Shown here piece by piece: positions 1-64,000 of a stretch of DNA of 64,000 nucleotides; within the stretch, counting starts at the first letter, position 1, and the number at the start of each line of letters is the position of its first letter. Origin of the DNA: a bacterium (GTDB lineage Bacteria > Krumholzibacteriota > Krumholzibacteriia > G020349025); assembly GCA_031362565.1 (NCBI GenBank), contig JANLSU010000047.1, positions 13,692-77,691 on the forward strand. Direction: 5' to 3'. Both the position numbers and the translations under genes were made by a program. The notes beneath the pieces are model-generated. The model was given only the letters and a program-made list of their open reading frames with translations, was not told the origin of the DNA and made no database searches.

Positions 1-317
1 CCGGCCCCGCCGAGGCGTGCCGTCCCCCGAATGAAACCCACGCCGCGCTGCAGGCTCTTATGGTCATCGCCGGCCGCGATCATCGACGTGATGCCGATGC
101 GTGGGATGTCGATGCGCGCCAGGCCGGAATCAGGCTCGCCAATACCCGCGCCCCGGACCACAACGCTAATCGTGTCCGGCGTCTCGGGACTGCGAGCAAT
201 GATCAAAGCCTGCGCAGCGTGGGTCTGATACGCCGCCGCGTCCCATCGCTCTTGCCCCAAGAAGACAAGACCGAGAACGCCCGTGACAATCAACAGCGCC
301 GCCGCAATACGAATCAC
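1..317 (-). CDS. Class D-like sortase, N-terminal part (runs off the left edge)
   Basis: Not in the ORF track. Manual translation from GTG 317 (GGAG RBS upstream): MIRIAAALLIVTGVLGLVFLG...LARIDIPRIGITSMIAAAGDDHKSLQRGVGFIRGTARLGGA. This is an N-terminal TM anchor plus the 'RI.IPRIG...L.RGVG...GTA..G' sortase pattern. Catalytic His/Cys lie outside the window. Confidence 0.7.
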   Translation of the reverse strand, partial: MIRIAAALLIVTGVLGLVFLGQERWDAAAYQTHAAQALIIARSPETPDTISVVVRGAGIGEPDSGLARIDIPRIGITSMIAAGDDHKSLQRGVGFIRGTARLGGA

Positions 318-332
318 GTGTCGATTCTCCGT

Positions 333-590
333 TTATGGCCCGAGAGGCCGCGGCGCGGTCCGCAGCGGCACCTCGCGGATGTGTTCCGCGTCGCGATCGC
401 CTTCGCCCTCGCGCGGTTCGCCTTCGCGGCGTTTCTCAACCGCGGGAAATGGATCGTCGGCTCCGAGGCGGCGATCTTCGCGATCCTCTCGCCCCGGGCG
501 AATCGCGGGCTCTTTGTGCGTGTCGCCGTCGCGCGCCGGCCCCGGGGTGCGGCGTTTCTTTGCGGGCGGGGCGTGCTTCTTTGTCGTCAT
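333..590 (-). CDS. Small highly charged hypothetical protein
   Basis: GGAGG RBS upstream of ATG 590; hydrophilic 85-aa ORF directly upstream of the sortase. Confidence 0.55.
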   Translation of the reverse strand: MTTKKHAPPAKKRRTPGPARDGDTHKEPAIRPGREDREDRRLGADDPFPAVEKRREGEPREGEGDRDAEHIREVPLRTAPRPLGP

Positions 591-795
591 GACGAACACC
601 TCCTACCGCGCATTCTGCCCACTGGACGATGACATGTTGGTGACCGATGCATGACAACTTGTTCATTAAGATTCTGACATCGCACCACACGCATAGTTTC
701 TCATTTGCAAACGCTGAAATGCGCGAGCCACGATGGGGGCTTCTGCTAAGCTGCGTTGCGTTTTCGTTCCTCACATACTTGCACGGAGGCCCCCC

Positions 796-3700
796 GTGGG
801 AACCGCACCTCAATCACCGCGCTGCCAGCATCTCATTCGTCGATGCGTTCGAACGGCCGTTCCCGTTGTTGCCATCTATGCCGCATTCGCCGCCAACGCG
901 CCGGCTGCGACGCCGGATCAAGTGGGGCAATGGGGTGCAGTGCTCAACTGGGGAGTGCAAGGGAAACACATGGTGTTGCAGCCAACGGGCAAGGTGCTCG
1001 TGTGGCCAACGGGCGACGATGCACGAGTGTGGGATCCCGCCACTGGGACGTTTGTGCAGACGCCGGCGACGTTCGGCGACCTGCATTGTGCCGCGCAAGC
1101 GATGCTGGCGGATGGGCGAACGATCGTCTGCGGCGGCGTGCTCGTGACGCCGCATGTCGGAACGCGCGTCACCGCATTGTTCGATCCGGCCACCAACACG
1201 TGGTCGCGCGGCGCTCCCATGCACTATGCCCGCTGGTACGGCACCGTCACGGTGTTGCCGGACGGCAAAGTGCTCGCCGCTTCGGGAGACGACGAGAACG
1301 GCAACCGCGTCACGCGCCCGGAGATCTACGATCCGGCCACGAATACCTGGACCATCTTGAACACCGCCCCCGTTCGCACCCAGAACCTCTACCCGTTCAT
1401 GTATGTACTGCCGAACGGCAAGGTCTACGAGGCGGGGACACGTACCGATACGGCATCGCTCGATGTGGCCACCGGTGCTTGGAGCGCCGGGCCGACGAAT
1501 CCGTTTGGGAGCGCCGGGTATGCCGAGTGCCAGGCCATGTACTCGCGGGGCAAGATCGTTCGGGCCGGCGGTGGTGATCCGGCGTTCGCTCGGACCTCGG
1601 TAATCGACATGCAGGCCGCTACGCCGCGCTGGCGCGAAATCGCGCCGATGGCGTTCCCGCGCCGCCGCCACAACATGGTGATTCTGGCGGACGGCAGTGT
1701 GCTGGCGACGGGCGGCACGCGCGCCGCTGACGACGCGAGCAAGGCGATTCTCGCCCCCGAAATGTGGAACCCCGTGACCGAAGCATGGTCGACGATGGCG
1801 GCGATGACCGAGGCACGCATGTACCATTCGGCGGCGGTGCTCCTGCCCGACGGGCGTGTAGTTACGGCCGGTGGCGAAGCCACCGGCCGTCTCCATGCGC
1901 AGATCTTTTCGCCGCCCTATCTATTCAAAGGTGCCCGCCCGGCGATCACTTCGTCGCCGGATCTCGCGCCATACGGATCGCAGTTCGCGCTGCAGACACC
2001 GGACGCGGCGAGTATCGATCGTGTCGCCCTCTTGCGGCCTTGTGCGGCGACGCACGCCATCGACATGAATGAGCGCTACGTGCCGCTTGCCTTTACGGTG
2101 GGCACGGGGAGCCTGCAGGTCACCACACCGGCGAACGCCAACGAGGCGCCGCCGGGCTATTACATGTTGGTGATCCGCAACATGGCCGGCGTGCCCTCGG
2201 TCGCGGCGTGGCTGCGGCTCGACTCGAATGCGAATCTCTCGCCCGGCACGGTCACGGGCCGGGTCACGAACGCCACCTCCGGTCTCGGAATCGCCGGCGC
2301 GCAGGTTGCCTTTTCGGGCGGTTCGACGACGACGAGCGGTACCGGCGCTTACACGCTCGGTAACGTGCTTCCCGGCGAGCACAGCGTCTCAGCTGCGGCG
2401 ACGGGCTTTGCTACGGTCCGTAAGCCTCTCATCGTGACTCCGGGTAGCCAAGTCACGCTCGACTTTGCACTCGCGGTTCCCGGCGGCGTCACTGGCCGGG
2501 TCACCGACGCAGGCACGGGACTGCCGCTTGCCGCGACGATTACCTCGGACGGCGGTTCGGTCACGACCGACGGCAATGGGAACTACTCGGTCACCGGCAT
2601 CGCACCGGGAACGCAAACACTTTCGGCAGTGTCGACCGGGTACACGAGCGCGACCCGCGATGTCGCCGTCGTCTCGAGTGCGGTCGCGACCGCGAACTTC
2701 GCCCTCACCCGCGAGGCGCCGCATCTCGAGGGGGAGATCCACGACGCGACGACGCGCCAGGCGATCGCCGGCGCCGTGGTCTCGTACTCCGGCGGCAGTG
2801 CGGTGAGCAACAGTATTGGATTCTACCGAATCGACAATGTATTGCCTGGAACCTACACACTCACGGCCAGGGCGCCCGGCTACGCGAGTCTCGATCACAC
2901 GGTCATCGTCACCCTCGGGTCGTGGACGGCGTCGTCGTTCGACTTGGCGCCGAGCGGCGGGAGTGCCATCACGCTTGTGCCTGTCGCGGATGCGCTCACC
3001 GTGAGCGCCTCGATCAAGAACCATGGTTTGGAACCAGCGTTGCGAGTGCATGCCGGCTCCCCGGTGTACAACAGCTTCCTGCAGTTCGTGCTGCCGGTGC
3101 TCGGTGGACCCGTTACATCCGCCAAGCTGCGCCTGTATTGCACCGATCCGAGCGATGTCGGTGGGCAACTGTTCGTGGTCGCCAATGGATGGACCGAGAC
3201 CGGCATCAACTCCGTCAATGCGCCGGTCATGGCCGGCACCCCACTCGGCCAACTCGCCGCAGTTGTTGCTGCAAGTTGGGTCGAGTTCGACGTGACATCC
3301 GTCATCACGAGCAACACGACGATCAGCTTCGGCCTCTCGAGCCCGTCCACCAACAGTGCGTACTACGGGGCGCGCGAGAGCGCACAGCCGCCACAACTCG
3401 TGGTGCAAGCGGTGCGACGGGCTTCGATCACCGGCTTCACGCCGGAGACTGCCCGGGCCGGTACGGAGATCATGATCATGGGCGACAATCTTGGCGCGGT
3501 CTCTGCGGTACGCTTCAACGGCCTGGCGGCGAGCTTCAGCTTGCAGTCCGCGACGATGGTTCATGCGGTGGTACCGGTGGGTGCGACCACCGGCCCGATC
3601 GAAGTCGCGACCCCCACCGGAAACGCCTCGAGCGCGACGAACTTCGTGGTCATCGCCAGCACGCCGACGGCGTTCGTCTTTCACCCGAGCCAGGACGCCT

Positions 3701-4479
3701 CGGTGTTTTCGGGCGGCCAGAACCTGAACTACGGCACCGAGCCGGTCTTGCGCGCCCGCAAGAAGAAGACCTCCTACAAAGCGTACGTGAAGTTCGATGT
3801 GACCGGAGTGGGGCGCGCGGTCACGAGCGCCAAGTTGCGCCTCTACGCGACCGATGCCAGCTCTGCCGGTGGCACGGTGAGCGTGGTTGGAAACTCCTAC
3901 AAAGGCAGTACCGCGCTGTGGACGGAAACGGGCCTCAATTGGAACAACTCTCCGGCGGTGCCGAAGCGGGCGCTCGCGACCGTTGGACGCGTCGTCGCAG
4001 AGACCTGGGTCGAGTGGGATGTCACTGCGGCGGTCCAGGGGAACGGCACGGTGAGCCTGGCGCTCACCAGCAATTCGTCGAGCAGCGCGTACTACAGTTC
4101 GAAGGAAGGCGCCCACGCGCCTGAGCTCGTCTTGCAAACGGCGGCCGCGGCGCTGACGATCGCGACCAAGAGCGAACCGGCGAGCGAAACGCAATTGCCG
4201 TTGCGGTTCGAGGCCTTTGCCGGCTTTCCGAATCCGTTCGCATCACGGACGACGTTCGCATATGCGCTGCCGCGGTCGGGGCGTGTTCAACTCGAGATCT
4301 ACGACGTTGCGGGGCGCCTCATTCGCACCCTCGTGGACGGGAACGAGACTGCGGGGCGCAAACGAGTCGCCTGGGACAGCCAGGATTCCAGCGGGCGGCG
4401 TTCTAGCAACGGCATCTACTTCTACCGTCTGCGCTACGAGCGCGAGGTTCGTACCGGCAAGCTGTTGCTGCGGCGCTAG
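796..4479 (+). CDS. Secreted galactose-oxidase-like copper-radical oxidase (AA5-like): kelch propeller, carboxypeptidase-regulatory-like repeats, two DNRLRE/CBM96-like modules, IPT/TIG domain and C-terminal FlgD-Ig
   Basis: Motifs DLHCA (Cys), RWY (Tyr), RMYHS (Tyr-His), ATHAID (His) and APPGYYML; two 'VTSAKLRLY' modules; FPNPF...GIYFYRL tail. Start placed at GTG 796 after GGAGG (ORF track starts at 733). Confidence 0.85.
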   Translation: MGTAPQSPRCQHLIRRCVRTAVPVVAIYAAFAANAPAATPDQVGQWGAVLNWGVQGKHMVLQPTGKVLVWPTGDDARVWDPATGTFVQTPATFGDLHCAAQAMLADGRTIVCGGVLVTPHVGTRVTALFDPATNTWSRGAPMHYARWYGTVTVLPDGKVLAASGDDENGNRVTRPEIYDPATNTWTILNTAPVRTQNLYPFMYVLPNGKVYEAGTRTDTASLDVATGAWSAGPTNPFGSAGYAECQAMYSRGKIVRAGGGDPAFARTSVIDMQAATPRWREIAPMAFPRRRHNMVILADGSVLATGGTRAADDASKAILAPEMWNPVTEAWSTMAAMTEARMYHSAAVLLPDGRVVTAGGEATGRLHAQIFSPPYLFKGARPAITSSPDLAPYGSQFALQTPDAASIDRVALLRPCAATHAIDMNERYVPLAFTVGTGSLQVTTPANANEAPPGYYMLVIRNMAGVPSVAAWLRLDSNANLSPGTVTGRVTNATSGLGIAGAQVAFSGGSTTTSGTGAYTLGNVLPGEHSVSAAATGFATVRKPLIVTPGSQVTLDFALAVPGGVTGRVTDAGTGLPLAATITSDGGSVTTDGNGNYSVTGIAPGTQTLSAVSTGYTSATRDVAVVSSAVATANFALTREAPHLEGEIHDATTRQAIAGAVVSYSGGSAVSNSIGFYRIDNVLPGTYTLTARAPGYASLDHTVIVTLGSWTASSFDLAPSGGSAITLVPVADALTVSASIKNHGLEPALRVHAGSPVYNSFLQFVLPVLGGPVTSAKLRLYCTDPSDVGGQLFVVANGWTETGINSVNAPVMAGTPLGQLAAVVAASWVEFDVTSVITSNTTISFGLSSPSTNSAYYGARESAQPPQLVVQAVRRASITGFTPETARAGTEIMIMGDNLGAVSAVRFNGLAASFSLQSATMVHAVVPVGATTGPIEVATPTGNASSATNFVVIASTPTAFVFHPSQDASVFSGGQNLNYGTEPVLRARKKKTSYKAYVKFDVTGVGRAVTSAKLRLYATDASSAGGTVSVVGNSYKGSTALWTETGLNWNNSPAVPKRALATVGRVVAETWVEWDVTAAVQGNGTVSLALTSNSSSSAYYSSKEGAHAPELVLQTAAAALTIATKSEPASETQLPLRFEAFAGFPNPFASRTTFAYALPRSGRVQLEIYDVAGRLIRTLVDGNETAGRKRVAWDSQDSSGRRSSNGIYFYRLRYEREVRTGKLLLRR

Positions 4480-4713
4480 GGTCGAACTCATGCGGTCCTC
4501 TCGGGGGACTCGATTCGCGATCTTTTGATCCCCCAAATCTGAAATTGATTGCGAACCCGTCACACGCTCCATAGAGCGTCTAAGCACCAAATGACGGCCC
4601 ACGGCGGCCCAGGGGCCACCTCGAGGCGGTCGCAAAACTCAGGCGACCTCCGGGATACTGTTGCGCATTTCTACGCAGGCCCGTATATAACCGGGTGCAG
4701 GGCCGTCACCATG

Positions 4714-4745
4714 TGGCTAACTTCTTGCACGGCCTGTGTTTTGCC
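4714..4745 (+). promoter_or_regulatory. Two adjacent sigma54-like -24/-12 elements
   Basis: TGGCTAACTTCTTGCA (4714-4729) and CGGCCTGTGTTTTGCC (4730-4745) both fit GG-N10-GC with TTGC. Confidence 0.3.
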
Positions 4746-4866
4746 GATATCGAACCGCGCCACCCCAGTGGCAGTGTTTCTCGATGCAAGGCACCCGTCG
4801 CCTCGCGTCTAATCCGATCCACAGCACGAATCCCGGCGTCCCGGGCGTGACGCGAGAGGTGAAGCG

Positions 4867-6960
4867 ATGCGGCTGGTATCGGCATCGGTATGGCGTATTC
4901 CGATCGTCTGGGCTCTGACCGTTGGACTTGCGTTGAGCCCCGGGCGCTCTCAGGCCCAAGGGAGTCCGTATCCGCGTCTCGCGAACATGTACCTGCAAGG
5001 CGCGGTCAACGCGGCTGACATTCCCGCTCTGGCGCGCTGGGACGTCTTGATCTTGGATGCCTCCTGGTCGAGCGCCAATCTGCAATTGCTGCGGGTTCTG
5101 AATCCCAACATCAAGCTGTTTTACTATGTGTGCGCGTACTGCACCGAGACGGTGCCGCCGCCGGCGAATAGCTGGCGCCGGGTGAACTACGACTATGCCA
5201 CCGCCAACGACATGTGGTGGCGAAACTGGAATCTGACGATCGCCAGCGATTGGCCCGGTGCGCAGCTCCTGAACATCACCGACTTGGGTCCCGCCGGCCC
5301 GCAGGGCAAATGGCGGCAGTTCATGGCTGCCCGCGTCGAGCAACTGGTACGCGACAATCCGGAAATCGACGGGGTGTTCTACGACAACTTTTGGAAGTCG
5401 ATTGGCTGGGAGCAGGGCGGTGCCATCCAGGTCGACTCCGATTGCAACCCGACCCACAACCCGGTCGGGTGCAACGGGCTCATGGATTCCGATGCCCAGG
5501 TCGATACGCTCTGGAACCATGCCCTGCGTGCCTTGGCGCAGGACACGCGCACCCGGTTCGACACGGTGGTCGCGCAGCGTGGCGGCCGGCCACTCGCGGT
5601 CATCAGCAACAGCTCGACGGATTACTTCGCCTGGCTGAACGGCACCTTGCACGAATATTTTCCGACGACGCTGGCGAATCCCGATCCTGGGAATGCCTAT
5701 GGCTACGATTGGAATCAGCAGATGCTTGCCGTCCCGGGCGGCTATCTCGTGGCGCCGTTCCGGCCGGCGCCGTATCTGGCCTCGGTGCTGAACGCCGACT
5801 GGTCCGGGACGTGGACGGCGCCGGATCGCTCCGCGGAGTTCGAGCGCCACAAGCGCTTCACGCTGGCGTCGGCGCTGCTCGGTGACGGTTACTACAGTCT
5901 CGACGCGGCGCAAACCGGCCACGGCAGCATCTGGTGGGAGCCGGAGTTCGACCACGCCGGACGCGGCAAGGGATACCTGGGATATCCACTGGGTCCCATG
6001 AGCCGCGTCGGCGTACCGAATGGGCCCGAGCTGGTCACCAATGGCAGTTTCAACGGCGTGGGTGCCCCGTGGTTGTCGCTCGCGACGCTCGCCACCGGCA
6101 GTTGGCGTGTCGACACGGCGAGCTTTCACACCGCGCCCAGTTCGGCACGCATCGACGTCACGAGCCTGTTGCCCGGGGGGTCCTTCAAACTCTATGAGAC
6201 GGTGCCAGTTCAGGGTGGGCACGGGTACACGATCAGCTTCTGGGCCCGCGCCACGGCGGCCCAACAATTGGAACTGCACCTTTACTCGCCCAGCTGCCCC
6301 AGCGTTCGTTGCCTTGGGGACCAGTGGGTGACTCTGGGGACGGCGTGGGCGCGCTACGAGATCCCGTTCGTGGCGACGGGTACCGCGAGTGCCGGGTTCA
6401 ACCTCTTCGTTCAATCGGTGGGGACGGTGTGGATCGACGACGTATCCCTCCGTGAGGGCGATACGTCGGTCTATCGGCGTGACTTCGACAAGGGGACCGT
6501 CATTCTGAACTACACGACGATCCCGCAGACGGTGGCCCTGGGTGGGAATTTCCATCACCTGAGCGTGCCCGGGTCGGCGCTCTATGACGGCGCGGTCGTG
6601 ACGAGCGAACTCCTGCAGCCCTCGGACGCCCGCATCCTGCTGAACGGCTCGAATCCGACGGCCGCCCTGCCGCTGGCACCCGTGGCCCGGGTTCTCGACA
6701 ACGAACCGAATCCGTTCAATCCCACGACACGGATTCGCTATTCGGTGGACCGCGACGAGCTGGTGCAACTCCAGGTCTATGATTTGGCCGGGCGCTTGGT
6801 GCGGTCGCTCGTCAACGAGCGCGTCCGCAGTGGAGTCGAGCACGGCGTGACTTGGGACGGCAAGGACGGTGCGGGCGTACGCGTGCGCTCGGGCGTCTAT
6901 TTCGCCCGCATTTCCACGCCCAGCTTCAGCGCCGCGCACAAGATGATCTTGTTGAAGTGA
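4867..6960 (+). CDS. Secreted putative glycoside hydrolase (GHL15-like) with CBM4/9-like module and C-terminal FlgD-Ig
   Basis: Signal peptide; YPRLAN, DGVFYDN, WEPEFD and YRRDFDKGTVILN motifs; LVTNGSF...YTISFWAR...VWIDDVSL module; EPNPFNP...SGVYF tail. Confidence 0.7.
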   Translation: MRLVSASVWRIPIVWALTVGLALSPGRSQAQGSPYPRLANMYLQGAVNAADIPALARWDVLILDASWSSANLQLLRVLNPNIKLFYYVCAYCTETVPPPANSWRRVNYDYATANDMWWRNWNLTIASDWPGAQLLNITDLGPAGPQGKWRQFMAARVEQLVRDNPEIDGVFYDNFWKSIGWEQGGAIQVDSDCNPTHNPVGCNGLMDSDAQVDTLWNHALRALAQDTRTRFDTVVAQRGGRPLAVISNSSTDYFAWLNGTLHEYFPTTLANPDPGNAYGYDWNQQMLAVPGGYLVAPFRPAPYLASVLNADWSGTWTAPDRSAEFERHKRFTLASALLGDGYYSLDAAQTGHGSIWWEPEFDHAGRGKGYLGYPLGPMSRVGVPNGPELVTNGSFNGVGAPWLSLATLATGSWRVDTASFHTAPSSARIDVTSLLPGGSFKLYETVPVQGGHGYTISFWARATAAQQLELHLYSPSCPSVRCLGDQWVTLGTAWARYEIPFVATGTASAGFNLFVQSVGTVWIDDVSLREGDTSVYRRDFDKGTVILNYTTIPQTVALGGNFHHLSVPGSALYDGAVVTSELLQPSDARILLNGSNPTAALPLAPVARVLDNEPNPFNPTTRIRYSVDRDELVQLQVYDLAGRLVRSLVNERVRSGVEHGVTWDGKDGAGVRVRSGVYFARISTPSFSAAHKMILLK

Positions 6961-7373
6961 ATCTGCTGGGCCCGAAGAATTTTTTTTCTGCACGAGGCGC
7001 ATCGCGCACTGCCTGCTGGACTGCGATTCCGGTCGATGAATGCACTGTAACGCAGAAGTCATCCGGCGCTTATCTACAGTCCGTACAGTGACCACACTCG
7101 CGGGCGGCTGTTGAATGGCTGCGCTCGTCCAGGAAGTCCGCTTCCGCCTTCTCCCGACAAGAGAGCGGACTGACTCGGAGAGAATGCGAACGAATGCAAT
7201 GCCCGGCCGCCTTCTGACGGCCGGGTATTGTCATTGGTGTACCGGGGCATCGCAGCGCTGGGTGGAGATGCGTGGCGCGGGGGTGGCGCCGGGCCCAGTG
7301 TTCGACCGAGCCGGCGCCCGAACTCGAGCGACTCAGCGGCCGAATCGCATCCCTTTGGAGTACGCCCGCAAGC

Positions 7374-8279
7374 TCAAGATCCGAAGCGCTTGGTGTACAC
7401 GTAAGTAAATTCGGCGCCCAGAAAGAAGATTTGCGCCGAGTAGTACACCCACAGCAGCAGGATGGCCAGCGATCCCGCCGCGCCGAACATCGAAGCGGTA
7501 GCGCTCTTGCCCAGATAGAGCCCGATCAGCCACTTGCCGATTACGAACAGCACGGTCGTGGCCATGGCGCCGATGCGTACTTCCTGCCAGGAAAGGCGCA
7601 CGTCGGGCAGGACCTTGTACATCAAGGAAAAGAGGACGAAGACCATGAGGAGCGAAATGACGAGGTTGGCGCCCTCGAGTACACCGGGCGGCAACGCCAG
7701 CGAAGCACCCCAGTATTCGTTCAGAGCGGTGATGCCGGCGCTCGCGACCAACGAAACGAGAAGCAAGAACCCCGTCGCCAAGACGAGTCCGAACGACAGA
7801 ACGCGATGCCGGACCAGCCGCAGGATCGAGCTGCCCGTTGAGCGCGCCTTGACGCCCCACATCGTATTCAGTGAATCATGGAGATCACCGAACGCCGCCG
7901 TCGCCGTGAGGAACAAGGTGACGATGCTGACCAGTGTCGCCAGCGGTCCGGCGCGGTCCGTGTAGAGGTTCGTGATCGCCGTCTCGACGAGACGGGCGCC
8001 CTCGGGCCCTACCAAGCCGGCGATTTCACCGACAATGCGCCCCTGGGCGGCGTCGCGTCCGAAAAATAGACCGGCGAGTGCGACGCTGATGACCAGAAGG
8101 GGTGCCATCGAGAAGATCGTCAGGTAGGAAAGCGCCGCTGCAAGCTTCGGGACGTTGTCCTTGCGGCACTCACGCAGAGTCTCCTGCGCCACATCGCACC
8201 AGCCTCGTAACCCATTCGCCGATGGGCGTGCCCGGAGTGCCGACGAGGCGCGGGCGCGCGCCTCGTCGACGGTGGTCAC
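7374..8279 (-). CDS. YihY/virulence factor BrkB family membrane protein
   Basis: LAAALSYLTIFSMAPLL and FGAAGSLAILLLWVYYSAQIFFLGAEF motifs; GTG start overlaps the upstream stop (GTGA). Confidence 0.9.
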   Translation of the reverse strand: MTTVDEARARASSALRARPSANGLRGWCDVAQETLRECRKDNVPKLAAALSYLTIFSMAPLLVISVALAGLFFGRDAAQGRIVGEIAGLVGPEGARLVETAITNLYTDRAGPLATLVSIVTLFLTATAAFGDLHDSLNTMWGVKARSTGSSILRLVRHRVLSFGLVLATGFLLLVSLVASAGITALNEYWGASLALPPGVLEGANLVISLLMVFVLFSLMYKVLPDVRLSWQEVRIGAMATTVLFVIGKWLIGLYLGKSATASMFGAAGSLAILLLWVYYSAQIFFLGAEFTYVYTKRFGS

Positions 8280-8611
8280 TTGCGCATCCGTCGCGCCAGC
8301 AAGAGTCCGGCGAGCACACCGATACCGGCGGTCAAGAGCAGGGTGCGCGTTGGGTTGTCTTGCAGTCCCTGCGCGACGCGGGCGCGGCCATCTTGAACGC
8401 TGCCGACCAAGTTGTCCTTGGCATCCACAACACGCTCCTGCAAGTGCTGCCGGGTGGCATCGATCTCGTGCGCCTTGTCGCGCAGGCCCGTCGACAGACG
8501 GTCTCCGGCCTCGTCGGCCTTGCGTCCGAGTTCGCGTCCCTTGTTCTCCATCATACCCGCGGATGCCGCGGCGGCACTCGCCCCGCTTCTCGAGCCCTGT
8601 TCGATCGCCAT
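8276..8611 (-). CDS. DUF883/ElaB-YqjD-like tail-anchored protein
   Basis: Helical charged body ending QDNPTRTLLLTAGIGVLAGLLLARR; GGAGG RBS. Confidence 0.75.
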   Translation of the reverse strand: MAIEQGSRSGASAAAASAGMMENKGRELGRKADEAGDRLSTGLRDKAHEIDATRQHLQERVVDAKDNLVGSVQDGRARVAQGLQDNPTRTLLLTAGIGVLAGLLLARRMRK

Positions 8612-8813
8612 GATGCAACTCCTCCATGTAGGGTCATCGGAGTGCTGATCGTGACGCTTCACGCCCAAGACTCCGTTTGCACTTTAACACACGGCTGCGG
8701 CACGAAGCACGGAACGACGTCACAAATGCAGCTCGGATCGTGACGAGTCTGTCATGTCGACGTCACGGCGGCGTCATCGTGATCGCAGTAGGTTTGGCGT
8801 GAGGTGTTGCTTC

Positions 8814-9026
8814 ATGGCCAAGCATCGCGAAGAGCAGAATCAGAAACGCGAGAATGACGCAGTCCCGTCAAGTGATCAAAGCGGGGACGAGCGTGTGCCT
8901 GCCAAAAAGACCAACGAATCGCGCCGCGGCAATCGTGACGAGGACCGCCGAGCACGCGAACGCTTCGACGCCGAAGGTGGCAGCCAGATGCACGGCGGCA
9001 AGCCGCGCCCGCCGTCCGAGTTGTAG
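8814..9026 (+). CDS. Small hydrophilic hypothetical protein
   Basis: GAGG RBS, ATG 8814, charged 70-aa product. Confidence 0.5.
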   Translation: MAKHREEQNQKRENDAVPSSDQSGDERVPAKKTNESRRGNRDEDRRARERFDAEGGSQMHGGKPRPPSEL

Positions 9027-9134
9027 AGACACCGAGGTTCGGCTGACCGGTGCTCCGCCGCGCCGGGAAACTGCGCTTCAGCACTCACCACGCCGGGGGC
9101 TCCGACTCCGGCACTACAGAAAAGGGAATTACTC

Positions 9135-9770
9135 ATGCGAAGTACGAGTTCGGTACTCCAAAAAGCGATCCTCGCACCGGCCGTCGCCGTGGCCTTGATC
9201 GCAGTCGGGCCACTGGCCGGAGGCACCGCGTGGAGCCAAACCTCCTACGCGGTCCTCGGCGCGCATGTCTCGCACAATCAGGTGCGGGATGCGAACGACG
9301 GCAATTTCCTGGGCGGCGTACACGGCGAACTGCGGCCGATCCCGATGCTCGGCCTCAATGCCTCGGTTGATTTCCGCTCCGACGAGCAGTTCGACGTTCA
9401 GATGGGAACAACGAACGCCGCGCTACACGTTCGGACCGTGCCGATCACGCTTTCTGGAAAGCTCTATCTGCCGATCGCACCGGTGGTAACGCCGTACGGA
9501 ATGGTCGGCGCCGGCTGGTACCACCAGGTCTTCGACTACTCATCGGACCTCGAGGCGCTTGGACTTCGCGATCACGACGAGACGACGTTCGGTTGGCATG
9601 TCGGCCTGGGGGCCAATCTAAATCTACAACCGCGGTTCGGCGTCTACGCCGACGCGCGCTGGATCTTCCTGGATCCGAATCGTAGCGTCGATAGCCAGAC
9701 GAGCGACCAGGTCAAGAATTTCGACTTCAACTCGATGAATGTACAAGCTGGCGTGAACTTCCTGTTCTAG
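9135..9770 (+). CDS. Outer-membrane beta-barrel protein (OmpW/OmpA-TM-like)
   Basis: Signal peptide, amphipathic strands, TPYGMVGAG motif, C-terminal QAGVNFLF beta-signal. Confidence 0.85.
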   Translation: MRSTSSVLQKAILAPAVAVALIAVGPLAGGTAWSQTSYAVLGAHVSHNQVRDANDGNFLGGVHGELRPIPMLGLNASVDFRSDEQFDVQMGTTNAALHVRTVPITLSGKLYLPIAPVVTPYGMVGAGWYHQVFDYSSDLEALGLRDHDETTFGWHVGLGANLNLQPRFGVYADARWIFLDPNRSVDSQTSDQVKNFDFNSMNVQAGVNFLF

Positions 9771-9785
9771 GCGCCACCGACGGAT

Positions 9786-10496
9786 TCAGGCGGCACCGCG
9801 GGCCGTGACGACGGCACCGACGGTGCGCGCCAGAATCCGGAGGTCCAGCCACATGGAACGATGCCGCCAGTAGGCGATGTCGAGCCGCACGCGATCATCG
9901 AAGTCCAAGTCATTGCGCCCCGAAACCTGCCACAACCCCGTCAGTCCAGGCTGCAATTCGAGCCGCGCCGTATGCCAAGGCTTGTACGTACTCGAGGCGA
10001 ACGATGTCGGCCGCGGGCCCACCAGGCTCATCTCGCCACGCAGGATGTTCACCACTTGCGGTAGTTCGTCGAGGCTCGAACGGCGCAGGAAGCGGCCGAT
10101 GCGTGTCATGCGCGGGTCATCGTGAATCTTGAAGTCCGGATAGCTCAGTTCGTTCATATGCATGTACTGCTGTTTGAGCTCCTCGGCATTCGCATGCATG
10201 GTCCGGAGCTTGAGCATCTTGAAGCGCCTCCCGCCCTTGCCGGTTCGCACCTGCAGGAAGAACATCGGCCCCGGCGAATCCAACTTCACGAGCACGGCGC
10301 ACATCGCGACAAGTGGTAGCACCACGGGCAGCATCACGCTGGTGGCTGCGACATCGAGGGCGCGTTTGAGGGCCGGATAGGCGCGATCCGACCCGGGCGC
10401 GACATGGGCGGGGCGCGCGTACCAGGGCCCACGGCGGGTGTGGTAGGGAACCCCCGTTGCGGCATTGCTCTGAGAACGAAGTGGGATGGAAGTCAT
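9786..10496 (-). CDS. Bacterial sugar transferase (priming phosphoglycosyl transferase)
   Basis: [45 protein letters not shown] and [12 protein letters not shown] motifs. Confidence 0.95.
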
Positions 10497-10563
10497 GTGA
10501 CACCTTCGTGGGCTCGCGTGCAGCGAGCGTTCGTCCGCGTGCAGAATAGCACCGCACATCCGC

Positions 10564-10585
10564 GAGTGAAAGCTTGCTTTCACTC
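10564..10585. promoter_or_regulatory. Perfect inverted repeat, candidate operator in the divergent EPS promoter region
   Basis: GAGTGAAAGC-TT-GCTTTCACTC. Confidence 0.5.
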
Positions 10586-10697
10586 ACAAGTCAAATGGCA
10601 TGACGGATGGGGCGACGAAACGCGGCTTGAAGGCCTGTCCAAGATTACAAATTGTTCATTTCATACGTGTAATGTCGCGAAAAAACACGCCGCAAAC

Positions 10698-10726
10698 TTG
10701 ACCGCGCCGCGCCTGTTCGCTATGAT
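10698..10726 (+). promoter_or_regulatory. Sigma70-type promoter for the comA-led operon
   Basis: TTGACC-N17-TATGAT, about 135 bp upstream of the comA ATG. Confidence 0.6.
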
Positions 10727-10861
10727 CGCGAACACCAGCGACGCGACGACATGCCGCGGTCAACGGAAGTTCGTCGGCGCGGAAACCCTGCACACACGCG
10801 CACTCTCGACTCGGAACCGGTTCACGAGTGCAGCCGCACCGAAACATCAGGATTGCTCGAC

Positions 10862-11689
10862 ATGGAACCTTTCGCACCCAGACCAAACACGACGAGCTAC
10901 CTCCGTTCAATCGGTGTCCGTGACTTGCCGCCGCGGACATGTCCGTTCGACCCCGGGTATGACGCTCTGACTCTGCGCGGCCATCTCGAGCAAAGCGCGC
11001 ACTTGATGTCGACGCTCAAGATCTCGATGGCGTGCTGGCTGGTCGCGAAGGAACAGGTGACGCGCGAAAAGATCGCCATGGCGCGCCGGCATCGTGTCCC
11101 CACGGTCACCGGCGGCGGGCCGTTCGAGATCGCCGCCGCTCAAGGGCATGTGCGCGAGTATCTCGATTTGTGTGCCGACATCGGCGTGACGCGAATCGAA
11201 GCCGGCGAAGGGTTCACGGACCTGACGCTGGCTCCCGGCGCGGTCATGAGCATGGCGCGCGAGCGCGGGCTCGAGGTGCAGTTCGAGCTGGGGAAGAAGC
11301 ATGCCGGGGCGTTCGACAGCGGCATGGTCGGCGACCTCATCGACCAGGGCCGCAGCTGGCTGGACGCTGGAGCGGTGCAACTGGTCATCGAGGCCCGCGA
11401 AAGTGCTGCGGGTGTCGGCCTGTTCGACATTTCTGGAGCCCTGAACCGGGCGTTCGCGGACCGCTTTGTGAGCGCCTTCGGTTTCGAGGTCGCGGTATTC
11501 GAAGCGCCGAACAAGCCGAGCCAGTTTGCGCTGCTCGAACATTTTGGATCCGAAGTGCACCTGAGCAACGTGCGCCTCGAGGAATTGTTACGGGTTGAAA
11601 TCTACCGGCGGGGATTGCACTCGGATGCGTTCGAGAAGGCAAATCTGCGGCCGCGCGTTCCCGGCGAGGAAACTCCTGCACGCGCTTGA
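10862..11689 (+). CDS. comA: Phosphosulfolactate synthase (ComA family)
   Basis: GGGPFE, ELGKK, IEARES, FEAPNKPSQ and HLSNV...VEIYRRGLHSDAF match the ComA TIM-barrel pattern. Confidence 0.85.
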   Translation: MEPFAPRPNTTSYLRSIGVRDLPPRTCPFDPGYDALTLRGHLEQSAHLMSTLKISMACWLVAKEQVTREKIAMARRHRVPTVTGGGPFEIAAAQGHVREYLDLCADIGVTRIEAGEGFTDLTLAPGAVMSMARERGLEVQFELGKKHAGAFDSGMVGDLIDQGRSWLDAGAVQLVIEARESAAGVGLFDISGALNRAFADRFVSAFGFEVAVFEAPNKPSQFALLEHFGSEVHLSNVRLEELLRVEIYRRGLHSDAFEKANLRPRVPGEETPARA

Positions 11690-11731
11690 GCCAGCGGAAC
11701 GCACCGAGTCCCGGAGGAGGGTCGTACCAGC

Positions 11732-12469
11732 GTGAATCACATCGTACGCGTCGATTGTTTCAACGATGACCTGCCGTTATACGGCGACGACTACGCAGTC
11801 ATCGCTGTGGATGTGATGCGTTCCACGACGACAGCGGTCACCGCGGTCGCGACGGGACGCCGCTGTTTTCCAGTGGCCTCAATCGAAGGCGCACTACGCC
11901 TCGCGAGCGTGTTGCCCAATGCCCTGCTCGTGGGCGAGCAGGGCGGTGGCATGCCCTACGGCTTCGCCTTCACGAACAGTCCGTACGAAATGCACCGCCG
12001 TGACTATGACCTGAGCCGTCCGGCGGTCTTGCTGTCGAGTTCGGGGACCAAGCTCCTTTGCGCCGCTGCCGAGCGTCATGCGACCGTCTATGCAGCTTGC
12101 CTACGCAATGCCCGCGCGACGGCCGCATGGGTGGCGGCGCATCATACCCATGTGGCAATTGTCGGGGCCGGCACCCGCGGTGAGTTCCGCGAGGAAGACC
12201 AGCTGGCCTGCGCCTGGATTGCCGCGACCCTGGTGACGCACGGATTCGAAGCCGGCGCCCTGGCCGCCGCCATCATCGAGCGCTGGCAGTCGGCGCCGGT
12301 GCACCTGATTGCCGATGGCAAGAGTGCCGCATACCTGCGTCGATCCGGACAAACCTTCGACCTGCATTTTGTCCTCTCGCATATCAACGACCTCGACCTG
12401 GTGTGCGCGTTGCAAAACGACGAGATCGTCGTCGCGGACCGCGTGCCGATCCAAGAGGTGGCGGCATGA
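11732..12469 (+). CDS. comB: 2-phosphosulfolactate phosphatase (ComB family)
   Basis: VDVMRSTTT, GEQGG...GF...NSP, SSSGT, ACLRNARA and AG..GEFREED motifs. Confidence 0.9.
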   Translation: MNHIVRVDCFNDDLPLYGDDYAVIAVDVMRSTTTAVTAVATGRRCFPVASIEGALRLASVLPNALLVGEQGGGMPYGFAFTNSPYEMHRRDYDLSRPAVLLSSSGTKLLCAAAERHATVYAACLRNARATAAWVAAHHTHVAIVGAGTRGEFREEDQLACAWIAATLVTHGFEAGALAAAIIERWQSAPVHLIADGKSAAYLRRSGQTFDLHFVLSHINDLDLVCALQNDEIVVADRVPIQEVAA

Positions 12470-13746
12470 AGGAGCCATGGCGTGCGATACAGCGCTCGAC
12501 TCCGGTGCTGCTTCTCAAAGGGGTCGCGGACCCTCTGCAGCAGTCGGGGGTGGCGATCGCGCGCAGCCTGGGGCGGCTCGGCGTCGCGGTGCACGGTGTG
12601 TACGATGCCGTCGATGTTCCCGGCGCCCGGTCGCGCTACGTCCAAAGCCGCAGCGCCTGGGATGTGGCACGGTCGGCGCGGGAAGCAACGCTGCGGCACT
12701 TGCGAGACCGGGCTGACGATATTGGCGGCGTACCGCTGCTCATCCCGACCGACGATGTCGCGACCCTGTTCGTCGACGAACAGGCCGACACCTTGCGCCT
12801 GACGTTCGGGTTTCCCGGCCAACCGCGTGGCCTGCCGCGCCAACTCGCCGACAAGCGGTCGATGCAAATGCTTTGCGCCGCGCACGGCGTCGACACCGCA
12901 CGCTGTGCCTATCCAACGTCGCGCCGCGATCTGTTGCACATTCTCCAGGACTGGCAGTTCCCGGCCGTGCTGAAGAGCATGGACCCGGCACTGCTGCGCC
13001 AGCGTCCTGGGGCGAAGAGCGTCACGATCGCGGCCACCGCACCGGAACTCCTTGCCGCCTATGACGCGATGGAAGTGCCGGGACATCCGAACCTTATGCT
13101 GCAGGAATACATTCCCGGGGACGCCGAGTCGGTGTGGATGTTCAACGGCTATTTCGATGCGGATTCGGATTGTCTGTTCGGAGTCACCGGCCGAAAAATC
13201 CGTCAGAGCCCGCCGCATACCGGCGCGACCTCGCTTGGAGTCTGCCTCCATAACGGCGTCGTGTTCGAGAAAACGCGGCGGTTCATGAAGGCGATCGGCT
13301 ATCAGGGCAGCCTCGATCTCGGGTTCCGGTATGACCTGCGGGACGGCCGCTACAAGTTGCTCGACGTCAATCCGCGCATCGGCGCCACCTTCCGGCTCTT
13401 CGTCGACGCCAACGGCATGGACGTGGCGCGCGCTCAGTACCTGGATCACACCGGACAGCCGGTTCCCGCTTCGGCGCCGGTTCCGGGGCGCCGCTGGCTG
13501 GTCGAAATGCGCGACTTGAGCTCGGCGCACCAACTGCGGCGCGCGGATGAACTCACGGCGTGGTCCTGGCTCCGCTCGTATGCCGGCGTGCGCGAGACGG
13601 CGTGGTTTGCCGCCGACGACATGGGCCCCTTCCGCGCCGTGCTCGGCTACTACATGTCGCGCGCCGTTCGCCGGTCGCAAGCCCCGGCGCAAGCCCGCGA
13701 GCGCGGCCCGCGGATGCAGATCGCTCCCAAGGTGGTGCGCCCATGA
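12466..13746 (+). CDS. ATP-grasp carboxylate-amine ligase (D-aspartate-ligase-like family)
   Basis: IARSLGRLGV, LIPTDD, FPAVLK, LQEYIPG and DLRDGRYKLLDVNPR motifs; ATGA overlap with comB. Confidence 0.85.
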   Translation: MKEPWRAIQRSTPVLLLKGVADPLQQSGVAIARSLGRLGVAVHGVYDAVDVPGARSRYVQSRSAWDVARSAREATLRHLRDRADDIGGVPLLIPTDDVATLFVDEQADTLRLTFGFPGQPRGLPRQLADKRSMQMLCAAHGVDTARCAYPTSRRDLLHILQDWQFPAVLKSMDPALLRQRPGAKSVTIAATAPELLAAYDAMEVPGHPNLMLQEYIPGDAESVWMFNGYFDADSDCLFGVTGRKIRQSPPHTGATSLGVCLHNGVVFEKTRRFMKAIGYQGSLDLGFRYDLRDGRYKLLDVNPRIGATFRLFVDANGMDVARAQYLDHTGQPVPASAPVPGRRWLVEMRDLSSAHQLRRADELTAWSWLRSYAGVRETAWFAADDMGPFRAVLGYYMSRAVRRSQAPAQARERGPRMQIAPKVVRP

Positions 13747-14282
13747 AAACGGCACTGCATGGCGAATACCGTTGCCGTCGCACCGTCGCTCTGGTGCTTC
13801 GCACCTGGGTGGGCGCGGTCGCGCTGTGGGCATTGCAGGGCGCGCCGCGTGCGTGCGCTCAGGAAGACAATCGCTATTTGCTCGGACAGGACCGGCAACT
13901 CGAAATGATCGTCCATATCATTGGTGAAGTGAAGGCGCCGGGTGAGTACCGGGTGCACGACAACACGACCGCTCTCGAACTGCTGTCCAAAGCCGGCGGC
14001 CCGACGGAGTTCGCGAACCTGGGCGCCATCCTCATTCGCCATACCCAACCGGGCGGCCCGGGCGCCGCCCTGGCTGCCGGGCCGTCAGTTCAGAAGATCA
14101 ACTTGGGGAAATACCTGCACGACAGCACCGCCACGCCACCGCCGGTCTTGCAACCGGGCGACTTTGTCTCCGTCCCCGGCAATCGCTGGCGGACCTGGCG
14201 CAGCGGTTTCTCGGTCGTGCGTGACCTCGCCGTGGTGGCTTCGGCCTATTTTCTTTATCTCCGAGCCCACAACAACAACTGA
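13743..14282 (+). CDS. SLBB-domain polysaccharide export protein (short Wza-like)
   Basis: Signal peptide; VHIIGEVKAPGEY, LSKAGGPTEFAN and LQPGDFVSVP motifs; C-terminal amphipathic helix. Confidence 0.8.
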   Translation: MKTALHGEYRCRRTVALVLRTWVGAVALWALQGAPRACAQEDNRYLLGQDRQLEMIVHIIGEVKAPGEYRVHDNTTALELLSKAGGPTEFANLGAILIRHTQPGGPGAALAAGPSVQKINLGKYLHDSTATPPPVLQPGDFVSVPGNRWRTWRSGFSVVRDLAVVASAYFLYLRAHNNN

Positions 14283-14294
14283 TGAGGAGGGTGG

Positions 14295-16562
14295 ATGCGT
14301 TCCCGCGAAGCAGATCTCATCATGGCCCGGCTGCGGCGGGCCTTCCGGCGCCGCAAACGCTGGATCGTGGCGTGCACCGCCATCACGTTGTTGCCGATCG
14401 TCGCCTACAACGAGCTGAGTACGCCCGTCTACGAAGCGACGACGTCGATCGTGTTCGACGATGCATCGAATGCCCCGACCGGCAGCAATGAAGCACTGCG
14501 GGCCCGCGATATCGCCATCGCTAACCGGGTGCAGGAGTTATCGAGCTACTCGTTTGCGGCCGAGGTCGCAGCGACGATCGCTCCCGAGCACTTGCAGCGC
14601 ATCCCGCCGCCGCGCGATCCGAAGCCCGACTTCGATTCGAAGCGCTACGTCATCGATACGATTCGCGAGAGCATCACCGCCGAGCCGGTGCGTAATTCCA
14701 ACATCATCACGTTGGGTGTCGTTCTTCCGGACGCCGAGCTGGCGACCGAAGTCGCCAACGCCGCTGGACACATCTACGAATTGCGTTCACAGCGGATCAA
14801 GCAGGAGGGCGTCGGCGGTTTGCGTCAATTCATCGAGCAACAGCTCGAGCGCACCCGGACGCAGCTCGAGCAAGCCGAGAATGACCTGAAAACGTACAAG
14901 GAAAAGAATCAAATCACGTCGTTCGACAGCGAAACGCAGGAAGTGCTGCGGCGCGTCACGGATGCCGAGGTGCTCTACAACGGCGCCATCTCCAAGCGGC
15001 GCTCCCTGGAAGATAAATTGACGGCAGCCCAGAAACAGATCGAGTCGCAGCGCCAGGGTCTCGTGGCCGCAGTCACCGAGGCGACCACGCCGCGCGCCCA
15101 ACGCCTCAAGGAGAAGCTCGTCGGCCTGCAACTGCAGTACACCGATCTCCAAGTCCAGAACTACGCGCTCAACCACCCCAAGATGGTGCAGCTCGAGAAG
15201 GAGCTCGGAGACACCAAGGCGAGCCTCACGGAGGAGGCTCGCAAGATCGCCGTCGGCCTGACCGTGGCCGACCCAATCGCCCAGATGGAACAGTTGATCA
15301 GCGATTCCGTGTCGATGGGAATCGAGGTGCAGGCACTGCGGGCCCAGGAAGGTGCCTTGCAGAAGATCATCCATCAGTATGACGCCGACATGGGCAAGCT
15401 GCCCGAACGCGAGTTCAACCTGGCGCGCTTGACGCGCGACCGCGATGTTGGGCAAAAGGTGTATTCCATGCTGCGCGAGCGTCTCGAGGACAGCAAGATC
15501 AACGAGGCTCAGAACCTCCCGAGCCTGCGCGTCCTGGATGCGGCGATGCTGCCCCAGGATCCGCTGCGGCCACGCAAGGCGATCAATCTCGCGATTGGCA
15601 TCGTCCTCGGCCTGATCTTTGGAATCGGCGCGGCGTTCGCGCGCGAAAATCTCGGTACGGGAGTCGATCATACCGGCGAGATCGAATCGCTGACCGGATG
15701 GCCGTTCTTGGCATCGATCCCGCGGGTGGAGCACTTGGCGCGTGGCACCGTCGGGCACGCCAAAGGGATGGGCGCTGCCGATGCCCGGCGCATGCGGCGT
15801 GCCCTCCTGTCGCTCACCGATCCTAATTGCGGTGGGGCGGAAGCCTATCGCATGTTGCGAACCAATCTGCAGTTCCGCGGTTTCGGCAAGGACTTCAACA
15901 GCCTTGCCGTAACCAGCGTTAGTTCCACCGACGGCAAGTCGATGACCGCCTCGAACCTGGCGATCGCCTCGGCGGCGGTCGGCCTGCGCACTCTGCTCGT
16001 GGATGCCGAGGTGCGCCGGCCGGGCATGCACACGGTGTTCGGCGTCGATCTCGTGCCGGGTGTCAGTGACCTGATGAACGCGCGCCTACGAGATGCAGCA
16101 GCCGAACGTCCCTGGCGCGAAGCCTCTGCCGCCGCGAATGGCGGCCCGGTGGCCACCAAGACCACTACGGCGGCTACGACCGCGACGAACGACTTCGTGC
16201 GCCGCACGGCACTGCCCAACCTGTCGATTCTCACCGCCGGAACCCCGATCGACAACGTGCATGAAGCCATCTCGCGTTGGGCAGCGGACCTCGCCCGGCT
16301 GCTGGCGACCTTGAAGCAGGACTACGACATCGTGATTCTCGACTCACCGCCGCTTGGAATCGTGCATGACGCCGCGGTGCTGGCCCAGCTCGCCGATCGC
16401 GTCCTGTTCGTGGTCAATGGCCTGCGCGTCGATGCAGAGCAACTCCAGAACGCCAAGCGGCTCCTCGATGGGGCCGGGGCCCGCGTCGTCGGGTCGGTGC
16501 TGAATCACATGGACCCCTACGGCGTGTACGAGAGGAGCCCGTACTTCCAAACGACGGCTTGA
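14295..16562 (+). CDS. Polysaccharide co-polymerase / BY tyrosine kinase (Wzc/GumC-like)
   Basis: Two TM helices around a coiled coil; EAYRMLRTNL, TS....DGKS, LVDAEVRRP and ILDSPP motifs; three Tyr in the C-terminal tail. Confidence 0.92.
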   Translation: MRSREADLIMARLRRAFRRRKRWIVACTAITLLPIVAYNELSTPVYEATTSIVFDDASNAPTGSNEALRARDIAIANRVQELSSYSFAAEVAATIAPEHLQRIPPPRDPKPDFDSKRYVIDTIRESITAEPVRNSNIITLGVVLPDAELATEVANAAGHIYELRSQRIKQEGVGGLRQFIEQQLERTRTQLEQAENDLKTYKEKNQITSFDSETQEVLRRVTDAEVLYNGAISKRRSLEDKLTAAQKQIESQRQGLVAAVTEATTPRAQRLKEKLVGLQLQYTDLQVQNYALNHPKMVQLEKELGDTKASLTEEARKIAVGLTVADPIAQMEQLISDSVSMGIEVQALRAQEGALQKIIHQYDADMGKLPEREFNLARLTRDRDVGQKVYSMLRERLEDSKINEAQNLPSLRVLDAAMLPQDPLRPRKAINLAIGIVLGLIFGIGAAFARENLGTGVDHTGEIESLTGWPFLASIPRVEHLARGTVGHAKGMGAADARRMRRALLSLTDPNCGGAEAYRMLRTNLQFRGFGKDFNSLAVTSVSSTDGKSMTASNLAIASAAVGLRTLLVDAEVRRPGMHTVFGVDLVPGVSDLMNARLRDAAAERPWREASAAANGGPVATKTTTAATTATNDFVRRTALPNLSILTAGTPIDNVHEAISRWAADLARLLATLKQDYDIVILDSPPLGIVHDAAVLAQLADRVLFVVNGLRVDAEQLQNAKRLLDGAGARVVGSVLNHMDPYGVYERSPYFQTTA

Positions 16563-16607
16563 ACTGGTGCGCCTCAGGATGAAACACCCAAGGATGCCAC
16601 GAAGGTA

Positions 16608-17273
16608 GTGCCAAGTCCCATGAACACGTTCCGCGACATTCCACCCCTCGTCCTCCTCACTTCGGTGATTGCGCTTCTTGGCAGCGCGGTGGTGATCTTC
16701 GCGACGCGCCGAATTGCCCGTGATCTCGTTGCCGCCTTCTGGACGCCGGATTCCGGACTCCCGACGTACCGCAAATGGCTCGACGTTTTGCATCGCGAGC
16801 TGAACCGCGCGCGCCGCTATCACCACCCGCTCGCAGTGGTCGTGACCCGCCTGACCGACAGCGGCTCTCTCGGTGACGTGAGCCGTGAGCGCGCCTCGGC
16901 ATCGCGGCGCCGGCAGCTGGCGACGATGCGGGCCGGGTTCTTGATGCGTGAATTGCTGCGCGACACCGACGTGGTCACGTACGACCCGGCGGACAACAGG
17001 TTTGTCTTGCTGCTCACGGAAACCGATCCGGCCCAGGCGCGCGCCGCCATGGCCCGTCTCGATGCCATTGTCCTCGAGCGCGCCGGGGCTCGCCTCCGAA
17101 GTGGGATTGCAATGTTCCCGGCGGATGGCCTCATCACCGAGGACTTGGTGATGCTGGCGTCGGCCCATTGCGCGGGAGAAAAGGCCGGCACGCCGATCAG
17201 TGCGCTCGCGAAATACCCGGCGGCAGCCGCGGCGATCGCCACCGTGAAGCCCAACGCGGCACGGACTGCCTGA
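16608..17273 (+). CDS. Membrane-anchored degenerate GGDEF-like protein
   Basis: N-terminal TM; RELNRARRYHHPLAVV, LLRDTDVV (RxxD), RFVLLLTETD and SGIAMFPADG motifs; GG(D/E)EF absent. Confidence 0.75.
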   Translation: MPSPMNTFRDIPPLVLLTSVIALLGSAVVIFATRRIARDLVAAFWTPDSGLPTYRKWLDVLHRELNRARRYHHPLAVVVTRLTDSGSLGDVSRERASASRRRQLATMRAGFLMRELLRDTDVVTYDPADNRFVLLLTETDPAQARAAMARLDAIVLERAGARLRSGIAMFPADGLITEDLVMLASAHCAGEKAGTPISALAKYPAAAAAIATVKPNAARTA

Positions 17274-17283
17274 GGAGAGCGAC

Positions 17284-18477
17284 GTGGACATCAACCCGCC
17301 GGCGGTCGCACTCGTCGTCTTCGTGGGGTCGGTGGCCGTGCTCGCCTATGTCTATGTTGGCTTTCCACTTCTGGTCCTGCTGTGGGGTGCAGTCCGGCCG
17401 CGCCGCGTTCACATCGCTGCCGTCACCCCCCGCGTCAGTTTGATCATCGCGGCGCACAACGAAGCGGCAAGTGCCACCGCCAAGGTGCAAAACTGCCTCG
17501 ATGTCGACTATCCGCCCGCGGCAATCGAAGTGGTGTTCGCAAGCGATGGTTCCACCGACCGCACGGAAGAGATCGTGCGCCGCTTCGCGGCGCGCGGCGT
17601 CCGGCTCCTATCTCTGCCGCGCCAGGGCAAGCTGGCGGCGGTGCACGCCGCCGTCGAGGCTTCGACGGGCGAGATTCTCGTGTTCTCCGATGCCAACACG
17701 TACTTTCATCCCGACGCGGTGCGCATGCTGGCGCGCAACTTCGCCGATCCGGCAGTCGGCGGCGTGTGTGGGAATCTGCAAGTCCGCTCCCGCGACCGCG
17801 GCCGCGACCGCGCCGATTCGAGCGGCGCCGGCGAGTCCTGGTATTGGGAACTCGACAAGGCATTGAAACGCATGCAAAGCCGCAGCGGCAGTATCGTGGC
17901 CGCGGACGGGGCGATCTACGCCATCCGGCGCCATCTGTACACGCGGCCGGAACACACGGCAGTGACCGATGATTTTGCGATCTCGACCGGCGTCGTGGCG
18001 CGCGGCTACCGCTTGGTCTTCGAGCCTGAGGCGCTGGCGTGGGAACCGAGCGCCGGCCGCGCCGGCCTGGAGTTCTCGCGCAAAGTGCGCATCGTCAATC
18101 GCGGTCTGCGCGGCGTGCTGCTGCGCCGCCAACTCCTGAACCCGCGCCGTTATGGGTTCTATGCGGTCATCCTGTTCTCGCACAAAGTACTGCGGCGTGT
18201 GGCGCCGCTCTTTCTCATGAGTCTCTTGGCGAGCACTCTGGCGCTCGCCGCCCACGGGACAGGATTCGCGATCGCGCTCTATGCACAGTTGGCGTTCTAC
18301 GCCACGGCGCTGGCGGGTTGGATGCTGCGAGGCAGGGCGTTTGGCCGCCAAAAGCTGCTGCTCGCGCCCTTTTACTACTGTCTCGCCAATGCCGCGGCGC
18401 TCGCCGGTTTGTGTTCGCTCGCCACCGGACAGCGCATCGAGCGTTGGGAGCCGCAGCGTACGGGGGCCGCGTCATGA
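17284..18477 (+). CDS. Family 2 glycosyltransferase with TM helices
   Basis: VSLIIAAHNE, SDGSTDRT, FSDAN, GAIYAIRR and TDDF motifs. Confidence 0.92.
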   Translation: MDINPPAVALVVFVGSVAVLAYVYVGFPLLVLLWGAVRPRRVHIAAVTPRVSLIIAAHNEAASATAKVQNCLDVDYPPAAIEVVFASDGSTDRTEEIVRRFAARGVRLLSLPRQGKLAAVHAAVEASTGEILVFSDANTYFHPDAVRMLARNFADPAVGGVCGNLQVRSRDRGRDRADSSGAGESWYWELDKALKRMQSRSGSIVAADGAIYAIRRHLYTRPEHTAVTDDFAISTGVVARGYRLVFEPEALAWEPSAGRAGLEFSRKVRIVNRGLRGVLLRRQLLNPRRYGFYAVILFSHKVLRRVAPLFLMSLLASTLALAAHGTGFAIALYAQLAFYATALAGWMLRGRAFGRQKLLLAPFYYCLANAAALAGLCSLATGQRIERWEPQRTGAAS

Positions 18478-21400
18478 GCCCGCCGTTTGCGGCTGTCGAG
18501 ACCGGCGACCCTGGGCGCCGCCAGATTCGCGGTTCGAGCCTGCTGCTTCTCGGCCGTGGGATTTCACTGCCGCTGAGCTTGTGCGCGCAAGTGCTCCTGG
18601 TCCGTTACCTGGCCAAGGCGGACTATGGAGCACTCGCGTACGGGCTCGCGGTGGTGACGTTCTTCGACGGCCTCGCCGGTCTCGGCCTCGAAACGGCGCT
18701 GTCGAGATTCATCCCGATCTATCACGAGCGCCGCGATTGGGGCCGGTTCTTCGGGGTGATCGCGCTCACGGTTACGGTGATCCTCGCCATGGGCGCGGTG
18801 ATCATTCTTGCCATCTGGGCGTCACCGGACTTGCCGGCGAAGTTGATACGCGAGGTCGGGAAGTCGTCGAGCGTGCTGCTCGTCATCGCGTTCTTGATTC
18901 CACTCGAAGCCCTCGACCAGGCGCTAGTGGCGCTCTTCGCCAGTCTGGCGAACCCGCGCTTCATTCTGCTGCGCCGCAGTCTCATCGCACCGGTGTTGAA
19001 GTTGGCCGTGATCCTGATCGCCATCGCCGGCGCCAAGGACGTGCGCTTCGTGGCGTTGGGCTACGTCATCAGCTCGGCGATCGGCATCGTGGTTCTGTCG
19101 CTCTTCTTCGCGCGTTATCTGCACCGCGCCGGACTGTTGCACCACTGGCGCTCCACCCGGCTCGAGATCCCGGTACGCGAGGTCCTCGGGTTCAGCATTC
19201 CACTCATGGCGACCGACATGGTCTCGACCCTGATTCCACTCACCAGCACGATGGTGCTCGGCTACTTCCACGGCAACGCTTCGGTGGCGAGTTATCGCGT
19301 CATTCTGCCCTTGACCGGCATGATTCACGTGATCATGCGGAGCTTCAACCTGCTCTACACGCCGCACGCGTCGCGGCTCTTCGCTCGCGATGACCCGGAT
19401 GGTGTCGGCGCGTTGTACTGGCACTCCGCGAGCTGGCTCGCAGTGGCGACATTTCCGTTGTTCGCCGCCATCTTTCTCTGTGCGGAGCCGCTGACCGTGC
19501 GCCTGTACGGTGAACGGTATGCGAGTTCCGCCGGCGTCCTGCAGATCCTCGCCATGGCCTACTACTTCCACGTCGCCCTGGGCATGAACGGGTTGACGCT
19601 GCGTGTCTTGGGCAAGGTGCGCGCGGTTGTGGCGACCACGGCGGCGGCACAACTCGTCGGCACCGCGGTCGCTTTCCTGCTGATTCCTGGGCGAGCGGCG
19701 ATGGGTGCGGCGATCGCCACCGCGGTCGCGATGTGCGCCGATACGCTGCTCAAGCAAGGGTTACTCATGAAGGCGAATGCCGCCGTCGGCCGGGGGGCGG
19801 GCAGGCAAGGCTTCTACGGCGCGATCGGTGCGGCCGTCGGCATCGTCCTGTTGACCCGCTGGGTGTTGCATCCGGGTCTGGTCGCGAGCGCGGGCATCGT
19901 AGTCGGTGCGTCGCTCTTCTTGCTGACCGCATTGTGGCGGCGCTTGCGCGTCTACGAATGCTTTCCGGAGCTGCTGCGCGTGCGGCGCGCGGCTTTGAAG
20001 CTCTTCTCCCGCGGCTCGGGCGGCGGCGCCGGCGATCGACCTGGCTCCGCCGGCACGCCGGCGGTTCTGCGCCGTATTCGGGTCTGGATTGCGGCTCTCG
20101 GCGCCGCGTTCATCGTGCTGACAATCGCCGGTTCGGCGTGGTCGGCACCGCTCGGGTTTCCGGGCGCGGATCGCATCCCACTGGTCATTGGTGCTCTTGT
20201 CATGGTGATCGCGGCCGCAGCGGTCGTCTGCGGGTTATTCCTGTGGCCGGACACTGCCGTGATCGCCGGCGTGTTGCTTCTCTATGCGAACATTCCCGTG
20301 ATTCTCGGCGAGCGCATCGGCAGCCCGATGGCCGTCGGCATCGCCATCGTTACCCTGATCGCGCTGGCGGCATTCGGCCGCGCTGTCGTGCATCGCGACG
20401 GACCGGCGATCGATCTGCCGTTCTTGGGGCTCATCGTGTTTCTGGGCGCGGGTTTGTTGTCGACGCTCTTCGCCCGCGATCCGGCGGTCGCCTTCGGGTG
20501 GCTCGGCACGTTCACGGTCGAAGTCGTCGCTCTGTACCTGTTGCTCTTGAACGCGGTGCGGAGTGCCCGAAGCCTGCGGCGCGTCTTCCGGGCACTGGTG
20601 TTCGGGGCGGCGGTTCTCGCCCTGCTCGGCGCCTCTCAGGAAGTGAGCGGCAACTACTCGCAGCAGTTCATGGGTCTCGCACACCGCAACTTGTCGCTCT
20701 TGAACGACGACCCCAACGCCGCGACCGGGATGGAGCGTCCGGCGGGCGGCGTGCGGCTCGCGCAACGCGGCTCGGGCCCCATCGGCGAGCCCAACCGTTG
20801 GGCGCAAACGCTGCTTTTTCTGCTGCCGCTCGGCCTGCTCGGGATCCGCCACGAACCTTCCGCCGGCCGGAAAGTGACGCTGGCAGCGGCCTCCACGTTG
20901 ATCGCCGGCGGCGTGTTTCTGACCTACTCGCGCGGCGCGCTCGTTACGATCGCTGGACTCGCGGCCGGGTTGGCCGTCCTGCGGGTCGTGCGCGTACGCG
21001 TCCTGTTGGCGGGCGGCATCGGCATCGCGGTGGCGGCGGCATGCATGGCACCGAACACCGTCGCGCGGCTCGGCACCTTCGGCGGGATCGAGAGTCTGTT
21101 CGGGCATCAGAAGAGTGCGAAGCCAGCCGATAACGCCATCCGCGGGCGCATGACCGAAATGCTGGCGGCCGGTCTCGTGGCGCTCGATCATCCGCTCGTC
21201 GGCGTCGGGCCCGGCCATTTCACGCCATATTATTCACTCGAGTACATGGCGACTCCCGGCATCGCGTTTCGCGACATCGACAAGACGCGCCGCGCCCACT
21301 CGTTGTACCTCGAGATGGCGGCGGAAACCGGCATCATCGGTCTCGCGGCATTTCTCGCCGTGCCGGTCCTGCTGGCAGTACGCCTTTGGAAGTGGCACCG

Positions 21401-21692
21401 CCGGTTGCGTGTCAGCCGCCCCGACCTGGCCGACCTCGCAGCCGGATGCCTGTTGGCATTGATGGCGTATCTCGGCACCGGCGTGTTCTTGCACCTGTCG
21501 TATCAGCGGTACTACGGCCTGCTGCTGGGACTGTGCGGCTGTTGTGTGGCGGTTTTGGACGTGGAGACGAAGGCACTCGGCGGGGGCGTGGAAGAGGGCC
21601 GCATCGTGCGTGGCGTCTTTATGCCGGCACCACGACCACTCGATCTCGAGCCACTCGAGGCGCCGGGCGCCAACCGCCTGGCCCATCTCTAG
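18474..21692 (+). CDS. Fusion of Wzx-type flippase and O-antigen ligase/Wzy polymerase family domain
   Basis: N-half: polytopic flippase (LLVRYLAKADYG, VLGFSIPL, LYGERY). Gly-rich linker. C-half: GPIGEPN, LTYSRGA, HPLVGVGPG, RAHSLYLEMAAETGIIG. ATGA-coupled start at 18474. Confidence 0.85.
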   Translation: MSPPFAAVETGDPGRRQIRGSSLLLLGRGISLPLSLCAQVLLVRYLAKADYGALAYGLAVVTFFDGLAGLGLETALSRFIPIYHERRDWGRFFGVIALTVTVILAMGAVIILAIWASPDLPAKLIREVGKSSSVLLVIAFLIPLEALDQALVALFASLANPRFILLRRSLIAPVLKLAVILIAIAGAKDVRFVALGYVISSAIGIVVLSLFFARYLHRAGLLHHWRSTRLEIPVREVLGFSIPLMATDMVSTLIPLTSTMVLGYFHGNASVASYRVILPLTGMIHVIMRSFNLLYTPHASRLFARDDPDGVGALYWHSASWLAVATFPLFAAIFLCAEPLTVRLYGERYASSAGVLQILAMAYYFHVALGMNGLTLRVLGKVRAVVATTAAAQLVGTAVAFLLIPGRAAMGAAIATAVAMCADTLLKQGLLMKANAAVGRGAGRQGFYGAIGAAVGIVLLTRWVLHPGLVASAGIVVGASLFLLTALWRRLRVYECFPELLRVRRAALKLFSRGSGGGAGDRPGSAGTPAVLRRIRVWIAALGAAFIVLTIAGSAWSAPLGFPGADRIPLVIGALVMVIAAAAVVCGLFLWPDTAVIAGVLLLYANIPVILGERIGSPMAVGIAIVTLIALAAFGRAVVHRDGPAIDLPFLGLIVFLGAGLLSTLFARDPAVAFGWLGTFTVEVVALYLLLLNAVRSARSLRRVFRALVFGAAVLALLGASQEVSGNYSQQFMGLAHRNLSLLNDDPNAATGMERPAGGVRLAQRGSGPIGEPNRWAQTLLFLLPLGLLGIRHEPSAGRKVTLAAASTLIAGGVFLTYSRGALVTIAGLAAGLAVLRVVRVRVLLAGGIGIAVAAACMAPNTVARLGTFGGIESLFGHQKSAKPADNAIRGRMTEMLAAGLVALDHPLVGVGPGHFTPYYSLEYMATPGIAFRDIDKTRRAHSLYLEMAAETGIIGLAAFLAVPVLLAVRLWKWHRRLRVSRPDLADLAAGCLLALMAYLGTGVFLHLSYQRYYGLLLGLCGCCVAVLDVETKALGGGVEEGRIVRGVFMPAPRPLDLEPLEAPGANRLAHL

Positions 21693-21700
21693 GGAAGTTC

Positions 21701-22642
21701 ATGCTGCGCATTCTCACCTATCACCGCGTCGACGTCCGGAAGGACGACGAGACCTTGTCGCCGCGCATGGTGAGTGCCGAGCCGCAAGTCTTCGAGGCGC
21801 AAATGCGCTGGGTCGCGCAGCACTACGAAACGGTGTCTCTCGCCGACGTGTTGCAGGCCGTGCACGGTGCCCGCCGGCTCCCGAATCGTGCGGTGCTCGT
21901 GACGTTCGACGATGCGTACCGCGATTTTCGCACCCACGCGTGGCCGATTCTCGCGGCCCGCAGAATCCCGGTGGTGCTCTTCGTACCCACGGCATTCCCT
22001 GGCCGACGCAACTTCCATTTCTGGTGGGACCGGCTCTTCCGTGCCTTCCAGGGAACCACCGCCCCGATGCTCGCCCACACGCCGCTTGGCGGCCTGCCGA
22101 CGGATACGCCCAGCCATCGCGCCCAATCGCAACGGCGGCTCGAAACGTATCTAAAGTCGATTTCACACGACGCCGCAATGCGCTGGGTCGAGCACGTGTG
22201 TTCCGAAGCGGGGGTCGTCGATCCGGGCGACAACGGCGTGCTCACCTGGGACGAACTGCGGGATCTCCACACCGCCGGGGTCACGATGGCGTCGCATTCA
22301 CACGAGCATCCAGTGCTGACGCGCGTGCCGCCGGACCGGGTCCGCGAGGAATTGCTCCGGTCGCGCGGCGCTCTGCTCCGGGAACTGGGGGAGTGCCCGC
22401 CCGTGTTGAGCTATCCCGCCGGTGCGCATGACGCACATGTGGCGGCACAGTTGCAAGAGACCGGCTACGAACTGGGGCTGACGCAGCGCGACGGCCACAA
22501 CGACCTGCAATCGCACGACCTCTTGGCTCTATGTCGAACCAATCTCACGCGCAAGACGACGCCACTGATTCTCGAACTCCGCCTGCAGCCGTGGACCCAG
22601 CGGATCGAGCGCTTGCGCCATCACGCGCACGCGAGTTCATGA
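21701..22642 (+). CDS. Polysaccharide deacetylase (CE4/NodB-like), no signal peptide
   Basis: ILTYHRV, VTFDDAY, SHSHEH and LSYPAG motifs. Confidence 0.9.
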   Translation: MLRILTYHRVDVRKDDETLSPRMVSAEPQVFEAQMRWVAQHYETVSLADVLQAVHGARRLPNRAVLVTFDDAYRDFRTHAWPILAARRIPVVLFVPTAFPGRRNFHFWWDRLFRAFQGTTAPMLAHTPLGGLPTDTPSHRAQSQRRLETYLKSISHDAAMRWVEHVCSEAGVVDPGDNGVLTWDELRDLHTAGVTMASHSHEHPVLTRVPPDRVREELLRSRGALLRELGECPPVLSYPAGAHDAHVAAQLQETGYELGLTQRDGHNDLQSHDLLALCRTNLTRKTTPLILELRLQPWTQRIERLRHHAHASS

Positions 22643-23982
22643 GCCATGCGACTGGAGCCGTCATGATGAATCCACAACGTGCAACCGCCGCCGGAAACGG
22701 TGCGTCCGCTGCGCCACGGCCGCTGCGTGTCGCTTACATCGTGTCGCGCTTTCCAAAAGTGACCGAAACGTTCGTGCTGTTCGAGATGCAAGCCATGGAA
22801 CGCCTCGGGGTGCAGGTCGAGTTCTTCCCGTTGCTGCGCGAGCGCGAGACGGTCATGCATCCGGAAGCCGCGCGCTGGATGCAACGGGCCCACTATATGC
22901 CGTTTGTTTCGCTGCCCATTCTGTGGGCGCAATTGTGGTTCCTGGCGCGGTCACCGCGCCGCTACATGGGAATGTGGCTCGAGGTTCTGCGCCGCACCTT
23001 CGGCAGTGCGAATTTCTTCGTCGGAGCTCTCGGGACCGTTCCGAAGTCGGTCCGTTTCGCGTATGAGATGCGGCGCCTCGGCATCGAGCATGTGCACGCG
23101 CACTTCGCCAGCCACCCCACCGTCGCGGCATTCGTGATCCGCCGCTTGACGGGCATTCCTTACAGCTTCACGGCGCACGGCGCGGATCTGCATGTCGATC
23201 GACACATGTTGCGTGAAAAAATGCGCGAGGCGGCATTTTCGGTGCCGATCTCGGAATACAACCGGCGGCTCATGCTGGCGGCGTGCGATGAAGATCTCGC
23301 CGACCGGACGCATATCGTGCATTGCGGTGTCGACGTCGGCGTCTTCTTGCCGCGCGCCGCGGACCGTGCTCCGGCACCGCGGTTCCAGATGCTCTGCGTG
23401 GCGCGGTTCGAGACCGCCAAGGGGCACCGCTATCTCATCGAGGCCTGCCGGATTCTGGCGGCCGGCGGCTGGGATTTCGACTGCCACCTCATTGGTGACG
23501 GCCCCCGGCGGCAGGACATCGCGGCGCAGGTGGCGACAGCTGATCTAGGCGCCCGGCTGCATCTGCACGGCGCGCGGACCCGCGCCGAAGTGGTGCAGTG
23601 GATGGCCAAGGCGGATGTCGTCGTATTGCCGAGCACACCGATGCCTTCCGGCCGGCGCGAGGGAATTCCCGTCGTCCTCATGGAGGCCATGGCGAGCGAA
23701 CTGCCCGTCGTCTCGACTGCGACATCGGGGATTCCGGAACTCGTCGAGGACGGAGTGTCCGGCCTGCTCGTTGCGCCTGAAGATCCGATTGCGTTGGCTG
23801 CGGCGCTTGAACGCCTCATGGCGAGCCCGGATCTGCGGCAAGCGTTCGGCCGGGCGGGGCGCGCCCGGGTGGCGCGGGATTTCGATCTGTACCGTAACGC
23901 CGCCGAACTTGCGGCGCTGTTTACCTCACGCGGAACAAAGCCCACGCCGGCGGATGCGAATGCGTTGGGCGTGCCAGTCTAG
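22639..23982 (+). CDS. Family 4 glycosyltransferase (WcaL-like)
   Basis: RFPKVTETF, HVHAHF, SFTAHG and EGIPVVLMEAMA motifs; start could be 22663. Confidence 0.92.
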   Translation: MSHATGAVMMNPQRATAAGNGASAAPRPLRVAYIVSRFPKVTETFVLFEMQAMERLGVQVEFFPLLRERETVMHPEAARWMQRAHYMPFVSLPILWAQLWFLARSPRRYMGMWLEVLRRTFGSANFFVGALGTVPKSVRFAYEMRRLGIEHVHAHFASHPTVAAFVIRRLTGIPYSFTAHGADLHVDRHMLREKMREAAFSVPISEYNRRLMLAACDEDLADRTHIVHCGVDVGVFLPRAADRAPAPRFQMLCVARFETAKGHRYLIEACRILAAGGWDFDCHLIGDGPRRQDIAAQVATADLGARLHLHGARTRAEVVQWMAKADVVVLPSTPMPSGRREGIPVVLMEAMASELPVVSTATSGIPELVEDGVSGLLVAPEDPIALAAALERLMASPDLRQAFGRAGRARVARDFDLYRNAAELAALFTSRGTKPTPADANALGVPV

Positions 23983-23994
23983 AAATCGGGCGAG

Positions 23995-25059
23995 GTGACT
24001 CCGTTGAACCGAAGAAGTCTGCGGCGGATGGCATGCCTCGGATGCACCGTCGTTGGAATTGGCATCGGACCCGCGCCGGCTTCGGCAATCGCGCCGCTGG
24101 CGGCACATTCCGGCATCTGGATCAGCCGTGAGGAAATCGCCGCGTTGCCCATGTCCGGCCCTGCCTGGGAGTACCTGCAGCGTGACGCCCACCAAAAGAT
24201 CCCGCCGCCGGACCTGTCGAACCAGAACGATCGCACCAACGTCATCGTCGTCGCCAAAGCTTTCGTCTTCGCCCGTACCGGCGACGAGTCGTATCGCAGC
24301 GAAGTGCGGCAGGCGATCCGTGCGGCGATGGGCACCGAGCGCGGCGGCCGGACGTTGTCGCTGGCGCGTCAGCTCGGCTCGTACGTCATTGCGGCTGAAT
24401 TGATCGGCCTGCCGCCCGACGAAGACGACATTTTCCGCACCTGGTTGCGCTCGACTCTCGATTTCGATCTCGAAGGGCGCACGCTCCGCACGACGCACGA
24501 ACTGCGGCCGAACAATTGGGGCACCCATGCCGGAGCGAGCCGGCTCGCCGCCGCGCTGTACGTGGGCTGGACGCCGGAAGTCGAACGCTGTGCACAGGTG
24601 TTCCGCGGCTGGCTCGGCGAGCGTGCGTCGTACGCCGGATTCGAGTTCGGCGACCTGTCGTGGCAATCGGATCCGGCGCATCCGGTCGGCATCAACCCGC
24701 TCGGTGCGACCCGTGACGGGTATTTGATCGATGGCGTGCTGCCGGACGACCAACGGCGGGCGAGTCCGTTCACGTGGCCGCCACCGCACGAGAACTATGT
24801 CTACGAAGCGCTGCAAGGCGCTGTCGCGCAGGCCGTAATGTTGGAGCGCGCCGGTTACCCGGTCTGGGCTTGGAGTGATCGCGCCCTGCTGCGAGCTTTC
24901 CTGTGGCTGCAGAGTAGGGCGAACTATCCGGCCACCGGCGACGATACGTGGCTCCTACCAATTGTCGATCGTGCCTACGGTACGCAGTTCTGGGACGGCG
25001 GTCCGACGCATCCCGGAAAAAGCATCGGCTGGACGGATTGGACGCATGCACGACGTTGA
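23995..25059 (+). CDS. Secreted alginate-lyase-like protein
   Basis: Signal peptide; NNWGTH motif resembling the NNH site of alginate lyase family proteins; helical composition. Confidence 0.6.
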   Translation: MTPLNRRSLRRMACLGCTVVGIGIGPAPASAIAPLAAHSGIWISREEIAALPMSGPAWEYLQRDAHQKIPPPDLSNQNDRTNVIVVAKAFVFARTGDESYRSEVRQAIRAAMGTERGGRTLSLARQLGSYVIAAELIGLPPDEDDIFRTWLRSTLDFDLEGRTLRTTHELRPNNWGTHAGASRLAAALYVGWTPEVERCAQVFRGWLGERASYAGFEFGDLSWQSDPAHPVGINPLGATRDGYLIDGVLPDDQRRASPFTWPPPHENYVYEALQGAVAQAVMLERAGYPVWAWSDRALLRAFLWLQSRANYPATGDDTWLLPIVDRAYGTQFWDGGPTHPGKSIGWTDWTHARR

Positions 25060-25097
25060 ACCGTCCGGCGCGTAGTTCGCAACAAAGGAGAAGAAAG

Positions 25098-25646
25098 ATG
25101 TCATTCATTCGAACGAGTGCAGCTTGGAAATTCACACTGGCGGCGGTGTTGTGTACCGGTCTGCTGCCCCAAATAGCCGCGGCACACACCTGGGACGTCG
25201 CGGCAAAGATCGGTGTCGGCATCCCGGTCGGCAGCCTGAGCGACGGTTATGACCCGGGACTCGGGTTGTCGCTTGCCACGACACGCTGGTTTGGACCGCG
25301 GGTCGGACTCCGCTTCGGAGGCGCCGGCAACTTGTTGGGCGGCACGACCAACGGTATTCCCGATGTCACGTTCTGGCACTACGACGTCGGACCGGAGTTC
25401 GATCTCCTTCCCCCAGCCAACAAATTGATGCTGCATGGCAATGTCGGGCTGGGCGGTACGACGGAGCAGGCCAGTGGCGGCAACAGTGCCACCGACTTTA
25501 CGCTGAACTTCGGTTTGAACCTCGAGTACCCGCTCAACGAATACTTCCATCTGATGGGCGGTCCGGCGCTGTACATGGTTTTCGCCGATAAGACCCAATA
25601 CATCATGCCAATCACCGTGGGCTTCCGCTATCTCTTCGCGGACTAA
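25098..25646 (+). CDS. Outer-membrane beta-barrel protein
   Basis: AGGAG RBS, signal peptide, about 8 amphipathic strands, terminal VGFRYLF. Confidence 0.8.
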   Translation: MSFIRTSAAWKFTLAAVLCTGLLPQIAAAHTWDVAAKIGVGIPVGSLSDGYDPGLGLSLATTRWFGPRVGLRFGGAGNLLGGTTNGIPDVTFWHYDVGPEFDLLPPANKLMLHGNVGLGGTTEQASGGNSATDFTLNFGLNLEYPLNEYFHLMGGPALYMVFADKTQYIMPITVGFRYLFAD

Positions 25647-25652
25647 TCAGAA

Positions 25653-25694
25653 GGCGGCCGCAAAGCCCGGGCGATCCCGGGCGATGCGGCCGCC
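25653..25694. terminator. GC-rich hairpin between convergent genes
   Basis: GGCGGCCGC..GCCCGGG-CGAT-CCCGGGC..GCGGCCGCC, followed by a T-run on the minus strand. Confidence 0.6.
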
Positions 25695-25707
25695 AAAACG
25701 AAACCAC

Positions 25708-26493
25708 TCAGCGTTGCCGGTACGCGACCTGGGCTTCGGGCATCCACTTCTCGAGATCTTGAACCCGCTTTTCGTCCGACGGGTGGTCACTCAAGAATGC
25801 CGGCGGCGCTCCGCCCTTGGATGACGCGATCATGCGCCGCCAGAAGGCCGGCGCCGCTTGCGGGTCGTATCCGGCCTTCGCCATGAGCACGAGACCGATG
25901 TGATCGGCTTCACTCTCCTGGGAGCGGCTAAACGGCAGGACCACACCGACCGCCGTTCCGACGCCGAAGGCCGTCATGACCACTTGCTGCATCACCGGAC
26001 TTTTTGTCTGCAGCAATTGCTGCAGTCCCGCGCCGCCGAGCTGCAATGCCAGATCGTCGGTCATGCGTTCGGAGCCATGGCGGGCGACGGCGTGACCGAT
26101 CTCGTGCGCCAGCACGACCGCGAGCCCGCTCTCATCTTGGGTGACCGGCAGAATACCGCTGTAAACCGCGACCTTGCCACCCGGCAGACAGAACGCGTTG
26201 ACCGTCTTGGGATCGTCGAGCAACACGAACTCCCATTCGAAGCTCGGAGCATCCGAGACAGCGGCGATGCGCTTGCCCACTCGCAGAACTTGGTCGTACT
26301 GCGCACCACTGGTGATCAGTTTCGAGTCCTTCTTGACCTTGGCGTACGCCTCCAGCCCGAGGGCATTCGCCTGGCTGTCCGGCACTAAATTGAAGGAATG
26401 GCGTCCGGTCACGGGGACCGTGCTGCATCCCGTACCGATCGATGTGACCAACGCCAACCCCAACAGACCGCTGCAAACTCGTGTCGCCTTCAT
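25708..26493 (-). CDS. M48 family zinc metallopeptidase lipoprotein
   Basis: GTGC lipobox-like; NAFCLPGG, HEIGH, ESEAD and LSDHP motifs. Confidence 0.93.
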   Translation of the reverse strand: MKATRVCSGLLGLALVTSIGTGCSTVPVTGRHSFNLVPDSQANALGLEAYAKVKKDSKLITSGAQYDQVLRVGKRIAAVSDAPSFEWEFVLLDDPKTVNAFCLPGGKVAVYSGILPVTQDESGLAVVLAHEIGHAVARHGSERMTDDLALQLGGAGLQQLLQTKSPVMQQVVMTAFGVGTAVGVVLPFSRSQESEADHIGLVLMAKAGYDPQAAPAFWRRMIASSKGGAPPAFLSDHPSDEKRVQDLEKWMPEAQVAYRQR

Positions 26494-26692
26494 GATTCTT
26501 TCCTTTGGCAAGTCCCTCAGGCTCGGCCGCCGAAGCGCCGCGCACGTGATCCGCGCCCATCATGCCAGACCGCCGCTGACGCGCCGATGAACGCAGAATG
26601 ACAATCGAGTCATTGCGCCTGGAATCGGATCTTGACCAAGGACTGCTGCGGGTGTTCAATTGTATGAGCCCGATCCGCGTGTGGGGGACACC

Positions 26693-27415
26693 GTGAAAAA
26701 TCACGCCATTGCGGCGATCATTGCGCTCTGCCTCGCGCTCCCGGCATGGGCCGCGGACGGTAACATCGGTCTTTACTTCGATGCCAACTTGGGCTCCTGC
26801 CAGATGAACATCCCGTGCCATTGCCTGGGACGTCTTTACGTCTACGGTCGCTTGGAGGGAGCGAGCGCCGGCGGCATTACCGGCGCCGAGTACAAGATCG
26901 CGGTCGGACCCAACTCGAATGCCGATCCGGGCTGGCTCTTTTCGGAAACGTTCGATCCCGGCGCGACGGTGATCGGCGCCGGTGCCCTCAACGCCGCAGA
27001 CCCGTTGGGGCGTGGCGTCGATGTGGCCTGGCCCGCCTGCCAAACCGGTGGTGGGATCGGAGTCGCGGTCCTGATCGAGACCGTCGAGATTTTCAACCTG
27101 GACTGCCCCTCCGGGGACATGCGTCTCCAGGTCGTCAAGCACGACGCGCCTTCGAACCCGTTCTTCCAGTGCCCGCTGGTCGTTCTGTGCGACGCGCCGG
27201 TCTTTACGAAGGTGTGCGTCGGCTCGAATCTGACCGTCTGCCGCAACCCCGAACCGCCGTTTCCGAACAATGCAACGTGCTCGACGAGCGGCGAGGGTTG
27301 GATCAACCGTGAGCACCCACTCTGCTGTACGCATTGTCTACCGGTGTTCGCCAACTGCACGATCGCAGTCCAGAGCAAGGCGTGGTCAGCGGTGAAGTCG
27401 CTCTACCGCGACTGA
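26693..27415 (+). CDS. Secreted cysteine-rich hypothetical protein with a C-terminal VQSKAWSAVKSLYRD tail
   Basis: Signal peptide ending AWA; IGLYFD; many Cys. Confidence 0.75.
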   Translation: MKNHAIAAIIALCLALPAWAADGNIGLYFDANLGSCQMNIPCHCLGRLYVYGRLEGASAGGITGAEYKIAVGPNSNADPGWLFSETFDPGATVIGAGALNAADPLGRGVDVAWPACQTGGGIGVAVLIETVEIFNLDCPSGDMRLQVVKHDAPSNPFFQCPLVVLCDAPVFTKVCVGSNLTVCRNPEPPFPNNATCSTSGEGWINREHPLCCTHCLPVFANCTIAVQSKAWSAVKSLYRD

Positions 27416-27443
27416 CGCACAGGGTCGCGGTCCCCGGCCTCGC

Positions 27444-28647
27444 TCACAGCTCCGAGAACACCCGGTACACGACTTGGTTGATCGCCGGCATCGTGATGGG
27501 CGCGGCGATGCGCACCCAGATCATCACATACACTTGCCGCCCCTCGATCGTCAGCGCGACGATGCGCGGCGAGTGATCCGCAGTGCCAAGCGTGGACGTG
27601 AGAAGGCGCGCCTGGCTCGGGTAGGTCGCGCGGTCCGCAACCGGCATCTGGACGATGTCCTCGGTGGGATCGCCGAAGTGCGTCGAGCTCCAGGCGATCC
27701 GCGCGGCTCCCAGGTGATCGAAAAACAACGACGCAGCGAGGTCATTCTGATCATCGGCGAGGTCGGTGGTCACGGGCGTCACGTTCACGCCGTGGCGTCA
27801 TTCGATTCGCAGTAGACGAGATCGGCCGACAGATCCAACACATCGTTGGAGGGTTCGAGCTTCCAGCGCTCGAGCACCCCGCCGAACGATCCATTCGCCA
27901 GTTTGATGATCCACGGCAGGCCCGACTGCTGGTGCCGGTGTCAAGCGACGGGACCGCGGTGGGCGCCTGCCAGGTGCGGCCGCTGTCCGCCGAAGCGGAA
28001 ACGAACATGTCGTTCTTGCCGAAGGTGCCGCGGGTGTGCGACCCGAAATAGATCCGCAGATCGTTGTCGGCGACGCTGACGATGTTCGGGAAGCGATCGA
28101 AATGCGGTCCCGTGGTGACGTTTCTCTCGATCGCCGCCGTCCACCCTGGCGCCGTGCCGTCGCTCTTCATGTACAGGATGTGCGATTGATTGCTCAGATC
28201 CCAACGATGCCACGCAACGTGCTGGATGCCGGCGTGATCAATGAACAGCGACGGGAAGTTGTCACCTTGCGTGGGCGGTGGAAAGTCGACGGGAGAATTG
28301 TGGGTGATTTGGATTGGCGCCGACCAGGTGATGATGCCCGAAACAAGGTCCACTCCGAGCGAATGAACGGCATAGAGGTCCTTGGTGCCGTCGCGGTCTG
28401 AAAACCAGACCACGTAGATGTTGCCGGCCGCGTCCAGTGCGACGGTGGGATCATCGTCCTGGCCCGCGAGATTCCCGGTGGCGAGCAGCGTCACGGGGCC
28501 GTTGACTGGTGGAGCGGGACTCATGGGCTGCGCATTCTTCGTGCCGCAGCCGCTGCCGGCGAGGCCCATCGCCACAATCAGCAGCTCCCGCCAGCCGCGG
28601 CCGGCGCGTCGCAGGTCCTCTCCGTGTTGCATTGCCGGCATGCGCAC
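27444..28647 (-). pseudogene. BNR/Asp-box (sialidase-like) lipoprotein broken by two frame disruptions
   Basis: LAGSGC lipobox-like and SADSGRTW Asp-box. The plausible sequence shifts frame near 27933 (QQSGLPWIIKL...CESNDATA*) and again near 27787 (NVTPVTTD...FSEL). Confidence 0.65.
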
Positions 28648-28701
28648 CAGACAGGTTCCTTTTTGAAGGCAAAACCGCCGCGCGATACGGCCGCGCGGAG
28701 T

Positions 28702-31700
28702 CTACTTCAAAAGCAGCAACCGGCGCGTCTGAGTGAACGCACCACTCTGCATGCGATAGAAGTACACGCCGGACGGCAACGTCCGGCCGCGCGCATCACG
28801 GCCATTCCAATCGACCGTATAACGTCCCGCGCTGTACGCGGCGTGTACGAGCCGCCGCACGTGTTGCCCGGCCGCGTCGAACACATCCAGTTGAACCCAG
28901 CCGGTCGACGGCAACTCGAATGGAATCAACGTGCTCGGATTGAACGGATTCGGCGTGTTCTGCAAGAGCGCATAGGCACGCGGCAGCAGTGCCGGCTCGG
29001 TGTCCGTCGTCCCGCGTTCGAGTCCGAACGGCGCGTCCGTTGCATCGCGGGCCAGGAAGCCCTCTGCATCGGCCAAGACCACACGCACGCGCGCCGTAGT
29101 CGTCGGCAGATTGGGCGGGGTCCACGTGACGCTCGTCCCGGTGACATCGGCGGCGATCGTCGCCCAGGTCGCACCGTCATCCGGGGACCACGAGATCTCG
29201 GCACGAGTGCCCGTCCACCCGAGCGGCAAGGACCAACGGATGGTGTACGGCCGTCCGCATGCCACCCGCTCGCCGCCGCGCGGTGCGGTGACGATGTGGC
29301 GGACGATGGTCACCGGGGCCGACCGGCGAAAGCCGCGCCCGTCCGTGTACTGGCCGCTGATTTCGAGGGCGGGAGATCCGGTGTCGCTGAAGGTCCGCTG
29401 CACGGCAGCGCGGTCGAAGCACAGCACGAGGTCCGGAATCCCATTGCCGTCCTGGTCGCCGATCACCGGCGCCGTCGCAAGCGGCGCAACCTCGCCGCCG
29501 ACTCGCAGGCTCGCAACCACCACGTCCGACGGCAATAGCGGCGCCGGCGGTTCGAGGCGGATCGAGACGTCGCCGCTCCGCACGCGCAGGTCGAGCGGTT
29601 GCGGCGTGACCGCTGCGCCCGTACTCACCTCGTCCACGACGTGCAGGCGCGCCGCACCCCTCAACGTTGGGCGGTCCGGATCGTTGGTACTGATCAACAG
29701 CACGGCGTTCTTGTCACCGATCGGGAGATTCGCGGCGTCGAACGCTACCTTCAGCGACAGACAGGCGCCGGCTGCGACGACCCCGGTGGTGGGCGTCACC
29801 TTCACCCAGGGGAGCACCGGCCGGGTGATGCGAATCGCCAGACTCGGGTGCAGGTAGGGGGCGTTGAACACCACGGTGAGACCGTCCGTCCGGTCGCCGT
29901 TCTGCATACCGGTCGTGCAACTGTTCAGGACAGCGCCCACTACCTTGTACTGGTACACGATGTCGCCGTTCGCGAACAGGATGATTTGGAACGTGTTGGG
30001 GGTGCCGGCGCCGCCGCTGAAGCGGGTCACCTTGTCATACTGAATCACCAAGCGCGTGGCATCGCTTTGGTACAGGATGCGGGCCCCATTGGCTGCCGAC
30101 ACCAACAGGTCGTCCCAGAATGCGGCGAGCAGATTCTCCGGTGCCGCCGGATCCGATGATGGGAGCACCTGGTTGCCGTAGATCGAGTTGCTGTTGGTGA
30201 AACTGATATAGCCGTTGGTGCACACCCGGAACGACGCGAAGGTTTCACCATAGAACGGGAACGCGAAACCGATTGGAAACGGTCCGACGTTTTGCTCGTC
30301 CGCGAAAGGTTGCAACGGAACGAGCGCCCCGGTGTTCGAAATGTCGATCCATCCGAACGCCGGGCCGCCGGGGTCGTCACTGTCAGTCCATCGATAACCG
30401 AACGCATCCGGGCCGCCGTGACCCAGGATTCCATCGCGGGGATCTGTTGCCTCCTTCGGCAGCCAGAGTGCCGCGTGAGTTGCCACGGGCGTCGCCGCCG
30501 GAGGCACTGCGGTCGCGGTGAAATGCAGGTCGCTGCCGCCGGTGTTGCAGATCTGCAGCGACTTGACCACCTCGCGTCCGGCCGTTGTGGTTGCCTCGAT
30601 GATCGGGGGCTGCACTGCAGCGACCGGCGCGGGTGCCGCCGTCGCCACGATCGGCACCACGAGCAGCGATTCCGGCGATGTGTTGGTGAAGGTCAGACTC
30701 GTGCTGCGGTTGCCGGATTGGGTGGGGAAGGCGACGAAAAGCAGCGCTTGCGACTGCCCAGGCTGCAGCGTGAAAACCTGCGGTCCGGCGTTGAAGTCCG
30801 GCAGCCCGCTCGTGATCGCCGACACCGCCAGCGGCGCCAGCCCGGTGTTCACCGCCGTCATGGCGCGAATGACCGGCCGGTTCAGGAAGATCGTGCCCAA
30901 GTCCAACGTCGCCGGTGAGATGGTGAGCCGGCCCGTTGTCGTGATATTCAAGATCACCGGCAGATTGATTTGCAACTCGTCCGAGTCGTTGGTCGCGAAG
31001 ATCAGCGACGTGCGGTGTTGGCCGGGTGGAAGGTTCCTGGCATCGAGCCCAATCTGGACGAACTGCGACTGCCCACCGAGAACGAGCCCGGATGTCGGTG
31101 TGATCGTCAGCCACGGAATGGGGGACGAGAGGCACTGCCACGCCAGAGGGTATGAGTTGGGTACGACATTGGAGATCGTCAGCGTTTGGCTGACGACGGC
31201 GCCCGGGGACACGGTCACCGCGATCGAGTCGGGCTCCAGGTCCACATCCGGCGCCAAGACTCCAAGGCCGCTCAACCCTACGGGCAACGAGGGCTCGTCC
31301 GGATCATCGCTCGTCAGCGTCAACACGCCCGTCGCGACTCCTGAGGCGAGCGGTGAGAACGTGACTTGCAAGGCGTGGAAACTGCCTGCCGCGACGTCGA
31401 AACCGAGTGAATCGGCGCCAAAAAACGGATTGTTTGTTTGCACCCGGGTGATGTGCAACACGTCAGTTCCAACGTTTGCGACCCGGAGATCGTGTCGGCT
31501 TGTCGAGTTCACAAACGTCAGACCAAAGTCGATGGGCGCATTTGGCGTGTCGATGTCCGGGGAGCCGGTGACGTGCAATGACGCGAACACGTTGCGGACG
31601 TCGTCGGGGTCGTTGCTCTGCACCTCGGCCCGGACGCGGTAGTCGCCGCCGATCAGGCTATGGGCGTCGAACAAGACTCGCACCGGCTGATTGCCGCCCG

Positions 31701-34700
31701 GTGCGACCGTGCCGCCGGTGGGTTGGAAACGCAGGAACGGGATATCCGGCACATAGCGCCCAAATCCGAAACCGTTGGACCCTTCGGCGAAGTACACGCC
31801 GCGATTCACTCCTTGGCTTAGGAACGTCACGCCGCCATTCGACACGTAGAACAGCGGATTCGATTCGGTGCTCCACGATTGTGTCACGAAGTCGTAGACC
31901 TGCCAGCCCGTGCCGCCTGCCGCATAGTAGCGGTGGCTCAATGGATCGACGGCGCTGCCGACACCCGCATACCCAGGCACGTTCGCGAGCCCTGCCCATT
32001 GGTTCGTCGCCGGGTCGAACACCAAGAAGGTGAAGCCCTGGTGGACATACAAGCGGCCCTGGTAGAACTGCATGCCGCCCGGCCAATCCAGGAACACCGG
32101 CGGTGCCGGCAGTGGCTGAATCTGGCCTGTCGCAGGGTTGTAGCGCATGAACAGATTCGATCGCGCCGCGTACAGGTACGTCCCATCGGTGGCGATCAAG
32201 GTCGTACTCGCGAACAGTGGGCTGTTGATCTGCGACCAACTGTTGGCCGCGATGTCGTAGATCCGCAGCGCGATGTCGCTGCTACTCACCGCGTACAGAG
32301 TGCCGTTCAGTACGACGGCACCGGCAGCGATCAGCGCCTGCGGTTGCGGCGCGAGGGGTGTCCAGGTTGCAATGCTGGGCTCGTACCGCGCAAAGCCGGT
32401 GCCGAACGTTTGAAATGCGTAGATGGCTCCAGTTGCCGGATCCGTGGTGAGTCCGTTCAAGAGGGACGGCGACGGCGATAGGGGTGCGAACGTGCCTGCG
32501 GCAGCCGGCGTCGCGTCCCTTCCGGCCTTGATCTGCGCACCAGGCTCCACGCCGTGGACTGCTGCCTCCGGATGCAAGACGATGGTCCAGTCGAGCGCCG
32601 ATCCACCGGTGTTCGAAATGTTCACCACGGTCGAATCCACACCGTTGGTGAACAGGTCGGCGTGAATGGAATCCGGAGCAACTCCGATCTGTGGCGGGAT
32701 CAGGCCGATACCGCTGAGCGCGACCGCGACCTGCGGGTCGTCAGGATCGTTGCTGCTGAGGATCAGGGTCAGGGCGGAGGGTCCGGGCGTCACCGGATCG
32801 AAGCGCACGGGCAAGACCGTTTGTTGGCCCACGGCCAGCGTGAATGGCGTCGCGGTGACCGAGAACGGTGGGTCCGTCACGACGCTCGAGACCTGCAGCA
32901 TATCGGTCCCGGCATTCGTGACCTGCAGGTCCAAACTGCGTGTCCCGCCGACGAACACGCTGCCAAAGTCGAGATGCGTCGTGGAAAGAGATACTTCTGG
33001 GGCGCCGGTGACGTGCAGCGTGGCAGCGACGCGCACCGGATTCTCGTCGGGATCATTGCTCCCGATCTCGACCGTGGCGCGATAGTCGCCGCCGATGAGC
33101 CCGGCGGCGTCAAAGACGGCGGCGATTTCTTGCTGCTCTCCCGGCAGCACGCTCCCGGACGCGGGCTCGGTGCGCAGCCATCCCGCCGACAACTCGTACC
33201 GTCCGAACCCAACCCCACCCTCGCCTTGCACGAAGTACACACCGCCGGGTCCGGGTCCGCGCACGACGGCCATGCCGCCGTCGGACACGGGGAACAACGG
33301 TTCGGTCACGGCGCTCCATTGTCCGGTTGCGATATCGAACGCGTACCAGTTCGACCCGCCGTACGACCCATGGGCGTAGTAAACGCTCGAGGCGGGATCG
33401 ACGCAGCTTCCCAGTACAGCGCCACCGGGCAGCGGCGGCAACGATGCCCATTGGTTATTGGCAATGTCATAGGTTTCGAATCCTTGGAACCCATCGCCTT
33501 GGTGGCCATACAACTTGCCCGCATGGAACTGCAGGCCGCCCCATGCGGTGAATCCCGCCACCGGTTGCGCCATGAACGTCCACTGCGATGTGACGGGGTC
33601 ATGGCGCACGAATCCGGAGGGACCGGCGAGATAAATGTACTGGCCGTCGGTCGCGATGTTGCCGGTTGCGTTCCCCAGGCCGTTGGCAAGGGTCGTCCAG
33701 GTGTTCGTGACAATGTCATACACACCGAGTTGCGAGCCATTGCCCGTGTACACCGTGTAGATCTTGCCATTGAGGATCATGGCTCCACCGTTGTTACCAC
33801 TGAACAACGGACACGCCGCAAGCGGCTCCCAACTGTTCGTCGCCCGGCGGTAACGGTAGAAAGCAAACCCTTCATTTTGCTGCGCGTAGATGAAACCGCT
33901 GCCCGGATCGGCGGTGACACACGTCATCGGCACGGGACAAGACGCCAGGGGCTGGAAAGCACCCAGCGCCAGCGGATACGCGCCGCGAACTTGGCTCGAG
34001 ACAGTGGTGCCGTGGTTGCTGGTTCCAGTCGTTGCGGTTGCCGGTGCCACATAGAGCGCCCCTGCGGCCGCTAACGCGCTCGCGGACCAGATCAGCGGGC
34101 TCCCGCCGGTGTTCGCGATGGTGATCGTGCGCGTCGCCGTCGCGCCGGTGAACAAGTCGGCATGGATGGAGTCGGGCTGCACCGCAATATCCGGCGCGAT
34201 AACCGACAATCCCCGCAGCTCGATCGACACGCTTGCCTCGTCCGGATCGTCGCTCTGCACCAACAGGGTGCCGTGCTCACTCGCCGGCACTGGCGGGCAG
34301 AACTGCAGAGTCACGTTCTGGCTGGCGCCCGGGGCCAGCGCGAAGCTGCCGGGGCTCGCAGTGAACACCGGATTCGCACTCGCGATGGAACTGACGGTCA
34401 AAGGGTCGGTTCCGGGGTTCGAAACGATGAGATGCCGGGTCACGCACCCGCCCGCAAACACGGTTCCGAAATCGATCGAGTCGACGGCCGCCGGGTAGGT
34501 GACGCGCACCGTGTGTTGGTTGATGGTGCAAAAGACATTCACGTCGAAGGTGTTCTGTACTTGCGCTTGAATCACGCCGTCGAGAGCGAGAGTTCTGAGC
34601 AAGGGCAGGCTGGCGCTGAACGTGCCGCTGGCGGGGCTGCAGTCGCTCCCGGTGGACCCGGTCGACCCGATCGCAATGCCTTCCATGGTCAGCGTGGCAC

Positions 34701-37700
34701 TTTCGACGATATCACCGTAGTCGCCGTCGGCGACCAACTCGATCGTTCCGGGGCCGGCGGGTGGAAGAACGACGGGCAACGTGTGTTGGGTCATCGCCCC
34801 ATCGACGATGTACGTCTGCACCGACTGCAGCACGACGGGCTCGCCGGCGAGCGCAATGTCGGGTGCACCGGTCACATGCAACGCCACCGGAACCGTAACC
34901 GTGCCTTCATCCGGATCGTTGCTCTGCACCAACACGTTGGCGCCATAGTCGCCACCATTGAGCCCAAGAGCATTGAACCCGACGGTGATGTCGACGCCTT
35001 GCCCCGGCGGGATCTGGCCTTGGGCCGGCTGCAGCGTCAGCCACGAAGGCGTTGTCGCCAGAGCGGCGCCCAGGAGGTTTTCGAGCACGAGCCCGGTGTC
35101 CTCACCCAACGCCAAACCGAATTCGAGGTTGAGCGCCGAGGCGAATACGGTCCCGGCACCGACGCGATATTGCACCAGAGTCGGACGCTCGTGCGAATCG
35201 CTCATCAAGACCGATGTCCGCGCCGCCAGGTGCGTGAAGAAACCAGCGCTCGCGAAGCTGCCGGTGATGACTGGCGACAAGTCCCGCGCCACGGGATGCT
35301 GGGTGTCGGTGACCTGGTTCTCGATGTCCGCACCGGGCGCGATCCGCAGCCCGTCCGGCATTTTCAAGCGTGCCGCGTCACCCTCCGAATAGCCCCAGCC
35401 GGCGGCGTGGATTTCGAGCACACCGCCGCCACGCAACCATGGCTCCAAGCGACCACCGGCCGCCGACCAGTTCTCATAGGCGCGCGTCGGCTGATCTCCA
35501 GCCAGCACGATCAATCGGTACTTGGACAAGTCCGCCGCCGCGAGTCCCTCGGTGGTGAGGAGATCGAATGGCAGCGCCATTCCGGTGAGCACCGATTCAT
35601 CCGCATGGCCGCCCCACGGTGCAACATCTTGCACCAGCGCGATGCGGGCCGCGGGGCGAAGCGCGCTCTGGATCTGGGCGGGATGGAAACCGGCGGGTGC
35701 CTGGTTCGAACGCGCCTCGCGGTCTTCGCGCGCGCCGCTCGCATTGCGTGCCGGACGTGCGGCCAGGCGATGGGCCTTGCTCGTGCTGCTCGCGGCTGTC
35801 GTCGCGGGTGCGGGTGCCGTCTCGGCGGCGAGCGTGAAGTTGAGGTCGCTGAACCCCTCGTTCTGGATGTGCAGCGTCTGTTGCGACGTCGCACCCGACA
35901 AGAGCGATTCGGTCAAACTCTGGGGCGATACGGCGATGTCAGGTGGCACCAGGCCTTCGCCGCGTAGCGTCGCCGTCGACGAGATTTCATCCGGATCATC
36001 GCTCACGATGGTGAGCAGCCCCGTTTCGACGCGGGCCTGGTTGGGGCAGAACTGCACGTTCACATCGCGGAATTCGCCGGGCGCCAATGCGAAGCCGGCG
36101 CCGTCCGGCGTGAACACCGGCGAGTTGCTGTTGACACTCGCGAGCGTCAGCAGATCGGTGCCGGTGTTACGGACGCGGATCGCGAGAGTCTTGCAGCCAC
36201 CCAGGAACACGGTATTGAAGTCCAGCGGGTCGAAACCAAGCGCGTAGCTCAAGACCACACGATGCTGATTCAAGGTGCAGAAGACGTTCACGGCGAACGA
36301 GTTCTGGACCTGGACGTTGATGATGCCGTCGGCTGCGAAGGTGGCCAATTGGGCCGGTGTGAGAGGAAACGAGCCGTGGCCCTGGGTACAGTCGGCGCCC
36401 AGCGAACCGACGGCTCCCAAGGTGGTGCCTTCGACCGTCACCGTCGCGGTCTCGACGCCGGCTCCATAGTCACCGTCTGCGAACAACTCCAGAGTTCCAC
36501 CCAATGTCGGCGCGACGGGAACCGGCAACGCATGCTGGGTGAGCGCGCCGTCGACGGTGTACGTTTGCGTCGACTGAATGTTGAACTGTGGACCTTCCAA
36601 TTGAATGTCGGGGGCACCCGTCACGTGCAGGTGCACCGGGACGTCGACCCGCGACTCATCCGGATCGTTGCTGCTCACTTGCAGCTCGGCGTCGTAGTTG
36701 CCGCCATTCAGGCCGGTGGCATCGAAAGTGAGGGTGAGATTCATCGACGCCCCCGGCGCCACGACGGCAGCGGCGGGATCCGCTGTCAGCCAACGGACGG
36801 CGTGGCCACTCCAAGCGAGGGCGTTGTGAAGAACGCGTCCAACGTCGCCAGCGATGAATCCCGTGTTGCCCACATAGGCGTTGACGCCCACCACGATATC
36901 GTTCTTCGTCGCCACGAACGGCTGGCCATTGTCCCAGCTTGCAACCAACACTGCGCCTGGCGTCACCGTCGTCGCACCCAAGAGATCGCCGAACGCGCTG
37001 GTCACTCCCTCCATGATGGGGTGCCCTGCATCGAACGTTCCGAGGTTCGCGCTGCCGATCGGGCCACTGCCGAGGGTGAAGGGCAGATAGCCTCCTGAAA
37101 CCAATCGTCCGGCGACCGCAAATCCACCGATAAAGGTCGGCACGGTCAGCACCACGCCGCCGCCTGCATCCGCGTAGTCCGCCAGCAGGTCACCGACGCC
37201 GGCAGCGTTTGGAATGGCCGTGTCGCTGGCCAGCATCACGGCGTCGTACGAATTGAGGTCCGCCAGAATCGGCGTGCCCTGCGACAGGTCGAAAACGTCG
37301 GTGACCGCGACATCGGGATAGGCCGCGATCATTTGCCGGATCGCACTGACGTCGCCGCCCGCGTTCAAGATGAGGAATCGCAGGCCGCCCGTCTGAATGA
37401 CGGGCGGACGCCGGATCGGCCGCAGCGGGTCGGAGCGGCGGGGGACGGCGCCGGCCCGATACGACGGGTTTCGCCCTTCGAAAATGAACGGATGCGAAGC
37501 GGAGGGGCGCGCGATCGTGCGGGTTACAACCGCGGTTGCCTCGACTACAGTCGTACCGCGCACCTGTGCCGCGAGAACCAGGTCGCTGACGCCCAAGTTC
37601 TGAACGTTCAGAACTTCGGTTGCCGTTTGCCCGGTGAGAAGGTCGCCCGATGCCGACGACGGCGCGAGCGCGATGTCCGGTGGCCCGAGCGTCGTTGCGC

Positions 37701-39297
37701 TCGCGACATTGGAAATCGGCCCCACACCGCCCAGCTCGTCCGCCGCCCGAATCGCGAAGTAGTACACGGTGGAGAAGGCGAGCCCGTTGACGGTCATCTG
37801 CTCGGCGCTCCCCGCCGTTTGCGGATTGGGTTCGCCATTGACCTGAGTGGCGGCCCCGAACGTCGTGTCGTCCAAGGGCGCTGTGGAATAACGCAGATCG
37901 TAGTTTGCGGCGCGGCCGGTCGCGCCGTCATCGCCGGTCGCCGTCCAGTGCAGCGTCATCGAACTGCCGCCCGGATCGACCGCGGTGAGATCCGTGATGG
38001 CGCCCGGCGGCAGGCTGTCGGGTTGGGCGATCGGCAAGAAGGCGTTCAAGCGGCCACCGGTCACGGTGCGGCCCGAGAGCGCTGGGATCGGATCGACGCG
38101 CGCCAGGAGCAGCGTCTTGGCGGACGCGGCGGTGATACTGGGATAGAAGCCGCGGATGAGCGCCATGACGCCGGCGACATGCGGCGTCGCCATCGAAGTG
38201 CCGCTCTTCAGGCCGTACGTGTTACCCGGCTGGGTGCTCAGAATGTCGACGCCCGGTGCGCCCAGATCCACGGTGGTCAGGCCCCAATTGGAGAACGATG
38301 CGAGCTGATCGTTGTGATCGGTGGCGGCCACCGCAATGATGTTGGGTGAGTCGTAGTTGGACGGGTAGTTCGCGAACGTATCGTTGTCCGAACTGGCGTT
38401 GCCGGCGGCTGCGACGAACGAAATACCGGCCGTATCCGCAGCTCGAATCGCGTCTAACAGCGCCTGCGAGAACCCGCCGCCGCCCCAACTGTTGCTGGTC
38501 AGTTGAATGCCCATGGTCGTCGCGTAGTCCACGGCGCGGATGGCATTGTCCGTCGATCCGGATCCACCGGCGTCCAGGAACTTCAGCGCCATCAAGCGCA
38601 CGTGCCAGTTCACCCCGGCGACCCCGATCCCGTTGTCGCCGACCCCACCGATGGTTCCCGCGCAGTGCGTCCCGTGGCTGTGGTCATCCATCGGATCGCC
38701 ATCGTTGTTCACGAAGTCGTAGCCGTGGATGTCGTCGATGTAGCCGTTGTGATCGTCGTCGATCCCGTTGCCGGGAATCTCGTTGGGGTTGGTCCAAATG
38801 TTAGCGGCAAGATCGGGATGGGTGTAGTCGATGCCGGAGTCGATGATGCCGACGACGACCGCGGTTGATCCCGTGAACTCGTGCCAGGCCGCTGTCGCCG
38901 AGATATCCGCGCCCGGCGTGCCGCCTGTTTGCCCGGTGTTCTGCATGCCCCAGAGTTCATCGAACCGGGGATCATTCGGGACGTCTAAAGCGTGGTAGAT
39001 GAAGTTCGGCTCGATGAACTCGAGATTGGGATCGTGGCGGTGGCGTGCGATGGCTTGCTCGACCGTCAGGCCGCCGATATGCGCCAGCAAAACTTTGGTG
39101 CGCCCCAGCTCCTCAATGTCACGGGCGGCAAGGTCGCCGAGCACTTGGGCGCGATAGGAGGCCGTCGCGGTCTGGCGGAACTTCAGGAGGACTTCGGATT
39201 CTTTATATTGTGCGGGAGCGTTTTGCGCTCGCACCGCCGTGGCCGACAACAACAGGCACAACGCACCAGCCAGGCGAGTTTTTCCAAACGTCGACAT
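28702..39297 (-). CDS. Giant secreted S8 subtilase (~3,530 aa) with FN3, repeated ASH/choice-of-anchor-D-like Ig spacers, two kelch-like propellers and C-terminal FlgD-Ig
   Basis: Triad motifs IIDSGID, HGTHCAG and GTSMATPHVAG; recurring SNDPDE...LHVTGAPDI; NTPNPFNP...SGVYFYRM. Start placed at ATG 39297 with a signal peptide. Confidence 0.93.
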   Translation of the reverse strand: MSTFGKTRLAGALCLLLSATAVRAQNAPAQYKESEVLLKFRQTATASYRAQVLGDLAARDIEELGRTKVLLAHIGGLTVEQAIARHRHDPNLEFIEPNFIYHALDVPNDPRFDELWGMQNTGQTGGTPGADISATAAWHEFTGSTAVVVGIIDSGIDYTHPDLAANIWTNPNEIPGNGIDDDHNGYIDDIHGYDFVNNDGDPMDDHSHGTHCAGTIGGVGDNGIGVAGVNWHVRLMALKFLDAGGSGSTDNAIRAVDYATTMGIQLTSNSWGGGGFSQALLDAIRAADTAGISFVAAAGNASSDNDTFANYPSNYDSPNIIAVAATDHNDQLASFSNWGLTTVDLGAPGVDILSTQPGNTYGLKSGTSMATPHVAGVMALIRGFYPSITAASAKTLLLARVDPIPALSGRTVTGGRLNAFLPIAQPDSLPPGAITDLTAVDPGGSSMTLHWTATGDDGATGRAANYDLRYSTAPLDDTTFGAATQVNGEPNPQTAGSAEQMTVNGLAFSTVYYFAIRAADELGGVGPISNVASATTLGPPDIALAPSSASGDLLTGQTATEVLNVQNLGVSDLVLAAQVRGTTVVEATAVVTRTIARPSASHPFIFEGRNPSYRAGAVPRRSDPLRPIRRPPVIQTGGLRFLILNAGGDVSAIRQMIAAYPDVAVTDVFDLSQGTPILADLNSYDAVMLASDTAIPNAAGVGDLLADYADAGGGVVLTVPTFIGGFAVAGRLVSGGYLPFTLGSGPIGSANLGTFDAGHPIMEGVTSAFGDLLGATTVTPGAVLVASWDNGQPFVATKNDIVVGVNAYVGNTGFIAGDVGRVLHNALAWSGHAVRWLTADPAAAVVAPGASMNLTLTFDATGLNGGNYDAELQVSSNDPDESRVDVPVHLHVTGAPDIQLEGPQFNIQSTQTYTVDGALTQHALPVPVAPTLGGTLELFADGDYGAGVETATVTVEGTTLGAVGSLGADCTQGHGSFPLTPAQLATFAADGIINVQVQNSFAVNVFCTLNQHRVVLSYALGFDPLDFNTVFLGGCKTLAIRVRNTGTDLLTLASVNSNSPVFTPDGAGFALAPGEFRDVNVQFCPNQARVETGLLTIVSDDPDEISSTATLRGEGLVPPDIAVSPQSLTESLLSGATSQQTLHIQNEGFSDLNFTLAAETAPAPATTAASSTSKAHRLAARPARNASGAREDREARSNQAPAGFHPAQIQSALRPAARIALVQDVAPWGGHADESVLTGMALPFDLLTTEGLAAADLSKYRLIVLAGDQPTRAYENWSAAGGRLEPWLRGGGVLEIHAAGWGYSEGDAARLKMPDGLRIAPGADIENQVTDTQHPVARDLSPVITGSFASAGFFTHLAARTSVLMSDSHERPTLVQYRVGAGTVFASALNLEFGLALGEDTGLVLENLLGAALATTPSWLTLQPAQGQIPPGQGVDITVGFNALGLNGGDYGANVLVQSNDPDEGTVTVPVALHVTGAPDIALAGEPVVLQSVQTYIVDGAMTQHTLPVVLPPAGPGTIELVADGDYGDIVESATLTMEGIAIGSTGSTGSDCSPASGTFSASLPLLRTLALDGVIQAQVQNTFDVNVFCTINQHTVRVTYPAAVDSIDFGTVFAGGCVTRHLIVSNPGTDPLTVSSIASANPVFTASPGSFALAPGASQNVTLQFCPPVPASEHGTLLVQSDDPDEASVSIELRGLSVIAPDIAVQPDSIHADLFTGATATRTITIANTGGSPLIWSASALAAAGALYVAPATATTGTSNHGTTVSSQVRGAYPLALGAFQPLASCPVPMTCVTADPGSGFIYAQQNEGFAFYRYRRATNSWEPLAACPLFSGNNGGAMILNGKIYTVYTGNGSQLGVYDIVTNTWTTLANGLGNATGNIATDGQYIYLAGPSGFVRHDPVTSQWTFMAQPVAGFTAWGGLQFHAGKLYGHQGDGFQGFETYDIANNQWASLPPLPGGAVLGSCVDPASSVYYAHGSYGGSNWYAFDIATGQWSAVTEPLFPVSDGGMAVVRGPGPGGVYFVQGEGGVGFGRYELSAGWLRTEPASGSVLPGEQQEIAAVFDAAGLIGGDYRATVEIGSNDPDENPVRVAATLHVTGAPEVSLSTTHLDFGSVFVGGTRSLDLQVTNAGTDMLQVSSVVTDPPFSVTATPFTLAVGQQTVLPVRFDPVTPGPSALTLILSSNDPDDPQVAVALSGIGLIPPQIGVAPDSIHADLFTNGVDSTVVNISNTGGSALDWTIVLHPEAAVHGVEPGAQIKAGRDATPAAAGTFAPLSPSPSLLNGLTTDPATGAIYAFQTFGTGFARYEPSIATWTPLAPQPQALIAAGAVVLNGTLYAVSSSDIALRIYDIAANSWSQINSPLFASTTLIATDGTYLYAARSNLFMRYNPATGQIQPLPAPPVFLDWPGGMQFYQGRLYVHQGFTFLVFDPATNQWAGLANVPGYAGVGSAVDPLSHRYYAAGGTGWQVYDFVTQSWSTESNPLFYVSNGGVTFLSQGVNRGVYFAEGSNGFGFGRYVPDIPFLRFQPTGGTVAPGGNQPVRVLFDAHSLIGGDYRVRAEVQSNDPDDVRNVFASLHVTGSPDIDTPNAPIDFGLTFVNSTSRHDLRVANVGTDVLHITRVQTNNPFFGADSLGFDVAAGSFHALQVTFSPLASGVATGVLTLTSDDPDEPSLPVGLSGLGVLAPDVDLEPDSIAVTVSPGAVVSQTLTISNVVPNSYPLAWQCLSSPIPWLTITPTSGLVLGGQSQFVQIGLDARNLPPGQHRTSLIFATNDSDELQINLPVILNITTTGRLTISPATLDLGTIFLNRPVIRAMTAVNTGLAPLAVSAITSGLPDFNAGPQVFTLQPGQSQALLFVAFPTQSGNRSTSLTFTNTSPESLLVVPIVATAAPAPVAAVQPPIIEATTTAGREVVKSLQICNTGGSDLHFTATAVPPAATPVATHAALWLPKEATDPRDGILGHGGPDAFGYRWTDSDDPGGPAFGWIDISNTGALVPLQPFADEQNVGPFPIGFAFPFYGETFASFRVCTNGYISFTNSNSIYGNQVLPSSDPAAPENLLAAFWDDLLVSAANGARILYQSDATRLVIQYDKVTRFSGGAGTPNTFQIILFANGDIVYQYKVVGAVLNSCTTGMQNGDRTDGLTVVFNAPYLHPSLAIRITRPVLPWVKVTPTTGVVAAGACLSLKVAFDAANLPIGDKNAVLLISTNDPDRPTLRGAARLHVVDEVSTGAAVTPQPLDLRVRSGDVSIRLEPPAPLLPSDVVVASLRVGGEVAPLATAPVIGDQDGNGIPDLVLCFDRAAVQRTFSDTGSPALEISGQYTDGRGFRRSAPVTIVRHIVTAPRGGERVACGRPYTIRWSLPLGWTGTRAEISWSPDDGATWATIAADVTGTSVTWTPPNLPTTTARVRVVLADAEGFLARDATDAPFGLERGTTDTEPALLPRAYALLQNTPNPFNPSTLIPFELPSTGWVQLDVFDAAGQHVRRLVHAAYSAGRYTVDWNGRDARGRTLPSGVYFYRMQSGAFTQTRRLLLLK

Positions 39298-39616
39298 TAG
39301 TCTTCCCCCGGGGGCATCGGGTGACGGACTTGTACGGTCGACACGCGCAAGGGAACCCTCGGTTGCGGGCACAGATCTGCCAGCAACCGGTCGACGCATC
39401 GATCGCCGGCCAGAAAATCAGGGAGTGAAACCTGGCAAGAATCTAGCGCGATGGCGGTCAAGAATCCAGTGCGGAGTTAAGATTCCGAATCCGTCCGATG
39501 ATGGCGGCGGCACTTCCGCCCCGGATACCGTTGCTTCCGGCGCGACCGCGGCATAGATTTGACCTGCATCGCGCTGCGTGTTTGTGCGTGGTTTCCTCCG
39601 TCCGAGGCGGGACAAC

Positions 39617-40702
39617 ATGTGTTTCCGGTGGCTGAGCGGTGCCCTTGCGCTGGCAATTGGAGCGTTGGCGGTGGGCGGCGCCCGGCCCGCAAGGGCGTGC
39701 TGTACCGTGTCCGCCGACGCGGCCTCGACAATCAATGGCAGTCAGTCCGTGTTGCTGATCTGGGATCCTCAGACCCAGACCGAACATTTCATCCGGCAGG
39801 CCTCGTTCAAGTCCGCGGTCGATCGCTTCGGATTTCTCGTTCCGACGCCGTCGCGGCCGGAGCTTGGAGAGGCGGACGCCGGGGTGTTCAAGCAATTGGC
39901 GACGATCACCGCGGCCGAGCGCATCAAGAAGGGGCGGACGAAAGGTGGTCGCTCGGCCAAATCCGCAGCGGTGGCGCCCTCCGTCCGTGTCGTCGAACAA
40001 CGGCTGGTCGCAGGGTACGACGCCGCGGTATTGCAAGCGTCCGGTGCCGCGGCACTCGTCGAATGGCTGCGGACGAATGGCTATGCATATTCGCCGGAGG
40101 TCGAGGCGTGGGCGAAGCCGTATGTCGACGCCGGCTGGATGATCACGGCGCTCAAGCTTGCCAAGGATACGGCGGCGCGCCCGTCCACCGATGTCGCAGC
40201 GGCCGCGCTACGGCTGACGTTCAAGACCGACCGGCTGTTGTTTCCGTATCGCGAACCGGACTCGAAACTGCTGGCAGACAAACTCAATCGCGACGGGCGT
40301 CTGCTCCGGATCTACGTCGTCGCCGATGCACGCTACGCGGGTTCGCTCGCGCCCGATCATCCCTGGACGGGGCGCGCCGTTTGGGCGGGAAAGCTCCGCA
40401 ACGCGCGCCAGACGGAATTGCTGAAGACACTGGCATTGTCCGCCGAAAACGTCCGCGGCGATTGGTTCTTGACCGAGTTCGAAGATCCATGGCCCTACGG
40501 ACTGGCGCCCGCGGATCTCTACTTTGCACGCGATGCGCTTCAGGACGAGATTCGCCGCCCGCCGGTCATCGAGTACGGCAGCATCGGTTGGCCTGAACGA
40601 ACGCTGCGCAACCGCACCGCCATCGGTGCCGGTATCGGCATTGCCATCGCGGCACTGCTGACTGCTTTCCTCCGCTCCCGGCGCGGCTACTCGAACCAGT
40701 GA
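39617..40702 (+). CDS. DUF2330 domain-containing exported protein with C-terminal TM anchor
   Basis: Signal peptide; ACC, EHFIRQASF, FGFLVPTPSRPEL and WLRTNGY motifs. Confidence 0.75.
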   Translation: MCFRWLSGALALAIGALAVGGARPARACCTVSADAASTINGSQSVLLIWDPQTQTEHFIRQASFKSAVDRFGFLVPTPSRPELGEADAGVFKQLATITAAERIKKGRTKGGRSAKSAAVAPSVRVVEQRLVAGYDAAVLQASGAAALVEWLRTNGYAYSPEVEAWAKPYVDAGWMITALKLAKDTAARPSTDVAAAALRLTFKTDRLLFPYREPDSKLLADKLNRDGRLLRIYVVADARYAGSLAPDHPWTGRAVWAGKLRNARQTELLKTLALSAENVRGDWFLTEFEDPWPYGLAPADLYFARDALQDEIRRPPVIEYGSIGWPERTLRNRTAIGAGIGIAIAALLTAFLRSRRGYSNQ

Positions 40703-41880
40703 CCGAGCGGCGCGCGGAGGAATTGCTCGATCGGGATCCCGTCCCCACCGACCAGCAGCGGGCGGGCGCTGCGATTCGCGTCGAGAAATGCTTGGAGCCC
40801 GGAGCGCCGGTCGCGAGGCCGGCCACTCTTGACCTCCAGTGCCAGCACTTTGCGCCCATGCCGCAGCACGAAATCTACTTCGCGGTTTGCATCCCGCCAG
40901 TAGTAAACCTCCATGTTCGCATCTTCGGCGTGATTGACGAGGTGGGCGCCGATCGCCGACTCCACGACGCGTCCCCAGCGGCTGGGATCCGCGTGCCACT
41001 CGGCTTCGCTCGCTCCGGAAGTCGCGGTCATGAGGGCTGTATTGCGTGCCACGAGTTTCGGACTCGAAGCGCGCTGCCGGACCGCGGACCCGCTCCAGCG
41101 CTGGAGCCCGGTCAACAATCCGGCGCCGTTCAGAAGATCGAGATAGTGTGCGAGCGTCGTCACATTGCCGGCGTCATCCAACTGTCCCAGCATCTTGTTG
41201 AGTGACAGAATTTGGCCGGAATACTCACAGCCGAGCCGGAACATTTGGCGCAGCAGTGCCGGCTTGTCGATGCGCGTCATGAGCAGGATGTCTTTTGAGA
41301 CCGCGGTCTCGATCAACGAGTCGAGCACGTACCTCGTCCAGCGGGCCGGGTCAGCGACCAGCGCCGCGGCACCCGGGTAGCCGCCAAAGTAGAGGTATTG
41401 TTCGAGATCGAAGCCGAACGCCGCACTCATTTCGGACAATGTCCAATGCGTCAAACGCATGACCTCGAAACGTCCCGCAAGACTCTCGGTGAGGCCGCGC
41501 TGCACGAGCAGCGGACTGGATCCCAAGAGGAGCACGCGGAGTGGCACCTTGCGGCGCGTGTCTTCATCCCACAGCCGTTTGACGGTGGACGACCACAGAG
41601 GCACCTTTTGGATCTCATCCAAAACCAGCAGCGCGCCTGTTGCGCCAGCGTGCTGCGCCGCCGTCCGGCCGATTTGCCACTGTGTCTCGAGCCAAGCGCG
41701 GGTTTCCAAGCCGGGATCGTCGGCGCTCGCGGCGTGCACCGGCGCTGCAAGCTGCGCAGTGACCTGCCCGGCGAGCGTGGTCTTGCCGACCTGGCGCGGC
41801 CCCAACAAGACCTGGATGAAACGGCGCGGCTCCGTCAGCCGCTGCGCCAGGGTCGCCGCTTTGGGATGCAAGTAGGGCAC
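40687..41880 (-). CDS. AAA+ ATPase (AAA_14) with DUF4143 and a PD-(D/E)xK-like C-terminus
   Basis: GPRQVGKTT, LDEIQ, ESLAGR, GGYP and EVDFV...LEVKS motifs. Confidence 0.92.
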   Translation of the reverse strand: MPYLHPKAATLAQRLTEPRRFIQVLLGPRQVGKTTLAGQVTAQLAAPVHAASADDPGLETRAWLETQWQIGRTAAQHAGATGALLVLDEIQKVPLWSSTVKRLWDEDTRRKVPLRVLLLGSSPLLVQRGLTESLAGRFEVMRLTHWTLSEMSAAFGFDLEQYLYFGGYPGAAALVADPARWTRYVLDSLIETAVSKDILLMTRIDKPALLRQMFRLGCEYSGQILSLNKMLGQLDDAGNVTTLAHYLDLLNGAGLLTGLQRWSGSAVRQRASSPKLVARNTALMTATSGASEAEWHADPSRWGRVVESAIGAHLVNHAEDANMEVYYWRDANREVDFVLRHGRKVLALEVKSGRPRDRRSGLQAFLDANRSARPLLVGGDGIPIEQFLRAPLGHWFE

Positions 41881-41898
41881 GGAGGCCTTCCTTAGACT

Positions 41899-41944
41899 TC
41901 TCAGTATACTGAGATAATTTACTCAATGCATTGAGTAAAGTCAA
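41899..41944 (-). promoter_or_regulatory. Sigma70 promoter overlapped by two perfect palindromes
   Basis: Minus-strand TTGACT-N17-TAAATT; palindromes TTTACTCAATGCATTGAGTAAA (41918-41939) and TCTCAGTATACTGAGA (41899-41914). Confidence 0.7.
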
Positions 41945-42019
41945 TGGTGGCCGCCGGGCCCGCGCCACGTGCGACTCCAGGCACGGGGACGTCGCGCTTC
42001 ACGGAGTGCCGGCGCGGGT

Positions 42020-43504
42020 TTACCTGTCGAGCGCCCCATCCGGCAGGAACTCGAGCGGGACGTTTGCGTGGGTGGCGGCGTAGCGGGTGAGTTTCTCGAG
42101 GCCGCCGCTGAAGTTGTAGGCGTCGAGTCCAAGTTGGCGCATTTGGTACGCCAAATGCGCGCTCTTAAGGCCGAGTTCACAATAGGTCACGTACGATTTC
42201 GATTTATCGAGCTTGCTCACCAGCGCCAGCGCTTGCGCGAGCTCCAAATGCAATGCACCCGGGTAGTGCCACGCCCGGTAGGCGTGCACGCTTCGCAAAT
42301 CGATGACTTCGGCGCCCGGCGGCACGACGTCGATTTCGAAATCCGGGATCGACAGATCTTCCTTGCCCAAGCGTCGCAAGTCGAGCACCCGCCGTTCCGA
42401 CAAGAGCGCGTCGACGTCGAACTGCACCTTGTTTTCGTCTTGCTCGACGGCGTAGGCGTGGGCACCGGTCGCCGGCTTCTCGGGCACGATGTCGCAGTAT
42501 TCCTTCACCGTCGCCGAAATATCGTAGGTGCCGATCTCGCGGGCTCGCGTGATGATCTCTTCCTTGTCCATGCCGACGAGCGGCCGCAGAACCGGCAGCG
42601 ACAAGCGGCCGTCCAGCGCCCGCAGGTTGCGAAGCGTTTGCGACGACACTTGTCCAAGTGCTTCACCGGTCACGATCGCCTGGGCGCGGCGTTCGTGCGC
42701 TACGGCTTCGGCGGTGCGGTACATGAGGCGCTTCAAGACGAGTTGCCAAAGTTGCGGCTGCGCCGCGGCGCGAATCTGATGCACCACGCCTTCGAACGGC
42801 ACGACATGAATGCGCGCCGTGTCGCCATACTGCCAGCGGCTGCCAATGATCTGCATGACGCGCAGCGCCCCGATCTGATGCGTCGGTCCGCCGAGCCGGC
42901 AAAAAACGTAGTCGAGGGCCACACCGCGCCGCAGAATCATCCAGGCCGCGACCGCCGAATCGAAGCCGCCGGATACGAGTGCCACGGCGCGCCCCTCGCT
43001 ACCGATGGGCAAGCCGCGCCATGCGGGCCGCGAATCGTGGAACAAGTAGGTGCGGTTGTCGCGCACTTCGACGTGGCACGTGTGCTCGGGATCCACGAGC
43101 TTGACCTTGCCGAAGGGCGCCAAGCGGGCACCGAGCGCGACTTCGATATCGCGCGAGCGATAGAGCGCGGCGCCCGACGTGCGGGCCCGGACCGCGAAGG
43201 TCTTGCCGGTCACTTGGCCACGAAAAACGGGTTCGGCGACGTCGACGAGTTCGTCGAGCGTACAAAGCGGATGTTCCTCGACCCGCGACACGGAATGCAC
43301 CCCAAAGGTGCGGCGTGCCACCTCACCGGCGCGCTCATCCTCGGCCTCGACGACAAGCCGCACCCACCCAGGCTCGACGGTCGCCTCGATCCCTTCGACC
43401 CGAAAGGCGTCGCGCATATTAGCGATCAGCATCCGCAAGAAGCGCCGCCGCGTCTTGTCGGCCTTGGTCGTCAGGTCCGGGCTCAGTCGGATCAGGAACT
43501 TCAT
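42020..43504 (-). CDS. thiI: tRNA 4-thiouridine synthase with C-terminal rhodanese domain
   Basis: THUMP domain, GLPIG, SGGFDS PP-loop, TGEALGQVSSQT, EYC and rhodanese YCELG. Confidence 0.95.
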   Translation of the reverse strand: MKFLIRLSPDLTTKADKTRRRFLRMLIANMRDAFRVEGIEATVEPGWVRLVVEAEDERAGEVARRTFGVHSVSRVEEHPLCTLDELVDVAEPVFRGQVTGKTFAVRARTSGAALYRSRDIEVALGARLAPFGKVKLVDPEHTCHVEVRDNRTYLFHDSRPAWRGLPIGSEGRAVALVSGGFDSAVAAWMILRRGVALDYVFCRLGGPTHQIGALRVMQIIGSRWQYGDTARIHVVPFEGVVHQIRAAAQPQLWQLVLKRLMYRTAEAVAHERRAQAIVTGEALGQVSSQTLRNLRALDGRLSLPVLRPLVGMDKEEIITRAREIGTYDISATVKEYCDIVPEKPATGAHAYAVEQDENKVQFDVDALLSERRVLDLRRLGKEDLSIPDFEIDVVPPGAEVIDLRSVHAYRAWHYPGALHLELAQALALVSKLDKSKSYVTYCELGLKSAHLAYQMRQLGLDAYNFSGGLEKLTRYAATHANVPLEFLPDGALDR

Positions 43505-43643
43505 GAATTCTCCCTCGCACCACATTGTAGTGCGGCACGGCCCCGAGCGGTGGATTGCCTCCACGGGGACGCCGATCCCGCCGCGGGCGGGGATCGGGCA
43601 TAATGGCCGGCGCGCCCACTTGGGTGGGGCGAGGAGGGCTCTT

Positions 43644-44435
43644 TTGGGACTGCTGTTCGCGATCCTGATCGGGGCGATCACGGCCGCGAGTGTCGTGCTG
43701 ATGCACCGCGCCGGTGCCGAGATGCCGCCGCTTCTCTCCGACGCCGCACAGGCCGTCGATGCGCAACTTTTCCTGACGCTCGTGACGATCGGCGTCGCAT
43801 TCGTGCTCGCGCAGGGCTTGCTCGCGTGGTTCGCGTGGCGCTACCGCGGCCGTGCCGGACGCACCGCGCGCTACGTCCACGGCCACAACCGTCTCGAGGT
43901 GGGCAGTTCGGTCGTGATCGGCGTCGTGTTCGTGACGCTCGCCATCATGGGCTCGCGCGTCTGGGCGCAACTGCATCTCGCGCAGCCGGCACCCGACACG
44001 CTCGTCATCGAAGTCATCGGCGAACAGTTTGCATGGAACGTCCACTACGCGGGCCCCGACGGCGTCTTTGGCCGCAGCGATCCCACGCTGTACGACCCGC
44101 AGTCCAACCCGCTCGGCCTGGTGCCGGACGATGCCGCCGGGCGGGACGACATCGTGACGCTGAACACGGTGGCCGTGCCGGTCGGCCGCCCGGTCGAATT
44201 GCGCCTCGGGTCGAAGGACGTGCTGCACAGTTTCTTCGTGCCGGCGCTCCGCATCAAACAGGACACCGTGCCGGGGTTGCGCATTCCGCTGCGTTTTCTG
44301 GCCAAGTACACCGGCAGCTTCGAAGTGCCGTGCGCGCAGTTGTGCGGCCTCGGGCACTATCGAATGAAGGGGACCTTGCGCGTTCTCGAGGCCGATGAGT
44401 TCGCCGCCTGGCTCGTCCAGCAGAAAGCAGAGTAG
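43644..44435 (+). CDS. coxB: Cytochrome c oxidase subunit II
   Basis: QFAWNVHY, DVLHSF and CAQLCGLGHYRM CuA motifs; TTG start after AGGAGG. Confidence 0.92.
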   Translation: MGLLFAILIGAITAASVVLMHRAGAEMPPLLSDAAQAVDAQLFLTLVTIGVAFVLAQGLLAWFAWRYRGRAGRTARYVHGHNRLEVGSSVVIGVVFVTLAIMGSRVWAQLHLAQPAPDTLVIEVIGEQFAWNVHYAGPDGVFGRSDPTLYDPQSNPLGLVPDDAAGRDDIVTLNTVAVPVGRPVELRLGSKDVLHSFFVPALRIKQDTVPGLRIPLRFLAKYTGSFEVPCAQLCGLGHYRMKGTLRVLEADEFAAWLVQQKAE

Positions 44436-44439
44436 CCGG

Positions 44440-46212
44440 ATGTCCGTACCGCACCCGCATTCCACGTCCCGGCCCCAGGGCTTCCTCGGGCGGTATGTGT
44501 TCAGCACCGACCACAAGGTGATCGGCGTGCAGTACTGGCTCTTGGCATTGGTGGCCGTGGTGGTCGCAATGCTCTTGTCGGTTCTGATGCGCTTGCAGCT
44601 CGCGTTTCCAACCCACACCTGGCCGCTCCTCGCCAAGATCTTCCCGACCGGCATGAGCAGTGGCGTCATGGCGCCCGAGTTCTACCTCTCGCTCGTCACC
44701 ATGCATGGCACGATGATGGTGTTCTTCGTGTTGACGACAGCTCCCATGGGCGGCTTCGGGAATTTCATGTTGCCGTTGCAAATTGGCGCCCGCGACATGG
44801 CGTTTCCGCGCCTCAACATGCTGTCGTTCTGGGTGACCTGCACGGCGTTCGTGGTGCTCATGCTGGCCTTTTTCGTGCAGGGCGGCGCCCCGCTCGGCGG
44901 CTGGACAGCGTATCCGCCGCTTTCGGCGCTCGGCTCGATCGCTGGGCCCGGTGAGGGCGCCGGAATGACGCTTTGGATCATCAGCATCGCGCTCTTCTGT
45001 GCTGGTTCGGTCTTGAGTGCACTCAATTTCCTGGCGACAACGCTCGGTATGCGTTGCAAAGGCATGTCGATGGGCCGCCTGCCGCTCACCGCCTGGGCCT
45101 GGTTCACGACCGCCGTTATCGCCTTGCTGGCCTTCCCGGTGCTGCTGGCAGGCGGCATCTTGCTGCTCCTCGACCGCAACGCCGGCACCAGCTTCTTCGT
45201 CCCCGGCGGCCTCGTAGTCGCCGGCAAGCTCATCGATCATCGCGGCGGTTCGCCGCTTCTCTGGCAACATCTGTTCTGGTATTTCGGCCATCCCGAGGTC
45301 TACATCGCCATCCTGCCGGGCATGGGAGCCACATCGCAGATCTTGTCGGTGTTCTCTCGCAAGCCGCTCTTCGGCTACCGGGCCATGGTCGGCGCGCTCG
45401 TCGCGATCGGGCTCTTGGGATTCTTCGTCTGGGGCCATCACATGTTCGTGAGCGGCATGAGCCCCTATAGCGCCATTGCCTTCAGCATCTTAACACTCAT
45501 CATCGGCGTGCCCTCGGCGCTCAAGACCGTCAACTGGCTGGGCACGATTTGGGGTGGTAACCTGCGCTTCACGACCGCCATGCTCTTTGCGCTCGGGTTC
45601 GTGTCGCTGTTCGTGAGCGGTGGCCTGACCGGCATCGCGCTCGGCCAGACCTCGCTCGATCTCTATTTGCACGACACGTTCTTTGTCGTCGGCCATTTCC
45701 ATATCATTATGGGAGTAGCGGCGGTGTTCGCGATGTTCGCGGCGACGTACTACTGGTTCCCGAAGATGTTTGGACGGCTCTTGCACGAAGGGCTCGGTAA
45801 AATTCATTTCGTGCTGACCCTGGTCGGCGTCTACGCCATCTTTGTCCCGATGCATATCCAAGGACTGATGGGGCATCCGCGCCGCTATTACGACGCGTCG
45901 AACTACACGTATCTGACGGCCGCCCAACCGTGGCATGTGGTGATCACCTGGGCGGCCGTGTTCACGGTTGCGGCCCAGGCCCTCTTCTTTGTCAATCTTG
46001 TTTGGAGCCTGCGGCGTGGGCCGCGCGCCACCGCCAATCCGTGGGAGGCGACGACTCTCGAGTGGACGACCGCATCCCCGCCGCCACACGACAATTTCAC
46101 GGCCGATCCGGTCGTGTACCATGACCCCTACGAGTATTCGCGCCCGGGTGCGCCGCGGGACTACATCATGCAGAACGATCCGCCCGGCGCGTTCGCGGAA
46201 GGAAGCTCATGA
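44440..46212 (+). CDS. coxA: Cytochrome c oxidase subunit I (A1-type)
   Basis: STDHK, TMHG, FGHPEVY, WGHHM, HDT..VVGHFH and PRRY motifs. Confidence 0.96.
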   Translation: MSVPHPHSTSRPQGFLGRYVFSTDHKVIGVQYWLLALVAVVVAMLLSVLMRLQLAFPTHTWPLLAKIFPTGMSSGVMAPEFYLSLVTMHGTMMVFFVLTTAPMGGFGNFMLPLQIGARDMAFPRLNMLSFWVTCTAFVVLMLAFFVQGGAPLGGWTAYPPLSALGSIAGPGEGAGMTLWIISIALFCAGSVLSALNFLATTLGMRCKGMSMGRLPLTAWAWFTTAVIALLAFPVLLAGGILLLLDRNAGTSFFVPGGLVVAGKLIDHRGGSPLLWQHLFWYFGHPEVYIAILPGMGATSQILSVFSRKPLFGYRAMVGALVAIGLLGFFVWGHHMFVSGMSPYSAIAFSILTLIIGVPSALKTVNWLGTIWGGNLRFTTAMLFALGFVSLFVSGGLTGIALGQTSLDLYLHDTFFVVGHFHIIMGVAAVFAMFAATYYWFPKMFGRLLHEGLGKIHFVLTLVGVYAIFVPMHIQGLMGHPRRYYDASNYTYLTAAQPWHVVITWAAVFTVAAQALFFVNLVWSLRRGPRATANPWEATTLEWTTASPPPHDNFTADPVVYHDPYEYSRPGAPRDYIMQNDPPGAFAEGSS

Positions 46213-46877
46213 GTACCGGCACGCTCGATCCGACGCTTCCCGACATCACAACCGGTGGGCCGCCACCGGCGCGGCCGCCGGGACGCGGCAACGGCGGCGA
46301 CGGTGGCGGCAGCGGCGACAATGACGGCGCGCGCCAACCCGATACGTCACCGCTCGCCATCTTCGGCATGTGGATCGCGCTAATCCCGATCCTAATGCTC
46401 TTTCTGGCCTTCGTAAGCGCCTACGTGTTGCGCCACGGGACCGGCACCGACTGGGTACAGGGTTCGGTGCCGCGCATCGTTTGGGTCAGTACCGTGCTTC
46501 TCCTGGCGAGCAGCGGTTTGCTCGAACGGGCGCGCCGGCTCGCCAAGCAGAACGGCGCATTTCGCCCGTGGGTCATCGGCACCCTGACCTTGGGCGTGGC
46601 GTTCGTCATTGGGCAGGTCTTCGCGTGGCTTTCTCTGACGGCGCAAGGCGTGTACTTGAGCACGTCGCCGTATGCATCGTTCTTCTTCCTGCTGACGATC
46701 TCGCACGCCGTCCACGTGGCCGGCGGGCTCGCGGGGCTTGTCGCGGCGGCGCTCTGGCCCGAGCGCGGTTGGCGCGGCACGCCGCCTGCCACGTCGGTCC
46801 GCGTCATTGCGATCTACTGGCACTTCTTGGGGATTCTGTGGCTTTTGCTCTTCGGACTCCTCGAAATCTGGAGATGA
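46209..46877 (+). CDS. Heme-copper oxidase subunit III-like (first copy)
   Basis: STVLLLASS, SHAVHVAGG and IYWHFL motifs. Confidence 0.88.
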   Translation: MSTGTLDPTLPDITTGGPPPARPPGRGNGGDGGGSGDNDGARQPDTSPLAIFGMWIALIPILMLFLAFVSAYVLRHGTGTDWVQGSVPRIVWVSTVLLLASSGLLERARRLAKQNGAFRPWVIGTLTLGVAFVIGQVFAWLSLTAQGVYLSTSPYASFFFLLTISHAVHVAGGLAGLVAAALWPERGWRGTPPATSVRVIAIYWHFLGILWLLLFGLLEIWR

Positions 46878-47527
46878 CGGTGCAGAAGAGCCCGGCTGCT
46901 GAACGTTCGCCGTCTCTTTGGTCGGGCGGCACGCACCCGTTCGCGGTGTCGCATGCCAAGTTCGGCATGTGGCTCTTTCTGGTCTCGGATTCGCTGACCT
47001 TTGCGGCGGCGCTCTTTGGCTATGCGTATCTGCGGAACGCGAGTCCCAACTGGCCGGCACCGTTCCGCATGACCCCGTCGATCCTCGTCGCCACCGTGAT
47101 GACGTTCTGCCTGCTGTCGAGCAGCTATACGATGGTTTTGGCGGTGCGCGCCGCACGCGCCGGTGACGCGACCCGCGCGGTGCGCGCCCTCATGGCAACG
47201 ATGGCCGGCGGCGTGGCATTCCTGCTGCTGCATTTGAACGAGTGGCGCATGCTGTGGCACGAGGGCATGACGCTGCGCCACAATCCGTGGGGCGATCCGA
47301 TGTTCGGCGGCACGTTCTTCACGCTGACCGGCATGCACATGCTGCACGTGGTGATCGGCGTCGTGGTGCTGGGGTCGATGGCCAGGCGCCTGGCCCGCGG
47401 CCGTACGACCGCCGAGGGTGTCGAGATCGCCGGGCTCTACTGGCATTTCGTCGACCTGGTGTGGATGTTCTTGTTTCCGCTCGTGTACTTGCTGTCGGTC
47501 GGCACCGGGGGAGGCGCGGCGCGATGA
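46874..47527 (+). CDS. Heme-copper oxidase subunit III-like (second copy)
   Basis: GMWLFLVSD, TGMHMLHV and GLYWHFVDLVWM motifs. Confidence 0.9.
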   Translation: MTVQKSPAAERSPSLWSGGTHPFAVSHAKFGMWLFLVSDSLTFAAALFGYAYLRNASPNWPAPFRMTPSILVATVMTFCLLSSSYTMVLAVRAARAGDATRAVRALMATMAGGVAFLLLHLNEWRMLWHEGMTLRHNPWGDPMFGGTFFTLTGMHMLHVVIGVVVLGSMARRLARGRTTAEGVEIAGLYWHFVDLVWMFLFPLVYLLSVGTGGGAAR

Positions 47528-47835
47528 ATCCGATGCTGCGCGTCTGGCTCGTGCTCTTAGCCCTGACGCTCGCCGAAGTAGCGCTCGCCGCTGCCGGTGC
47601 ACGCGGCGGGGTCATGCTGGCCATTTTGCTCGCGCTCTCGACCGTCAAGGCGTGGCTCATCGTTGCCTGGTTCATGCACCTGCGCTTCGAGCGCCGCCAC
47701 CTGGCGCTCGCGTTGCTGCCGGTGCTCATCGTCTGTATCTTGCTCCTGAACTTCATCTTTCCCGATAGTGTGCGGCTCGGTCGCATGAGTTCGGTTGGAC
47801 CCCCGGAGGCCAGTCATTCGCAGAGCACCAAATAG
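47524..47835 (+). CDS. Cytochrome c oxidase subunit IV family protein
   Basis: KAWLIVAWFMHLRFE motif; three TM helices. Confidence 0.85.
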   Translation: MNPMLRVWLVLLALTLAEVALAAAGARGGVMLAILLALSTVKAWLIVAWFMHLRFERRHLALALLPVLIVCILLLNFIFPDSVRLGRMSSVGPPEASHSQSTK

Positions 47836-48058
47836 GCAGCGCCTCGCCTGGGCGGCGGTGGCGGTCGCGCTCGTTTGCGACGGTCGCGCTACGGCATGGG
47901 CCCAGTGCGCGCTCTGCGGCCAAGGAACGTCGTACGCGGGTCGCGATGGATCGGGCGCCGCAGGTACATTCTTGGCCGCGACACTCGTCCTTCTCGTTCC
48001 GACCCTCGTCATCGTCGGTCTCATTGGACGTACGGTGTGGCAACAACGGCATCGCTGA
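47795..48058 (+). CDS. Small membrane protein with AQCxxC motif, downstream of the cox genes
   Basis: Signal-like segment, AWAQCALC, one TM helix; start uncertain. Confidence 0.55.
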   Translation: MDPRRPVIRRAPNRQRLAWAAVAVALVCDGRATAWAQCALCGQGTSYAGRDGSGAAGTFLAATLVLLVPTLVIVGLIGRTVWQQRHR

Positions 48059-48717
48059 TCAGGCGGTATCGAACGCGCGCTGCGGGCGTTCTCGCTTGCG
48101 GCCTCTTGGCGGGCTGTGGAGACGGCCCCGCCGGTCCCCGGGGGTTCGAAATCGCGGGTACGGTCGAGCTCGCAGGCATCACGACCGACAATATCGGCCA
48201 ACTGAACGGAGAACGCACCCTCACGGATGCGACGGGCGTCCTGATCGATCTCGTGCAGGGCGACAGCGTGGTGGCGTCGGTTGAGTCCGAGAGCGGGGCA
48301 TTTCGATTCGCGGGCTTGAGTTCGGGCTCCTACTTGGTTCGCACGCCGATTAACGACTTCACGTGGGTCGACCTTCCGGTCGTCGTGCAAGGCGCTTCAG
48401 TCCAACTTGCGGCGCCCTTGCGGCTCGAATCGTCGCCGGATCTACTCACTTATCCGAATGGATTCACGAGCGGGCAAGGTCTCAATATCTATTGCACGCC
48501 GGCGACCGCCGGGCCGGTGAACATCGAGGCGTGGACGCTCGGCAACCGCCGCGTTTGGCACCTGAGCTTCCCGGCGAGCTGGCCGCCGAACTCTCCCTTC
48601 CAAGTTCACTGGCTCCCGATCAGCGACTACCATTTGCCGCTCTTCCCCGGCGCGTACTGGATTCGCGCCCGCTTCGACGGCCGCGAGATCGCCAATCTGG
48701 TGTTCTTGGAAATGTAG
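48037..48717 (+). CDS. Hypothetical lipoprotein with beta-sandwich and FlgD-like C-terminal domain
   Basis: LLAGC lipobox; GAFRFAGLSSGSY and YPNGF...PGAYWIR motifs; start uncertain. Confidence 0.6.
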   Translation: MATTASLIRRYRTRAAGVLACGLLAGCGDGPAGPRGFEIAGTVELAGITTDNIGQLNGERTLTDATGVLIDLVQGDSVVASVESESGAFRFAGLSSGSYLVRTPINDFTWVDLPVVVQGASVQLAAPLRLESSPDLLTYPNGFTSGQGLNIYCTPATAGPVNIEAWTLGNRRVWHLSFPASWPPNSPFQVHWLPISDYHLPLFPGAYWIRARFDGREIANLVFLEM

Positions 48718-48737
48718 CGGACTTCGAACGGCCGCGT

Positions 48738-50087
48738 TCAATGCGACAGGTATCGCAACCACAGATAGACGTGGCAGATGGCGATGTGCATGAGCATGAG
48801 CGGGAACGCGTACTTGACGTAGGTCATGAAGCGGAAGGGGACGCCGTTCCGGTCGCCGATCCCCGCCACCGTCAGGTTCGCCGAGGCACCGATGAGCGTG
48901 CCGTTGCCGCCCAAGCAGGCACCCAGCGACAGCGCCCACCAGAGTGGCAACACGACCTCGGCGCCGCCGAGCGTCGGCGTCATGGCCTTGATGAGCGGGA
49001 TCATCGTCGCCACAAACGGGATGTTGTCGACGATCGCCGACAGCACCGCCGAACTCCAAAGCACGGCGTAGACGGTCGTATTGCGGTCGCCGCCCGTCAA
49101 TTGCACCAAATGCCCGGCCGCCAATCGCAAGACTCCGGCAACATCGACGCCATGCACGATCACGAACAGCCCCACGAAAAAGAAGATCGTAATCCACTCG
49201 ACCTCGTTGAAGGTGTGCATGACGCGGCGCGACTGTTCCTCGGCGCGGTGCCGGTAGTTGTCGAGCAGCATGAGGATGCTGGCACCAATCAACGCGATCG
49301 TCCCGGGTTCCAAGTGGATCCGGCGCGCGAAGATGAACAGCACCATGACGATTGCAAGCACGCTCACCGACTGAATCATGAGCGTGCGGTCCATGATCGC
49401 CTCGCGGACCGAGAGATCCATGACGCGGGCTCGCGCGACCGGGGTCGCGTGCATCTTGCGGCCCCAGAGCACATGCGTCGCCAGCGCCTGAAAGGCCAGG
49501 ATCACCAGGATGATGGGCGCCAGGTTGACGACGAACTGATTGAAGCTCAGTCCAACGAGCGACCCGATCAGAATGTTGGGCGGGTCGCCGATGAGGGTCG
49601 CCGTGCCGCCGATGTTGGAGGCGAAGATCGTCGAAAAGAGAAACGGATAGGGCGGCACCTCCAACTCGCGGGTGATCGCCAGCGTGACCGGCGCCATGAG
49701 CAGCACGGTCGTGACGTTATCGAGCAGTGCCGAGAGCACCGCCGTCGTGACCGAGAGGATGACGAGCAGCGCCCATGGTGAAGCCTTCGCTCGCTGCGCC
49801 GCCCAGATCGCCACCGCCTGAAACAGCCCCGAGCGCCGCGAGATCCCCACCAGCACCATCATGCCCGTCAAGAGCGCGATGGTGTTGAAGTCGATGCCGC
49901 GGATCGCCTCTTCCTGGTTGAGGATGCCGAGCGCGATCATCGTGAGCGCGCCCAGGAGCGCCACGATGGCGCGGTTCAAGCGCTCGGCGATGATGAGCGC
50001 GTAGGCTGCGAGCAGAACAAGCGACGAAACCCAGAGCGGATTCCATCCGAACGGCGCGTGCGGCATCCAGGTGGCGGCAGCTTCCAT
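48738..50087 (-). CDS. ArsB/NhaD (ion transporter superfamily) permease
   Basis: SALLDNVTTVL, SNIGGTATLIGDPPN, SAIVDNIPF and LGGNGTLIGASAN motifs. Confidence 0.92.
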   Translation of the reverse strand: MEAAATWMPHAPFGWNPLWVSSLVLLAAYALIIAERLNRAIVALLGALTMIALGILNQEEAIRGIDFNTIALLTGMMVLVGISRRSGLFQAVAIWAAQRAKASPWALLVILSVTTAVLSALLDNVTTVLLMAPVTLAITRELEVPPYPFLFSTIFASNIGGTATLIGDPPNILIGSLVGLSFNQFVVNLAPIILVILAFQALATHVLWGRKMHATPVARARVMDLSVREAIMDRTLMIQSVSVLAIVMVLFIFARRIHLEPGTIALIGASILMLLDNYRHRAEEQSRRVMHTFNEVEWITIFFFVGLFVIVHGVDVAGVLRLAAGHLVQLTGGDRNTTVYAVLWSSAVLSAIVDNIPFVATMIPLIKAMTPTLGGAEVVLPLWWALSLGACLGGNGTLIGASANLTVAGIGDRNGVPFRFMTYVKYAFPLMLMHIAICHVYLWLRYLSH

Positions 50088-50217
50088 GGGCGGCGATGCT
50101 AGCAGAGGATCGTCATACGAGACAGGCGTTTATCGGCGCTTTCCCGACGCGGTCCGGAGGTCCATACTCTCTTGCAGTCTCGCCCCTGAGGTGCGAAGGC
50201 ACCACGAAGGAGGAGCC

Positions 50218-50661
50218 ATGAGGCTCGCACGCATCCTCCCGGCAATCGCGCTCGTGGCGATTTGCGCCTGCCGGCCGGAAACGCCGGCGCAAGTGACCCC
50301 ATCACTCGACCTCGCGATCGCCACCGACCAGCCGTTCTACGTCCAAGGACAGAACGTCGGCGTCACGCTCACGAATCAATCGGGGAGTGCCGTTCACGTC
50401 TGGTCGGTTTGTCCGCCGGCGCTCGAGAAGCAAGAATATGGCAGCTGGGTACGGGTTCAATTCCTGATGGTGTGCGCGCAGGTCCCACCGAGCACTCTGG
50501 AGGTCGCATCCGGCGAAAGCACGAGCCGGACGATTCCCAATGACGCACGCTACGGAATTCTCCAAGCCGGGTTGTACCGAATTCCGTTCGAAGTTGCGCT
50601 GGCACCACAAAGAGCCGGCGAGGTTTTCTACTCGAATGAATTTGCGGTCGTTGTGCCCTGA
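50218..50661 (+). CDS. Hypothetical Ig-like lipoprotein
   Basis: AGGAG RBS, signal ending ICAC, beta-rich sequence, YSNEF C-terminus. Confidence 0.7.
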   Translation: MRLARILPAIALVAICACRPETPAQVTPSLDLAIATDQPFYVQGQNVGVTLTNQSGSAVHVWSVCPPALEKQEYGSWVRVQFLMVCAQVPPSTLEVASGESTSRTIPNDARYGILQAGLYRIPFEVALAPQRAGEVFYSNEFAVVVP

Positions 50662-50694
50662 GGAAGGGGACGGCGGCCGTTCCGACGCTAAACG

Positions 50695-50721
50695 AAAAGG
50701 GCGCGCCTTGCGGCGCGCCCT
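50695..50721 (-). terminator. Rho-independent terminator, possibly bidirectional
   Basis: AGGGCGCGCC-TTGC-GGCGCGCCCT hairpin with a T-run on the minus strand. Confidence 0.75.
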
Positions 50722-50762
50722 GTCTTACGAGCGGGCGGGCTCTATCGGTGCGCGCGCTCCGG

Positions 50763-51137
50763 TTACGAAACCGCCAACTCGGCTTCCGCAAGGATCTCCT
50801 GTACCCGGTCGCGGACTTCCGACGCATCGCTCTCACTCTTGAGGAGAAATGCATCCGCGAGCCAGGACGAGAAGTCATCACGGTAGCCCGGATAGCGGCT
50901 CACCAGAATCGTCCGCAGGGATGTGTTCGCTTCGACCATGTGTCGCAGAAGGTCGAGGCCGGACTCGGGGCCCGGGCGGACATCGAGCACTGCCAGGTCG
51001 GGTTCCCAGGTCGTCGCCAGCTTCAGCGCCTCGGCGTGGTCCGCTGTTGCTGTGACCAGGAACCCCTCGGATTCCAACTCGGAACGGTAGGCCTCGCGGC
51101 ACAACGGTTCCGAGTCAACTACAAGGATTCGACGCAT
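50763..51137 (-). CDS. Single-domain response regulator (receiver)
   Basis: RILVVDSE, PDLAVLD, SGLDLL and FLLKS motifs. Confidence 0.9.
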   Translation of the reverse strand: MRRILVVDSEPLCREAYRSELESEGFLVTATADHAEALKLATTWEPDLAVLDVRPGPESGLDLLRHMVEANTSLRTILVSRYPGYRDDFSSWLADAFLLKSESDASEVRDRVQEILAEAELAVS

Positions 51138-51346
51138 GGAAACTCGCCTCCTCATCGCGGGCCCGGCGAAATGGGGGGAACCGGAGCCGAGCCCGCCTGG
51201 GCGTCTCATTCACGCGGCTACTAGTGATAACGACATGAACGGGCGGAAAGTTTCGAATACCGTCGCAAAGATGCAGAAGAGAGACAAGGAGGCGGACGGG
51301 AGGCCCCACTCGGCGCCCGTCCGCAGTCCTCTGATGCAGGGCGCGC

Positions 51347-54007
51347 TCAGCGGCGGCTGGCCAGCTCGCTGAGGTAGGCCGCGACCGCCGGGCCCTCGCG
51401 CTCGCGCAGGTTGGCGCAGTCCTGAATGGATTCGGTCGTTCGCGCCAGGCTGGTTGTCGTGCCCGGCGCCTGGTGCTCGGGCGCCGAGAAGAACGCCTGT
51501 AAGCTCGCGATGCGCTGCGTGTCGCAACCGCCACCGCCGAACCGCGGCAGGAACCCCGCGAACTCCGGTGGCACGCGCTTGGCGATCGCCGCGTAGTTGT
51601 CCTGCACCCAGCGGAACAGGCGCTCGCGGCCCTGGTCGGTCTCGCCGATGCCGCCCGTCGACCGCAGGATCTCCTGCGGGCGGAGCGGCCCCTCGAGCGC
51701 GTACTTCAGGGTGCGTTCGACAAGCGCTGGATCGCGGAAGCCACTGAGCGCGCCCAGATACCGGCTGCGGACCGCAGGAACTTTGGCGCCTTCGAAACGG
51801 GTCCGGTAGTCGTCCCAAAGCGCCGCATCGCCATCCTGGGCCGCGAGTTCGAGCGCCACACTGGCGAGCGCCGGGTCGACCGACGCGGGGTCCGTCACAT
51901 ATTGATGCGCCACTTCCACCGCATGGGCCCGGACGCGCGTGTCATGGCCGCGGTCGCCGAGCCAACGAATGAGGCTCGGCCGCACGAACGACACCGTCTC
52001 GTCCTCGCCCGGCTTGCGGTCGAATCCGAACCGGTCGAGCGCCGGTCCGAGGGTCCGCTGCACATAGAGCGCAAACGCATCGCGCATGTCGTCGGGGACG
52101 AATGCGATGCGCACTTTTTCCAACCCATCGGCCACTTTGTTGATGACGACTGGGTCCGTGTCGTCCCGCAACGCCGTGAGGGCTCGCAAGTAGTCGTCGC
52201 CGTGCAGCACCCCCGCATCGAGCAGTGCCGCCGACTCGCTGATGAAACTGATGCGTTCACGCGGCGTCAGTTCGAGCAAATGCCCGACGAGCGTCTTGCG
52301 CTCATCGGCCGACACGTTCCAGCGGTAGTAGCCGCGCGCATCGCCGTTCGGTACGAGCCAGGCGATTGGGCCCGACGGCTGCAACGTGACGGTCTGCTCG
52401 GCGCCGGACAGGAGAACGACCTGGTTGTGCGTCGTGGCGCCGTCCGACCAGCGCAACGAGACCGGGATCTTCCAGGTGAGTGGCGGCAGTTCGACGCCGG
52501 CATTCGCAAATCGCTGCTGGGTGAGTTTCACTTGGCCGTCGCCGAGCACGTCGGCCGTCACGAGCGGCACACCGGGCTGTTCGAGGAATGTCGCCATCGC
52601 GCCCGCGACGTCCATGCCCGATTGTTTGGAGAAGGCGGCAAAGAGATCGTCGGCGGTCGCATTGCCCCACTCGTGCGCTTTCAGGTATTGGCGCACCGCT
52701 CGTTGGAACTGCACCGGGCCCATCCACTGCTCGAACATGGCGAGCACGGCCTTGCCCTTGTTGTACTGCGTGCCGACGTTCTGCAGCATGTTGTCGCCCG
52801 GTTCGACCTGCCGCTGGATGGCCTCGGACGTCGCGCGCGAGTCGCCGACCATCACACCCTGCACGCTGCTCAACTCGGTCACGCCCAGCCGGAACTCGGG
52901 GAAGACCTGCTCGGTGATCTTGTCGCCCATCCAGTCGGCAAACGATTCGTTGAGCCACAAATCGTTCCACCAGGCCATCGTCACCAGGTCGCCGAACCAC
53001 ATGTGCGCCAGTTCATGCGCCGTGATGCTCGAGATGGACCGCCGCTGCTGTACGGTCGCCGCTTTCGAATCGACGAGGAGCACATTGGTGGAGAAGGTGA
53101 TGGCGCCCGGGTTCTCCATGGCCCCGGCCCAGTACTCGGGCACCGCCAAGAGGTCGAGCTTCTCGAATGGATACTTCTGCCCAAACCATTTCTCGAGGGC
53201 GCGCAAGAGGGGCGGCGTGATCTCGACCGCCATTTGCGCGAGTCCCAACTGACCCTGCACCGTGACGACGCGCCCCGGCACTCCGAGCCCCGGAATGGCG
53301 ACGGTTTCGAGCGGCCCGGTGGCAATGGCAAGCAGGTACGAGGGGAGTGGCGGCGTCTTCTTGAAGACGACGGTGCGCATGGCGTCATGCGTCGTCTCCT
53401 TGGCGATGGGCGTATTGGAAATCGCCAAATGCGCCACCGGCACGTCCATCGTCATCTGATATGGAATCTTGAAGCCGGGCTCGTCGAAGCACGGGAAGGC
53501 TTCGCGCGCGTCATCGGCCTCGAACTGGGTGAAGAGATAACCGTGGCCTTCGGTCTGCATGCGATAGAGGCCAGTGGCATTGGTGTTGTAGTCGTTGGTG
53601 AAGTCGATGGCGAGGACGTAGTGGCCGGCGCGAATGGGGGCCGGTCCGGTGAGCGTGACCAGGCCGTTGGGGCCGGCGGTGCTGGAGAGCGTGATCGTGC
53701 CCTTGGTCTTGCTCTTGCTCTTGCTGCCGCCCGCAGGTTCGAGTTCGATGCGCGTCAGCGTCATTTCGGAGGCGTGCAGGCGCAAGGTCGGCGTCTCGGC
53801 CTTGACGTCGAGATCGATGCGGACGCTGCCCGTGTAGTCGGGTTTGTCGGCATCGAGCACGAGTTGAATCGATTCGGACGTTGGCAGAACGTTGCGGCCA
53901 AGGCGCAACTCGTCGCCGGCCTGGGCGCGGTTTGCAACGCCAAAGGCTACGGCAAGCAGGGCAACCGCCGAAGCGGCGCGCGAGAAGTGATGCACGGTCC
54001 TCTGCAT
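51347..54007 (-). CDS. Secreted M1 family aminopeptidase
   Basis: TQFE, AFPCFDEP, GAMEN and HELAH...WLNE motifs; signal peptide; GGAGG RBS. Confidence 0.95.
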   Translation of the reverse strand: MQRTVHHFSRAASAVALLAVAFGVANRAQAGDELRLGRNVLPTSESIQLVLDADKPDYTGSVRIDLDVKAETPTLRLHASEMTLTRIELEPAGGSKSKSKTKGTITLSSTAGPNGLVTLTGPAPIRAGHYVLAIDFTNDYNTNATGLYRMQTEGHGYLFTQFEADDAREAFPCFDEPGFKIPYQMTMDVPVAHLAISNTPIAKETTHDAMRTVVFKKTPPLPSYLLAIATGPLETVAIPGLGVPGRVVTVQGQLGLAQMAVEITPPLLRALEKWFGQKYPFEKLDLLAVPEYWAGAMENPGAITFSTNVLLVDSKAATVQQRRSISSITAHELAHMWFGDLVTMAWWNDLWLNESFADWMGDKITEQVFPEFRLGVTELSSVQGVMVGDSRATSEAIQRQVEPGDNMLQNVGTQYNKGKAVLAMFEQWMGPVQFQRAVRQYLKAHEWGNATADDLFAAFSKQSGMDVAGAMATFLEQPGVPLVTADVLGDGQVKLTQQRFANAGVELPPLTWKIPVSLRWSDGATTHNQVVLLSGAEQTVTLQPSGPIAWLVPNGDARGYYRWNVSADERKTLVGHLLELTPRERISFISESAALLDAGVLHGDDYLRALTALRDDTDPVVINKVADGLEKVRIAFVPDDMRDAFALYVQRTLGPALDRFGFDRKPGEDETVSFVRPSLIRWLGDRGHDTRVRAHAVEVAHQYVTDPASVDPALASVALELAAQDGDAALWDDYRTRFEGAKVPAVRSRYLGALSGFRDPALVERTLKYALEGPLRPQEILRSTGGIGETDQGRERLFRWVQDNYAAIAKRVPPEFAGFLPRFGGGGCDTQRIASLQAFFSAPEHQAPGTTTSLARTTESIQDCANLREREGPAVAAYLSELASRR

Positions 54008-54206
54008 GAAGCCTCCAAATTGGCCACCGACCAGCCGCACGGCTCGAACGAACCCAAGGGTGCTTTGGCACGTCGAGTGTACGGACGGCCGGTCGGGCCC
54101 GGCAACCGGTCTTGCGATTCCGCGCCCGGTGCAGGTACCCTGGCCGTGCCCACCTCGTCTGCGCCTCGTCCTCGCCGGAATCGACCGTGAGCAGAGGAGT
54201 CCCAAC

Positions 54207-55178
54207 GTGATTCGCCGATTCTGCCTTGTTGCGCTCCTGGGCGTCGCGACTGTGTGTGCGTTTGTGTCCGTTGCTGTGGCGGGGGAAGCGGCCAAGGCTT
54301 CTGCGGCTGCGGCGGCCGGGGAGAAGGCACTGCCGCAGGTGGGAGACGTCATTGCCGCCGAACGGGCGTTCGCACGCATGTCGATGGAGAAGGGGATTAA
54401 GTCCGCGTTCCTGGCGAATTTGGCGACCGACGCCGTCGTCTTCCGGCCGGGCCCGGTGCCGGCGCAGGCTTGGTATCGCGACCACCCGGCCTCGCCCGCG
54501 ACGCTCGAATGGTCGCCGGATCTGGCGGCAATCGCCGTGACCGGCGACATGGGTTTCACGTCGGGCCCCTGGAAGCTGACGAACGGCGATCAAGCGGCGC
54601 ACGGCCACTTCGTCACCGTGTGGCGGCACGAGCCGGACGGCACGTGGAAAGCGGTTGTGGATGGCGGCGCGTCGCATTCGCCGGTCGATCTCGAAGTCGA
54701 ACCCGTCATCCCGGCGTGGTGCGCTCCGCGCGAACTCGAAGAGGTGCGGGCGCACGGCGAGCACCGCAACAGCATCGGCTCGCGGAACGAGTTGCTGAAC
54801 GCAGATCACGAACTCGGCGAGCACATTGTTAAGCAGGGTTGGGTCGATGTCATGACAGCGTCGGCGGCGGACGACATGCGGCTCTGCCGGCCGGGCCAAG
54901 TGCCCGTCGACGGGAAGGCTGGCGTTTTGAAGGCGCTGGCCGATGCGCCCGGTGCGCTCGCGAGCGCGCCCGTCGCGGGCGGCGTGTCGCGCGGCGACTT
55001 GGGGTACACGTATGGGACGCTCTTGGTGCCATTGGCGGGCGCGACTGCCAGCACGGATTCGGCCGCCGGCTTTGCATACATTCGTATCTGGCGGCGGGAT
55101 GCGGCGGGGAACCGCGTTGTTGCGGTGGATGCGATGAGCTCAATGGGGACGGTGGCGAGGCACCCGGGGGTGCATTGA
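54207..55178 (+). CDS. Exported tandem NTF2/DUF4440-like protein
   Basis: AERAFA, GDMGFTSGPW and TVWR...WK in the first domain; a second domain with GDLGYTYG and RIWRR. Confidence 0.8.
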   Translation: MIRRFCLVALLGVATVCAFVSVAVAGEAAKASAAAAAGEKALPQVGDVIAAERAFARMSMEKGIKSAFLANLATDAVVFRPGPVPAQAWYRDHPASPATLEWSPDLAAIAVTGDMGFTSGPWKLTNGDQAAHGHFVTVWRHEPDGTWKAVVDGGASHSPVDLEVEPVIPAWCAPRELEEVRAHGEHRNSIGSRNELLNADHELGEHIVKQGWVDVMTASAADDMRLCRPGQVPVDGKAGVLKALADAPGALASAPVAGGVSRGDLGYTYGTLLVPLAGATASTDSAAGFAYIRIWRRDAAGNRVVAVDAMSSMGTVARHPGVH

Positions 55179-55289
55179 GGGCTTGGGCGGGGGTCGCAGG
55201 CGTGAAGCGGGTCGCCCAGACGTGCTTGAGGAACTGTGGGCTCCGCGCGCCACGCCAATCAGCGAAGCGAAGCGACCGGGAAGAACCGA

Positions 55290-55637
55290 CTATCGAAGAC
55301 GAGGATCGCCGCACGTCAGGACGTTGTACGTCAGCCAGCAGAGGAAGCAGAGTGCTAGGAGTGCGAGGCAGATACCGATCCCGGACGCTGCGGCCCACGC
55401 CATCCAATGAACCGCGCGATTCACGATTCGACGCGCGAGCAACAACCCAGTTGCCACGCGTTTGGAAAGCGCGATTGCCGGTAGAACGACGCGGCCAATC
55501 TGCGGGTGCGCCTCAACCCACAAACAGCGATCGCACACCGTCTGATGCGATACACCGAGAAGTTTGAAGGCACGATGGCAGACAGCGCACTCTTGCCAGC
55601 ACAACTGGTCGGGCTCGATGATGAAGAGACGATTCAA
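55290..55637 (-). CDS. Hypothetical protein with CxxC/CxxC and C-terminal TM
   Basis: CAVC...CDRC and a hydrophobic tail; start uncertain. Confidence 0.3.
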   Translation of the reverse strand: MNRLFIIEPDQLCWQECAVCHRAFKLLGVSHQTVCDRCLWVEAHPQIGRVVLPAIALSKRVATGLLLARRIVNRAVHWMAWAAASGIGICLALLALCFLCWLTYNVLTCGDPRLR

Positions 55638-56113
55638 GGGCGCACCGTCCGGGCTGCGGTGACCTCTCGTTAGCAGAGAATGCGCCAAAGGCGTGATGAT
55701 TTCACCTCTACTCCCGGCACGCATTCGCTTCTACTTGGTTCGGTGGTAGGTTGGCCATGCGTCATGCTTTTACAGGTGTCTTGTCTGCTCATCTCCACAG
55801 AGGTCTGTTTGCTCGGGCGGCCCATGTTTTCTGGGCTCGAGGCCGAAGGGAGTACTCCGAAGTCGATCGGGCCTTGGGATCTCGTTGCACTCGCACTCAT
55901 GGAACTGGAGTGGTGGAGACACTTTGAGCACGTCGAGTTCCAAGTTAACGATGTCGCCCCCGTTTTTATAAGACAAGTCCTGCGTCGCGCGCTTTCGCGA
56001 GGTCCGACGTTCAGAGAACACCTCATGGTAGTGTCGCCTGAGACAATACGTGCTGGACGTTTCTGCTCAGAGTTTGGAGTGCGCAGTCGCTCCCGAGATT
56101 CGCGGAGGAGTCA

Positions 56114-57133
56114 GTGAGAATCATACTCGATAGTAATATCTTCGTCGCCGATTTTTGGCTGCGAGGCACGTCGTTTCGGGTACTTCTTGACGCACTTCCC
56201 AAAACGGGTCATCGGCTACTCGTTCCGAAGGTGGTCATCGAGGAAGTTGTAGCGAAATACAAACAAAGACTCGAAGAGACGGTTGTTACGCTGGAGAAGG
56301 CCGCTACGCTCTTGCCCGGTCGAACTCTCGCGCTCTCAGCCGACGAGGTCTCGGTCGAAATAGCCAAGTTTCGGGAACATCTTGAGACCAGCATCAAGCG
56401 CATTGGCATGATCGTGGACTACCCTGATGTTGGACTCGAAGCCGTGGCTGCGCGTGCGGTTGCAAAGCGCCGGCCGTTTCAGAAGGACGATCAGGGGTTC
56501 CGCGACGTCGTCATTTGGGAGACGGTTCTTGCTCTCTGTGTCGACGATGAAGAACCGCTAGTGTTCGTCTCGAATGACGCGCACGCCTTCGCGAATCAGG
56601 GGGCGCTCCATCCACAGCTGCAGTCCGATCTCGCCGCGCTACCGGCACCAGCTGCTCCATTGCAGTACTATACGGACCTGACAACATTCCTCGATGATCA
56701 CATCGTCCCGGCCCTAGACCTGCTCGCTGGCACACGCCATGAAGAGTTTCTGGATTGGCTGGGAACGTATGCCAATGAACACTCGTTTGACATGCCGATC
56801 GAATACGGGGAAATCTACTTCGACTCCGATATCGATAACTGGCAATTCTCCATGATGGAGAATGTGGACAATGTCGAGATCGCGGAAATCCGGACGCTGC
56901 CTTCAGGAGAGATCTGGATCCGCCTTGACGCCGACGCATCTTGCGAGTTCGACGTCTATTTTTATCCGCCTGTTGCGTACAGTTTGCCTGACGAATACCA
57001 CGCATCAACCTCAGGCGAGGGGACAACCTCCAAATCCATGCATTTCAGCGCAAAGGTGACCCTCACTTCGGATTGGTCAGCGATTACCTCGATGGAGATT
57101 ACCGAGATGGCGGAGCACGGTGAGGCGGAATAG
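56114..57133 (+). CDS. PIN-like domain protein (DUF4935-like) with acidic C-terminal domain
   Basis: ILDSNIF, VPKVVIEE, KRRPF, FRDVVIWETVL and FVSND motifs; GGAGG RBS. Confidence 0.82.
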   Translation: MRIILDSNIFVADFWLRGTSFRVLLDALPKTGHRLLVPKVVIEEVVAKYKQRLEETVVTLEKAATLLPGRTLALSADEVSVEIAKFREHLETSIKRIGMIVDYPDVGLEAVAARAVAKRRPFQKDDQGFRDVVIWETVLALCVDDEEPLVFVSNDAHAFANQGALHPQLQSDLAALPAPAAPLQYYTDLTTFLDDHIVPALDLLAGTRHEEFLDWLGTYANEHSFDMPIEYGEIYFDSDIDNWQFSMMENVDNVEIAEIRTLPSGEIWIRLDADASCEFDVYFYPPVAYSLPDEYHASTSGEGTTSKSMHFSAKVTLTSDWSAITSMEITEMAEHGEAE

Positions 57134-57407
57134 CCATTGCTCTGACTTCTGAGGCGTCTCGATTCCCGACGGCGTCCGGACCAAGGACGCAGCAACTGCA
57201 AACCGCGTGGTGAGAGCTTCGGCGAAACGACGCGGCGCGCGTCGGCGCCGGTCGCGCGCGTAAGACGCGTTTGCGCTCGAAGCCTTGCTGAATAGAACGT
57301 GTGATTTCTCGATGCAAGCACCATGACCCTGCAGCCTACCGAACCGACGGCGACGTTCGCGAAACGCACTGCGCCGCCAGGGGCGGAAACGCTATAACCC
57401 CATCTTT

Positions 57408-57478
57408 TGCCGGTGGCCGGGGTGGGGGAATTTGAATCTCCTGGCCTTCAGTGCCGGTGGGCACCCCGGGGGAATCTG
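57408..57478. repeat. Imperfect tandem repeat resembling IS21-family terminal repeats
   Basis: TGCCGGTGGCCGGGGTGGGGGAATTTG and TGCCGGTGGGCACCCCGGGGGAATCTG (44-bp period); the core GTGGGGGAATTTG recurs at 61846-61858. Confidence 0.5.
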
Positions 57479-57664
57479 CCGCCCGCGCATACCGGCGGAT
57501 CGTCTTCTTTCAAGGCCGACCAGCCGCCCTGGTCGCGCGCGCTTTGGACGAGGTCATGGCGAAGCACCCGTGGCGCCCGCCTGGTCCAGGATCTTGACTT
57601 TCCGACATGACGGCGCGATTCTTGGATATACTTGTCGGATTAACTGACGGAGAAGGGGTCGGAA

Positions 57665-58819
57665 GTGGACGAACCGACGGAAAGCCTAGGACTTACGCTG
57701 GCGAAGCGGCTGCGCGAGGCGCGGATGCGTCTGGAATTGACGCAAGATGATGTAGCGCATCAGCTTGCCGTGCCGCGGCAGGCCATCTCGGAGGTCGAAA
57801 ACGCGCGACGCGCGGTGTCCGCGGCCGAGCTTTTCGCCTTCTCGCGTCTCTACGCCATCCCGGTGGCGGACCTGCTGGGGGAGGCGGAGCCCGGTCTTGA
57901 GTCGGAGCCAGTGCTCTTGCGGGCTGACTCGTTGACCGTCGAGGGCAAGCACGCCCTGGCGGTGTTTCAGCGTTGGTGCCGCGAGTACCGCGAGCTGGAG
58001 GAAGTGTTGGGGCAGGTGCGTCAGCCCGATTTGCCGAGGCTGCGGACGCCAGTGGTTCGGTTCGAAGAGGCCCGGCAGCTGGCTCGCCAGGAGCGCCAAC
58101 GGCTGGATCTGGGTGCGACGCCGGCCTGGTCGGTCCTCGAAGCGATTGAGGAGCGTGTCGGCGTCAAGGTGCTCAGTCGCCCGACGGATCGAGGGTTGTC
58201 GGGGGCCTGTGTGTTGAGCCGCGGTGGGCCCGGTGTGTTCCTGAACGCCGCGCATTCGGCGCCGCGACGCATCTTTACGCTCGTGCACGAGTACTTCCAT
58301 CTATTGGTCGCCTGCACGGGGGGCCCGACGCAGCCGCAGGCGTACACGTGCATGGGGACGCCGGAAAAGAAAACCCGCGAGGACCAGCTCGCGGATCAGT
58401 TCGCCGCGGAATTGCTCATGCCCACCGACAGCATCGAAGAGCGCCTTGCCAACGTCGCAGGTCACCAGCCGCCGTCGGGTGTGCAGATCATCCGCCTGGC
58501 GCTTCTGTTTGGCGTGTCGACTCAAGCGATGCTGTTCCGGCTGGGCAACTTGGGGAAGCTTGGCAAGCATGCCCCCACGGCGCGCTATGCGGACCCGGAC
58601 CTGCGGCAACAAGATCGGGAGCATCGAGAGCACGAGTGTGAACCCCAGGTGACGCCGCGCCGTTTCGAAGGACTGGCCATCGAGGCGTATCTGCGCGAGC
58701 ACATCTCGCGCAGCCGCTTGGCCGAGCTGTTGGACGTGCAGCTGCCCGAAGTCGAGGCCCTCGTTCAGCCCTTCCGCGCGGGAGATGCGCTCGATGCCGA
58801 GCTCCGTGACGCTCGTTGA
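57665..58819 (+). CDS. XRE-family HTH fused to ImmA/IrrE (DUF955) metallopeptidase
   Basis: LTQDDVA...RQAISEVENARR HTH; RRIFTLVHEYFH, ADQFAAELLMP and ISRSRLAELL motifs. Confidence 0.92.
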   Translation: MDEPTESLGLTLAKRLREARMRLELTQDDVAHQLAVPRQAISEVENARRAVSAAELFAFSRLYAIPVADLLGEAEPGLESEPVLLRADSLTVEGKHALAVFQRWCREYRELEEVLGQVRQPDLPRLRTPVVRFEEARQLARQERQRLDLGATPAWSVLEAIEERVGVKVLSRPTDRGLSGACVLSRGGPGVFLNAAHSAPRRIFTLVHEYFHLLVACTGGPTQPQAYTCMGTPEKKTREDQLADQFAAELLMPTDSIEERLANVAGHQPPSGVQIIRLALLFGVSTQAMLFRLGNLGKLGKHAPTARYADPDLRQQDREHREHECEPQVTPRRFEGLAIEAYLREHISRSRLAELLDVQLPEVEALVQPFRAGDALDAELRDAR

Positions 58820-59255
58820 CGCGAACGTCGTAATCTACGCGCACGAGCAGGGCGTCTTCCCCGCGCTGCTCGACGGCAATCAGCTCGCCGTTTGCCCACA
58901 GGTCGTGCTTGAAGCGATCTACTTCGTGGGGCCCACCGCGCGAATGGCGATCACCCTGACACCATTTCTCAATGCCGGGCAGCTATTGCTCGAAGAAGCC
59001 ACCGTCGCCGAGGTCCACACCTTCACCGTCCAGTGTCCGCGCAGCGGGCTCGGCATGGGCGAAACGGAGTCGTTGGCCATTGTCCTGTCGCGAGCCGCCT
59101 CGTTCTGCACGGCGGACAAGCGTGCAATGCGAGTCATGCACCTGCTTGGGATGCAGGGGCACTGGGTTTCGCTCGAGCAGTTGTACACCAACTCGGCGCT
59201 CGACGGCGCCCAACTTGAGCCGCAGTGGCGCACCGCCGCTTGGACGCTGACGTAG
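58785..59255 (+). CDS. PIN-domain protein (putative toxin)
   Basis: VDANVVI, PQVVLE, LGMGETESLA and TADKRA motifs; overlaps the XRE-IrrE stop. Confidence 0.8.
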   Translation: MRSMPSSVTLVDANVVIYAHEQGVFPALLDGNQLAVCPQVVLEAIYFVGPTARMAITLTPFLNAGQLLLEEATVAEVHTFTVQCPRSGLGMGETESLAIVLSRAASFCTADKRAMRVMHLLGMQGHWVSLEQLYTNSALDGAQLEPQWRTAAWTLT

Positions 59256-59282
59256 GGCGGAAACAGGAAGGGAAGTGCTCTC

Positions 59283-59690
59283 ATGAGCCGTGTAGTCTCA
59301 GTGACGATTCGGCAGTTCGCAAAGCCGCTCGTTGAGGGGAACGCAAATGAGACGTGGGCGACCGCTTCGCACGTTGCGTTCACAACCGCGGTTGGACCTG
59401 CGCACTCCCCGTTCCAAAACGTGGTGCGCCTCGGTTCGTTAGGGGATGGACGACTGCGGGTTCGGCAGCCGATCACGGTCCAGCTGAGCCGCGAGGATGC
59501 GAGGGTCGTCGCAACGGCGCCGGAGATTGACGAACTGGGATTCGGCGCGGATTCTTCGGAAGCGATCCGCGATTTACAACGCGCGATTGTCTCTCTCTAC
59601 TTCACGTTGCGCGACGAAGAACAGTGTCTCGGGCCCGACCTGCAAAGAGTGTGGCGCATCCTGCGGGAACGGATCGTCGCAACCCGATGA
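59283..59690 (+). CDS. HicB-like (partial RNase H fold) protein
   Basis: VVATAPEIDELGFGADSSEAIRDLQRAI pattern. Confidence 0.6.
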   Translation: MSRVVSVTIRQFAKPLVEGNANETWATASHVAFTTAVGPAHSPFQNVVRLGSLGDGRLRVRQPITVQLSREDARVVATAPEIDELGFGADSSEAIRDLQRAIVSLYFTLRDEEQCLGPDLQRVWRILRERIVATR

Positions 59691-59946
59691 AGGCTCTAGA
59701 GTTTGCAGACTCATCGGCAAATACGAGTTCACAACGAGGGGAACAGATCACGTTCACGCCTGGCTCGTCGTGGACGGCAAACCAATCGTGCGCACGCGTC
59801 GATCCCTTGGGTCAGATGACCTCCCAGCGTCGGACAATATTCGCCAGCAACTCAAGCTCTCCGAAGCTCGACTACGCGATGCGATCAGTTGCCATCTTGG
59901 GTGTGACGAGTACATCAAGATCCTCCGCGCCAAAGACATTCTCTGA
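59687..59946 (+). pseudogene. HicA-like small protein, frameshifted near codon 7
   Basis: ATGA-coupled MKALEF continues in another frame as RLIGKYEFTTRG...RTRRSLG...IRQQLKLSE...EYIKILRAK. Confidence 0.55.
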
Positions 59947-60417
59947 GTGCCTTCTGTCTTCTTGGAGAGCGTAGGGAAGCGATGTCTGTTGCCAATCACG
60001 GTCGCCCGTCGAACTATGGACATGGCCGGGATTCCGGTTCTCGTTCCGGCGCGCGTATAGGGGTTGCGGGTACGGGAATGGGAATCAGTTATTGGTGGTG
60101 AGGGCGAAGCGACGACGAGGCACGGTCCGGCGTCGGCCGCGGGAGCAGGACGTGGGCTTTGGGCCGCTGCCCGCGCGTCGGAGCGCCACTCGTCGTGCCG
60201 CGCGCACCGCATGCGAAAGCGCCTCGACGGGTTCGATGGGCAGCTGATCAGTGGTCCGCCGCAGCTTTGGCATGACCCGCCGATACCGCTCCCCACTAGA
60301 ACCCACCATGGCGCGAGGCTCGCGTTGGTTCCCATTTCCGGGTCGAACATCGCCGTGCTATTGTTGCCATGAAGTCGGCAATGCTTTGAAACACTCGTCA
60401 TCAAGAGGAGGCGTACC

Positions 60418-60831
60418 GTGAGGGCACGCACGTTCTTCTACGTCAGCGTCGGAATTCTCTGCCTGGTGGTCGCATACAGCGTCGGTGCTCAAGTCGCTAG
60501 AGCTGACTTCGAACAGCGGCAAGGATCCATCGTGGGCTTCAGCTCCGGTACGATACTGCGCCGAGACGGCACCCTTTGGCACATACATCCGGGTGCCGAG
60601 CCCTCCACGGCCGAATGGCTGCAGGATGGCGCCGAGTGCGGTCAGTTGCCTCCGGGTGTCACCATCAACGACATCGTGTTTTGGGACTATTACAACATCA
60701 TAACAACCGCCGACGTTGGATGGCTTCGCCAGAATGCATGCAATGGCTGGGTTTCCGCAGGACCTATTCCGACGCCACCCGTAGGCGTGCAGTCTAGAAC
60801 CTGGTCCAACACGAAGCGATCGTACAGGTAG
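60418..60831 (+). CDS. Small secreted hypothetical protein with a C-terminal VQSRTWSNTKRSYR tail
   Basis: AGGAGG RBS, signal peptide, one Cys pair in the mature part. Confidence 0.7.
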   Translation: MRARTFFYVSVGILCLVVAYSVGAQVARADFEQRQGSIVGFSSGTILRRDGTLWHIHPGAEPSTAEWLQDGAECGQLPPGVTINDIVFWDYYNIITTADVGWLRQNACNGWVSAGPIPTPPVGVQSRTWSNTKRSYR

Positions 60832-61136
60832 GTCACACCGTTGTGCGCGAACGCGAGTGCTAGGCTTCTCGAACTTCGTTTGCGCGGATATCTGGTTCAG
60901 TCTGCCTTGTGAGACGGTGCGCCTTGCGCAAGTTGTGACGAGTGACCCTTAGCGGTGTGAATACCAAGGTCGATCATTGCGATAGTGACGACCACACTAA
61001 AACCGAGCAGGAGCGCATACACCGTCGCGAACTGGGCTTGACACTCGCTGACGGACGTGTAGCACGCGTGCATCCGCGTCGCGGGTCGGCGACAGAGCGG
61101 GCGTGAATGGGAAGTCGCTGTGCAAAGGGACTGACG

Positions 61137-61667
61137 ATGATGTGTCTGAGCGCAGAAGCGTGGTCCGCGCTGGTTAGCGCGACTGGCGTAGTGGTGGCTA
61201 TCATCGCGTTGATCGCTGAGAGCCGTAGGTCGCGGTTCGCGCAAGGCGTGGCCGTAATCATGCGACTCAACGACCAATTCGATTCGTCGGAATTCCGCGA
61301 TACGCGGGCCTGGGCCGCGGGCTACTTGGCCGGGCCGGATCGCTCGGCTGTTGGATATCACGCGGTCAAGGATGTCTTGAATTTCTTTGAGGCACTCGCC
61401 TACCTGCACAGGAAAGGCGTGGTGGACCTAGAGGCTTGCTCACATTTCTTTTCGGCGTTTGCAATTCCGTACTGGGCGGCCAGCTCTGAGTATCGGATCA
61501 AGCTCGTGAAAAAGGACCCACGAGTGTTCTCGGAAGCAGCGTGCTTTGTTGCCAAGCTTGAGGCACATGAGGACGCAGCTACCCCGCATGGAGCAGCAGT
61601 GCTCATCAGCGCGGATGCGATTCGTACGTTCCTGGCAAATGAGCAACAAGCAGCAGGCGCGGAGTAG
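61137..61667 (+). CDS. DUF4760-like membrane-anchored protein
   Basis: N-terminal TM; F.S.EFR..R and VLNFFEALAYLHRKGVVD motifs. Confidence 0.6.
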   Translation: MMCLSAEAWSALVSATGVVVAIIALIAESRRSRFAQGVAVIMRLNDQFDSSEFRDTRAWAAGYLAGPDRSAVGYHAVKDVLNFFEALAYLHRKGVVDLEACSHFFSAFAIPYWAASSEYRIKLVKKDPRVFSEAACFVAKLEAHEDAATPHGAAVLISADAIRTFLANEQQAAGAE

Positions 61668-61873
61668 GCGTAGGCATTTGTAATTCGTGCAGAAAGTTTT
61701 CAACGGATCGAGGGTCGATCCACCGAAGTGCCGTCGAGAGGACAAAGTGCAAGAGTGGGCAACAAGTTGCGGCCTGGACGAAGGCCGCGGTCAGATCCCC
61801 GCCGCCGGCCCGTCCGTGGGATCGCGCGCGTCGGCACGGCCACGAGTGGGGGAATTTGGGTGGCCGCCGGGGT

Positions 61874-62018
61874 CCGGAATGGCTGTCGGAACGCGAGCGT
61901 CTGCCCGGATTCGCTTCGCCGACAGGGGGGAAAGGTCCTAAAAACCTGGGTCCTCCAGGCGGGGGAAAGCATCTGAAAAACTCTGTCTGGAAGGGTCCCT
62001 TGCTTCTGAAAATCGACA
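61874..62018 (-). mobile_element. Isolated IS21-like left end
   Basis: Diverged direct copy of 63460-63570 with one extra internal repeat unit; begins TGTC on the minus strand. Confidence 0.65.
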
Positions 62019-62040
62019 AGAGGGTCATCGGCGCCTTGTC

Positions 62041-62455
62041 CTATCGCTGGGATCCCGCCGCGACCGACGGCGCCGCCCGCTCCTCCCAGCGCGCAACGTT
62101 CACGCCTTTGACGATGAGCCACAGCATCAACACCAACTCCGCCAGCCCGCCGACCGGCAGCACGAACCACTTGAGTGCGATCGCCAGCGGCGGGTACAGG
62201 AAGGTGCTCGCGCCCACCCCGGCGATCATCATCAGGACGCCGAAGATACGAGGCAGGAAGGTCGACTTGAAGATCAGATAGCCGAGCAGGAAGTCAAAGA
62301 GCGCAAACAGCACGAAGGAGATGTCGAACGTCTGCGAATAGAGCTTGAGACTCGCCCATGCTGCGGCCTGCAGCTGCTCGATCTTGAACGCGCTCAACAG
62401 TTGGTTGTCTCGCAGCACGACCAGGGGAGCGAGCTGCAGAACGCCGGCGATGATC
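62041..62455 (-). pseudogene. C-terminal fragment of a DUF4386-like membrane protein
   Basis: GYLIFKSTFLPRIFGVLM and AEL..MLWLIVKGVN...W motifs; the 5' half is missing. Confidence 0.7.
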
Positions 62456-62569
62456 TGTGTGGTACACCCGGAAGCCGGGTCGCGGCCTCAGTGGAAACAG
62501 CGGACGCCTATCTCAGGGCTCGCAGAGAGCGTAAGAAGGTTGAACTTCGAGCGAAGCACCAGTGACGCG

Positions 62570-62980
62570 GCCTCTCTGAGCGCCGTCCTGGGTGCACTCG
62601 GCTGGACCGCGTTGCCCGGCCGGGATTCACGCGCGCCGGGCGCGTCGCCAGCCGTCCTCGCAGTGGCGGTTCCTGCCGGAATGAATGTGGGGGCGCCGCT
62701 GCGGCGCTTGCCGGGCGCGCGGTGGTGATCCTCGGAGAAACGCGGACCGCGCCCGACGCGGAGCCCATCATCCGTTTGTACCTGCGCCGGTTGGATCGCG
62801 ACACGCTGGATCCGCTGCGTGGCACGGATCGCACCTGCGATTTCTCGGTGAGCAGCGACGGCCGGCGGATCCTGTTCGATTCGCAGCCCTCCGAACGCAG
62901 TCCCGAGCTCCGGACTTCGAAGATCGCGGTGGATGGGACCGGGCCCCGTGCCCCGTGGACCTCACCGCGATGGGCGCGAC
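62570..62980 (+). pseudogene. Internal fragment of a TolB/PD40-type propeller protein
   Basis: TM segment, frameshift near 62715, then RLYLRRLD...PLRGTD...SVSSDGRRILF. Confidence 0.45.
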
Positions 62981-62984
62981 CTGC

Positions 62985-63570
62985 TTGCAGCTCTTCGCCC
63001 GGCGCACAATGGAGGATCGGCACCGCGGTCGCACTGCGCCCGAACTCGACTTCGAGCACCGCGAAACGATGCAGCGTCGCATACGACACGTTCACGCCTT
63101 GCCGCTGCAAGAGCTTGCGGATCTTCGTCAGTCGTAAGCGCTGCGCCAAGTATTTGCGAATCGTGTCACGGTGCGCGGCGCAATCCGCCCAGCCCACCCC
63201 GCGATCGCGCTGCACACCTTTGTGCACGGCCACCCGCACACGGCACAGCATCTCCTCCGTCAGCGCCGGCCTCGCCCTGACCGCATTGCAGCCCTGCCGC
63301 CTTCGCGGCCCGCACGCAATGGCGCACCGTCTTCGGATCCACGCCAACGCGTGCCGCGACCCGCTTCTTCGGAATCCCGGCAAGCCAAAGCCGGATGATC
63401 TCTTTTGTCTCCACGATCGGCACCCCACGAAACGCCATTGACGCTCTCCGACCCGACGGCCGGAATGGCCGAAGGACCGCGAGCGCCTGCCCCGTTTCGC
63501 TGCGCCGACGGGCGGGGGAAGCATCTGAAAATCTCTGTCTGGAGGGGTCCCTAGCATCTGAAAATTGACA
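62985..63570 (-). mobile_element. istA: Truncated IS21-family element: left end plus frameshifted 5' part of istA
   Basis: ATG 63438: MAFRGV..KEIIRLWLAG..KKRVAARVGVDPKTVR. Frameshift near 63269. Then LRLTKIRKLL...SYATLHRF...PGEELQ, cut before the DDE core. The end begins TGTCAATTTTCAGATGC with internal repeats. Confidence 0.8.
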
Positions 63571-63744
63571 TCCAAATTCGCTGGCGCTATGGAAGGACAC
63601 GGTGCTGAAGCGTGGCCACGCGCTGTTCGAGAGCTCGGCGCCAGCGGAGCAGCACGTGAAGCAGATCGCCGAGCTCGAGCAGCTCCTTGGCCGCAAGGAG
63701 GCGGAGTTGCCCCCTTAATAAACTTTCTGGGACGGACCGTATGA
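63569..63744 (+). mobile_element. IS3-family OrfA C-terminal remnant
   Basis: HPNSLALWK...LF...QIAELEQLLGRKEAE, then a frameshift and NFLG; abuts the IS21 end. Confidence 0.6.
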
Positions 63745-64000
63745 CGACGTCGGAGAAGACGAGCGACTACAAGCCGCTTTGAAGCGGGCTTGTCTAACCG
63801 GCGAGGGCGGTGCCGCAGCGCACCCGTACAGCACCGCTTTCGCCCATCAAGCGAGACCACTGTAGCCTGCCAGTCTCTCCCACTCTGAATTAGGCATTCC
63901 GCGTCAGATTGTGGCGTCCTGAAAGGACGTTGCGAGCAGAGCTTTCCGCGACGTTTTGAGTCGCGTAGGCTTGCTCGCAACGGAGGACGTGCGACGCGGC

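Follow-up and report, generated by a model that had tools for sequence, protein, structure and literature searches.

Why would genes of a sulfolactate-forming type stand at the head of an operon for an exported polysaccharide? The question is raised by a 64,000-nt stretch of DNA (the window) of the Krumholzibacteriota contig JANLSU010000047.1 (assembly GCA_031362565.1), to which all coordinates refer. In an earlier note, homologs of ComA and ComB and a neighboring ATP-grasp ligase were read as a pathway that joins sulfolactate to an amino sugar of the polymer, an interpretation that the analysis described here partly supports.

Organization of the operon

As the earlier note had stated, a packed operon of the Wzx/Wzy type on the forward strand opens with ComA, ComB, and the ATP-grasp ligase, and we confirm this arrangement with Pfam assignments for the ComA-family phosphosulfolactate synthase homolog (10862..11689, 275 aa, PF02679) and the ComB-family 2-phosphosulfolactate phosphatase homolog (11732..12469, 245 aa, PF04029) and with an AlphaFold2 model and Foldseek for the carboxylate-amine-type ligase (P0001; 12466..13746, 426 aa). 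ComA ends with a TGA codon at 11687-11689, and ComB starts with a GTG at 11732, preceded by GGAGGAGGG. The ATGA overlaps claimed for this region were located at 12466-12469, where they join ComB to the ligase, and at 13743-13746, where the ligase is joined to a short Wza-like export protein (13743..14282) that has an SLBB domain only (PF10531, E 3.5e-9; PF22461) and no Poly_export domain according to Pfam and NCBIfam profiles.

Pfam and NCBIfam assignments also bear out that the same strand runs on through further polysaccharide genes. The Wza-like gene is followed by a Wzc-type chain-length determinant/tyrosine autokinase (14295..16562; GNVR, Wzz, and AAA_31 domains; TIGR01007 at 132 bits, above the cut-off of 108), a 221-aa ORF with no match in Pfam or NCBIfam (16608..17273), and a weakly PgaC/NodC-like GT2 glycosyltransferase (17284..18477; PF00535, E 6.8e-24; TIGR03937, E 3.8e-25, and TIGR04242, E 1.2e-12, both below cut-off). 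Next is a Wzx flippase fused to a Wzy-type polymerase/O-antigen-ligase-like domain (18474..21692), with Polysacc_synt and Wzy_C in a single open frame whose start we set at the ATGA overlap, 18474. A CE4 polysaccharide de-N-acetylase (21701..22642; PF01522, E 8.4e-19; PgaB N-terminal-like match, E 3.4e-27, below cut-off) is a candidate source of a free sugar amine; its N-terminus, MLRILTYHRV, contains no hydrophobic segment or signal sequence, in agreement with its earlier description as signal-less. The run continues with an EpsE-like GT4 glycosyltransferase (22639..23982; PF00534, PF13692; NF041876, E 2.3e-72, below cut-off), and its last clear gene encodes an alginate-lyase-like protein (23995..25059; PF05426, E 4e-7, 30.2 bits against a cut-off of 22.2). 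Further ATGA overlaps join the GT2 to the Wzx-Wzy fusion (18474-18477) and the CE4 to the GT4 (22639-22642).

Upstream of comA and divergent from the operon lies the gene for a priming polyprenyl-phosphate sugar-phosphate transferase, Bac_transf (9786..10583, reverse strand; PF02397, E 1.5e-62; TIGR03025 EPS_sugtrans, E 5e-79, below cut-off). The Wzx/Wzy-dependent set is complete at the locus, with Bac_transf, fused Polysacc_synt and Wzy_C, GNVR/Wzz/AAA_31, and SLBB. The promoter proposed earlier, TTGACC-17 nt-TATGAT, is present on the forward strand of the divergent intergenic region (10698..10726) and matches a sigma-70-like promoter at 10 of 12 positions; a motif scan of the whole region gave 2 sites where shuffles predict 2.3, so that the motif by itself is not above chance.

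Identity of ComA, ComB, and the ligase

Checked against profile HMMs, the ComA and ComB assignments hold at the family level and fall short at the equivalog level. ComA matches PF02679 with 148 bits (E 4e-43, cut-off 25.2) and ComB matches 2-ph_phosp (PF04029) with 123 bits (E 1.2e-35, cut-off 26.4), whereas in NCBIfam ComA reaches 148.3 of the 280 bits set for TIGR03849 (arch_ComA) and ComB 81 of 175-235. In the PDB, ComA aligns with 1QWG/24FO (E about 7e-28) and with 1U83 (E 1.5e-15), and ComB aligns with 2YYV and 1VR0 (E about 4e-13). All 80 ComA-clade sequences retain the motifs GKK, RES, FEAP, and RRGL; outside the segment described below, the blocks in common with Methanocaldococcus jannaschii ComA, GKK among them, vary little or not at all in the clade. 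ELGKK of the window ComA lies opposite EVGKK of 1QWG, and both lysines are found in 80/80 clade members; we take this block to contain Lys137 of the M. jannaschii enzyme, the proposed general acid. The PDB alignments also establish the divergence pointed out earlier, namely that the window ComA reads K-I-S-M-A-C-W after the first strand, where both solved ComA types read K-F-G-W-G-T. The S, M, A, C, and W of this segment are invariant in 80/80 clade sequences, a set biased on that segment since one of the six seed patterns used to gather it covers SMACW. Judged from its sequence, ComA belongs to a distinct K-x-SMACW clade in which the segment is probably active-site-proximal, and the replacement of KFGWGT means that the nucleophile or the mechanism of the clade could differ. 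The addition of sulfite to PEP is documented for ComA and for bacterial XcbB, and phosphosulfolactate was detected by LC-MS when purified XcbB was supplied with PEP and bisulfite (PMC9457059).

By marker genes the genome is 100% complete, and profile searches detected in it neither Ldh_2/ComC (PF02615) nor the sulfopyruvate decarboxylase alpha subunit (TIGR03845). The claim that comC/comDE-like genes are missing thus extends from the window to the genome, and with neither ComC nor ComDE the cassette is unlikely to serve a coenzyme M route. Profiles for APS/PAPS reductase (PAPS_reduct, PF01507), sulfite reductase (NIR_SIR, PF01077), ATP-sulfurylase (PF01747), sulfite oxidase (PF00174), and TauD (PF02668) found nothing in the genome either. 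The lack of PF01507 and PF01747 matches is in line with the suggestion of a route without PAPS, and with the usual sulfite-forming enzymes not found, an internal source of sulfite is not evident. A cysteine dioxygenase (PF05995, 60 bits) is encoded and could feed sulfite, acting only indirectly.

The ligase has no close match among profiles or structures: its best Pfam match, ATPgrasp_Ter, is sub-threshold (21.7 against 29.1 bits), NCBIfam gives 31 bits against cut-offs of 271-625, and a sequence search of the PDB returned nothing better than E 0.085. Its AlphaFold2 model (pLDDT 90, pTM 0.88) matches ATP-grasp enzymes in the PDB with a Foldseek probability of 1.0 and E about 1e-15, among them carbamoyl-phosphate synthetase, PurK, L-amino-acid ligases, and biotin carboxylases, at 10-17% identity and a TM of 0.5-0.6 normalized by query. 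In the weak sequence match (E 0.085), D300-V-N302-P-R304 aligns to L-E-V-N-T-R of a biotin carboxylase subunit, and D300, N302, and R304 are the same in all 40 ligase homologs compared. The model places the ligase in the ATP-grasp fold, in what appears to be a subfamily with neither a Pfam model nor a solved close relative, and as no close relative is characterized we infer both of its substrates. Source annotations name its homologs "D-aspartate ligase," and one homolog (P0107) is fused to a Bac_transf domain.

Conservation of the cassette

The suggested survey of genomes for comA, comB, and an ATP-grasp gene in glycan loci shows that the trio is a conserved cassette, linked reciprocally across phyla. 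Relatives of the ComA clade number 255 in the species-representative genome collection. In a ComA-seeded set of 80 genome loci (ComA 66-74% identity), ComB adjoins ComA in every locus, and 73 of them also encode the ligase (at least 38% identity), as a direct neighbor in 63; of the seven without it, three stop at or inside ComB, and another, L073, has a divergent ATP-grasp gene downstream. A metagenome scan yielded at least 550 confirmed ligase relatives. In the ligase-seeded set of 80 metagenome loci, ComA and/or ComB accompany the ligase in 61 among the matches listed; 34 of the 80 loci have enough flank (at least 1700 bp upstream and at least 1900 bp downstream), and there, again among the matches listed, both genes are found in 28, one in 2, and none in 4. 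From locus to locus, the pairwise identities of each of the three proteins track those of the other two (Mantel r 0.52-0.62, 66 loci). Since a search for PF02679 in 60 relatives found it in none, the trio seems to come and go as a unit. The cassette spans ten phyla, Bathyarchaeia included, with Acidobacteriota dominating, and it has a cultured carrier, Bradyrhizobium elkanii WSM2783 (L077), which makes the idea directly testable. Some cassette loci (L019, L059, and L090) contain second ATP-grasp genes, and ComA homologs at 54% identity are located in Streptomyces NRPS/PKS clusters.

Glycan genes surround the cassette in most loci: 42 of 49 full-flank loci have at least one and 41 have assembly or export genes, neighbor labels having been given only to clusters that occur in at least 2 loci. 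Three of four ligase loci devoid of ComAB still lie among glycan-type genes; two of them (L142 and L160) were scanned and sit among GT2, GT4, Wzx, DegT, and CE4 genes, and L125 is glycan-type by matching gene layout and a Bac_transf match alone. A candidate amine-generating gene (CE4, PIG-L, or DegT) is found in 30/80 loci and in 22 of the 49 with full flanks. In Bryobacterales-type loci, a single strand carries, in order, a phosphoglycosyl transferase, a PseC-like aminotransferase, a PseB/PglF-like dehydratase, an unknown gene, another aminotransferase, another unknown gene, and then ComA, ComB, and the ligase. A LarA homolog, nearest to nickel-dependent malate racemases (E 4.8e-51, below cut-off), stands directly upstream of ComA in 13/80 loci; malate and sulfolactate would be near-isosteric, and this neighbor may bear on the identity of the 2-hydroxy acid.

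Discussion

The two Pfam families that adjoin each other in the window are those known from the PEP-dependent coenzyme M pathway (M. jannaschii ComA/ComB, 1QWG) and B. subtilis YitD (1U83), from which the expected chemistry is the conversion of PEP and sulfite to phosphosulfolactate and then sulfolactate. The window differs from these systems in its low identity to the solved enzymes, with scores below the equivalog cut-offs, in a genome devoid of ComC/ComDE, and in the coupling of its genes to a ligase and a glycan operon instead of a cofactor pathway.

Our working hypothesis, to which we give an even chance, is that sulfolactate is made from PEP and sulfite and then N-linked, before export, to a de-N-acetylated or 4-amino sugar. 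The first three genes would constitute a self-contained "make and attach" cassette, in which ComA would add sulfite to phosphoenolpyruvate, yielding 2-phospho-3-sulfolactate, and ComB would dephosphorylate this product to sulfolactate. The ligase would convert the carboxylate of sulfolactate to an acyl phosphate and pass the acyl group to the free amine of a still cytoplasmic sugar, which would be either a nucleotide sugar or part of an undecaprenyl-diphosphate-linked repeat unit. The amine would be unmasked in the window by the signal-less CE4, deacetylation followed by reacylation being the logic of NodB and NodA. After priming by the divergent Bac_transf and elongation by the two glycosyltransferases (GT2 and GT4), the repeat unit would pass to the Wzx-Wzy fusion for flipping and polymerization, and the polymer, exported by Wzc and the Wza-like protein, would be a polysaccharide with a permanently charged C-sulfonate for which PAPS would not be needed.

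Parts of this scheme have counterparts in known systems. In rhizobial Nod factor synthesis by NodC, NodB, and NodA, a GT2 is paired with a CE4 de-N-acetylase of the cytoplasm, and the amine so exposed is acylated anew; the window GT2 is weakly NodC/PgaC-like and its CE4 lacks a signal sequence, but re-acylation would be driven by ATP-grasp chemistry with a sulfonated C3 acid, not by NodA with a fatty acyl carrier, and a Wzx/Wzy polymer would result in place of an oligosaccharide signal. In the Pat/Pyl system, the ATP-grasp enzyme Pyl of Bacillus cereus is reported to ligate 2-oxoglutarate to a UDP-4-amino sugar, UDP-yelosamine. The likeness consists of an ATP-grasp gene in a glycan operon beside a phosphoglycosyl transferase, with an amino sugar N-acylated by a small carboxylic acid, and some cassette loci have the matching dehydratase-plus-aminotransferase route; the window has a CE4 in place of the aminotransferase, the acid would be sulfolactate from dedicated neighboring genes, and the likeness is a functional analogy only. 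The C-terminal TupA-like ATP-grasp amidoligase of Cj1438 forms an amide during tailoring of the Campylobacter jejuni HS:2 capsule, but there the sugar supplies the activated carboxylate, at C6, and a small amine is added, whereas the acid partner in the cassette has no amine; the window ligase has no TupA-type Pfam match. The misNOPQ cassette of misaugamycin-B (Streptomyces) encodes an ACP and an acyl-CoA ligase, together with a phosphosulfolactate synthase as well as a glyoxalase; its authors predict that it supplies the N-linked 2-sulfoacetyl group, and added sulfite raised the sulfonated congener. It is likewise a portable, ComA-containing cassette with a sulfonated acyl group predicted to be N-linked to an amine, but it lacks ComB, activates by acyl-CoA ligase and ACP instead of ATP-grasp, and transfers 2-sulfoacetyl to a glycopeptide N-terminus.

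The acceptor might not be a glycan: sulfolactate could go to an amino acid, a peptide stem, the head group of a lipid, or some soluble metabolite, and placement in glycan loci would reflect mere co-regulation of envelope functions. Such a reading could draw on the 7/49 full-flank loci with no labeled glycan gene, a ligase locus among amino-acid metabolism genes (L128), FemAB-like genes in 13/80 loci and AMP-binding ligases in 6/80, the second ATP-grasp genes, the "D-aspartate ligase" naming, and the Streptomyces NRPS/PKS homologs. We consider it unlikely, given the translational coupling of the window ligase to both neighbors, ComB and the Wza-like gene, in a glycan operon of 13 genes, the glycan genes of the other 42 full-flank loci, the fusion of a ligase homolog to a phosphoglycosyl transferase, and the match of the FemAB-like neighbor in L037 to TIGR03019 (E 1.7e-22, below cut-off), a PEP-CTERM type associated with polysaccharide. 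It is quite unlikely that sulfolactate is the nucleophile of the ligase, its 2-hydroxyl attacking an activated uronic or amino acid carboxylate to form an ester. Hydroxy acids can be so used by ATP-grasp enzymes, as when VanA joins D-alanine to D-lactate, Cj1438 activates the carboxylate of the sugar and not of a small molecule, and amine-generating genes are absent from more than half of the loci; yet only 5/80 loci have a UDP-glucose dehydrogenase gene alongside the cassette, several loci with a complete 4-amino-sugar pathway have no recognized N-acetyltransferase beside the cassette, and the window operon contains a CE4 and, by Pfam and NCBIfam profiles, no uronic-acid gene.

That the genes act independently, ComAB making free sulfolactate as a solute or store and the ligase attaching an unrelated amino acid to the glycan, would suit the D-aspartate ligase annotations and recalls the spores of Bacillus subtilis, which contain sulfolactate as a free compound. 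It is made highly improbable by the linkage in 73/80 ComA-seeded loci and in 30/34 flanked ligase-seeded loci among the matches listed, over ten phyla, by the co-varying divergence of the three proteins, by the overlap of start and stop codons, and by the apparent gain and loss of the trio as a unit (PF02679 in 0/60 relatives). The K-x-SMACW ComA could also use another nucleophile or enolate reaction, the ligated acid then being a different 3-substituted lactate, as might be argued from the invariant cysteine in the segment replacing KFGWGT and from a genome that gave no match to the usual enzymes of sulfite formation and consumption. We hold this to be very unlikely: the other blocks of M. 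jannaschii ComA, including GKK, are (nearly) invariant, a malate-racemase-like neighbor suits an anionic 3-substituent, sulfite could come via cysteine dioxygenase, and every characterized family member cited adds sulfite (PMC9457059).

Our literature searches found no description of this cassette. We propose tentatively, with somewhat less than even confidence, that a PAPS-independent, sulfite-fixing route encoded by a portable three-gene cassette places a C-bonded sulfonate, as sulfolactyl, on exported glycans, a reading that covers Bathyarchaeia and no fewer than ten phyla of Bacteria from soil, peat, and sediment. In a bolder variant, the invariant cysteine of SMACW would mark a changed ComA chemistry and a different 3-substituted lactyl decoration.

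Anionic glycan sulfur is known to be introduced by PAPS-dependent sulfotransferases, as O-sulfate esters, or with pre-made sulfoquinovose. If our proposal is true, the cassette would provide a third route, with a charge that is acid-stable and sulfatase-resistant. Sulfonate sulfur is said in reviews to make up much of the organic sulfur in soil, and the cassette is common, with its 255 ComA-clade and at least 550 ligase relatives, and recurs in soil and sediment microbes. The route would bear on the chemistry of biofilms and soil aggregates, on the origin of soil sulfonate sulfur, on sulfite detoxification, and on glycoengineering of sulfonated polymers, and microbial surface polymers would be a direct, so far unrecognized source of environmental sulfonate sulfur.

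RESULTS

A three-gene cassette opens a polysaccharide operon

The + strand between about 10862 and 25059 carries a single, tightly packed run of genes. It opens with ComA (10862-11689; PF02679, E 4e-43) and ComB (11732-12469; PF04029, E 1.2e-35), whose family identities, assigned in the earlier note from the sequence alone, are confirmed by these Pfam matches, and with an ATP-grasp ligase (P0001, 12466-13746), recognized by Foldseek on its model. This cassette is followed on the same strand by genes for an SLBB-only Wza-like protein (13743-14282; PF10531, PF22461), Wzc (14295-16562; GNVR, Wzz, AAA_31), a 221-aa protein of no Pfam or NCBIfam family (16608-17273), a GT2 glycosyltransferase (17284-18477; PF00535), a Wzx-Wzy fusion (18474-21692; Polysacc_synt, Wzy_C), a CE4 deacetylase (21701-22642; PF01522), a GT4 glycosyltransferase (22639-23982; PF00534, PF13692), and an alginate-lyase-like protein (23995-25059; PF05426). 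The priming transferase gene (Bac_transf, 9786-10583) diverges from the operon. The fusion, which joins flippase and polymerase/ligase-like domains in one frame of ∼1072 aa, is unusual.

The ATGA overlaps first described at the ComB/ligase and ligase/Wza-like junctions are present, and two more link GT2 to Wzx-Wzy and CE4 to GT4. ComA ends with a TGA at 11689, and ComB starts with a GTG at 11732, preceded by GGAGGAGGG. The CE4 protein begins MLRILTYHRV and has no hydrophobic stretch at its N terminus, in line with its description as signal-less. The proposed promoter, a TTGACC-17-TATGAT match, does lie at 10698-10726, but such sites are not more frequent than by chance between 9500 and 26500 (2 observed versus 2.3 from shuffles), and it is therefore best regarded as a candidate promoter, plausible but unproven. 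Of the sequencing data sets listed for 10600-14400, five were DNA, one of them probably from the source sample, and none was RNA.

Elsewhere in the window, 733-4479 (+) encodes a 1248-aa protein with a glyoxal/galactose-oxidase-like kelch domain, CarboxypepD_reg repeats, CBM96 modules, and a FlgD_ig tail. The region 56114-58819 (+) encodes a PIN_12 protein and then an HTH_3 plus Peptidase_M78 (IrrE-like) protein, which may form a toxin-antitoxin or defense-type pair.

ComA and ComB belong to known families, and ComA carries a divergent segment

Nearly the full length of ComA aligns with phosphosulfolactate synthases of known structure, namely 24FO and 1QWG (E ∼7e-28) and Bacillus subtilis 1U83 (E 1.5e-15), and ComA keeps the blocks GGxxFE, ExGKK, ExRES, FEAP, and RRGL. 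ComB aligns with 2YYV and 1VR0 (E ∼4e-13). Both proteins score below the NCBIfam equivalog cut-offs. The divergence noticed earlier is real, since the window ComA reads K-I-S-M-A-C-W where both solved types read K-F-G-W-G-T. Across 80 sequences of the clade (the window and 79 loci), every residue of this segment but the second is invariant (K, S, M, A, C, W), and so are both GKK lysines; the set is biased towards the segment, as one of the six seed peptides spanned it. Because of this invariance, the window ComA is under strong constraint rather than decaying. It belongs to a clade of its own with a putative specificity, and the segment may reflect a changed substrate. The GKK block contains the lysine proposed as general acid, Lys137 in Methanocaldococcus jannaschii ComA.

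The ligase yielded no usable match in Pfam or among PDB sequences, where the single match had an E value of 0.085. Its predicted structure is confident (pLDDT 90), and Foldseek assigns the model to the ATP-grasp fold, with matches to generic ATP-grasp folds only (10-17% identity). The protein atlas returned only "carboxylate-amine ligase" clusters, and homologues are named "carboxylate-amine ligase" or "D-aspartate ligase" in their source annotations. More than 3,800 of 8,000 candidates were homologues at E 0.001 or better; the best 120 matches bear a C-terminal methyltransferase domain in 20 cases and a Bac_transf domain in 1. A D-x-N-x-R motif is conserved without change in 40 homologues.

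The cassette is conserved across ten phyla

The linkage survey suggested in the earlier note found the cassette conserved in other genomes, from ComA and ligase seeds alike. Seeding with ComA in species-representative genomes gave 255 relatives. In the best 80 loci, which are 66-74% identical, ComB adjoins ComA in every case, and a ligase with ≥38% identity lies within the fetched locus in 73 and is directly adjacent in 63. Three of the seven contigs lacking the ligase stop at or within ComB, and another, L073, has a divergent ATP-grasp gene ∼1 kb downstream. Seeding a metagenome collection with the ligase alignment gave at least 550 confirmed relatives, the best 80 of which comprise 43 loci with ComA and ComB, 12 with ComB only, 6 with ComA only, and 19 with neither; where there was room on both sides (n = 34), both genes were present in 28, one in 2, and none in 4. 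Pairwise identities of ComA, ComB, and the ligase covary (Mantel r 0.52-0.62; 66 loci, 999 permutations), to which shared ancestry alone could contribute.

The 79 loci of the ComA tree come from Acidobacteriota (40), Bathyarchaeota (11), Pseudomonadota (5), Ignavibacteriota (5), Gemmatimonadota (4), Chloroflexota (4), Nitrospirota (3), Bacteroidota (3), Binatota (3), and Actinomycetota (1). The phylum label requires 17 changes on the tree, against a minimum of 9 and a shuffled mean of 37.5, and inheritance was therefore vertical in part, with some mixing. The window ComA sits on a long branch inside no supported clade, and PF02679 was found in none of 60 searched relatives of the window genome; the cassette is thus patchy in this lineage.

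No plasmid copy of the cassette was found in PLSDB, where the gene neighborhood of a Streptomyces example was examined. The ComA homologues there are at most 54% identical, lie in other contexts, and include proteins from Streptomyces, Xanthobacter, and Mycolicibacterium plasmids. One of them, on a plasmid of Streptomyces sp. NBC_00211 (L179, 357027-357824; 54% identity), lacks ComB and neighbors ACP, ketosynthase, MbtH, SbnB, methyltransferase, and NRPS genes of an NRPS/PKS cluster; the match recurs in six Streptomyces plasmids, and the locus may be a cluster for a sulfonated natural product.

Glycan genes surround the cassette

Open reading frames within 7 kb of ComA were clustered, and clusters present in at least two loci were labeled with Pfam; singletons stayed unlabeled, so that the counts of glycan genes are lower bounds. 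Genes for assembly or export (GT4, GT2, Bac_transf, Wzx, Wzc, Wza, WecG, exosortase/EpsI) are found in at least 58 of the 80 loci and in at least 41 of the 49 loci whose flanks are complete, and any glycan gene in at least 61 and 42, respectively. Candidate amine makers comprise CE4 (13 loci), PIG-L (10), and DegT (8), together 30/80 loci (22/49 with full flanks); these figures describe cassette loci only and carry no claim of enrichment over cassette-free glycan loci. In four Bryobacterales loci, Bac_transf, a PseC-like aminotransferase, a PseB/PglF-like dehydratase, an unknown gene, a second aminotransferase, another unknown gene, ComA, ComB, and the ligase follow each other on one strand, so that a route to a 4-amino-4,6-dideoxy-hexosamine leads into the cassette. 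In Bathyarchaeia, PIG-L, GT2, GT4, and GFO genes accompany the cassette; the contigs reach 1.5 Mb and bear archaeal housekeeping genes as well. Among the scanned ligase loci without ComAB, L142 and L160 are glycan loci and L128 is not; L125 has a layout like L142 plus a Bac_transf match.

A LarA homologue is found in 13/80 loci (L023:6554-7936 and 12 others), in most cases immediately upstream of ComA. Its nearest relatives are malate racemases of the nickel-dependent type (E 4.8e-51, below cut-off), consistent with a cassette intermediate that is a 2-hydroxy acid resembling malate, sulfolactate for instance; the gene is a candidate sulfolactate racemase. The window genome has no orthologue of it: its single Lar_N gene was rejected as such, being only 25% identical over 170 residues to a cassette-linked homologue.

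An enolase-superfamily (MR_MLE) gene directly follows the ligase in 6/80 loci (L034:12709-13929, L077:12804-13958, and four others). An assignment as N-acyl-amino-acid racemase, which would have implied an amino-acid acceptor, was dropped, the best NCBIfam match being galactonate dehydratase (E 4.5e-83, just below cut-off). FemAB-like and Amidohydro_3 genes lie upstream in some of these loci. One of the six carriers, the cultured Bradyrhizobium elkanii WSM2783 (L077), has Wzy_C-type and GT4 genes near the cassette and the enolase-superfamily gene that follows it.

S8 peptidase genes recur beside the cassette (10/80 loci), as do methyltransferase genes (10/80). In the window, 28702-39399 (-) encodes a 3565-aa protein with an N-terminal S8 subtilase, many Ig-like/HYDIN-type repeats, and a C-terminal FlgD_ig-type domain.

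Sulfur supply in the window genome

The window genome (GCA_031362565.1; 100% complete by markers) has no match to PAPS_reduct (PF01507), NIR_SIR (PF01077), ATP-sulfurylase (PF01747), molybdenum sulfite oxidase (PF00174), or TauD (PF02668), which agrees with the proposal of a pathway independent of PAPS; PF01507 was matched in 14/14 control genomes. Assimilatory sulfate reduction seems to be missing from this organism. C97:77826-78227 encodes a cysteine dioxygenase (60 bits). Such enzymes can lead to sulfite via cysteine sulfinate, and this could be the source in this genome; sulfite might also be taken up from sediment pore water.

DISCUSSION

The most economical reading of the cassette is a three-step scheme that makes an acid and attaches it, the chemistry of which we infer. 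ComA would add sulfite to PEP, ComB would dephosphorylate the product, and the ligase would activate the carboxylate of sulfolactate and acylate a sugar amine, presumably in the cytoplasm because ATP is needed. The CE4 deacetylase, which is signal-less, would supply the amine in the window, a logic analogous to that of NodC/NodB/NodA, in which deacetylation is followed by reacylation. The remaining operon genes would finish, flip, polymerize, and export the repeat unit.

The acid might instead be linked to an amino acid, or through an ester. FemAB-like proteins (13/80 loci), AMP-binding ligases (6/80), or a second ATP-grasp gene hint at amino-acid chemistry in some loci. Amine-generating genes are not universal neighbors of the cassette. 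Attachment to a sugar amine, the reading we favor, has analogies in known systems. The ATP-grasp enzyme Pyl is reported to join 2-oxoglutarate to a UDP-4-amino sugar and is encoded beside a phosphoglycosyl transferase, and Cj1438C is an ATP-grasp amidoligase that tailors a capsule; both are analogues of the proposed ligase step. As for the acid, PMC9457059 states that ComA and bacterial XcbB add sulfite to PEP, and in the misaugamycin cassette, for which an effect of sulfite feeding was reported, a ComA homologue is predicted by its authors to supply an N-linked 2-sulfoacetyl group.

Full-text searches of mostly open-access literature gave no link of ComA or ComB to polysaccharide loci, no account of the cassette, and no sulfolactyl glycan. 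The comparative evidence for the three genes as a module is strong. By its inferred chemistry, the cassette would represent a form of ATP-grasp amino-sugar tailoring in which a new, sulfonated acid is supplied in cis.
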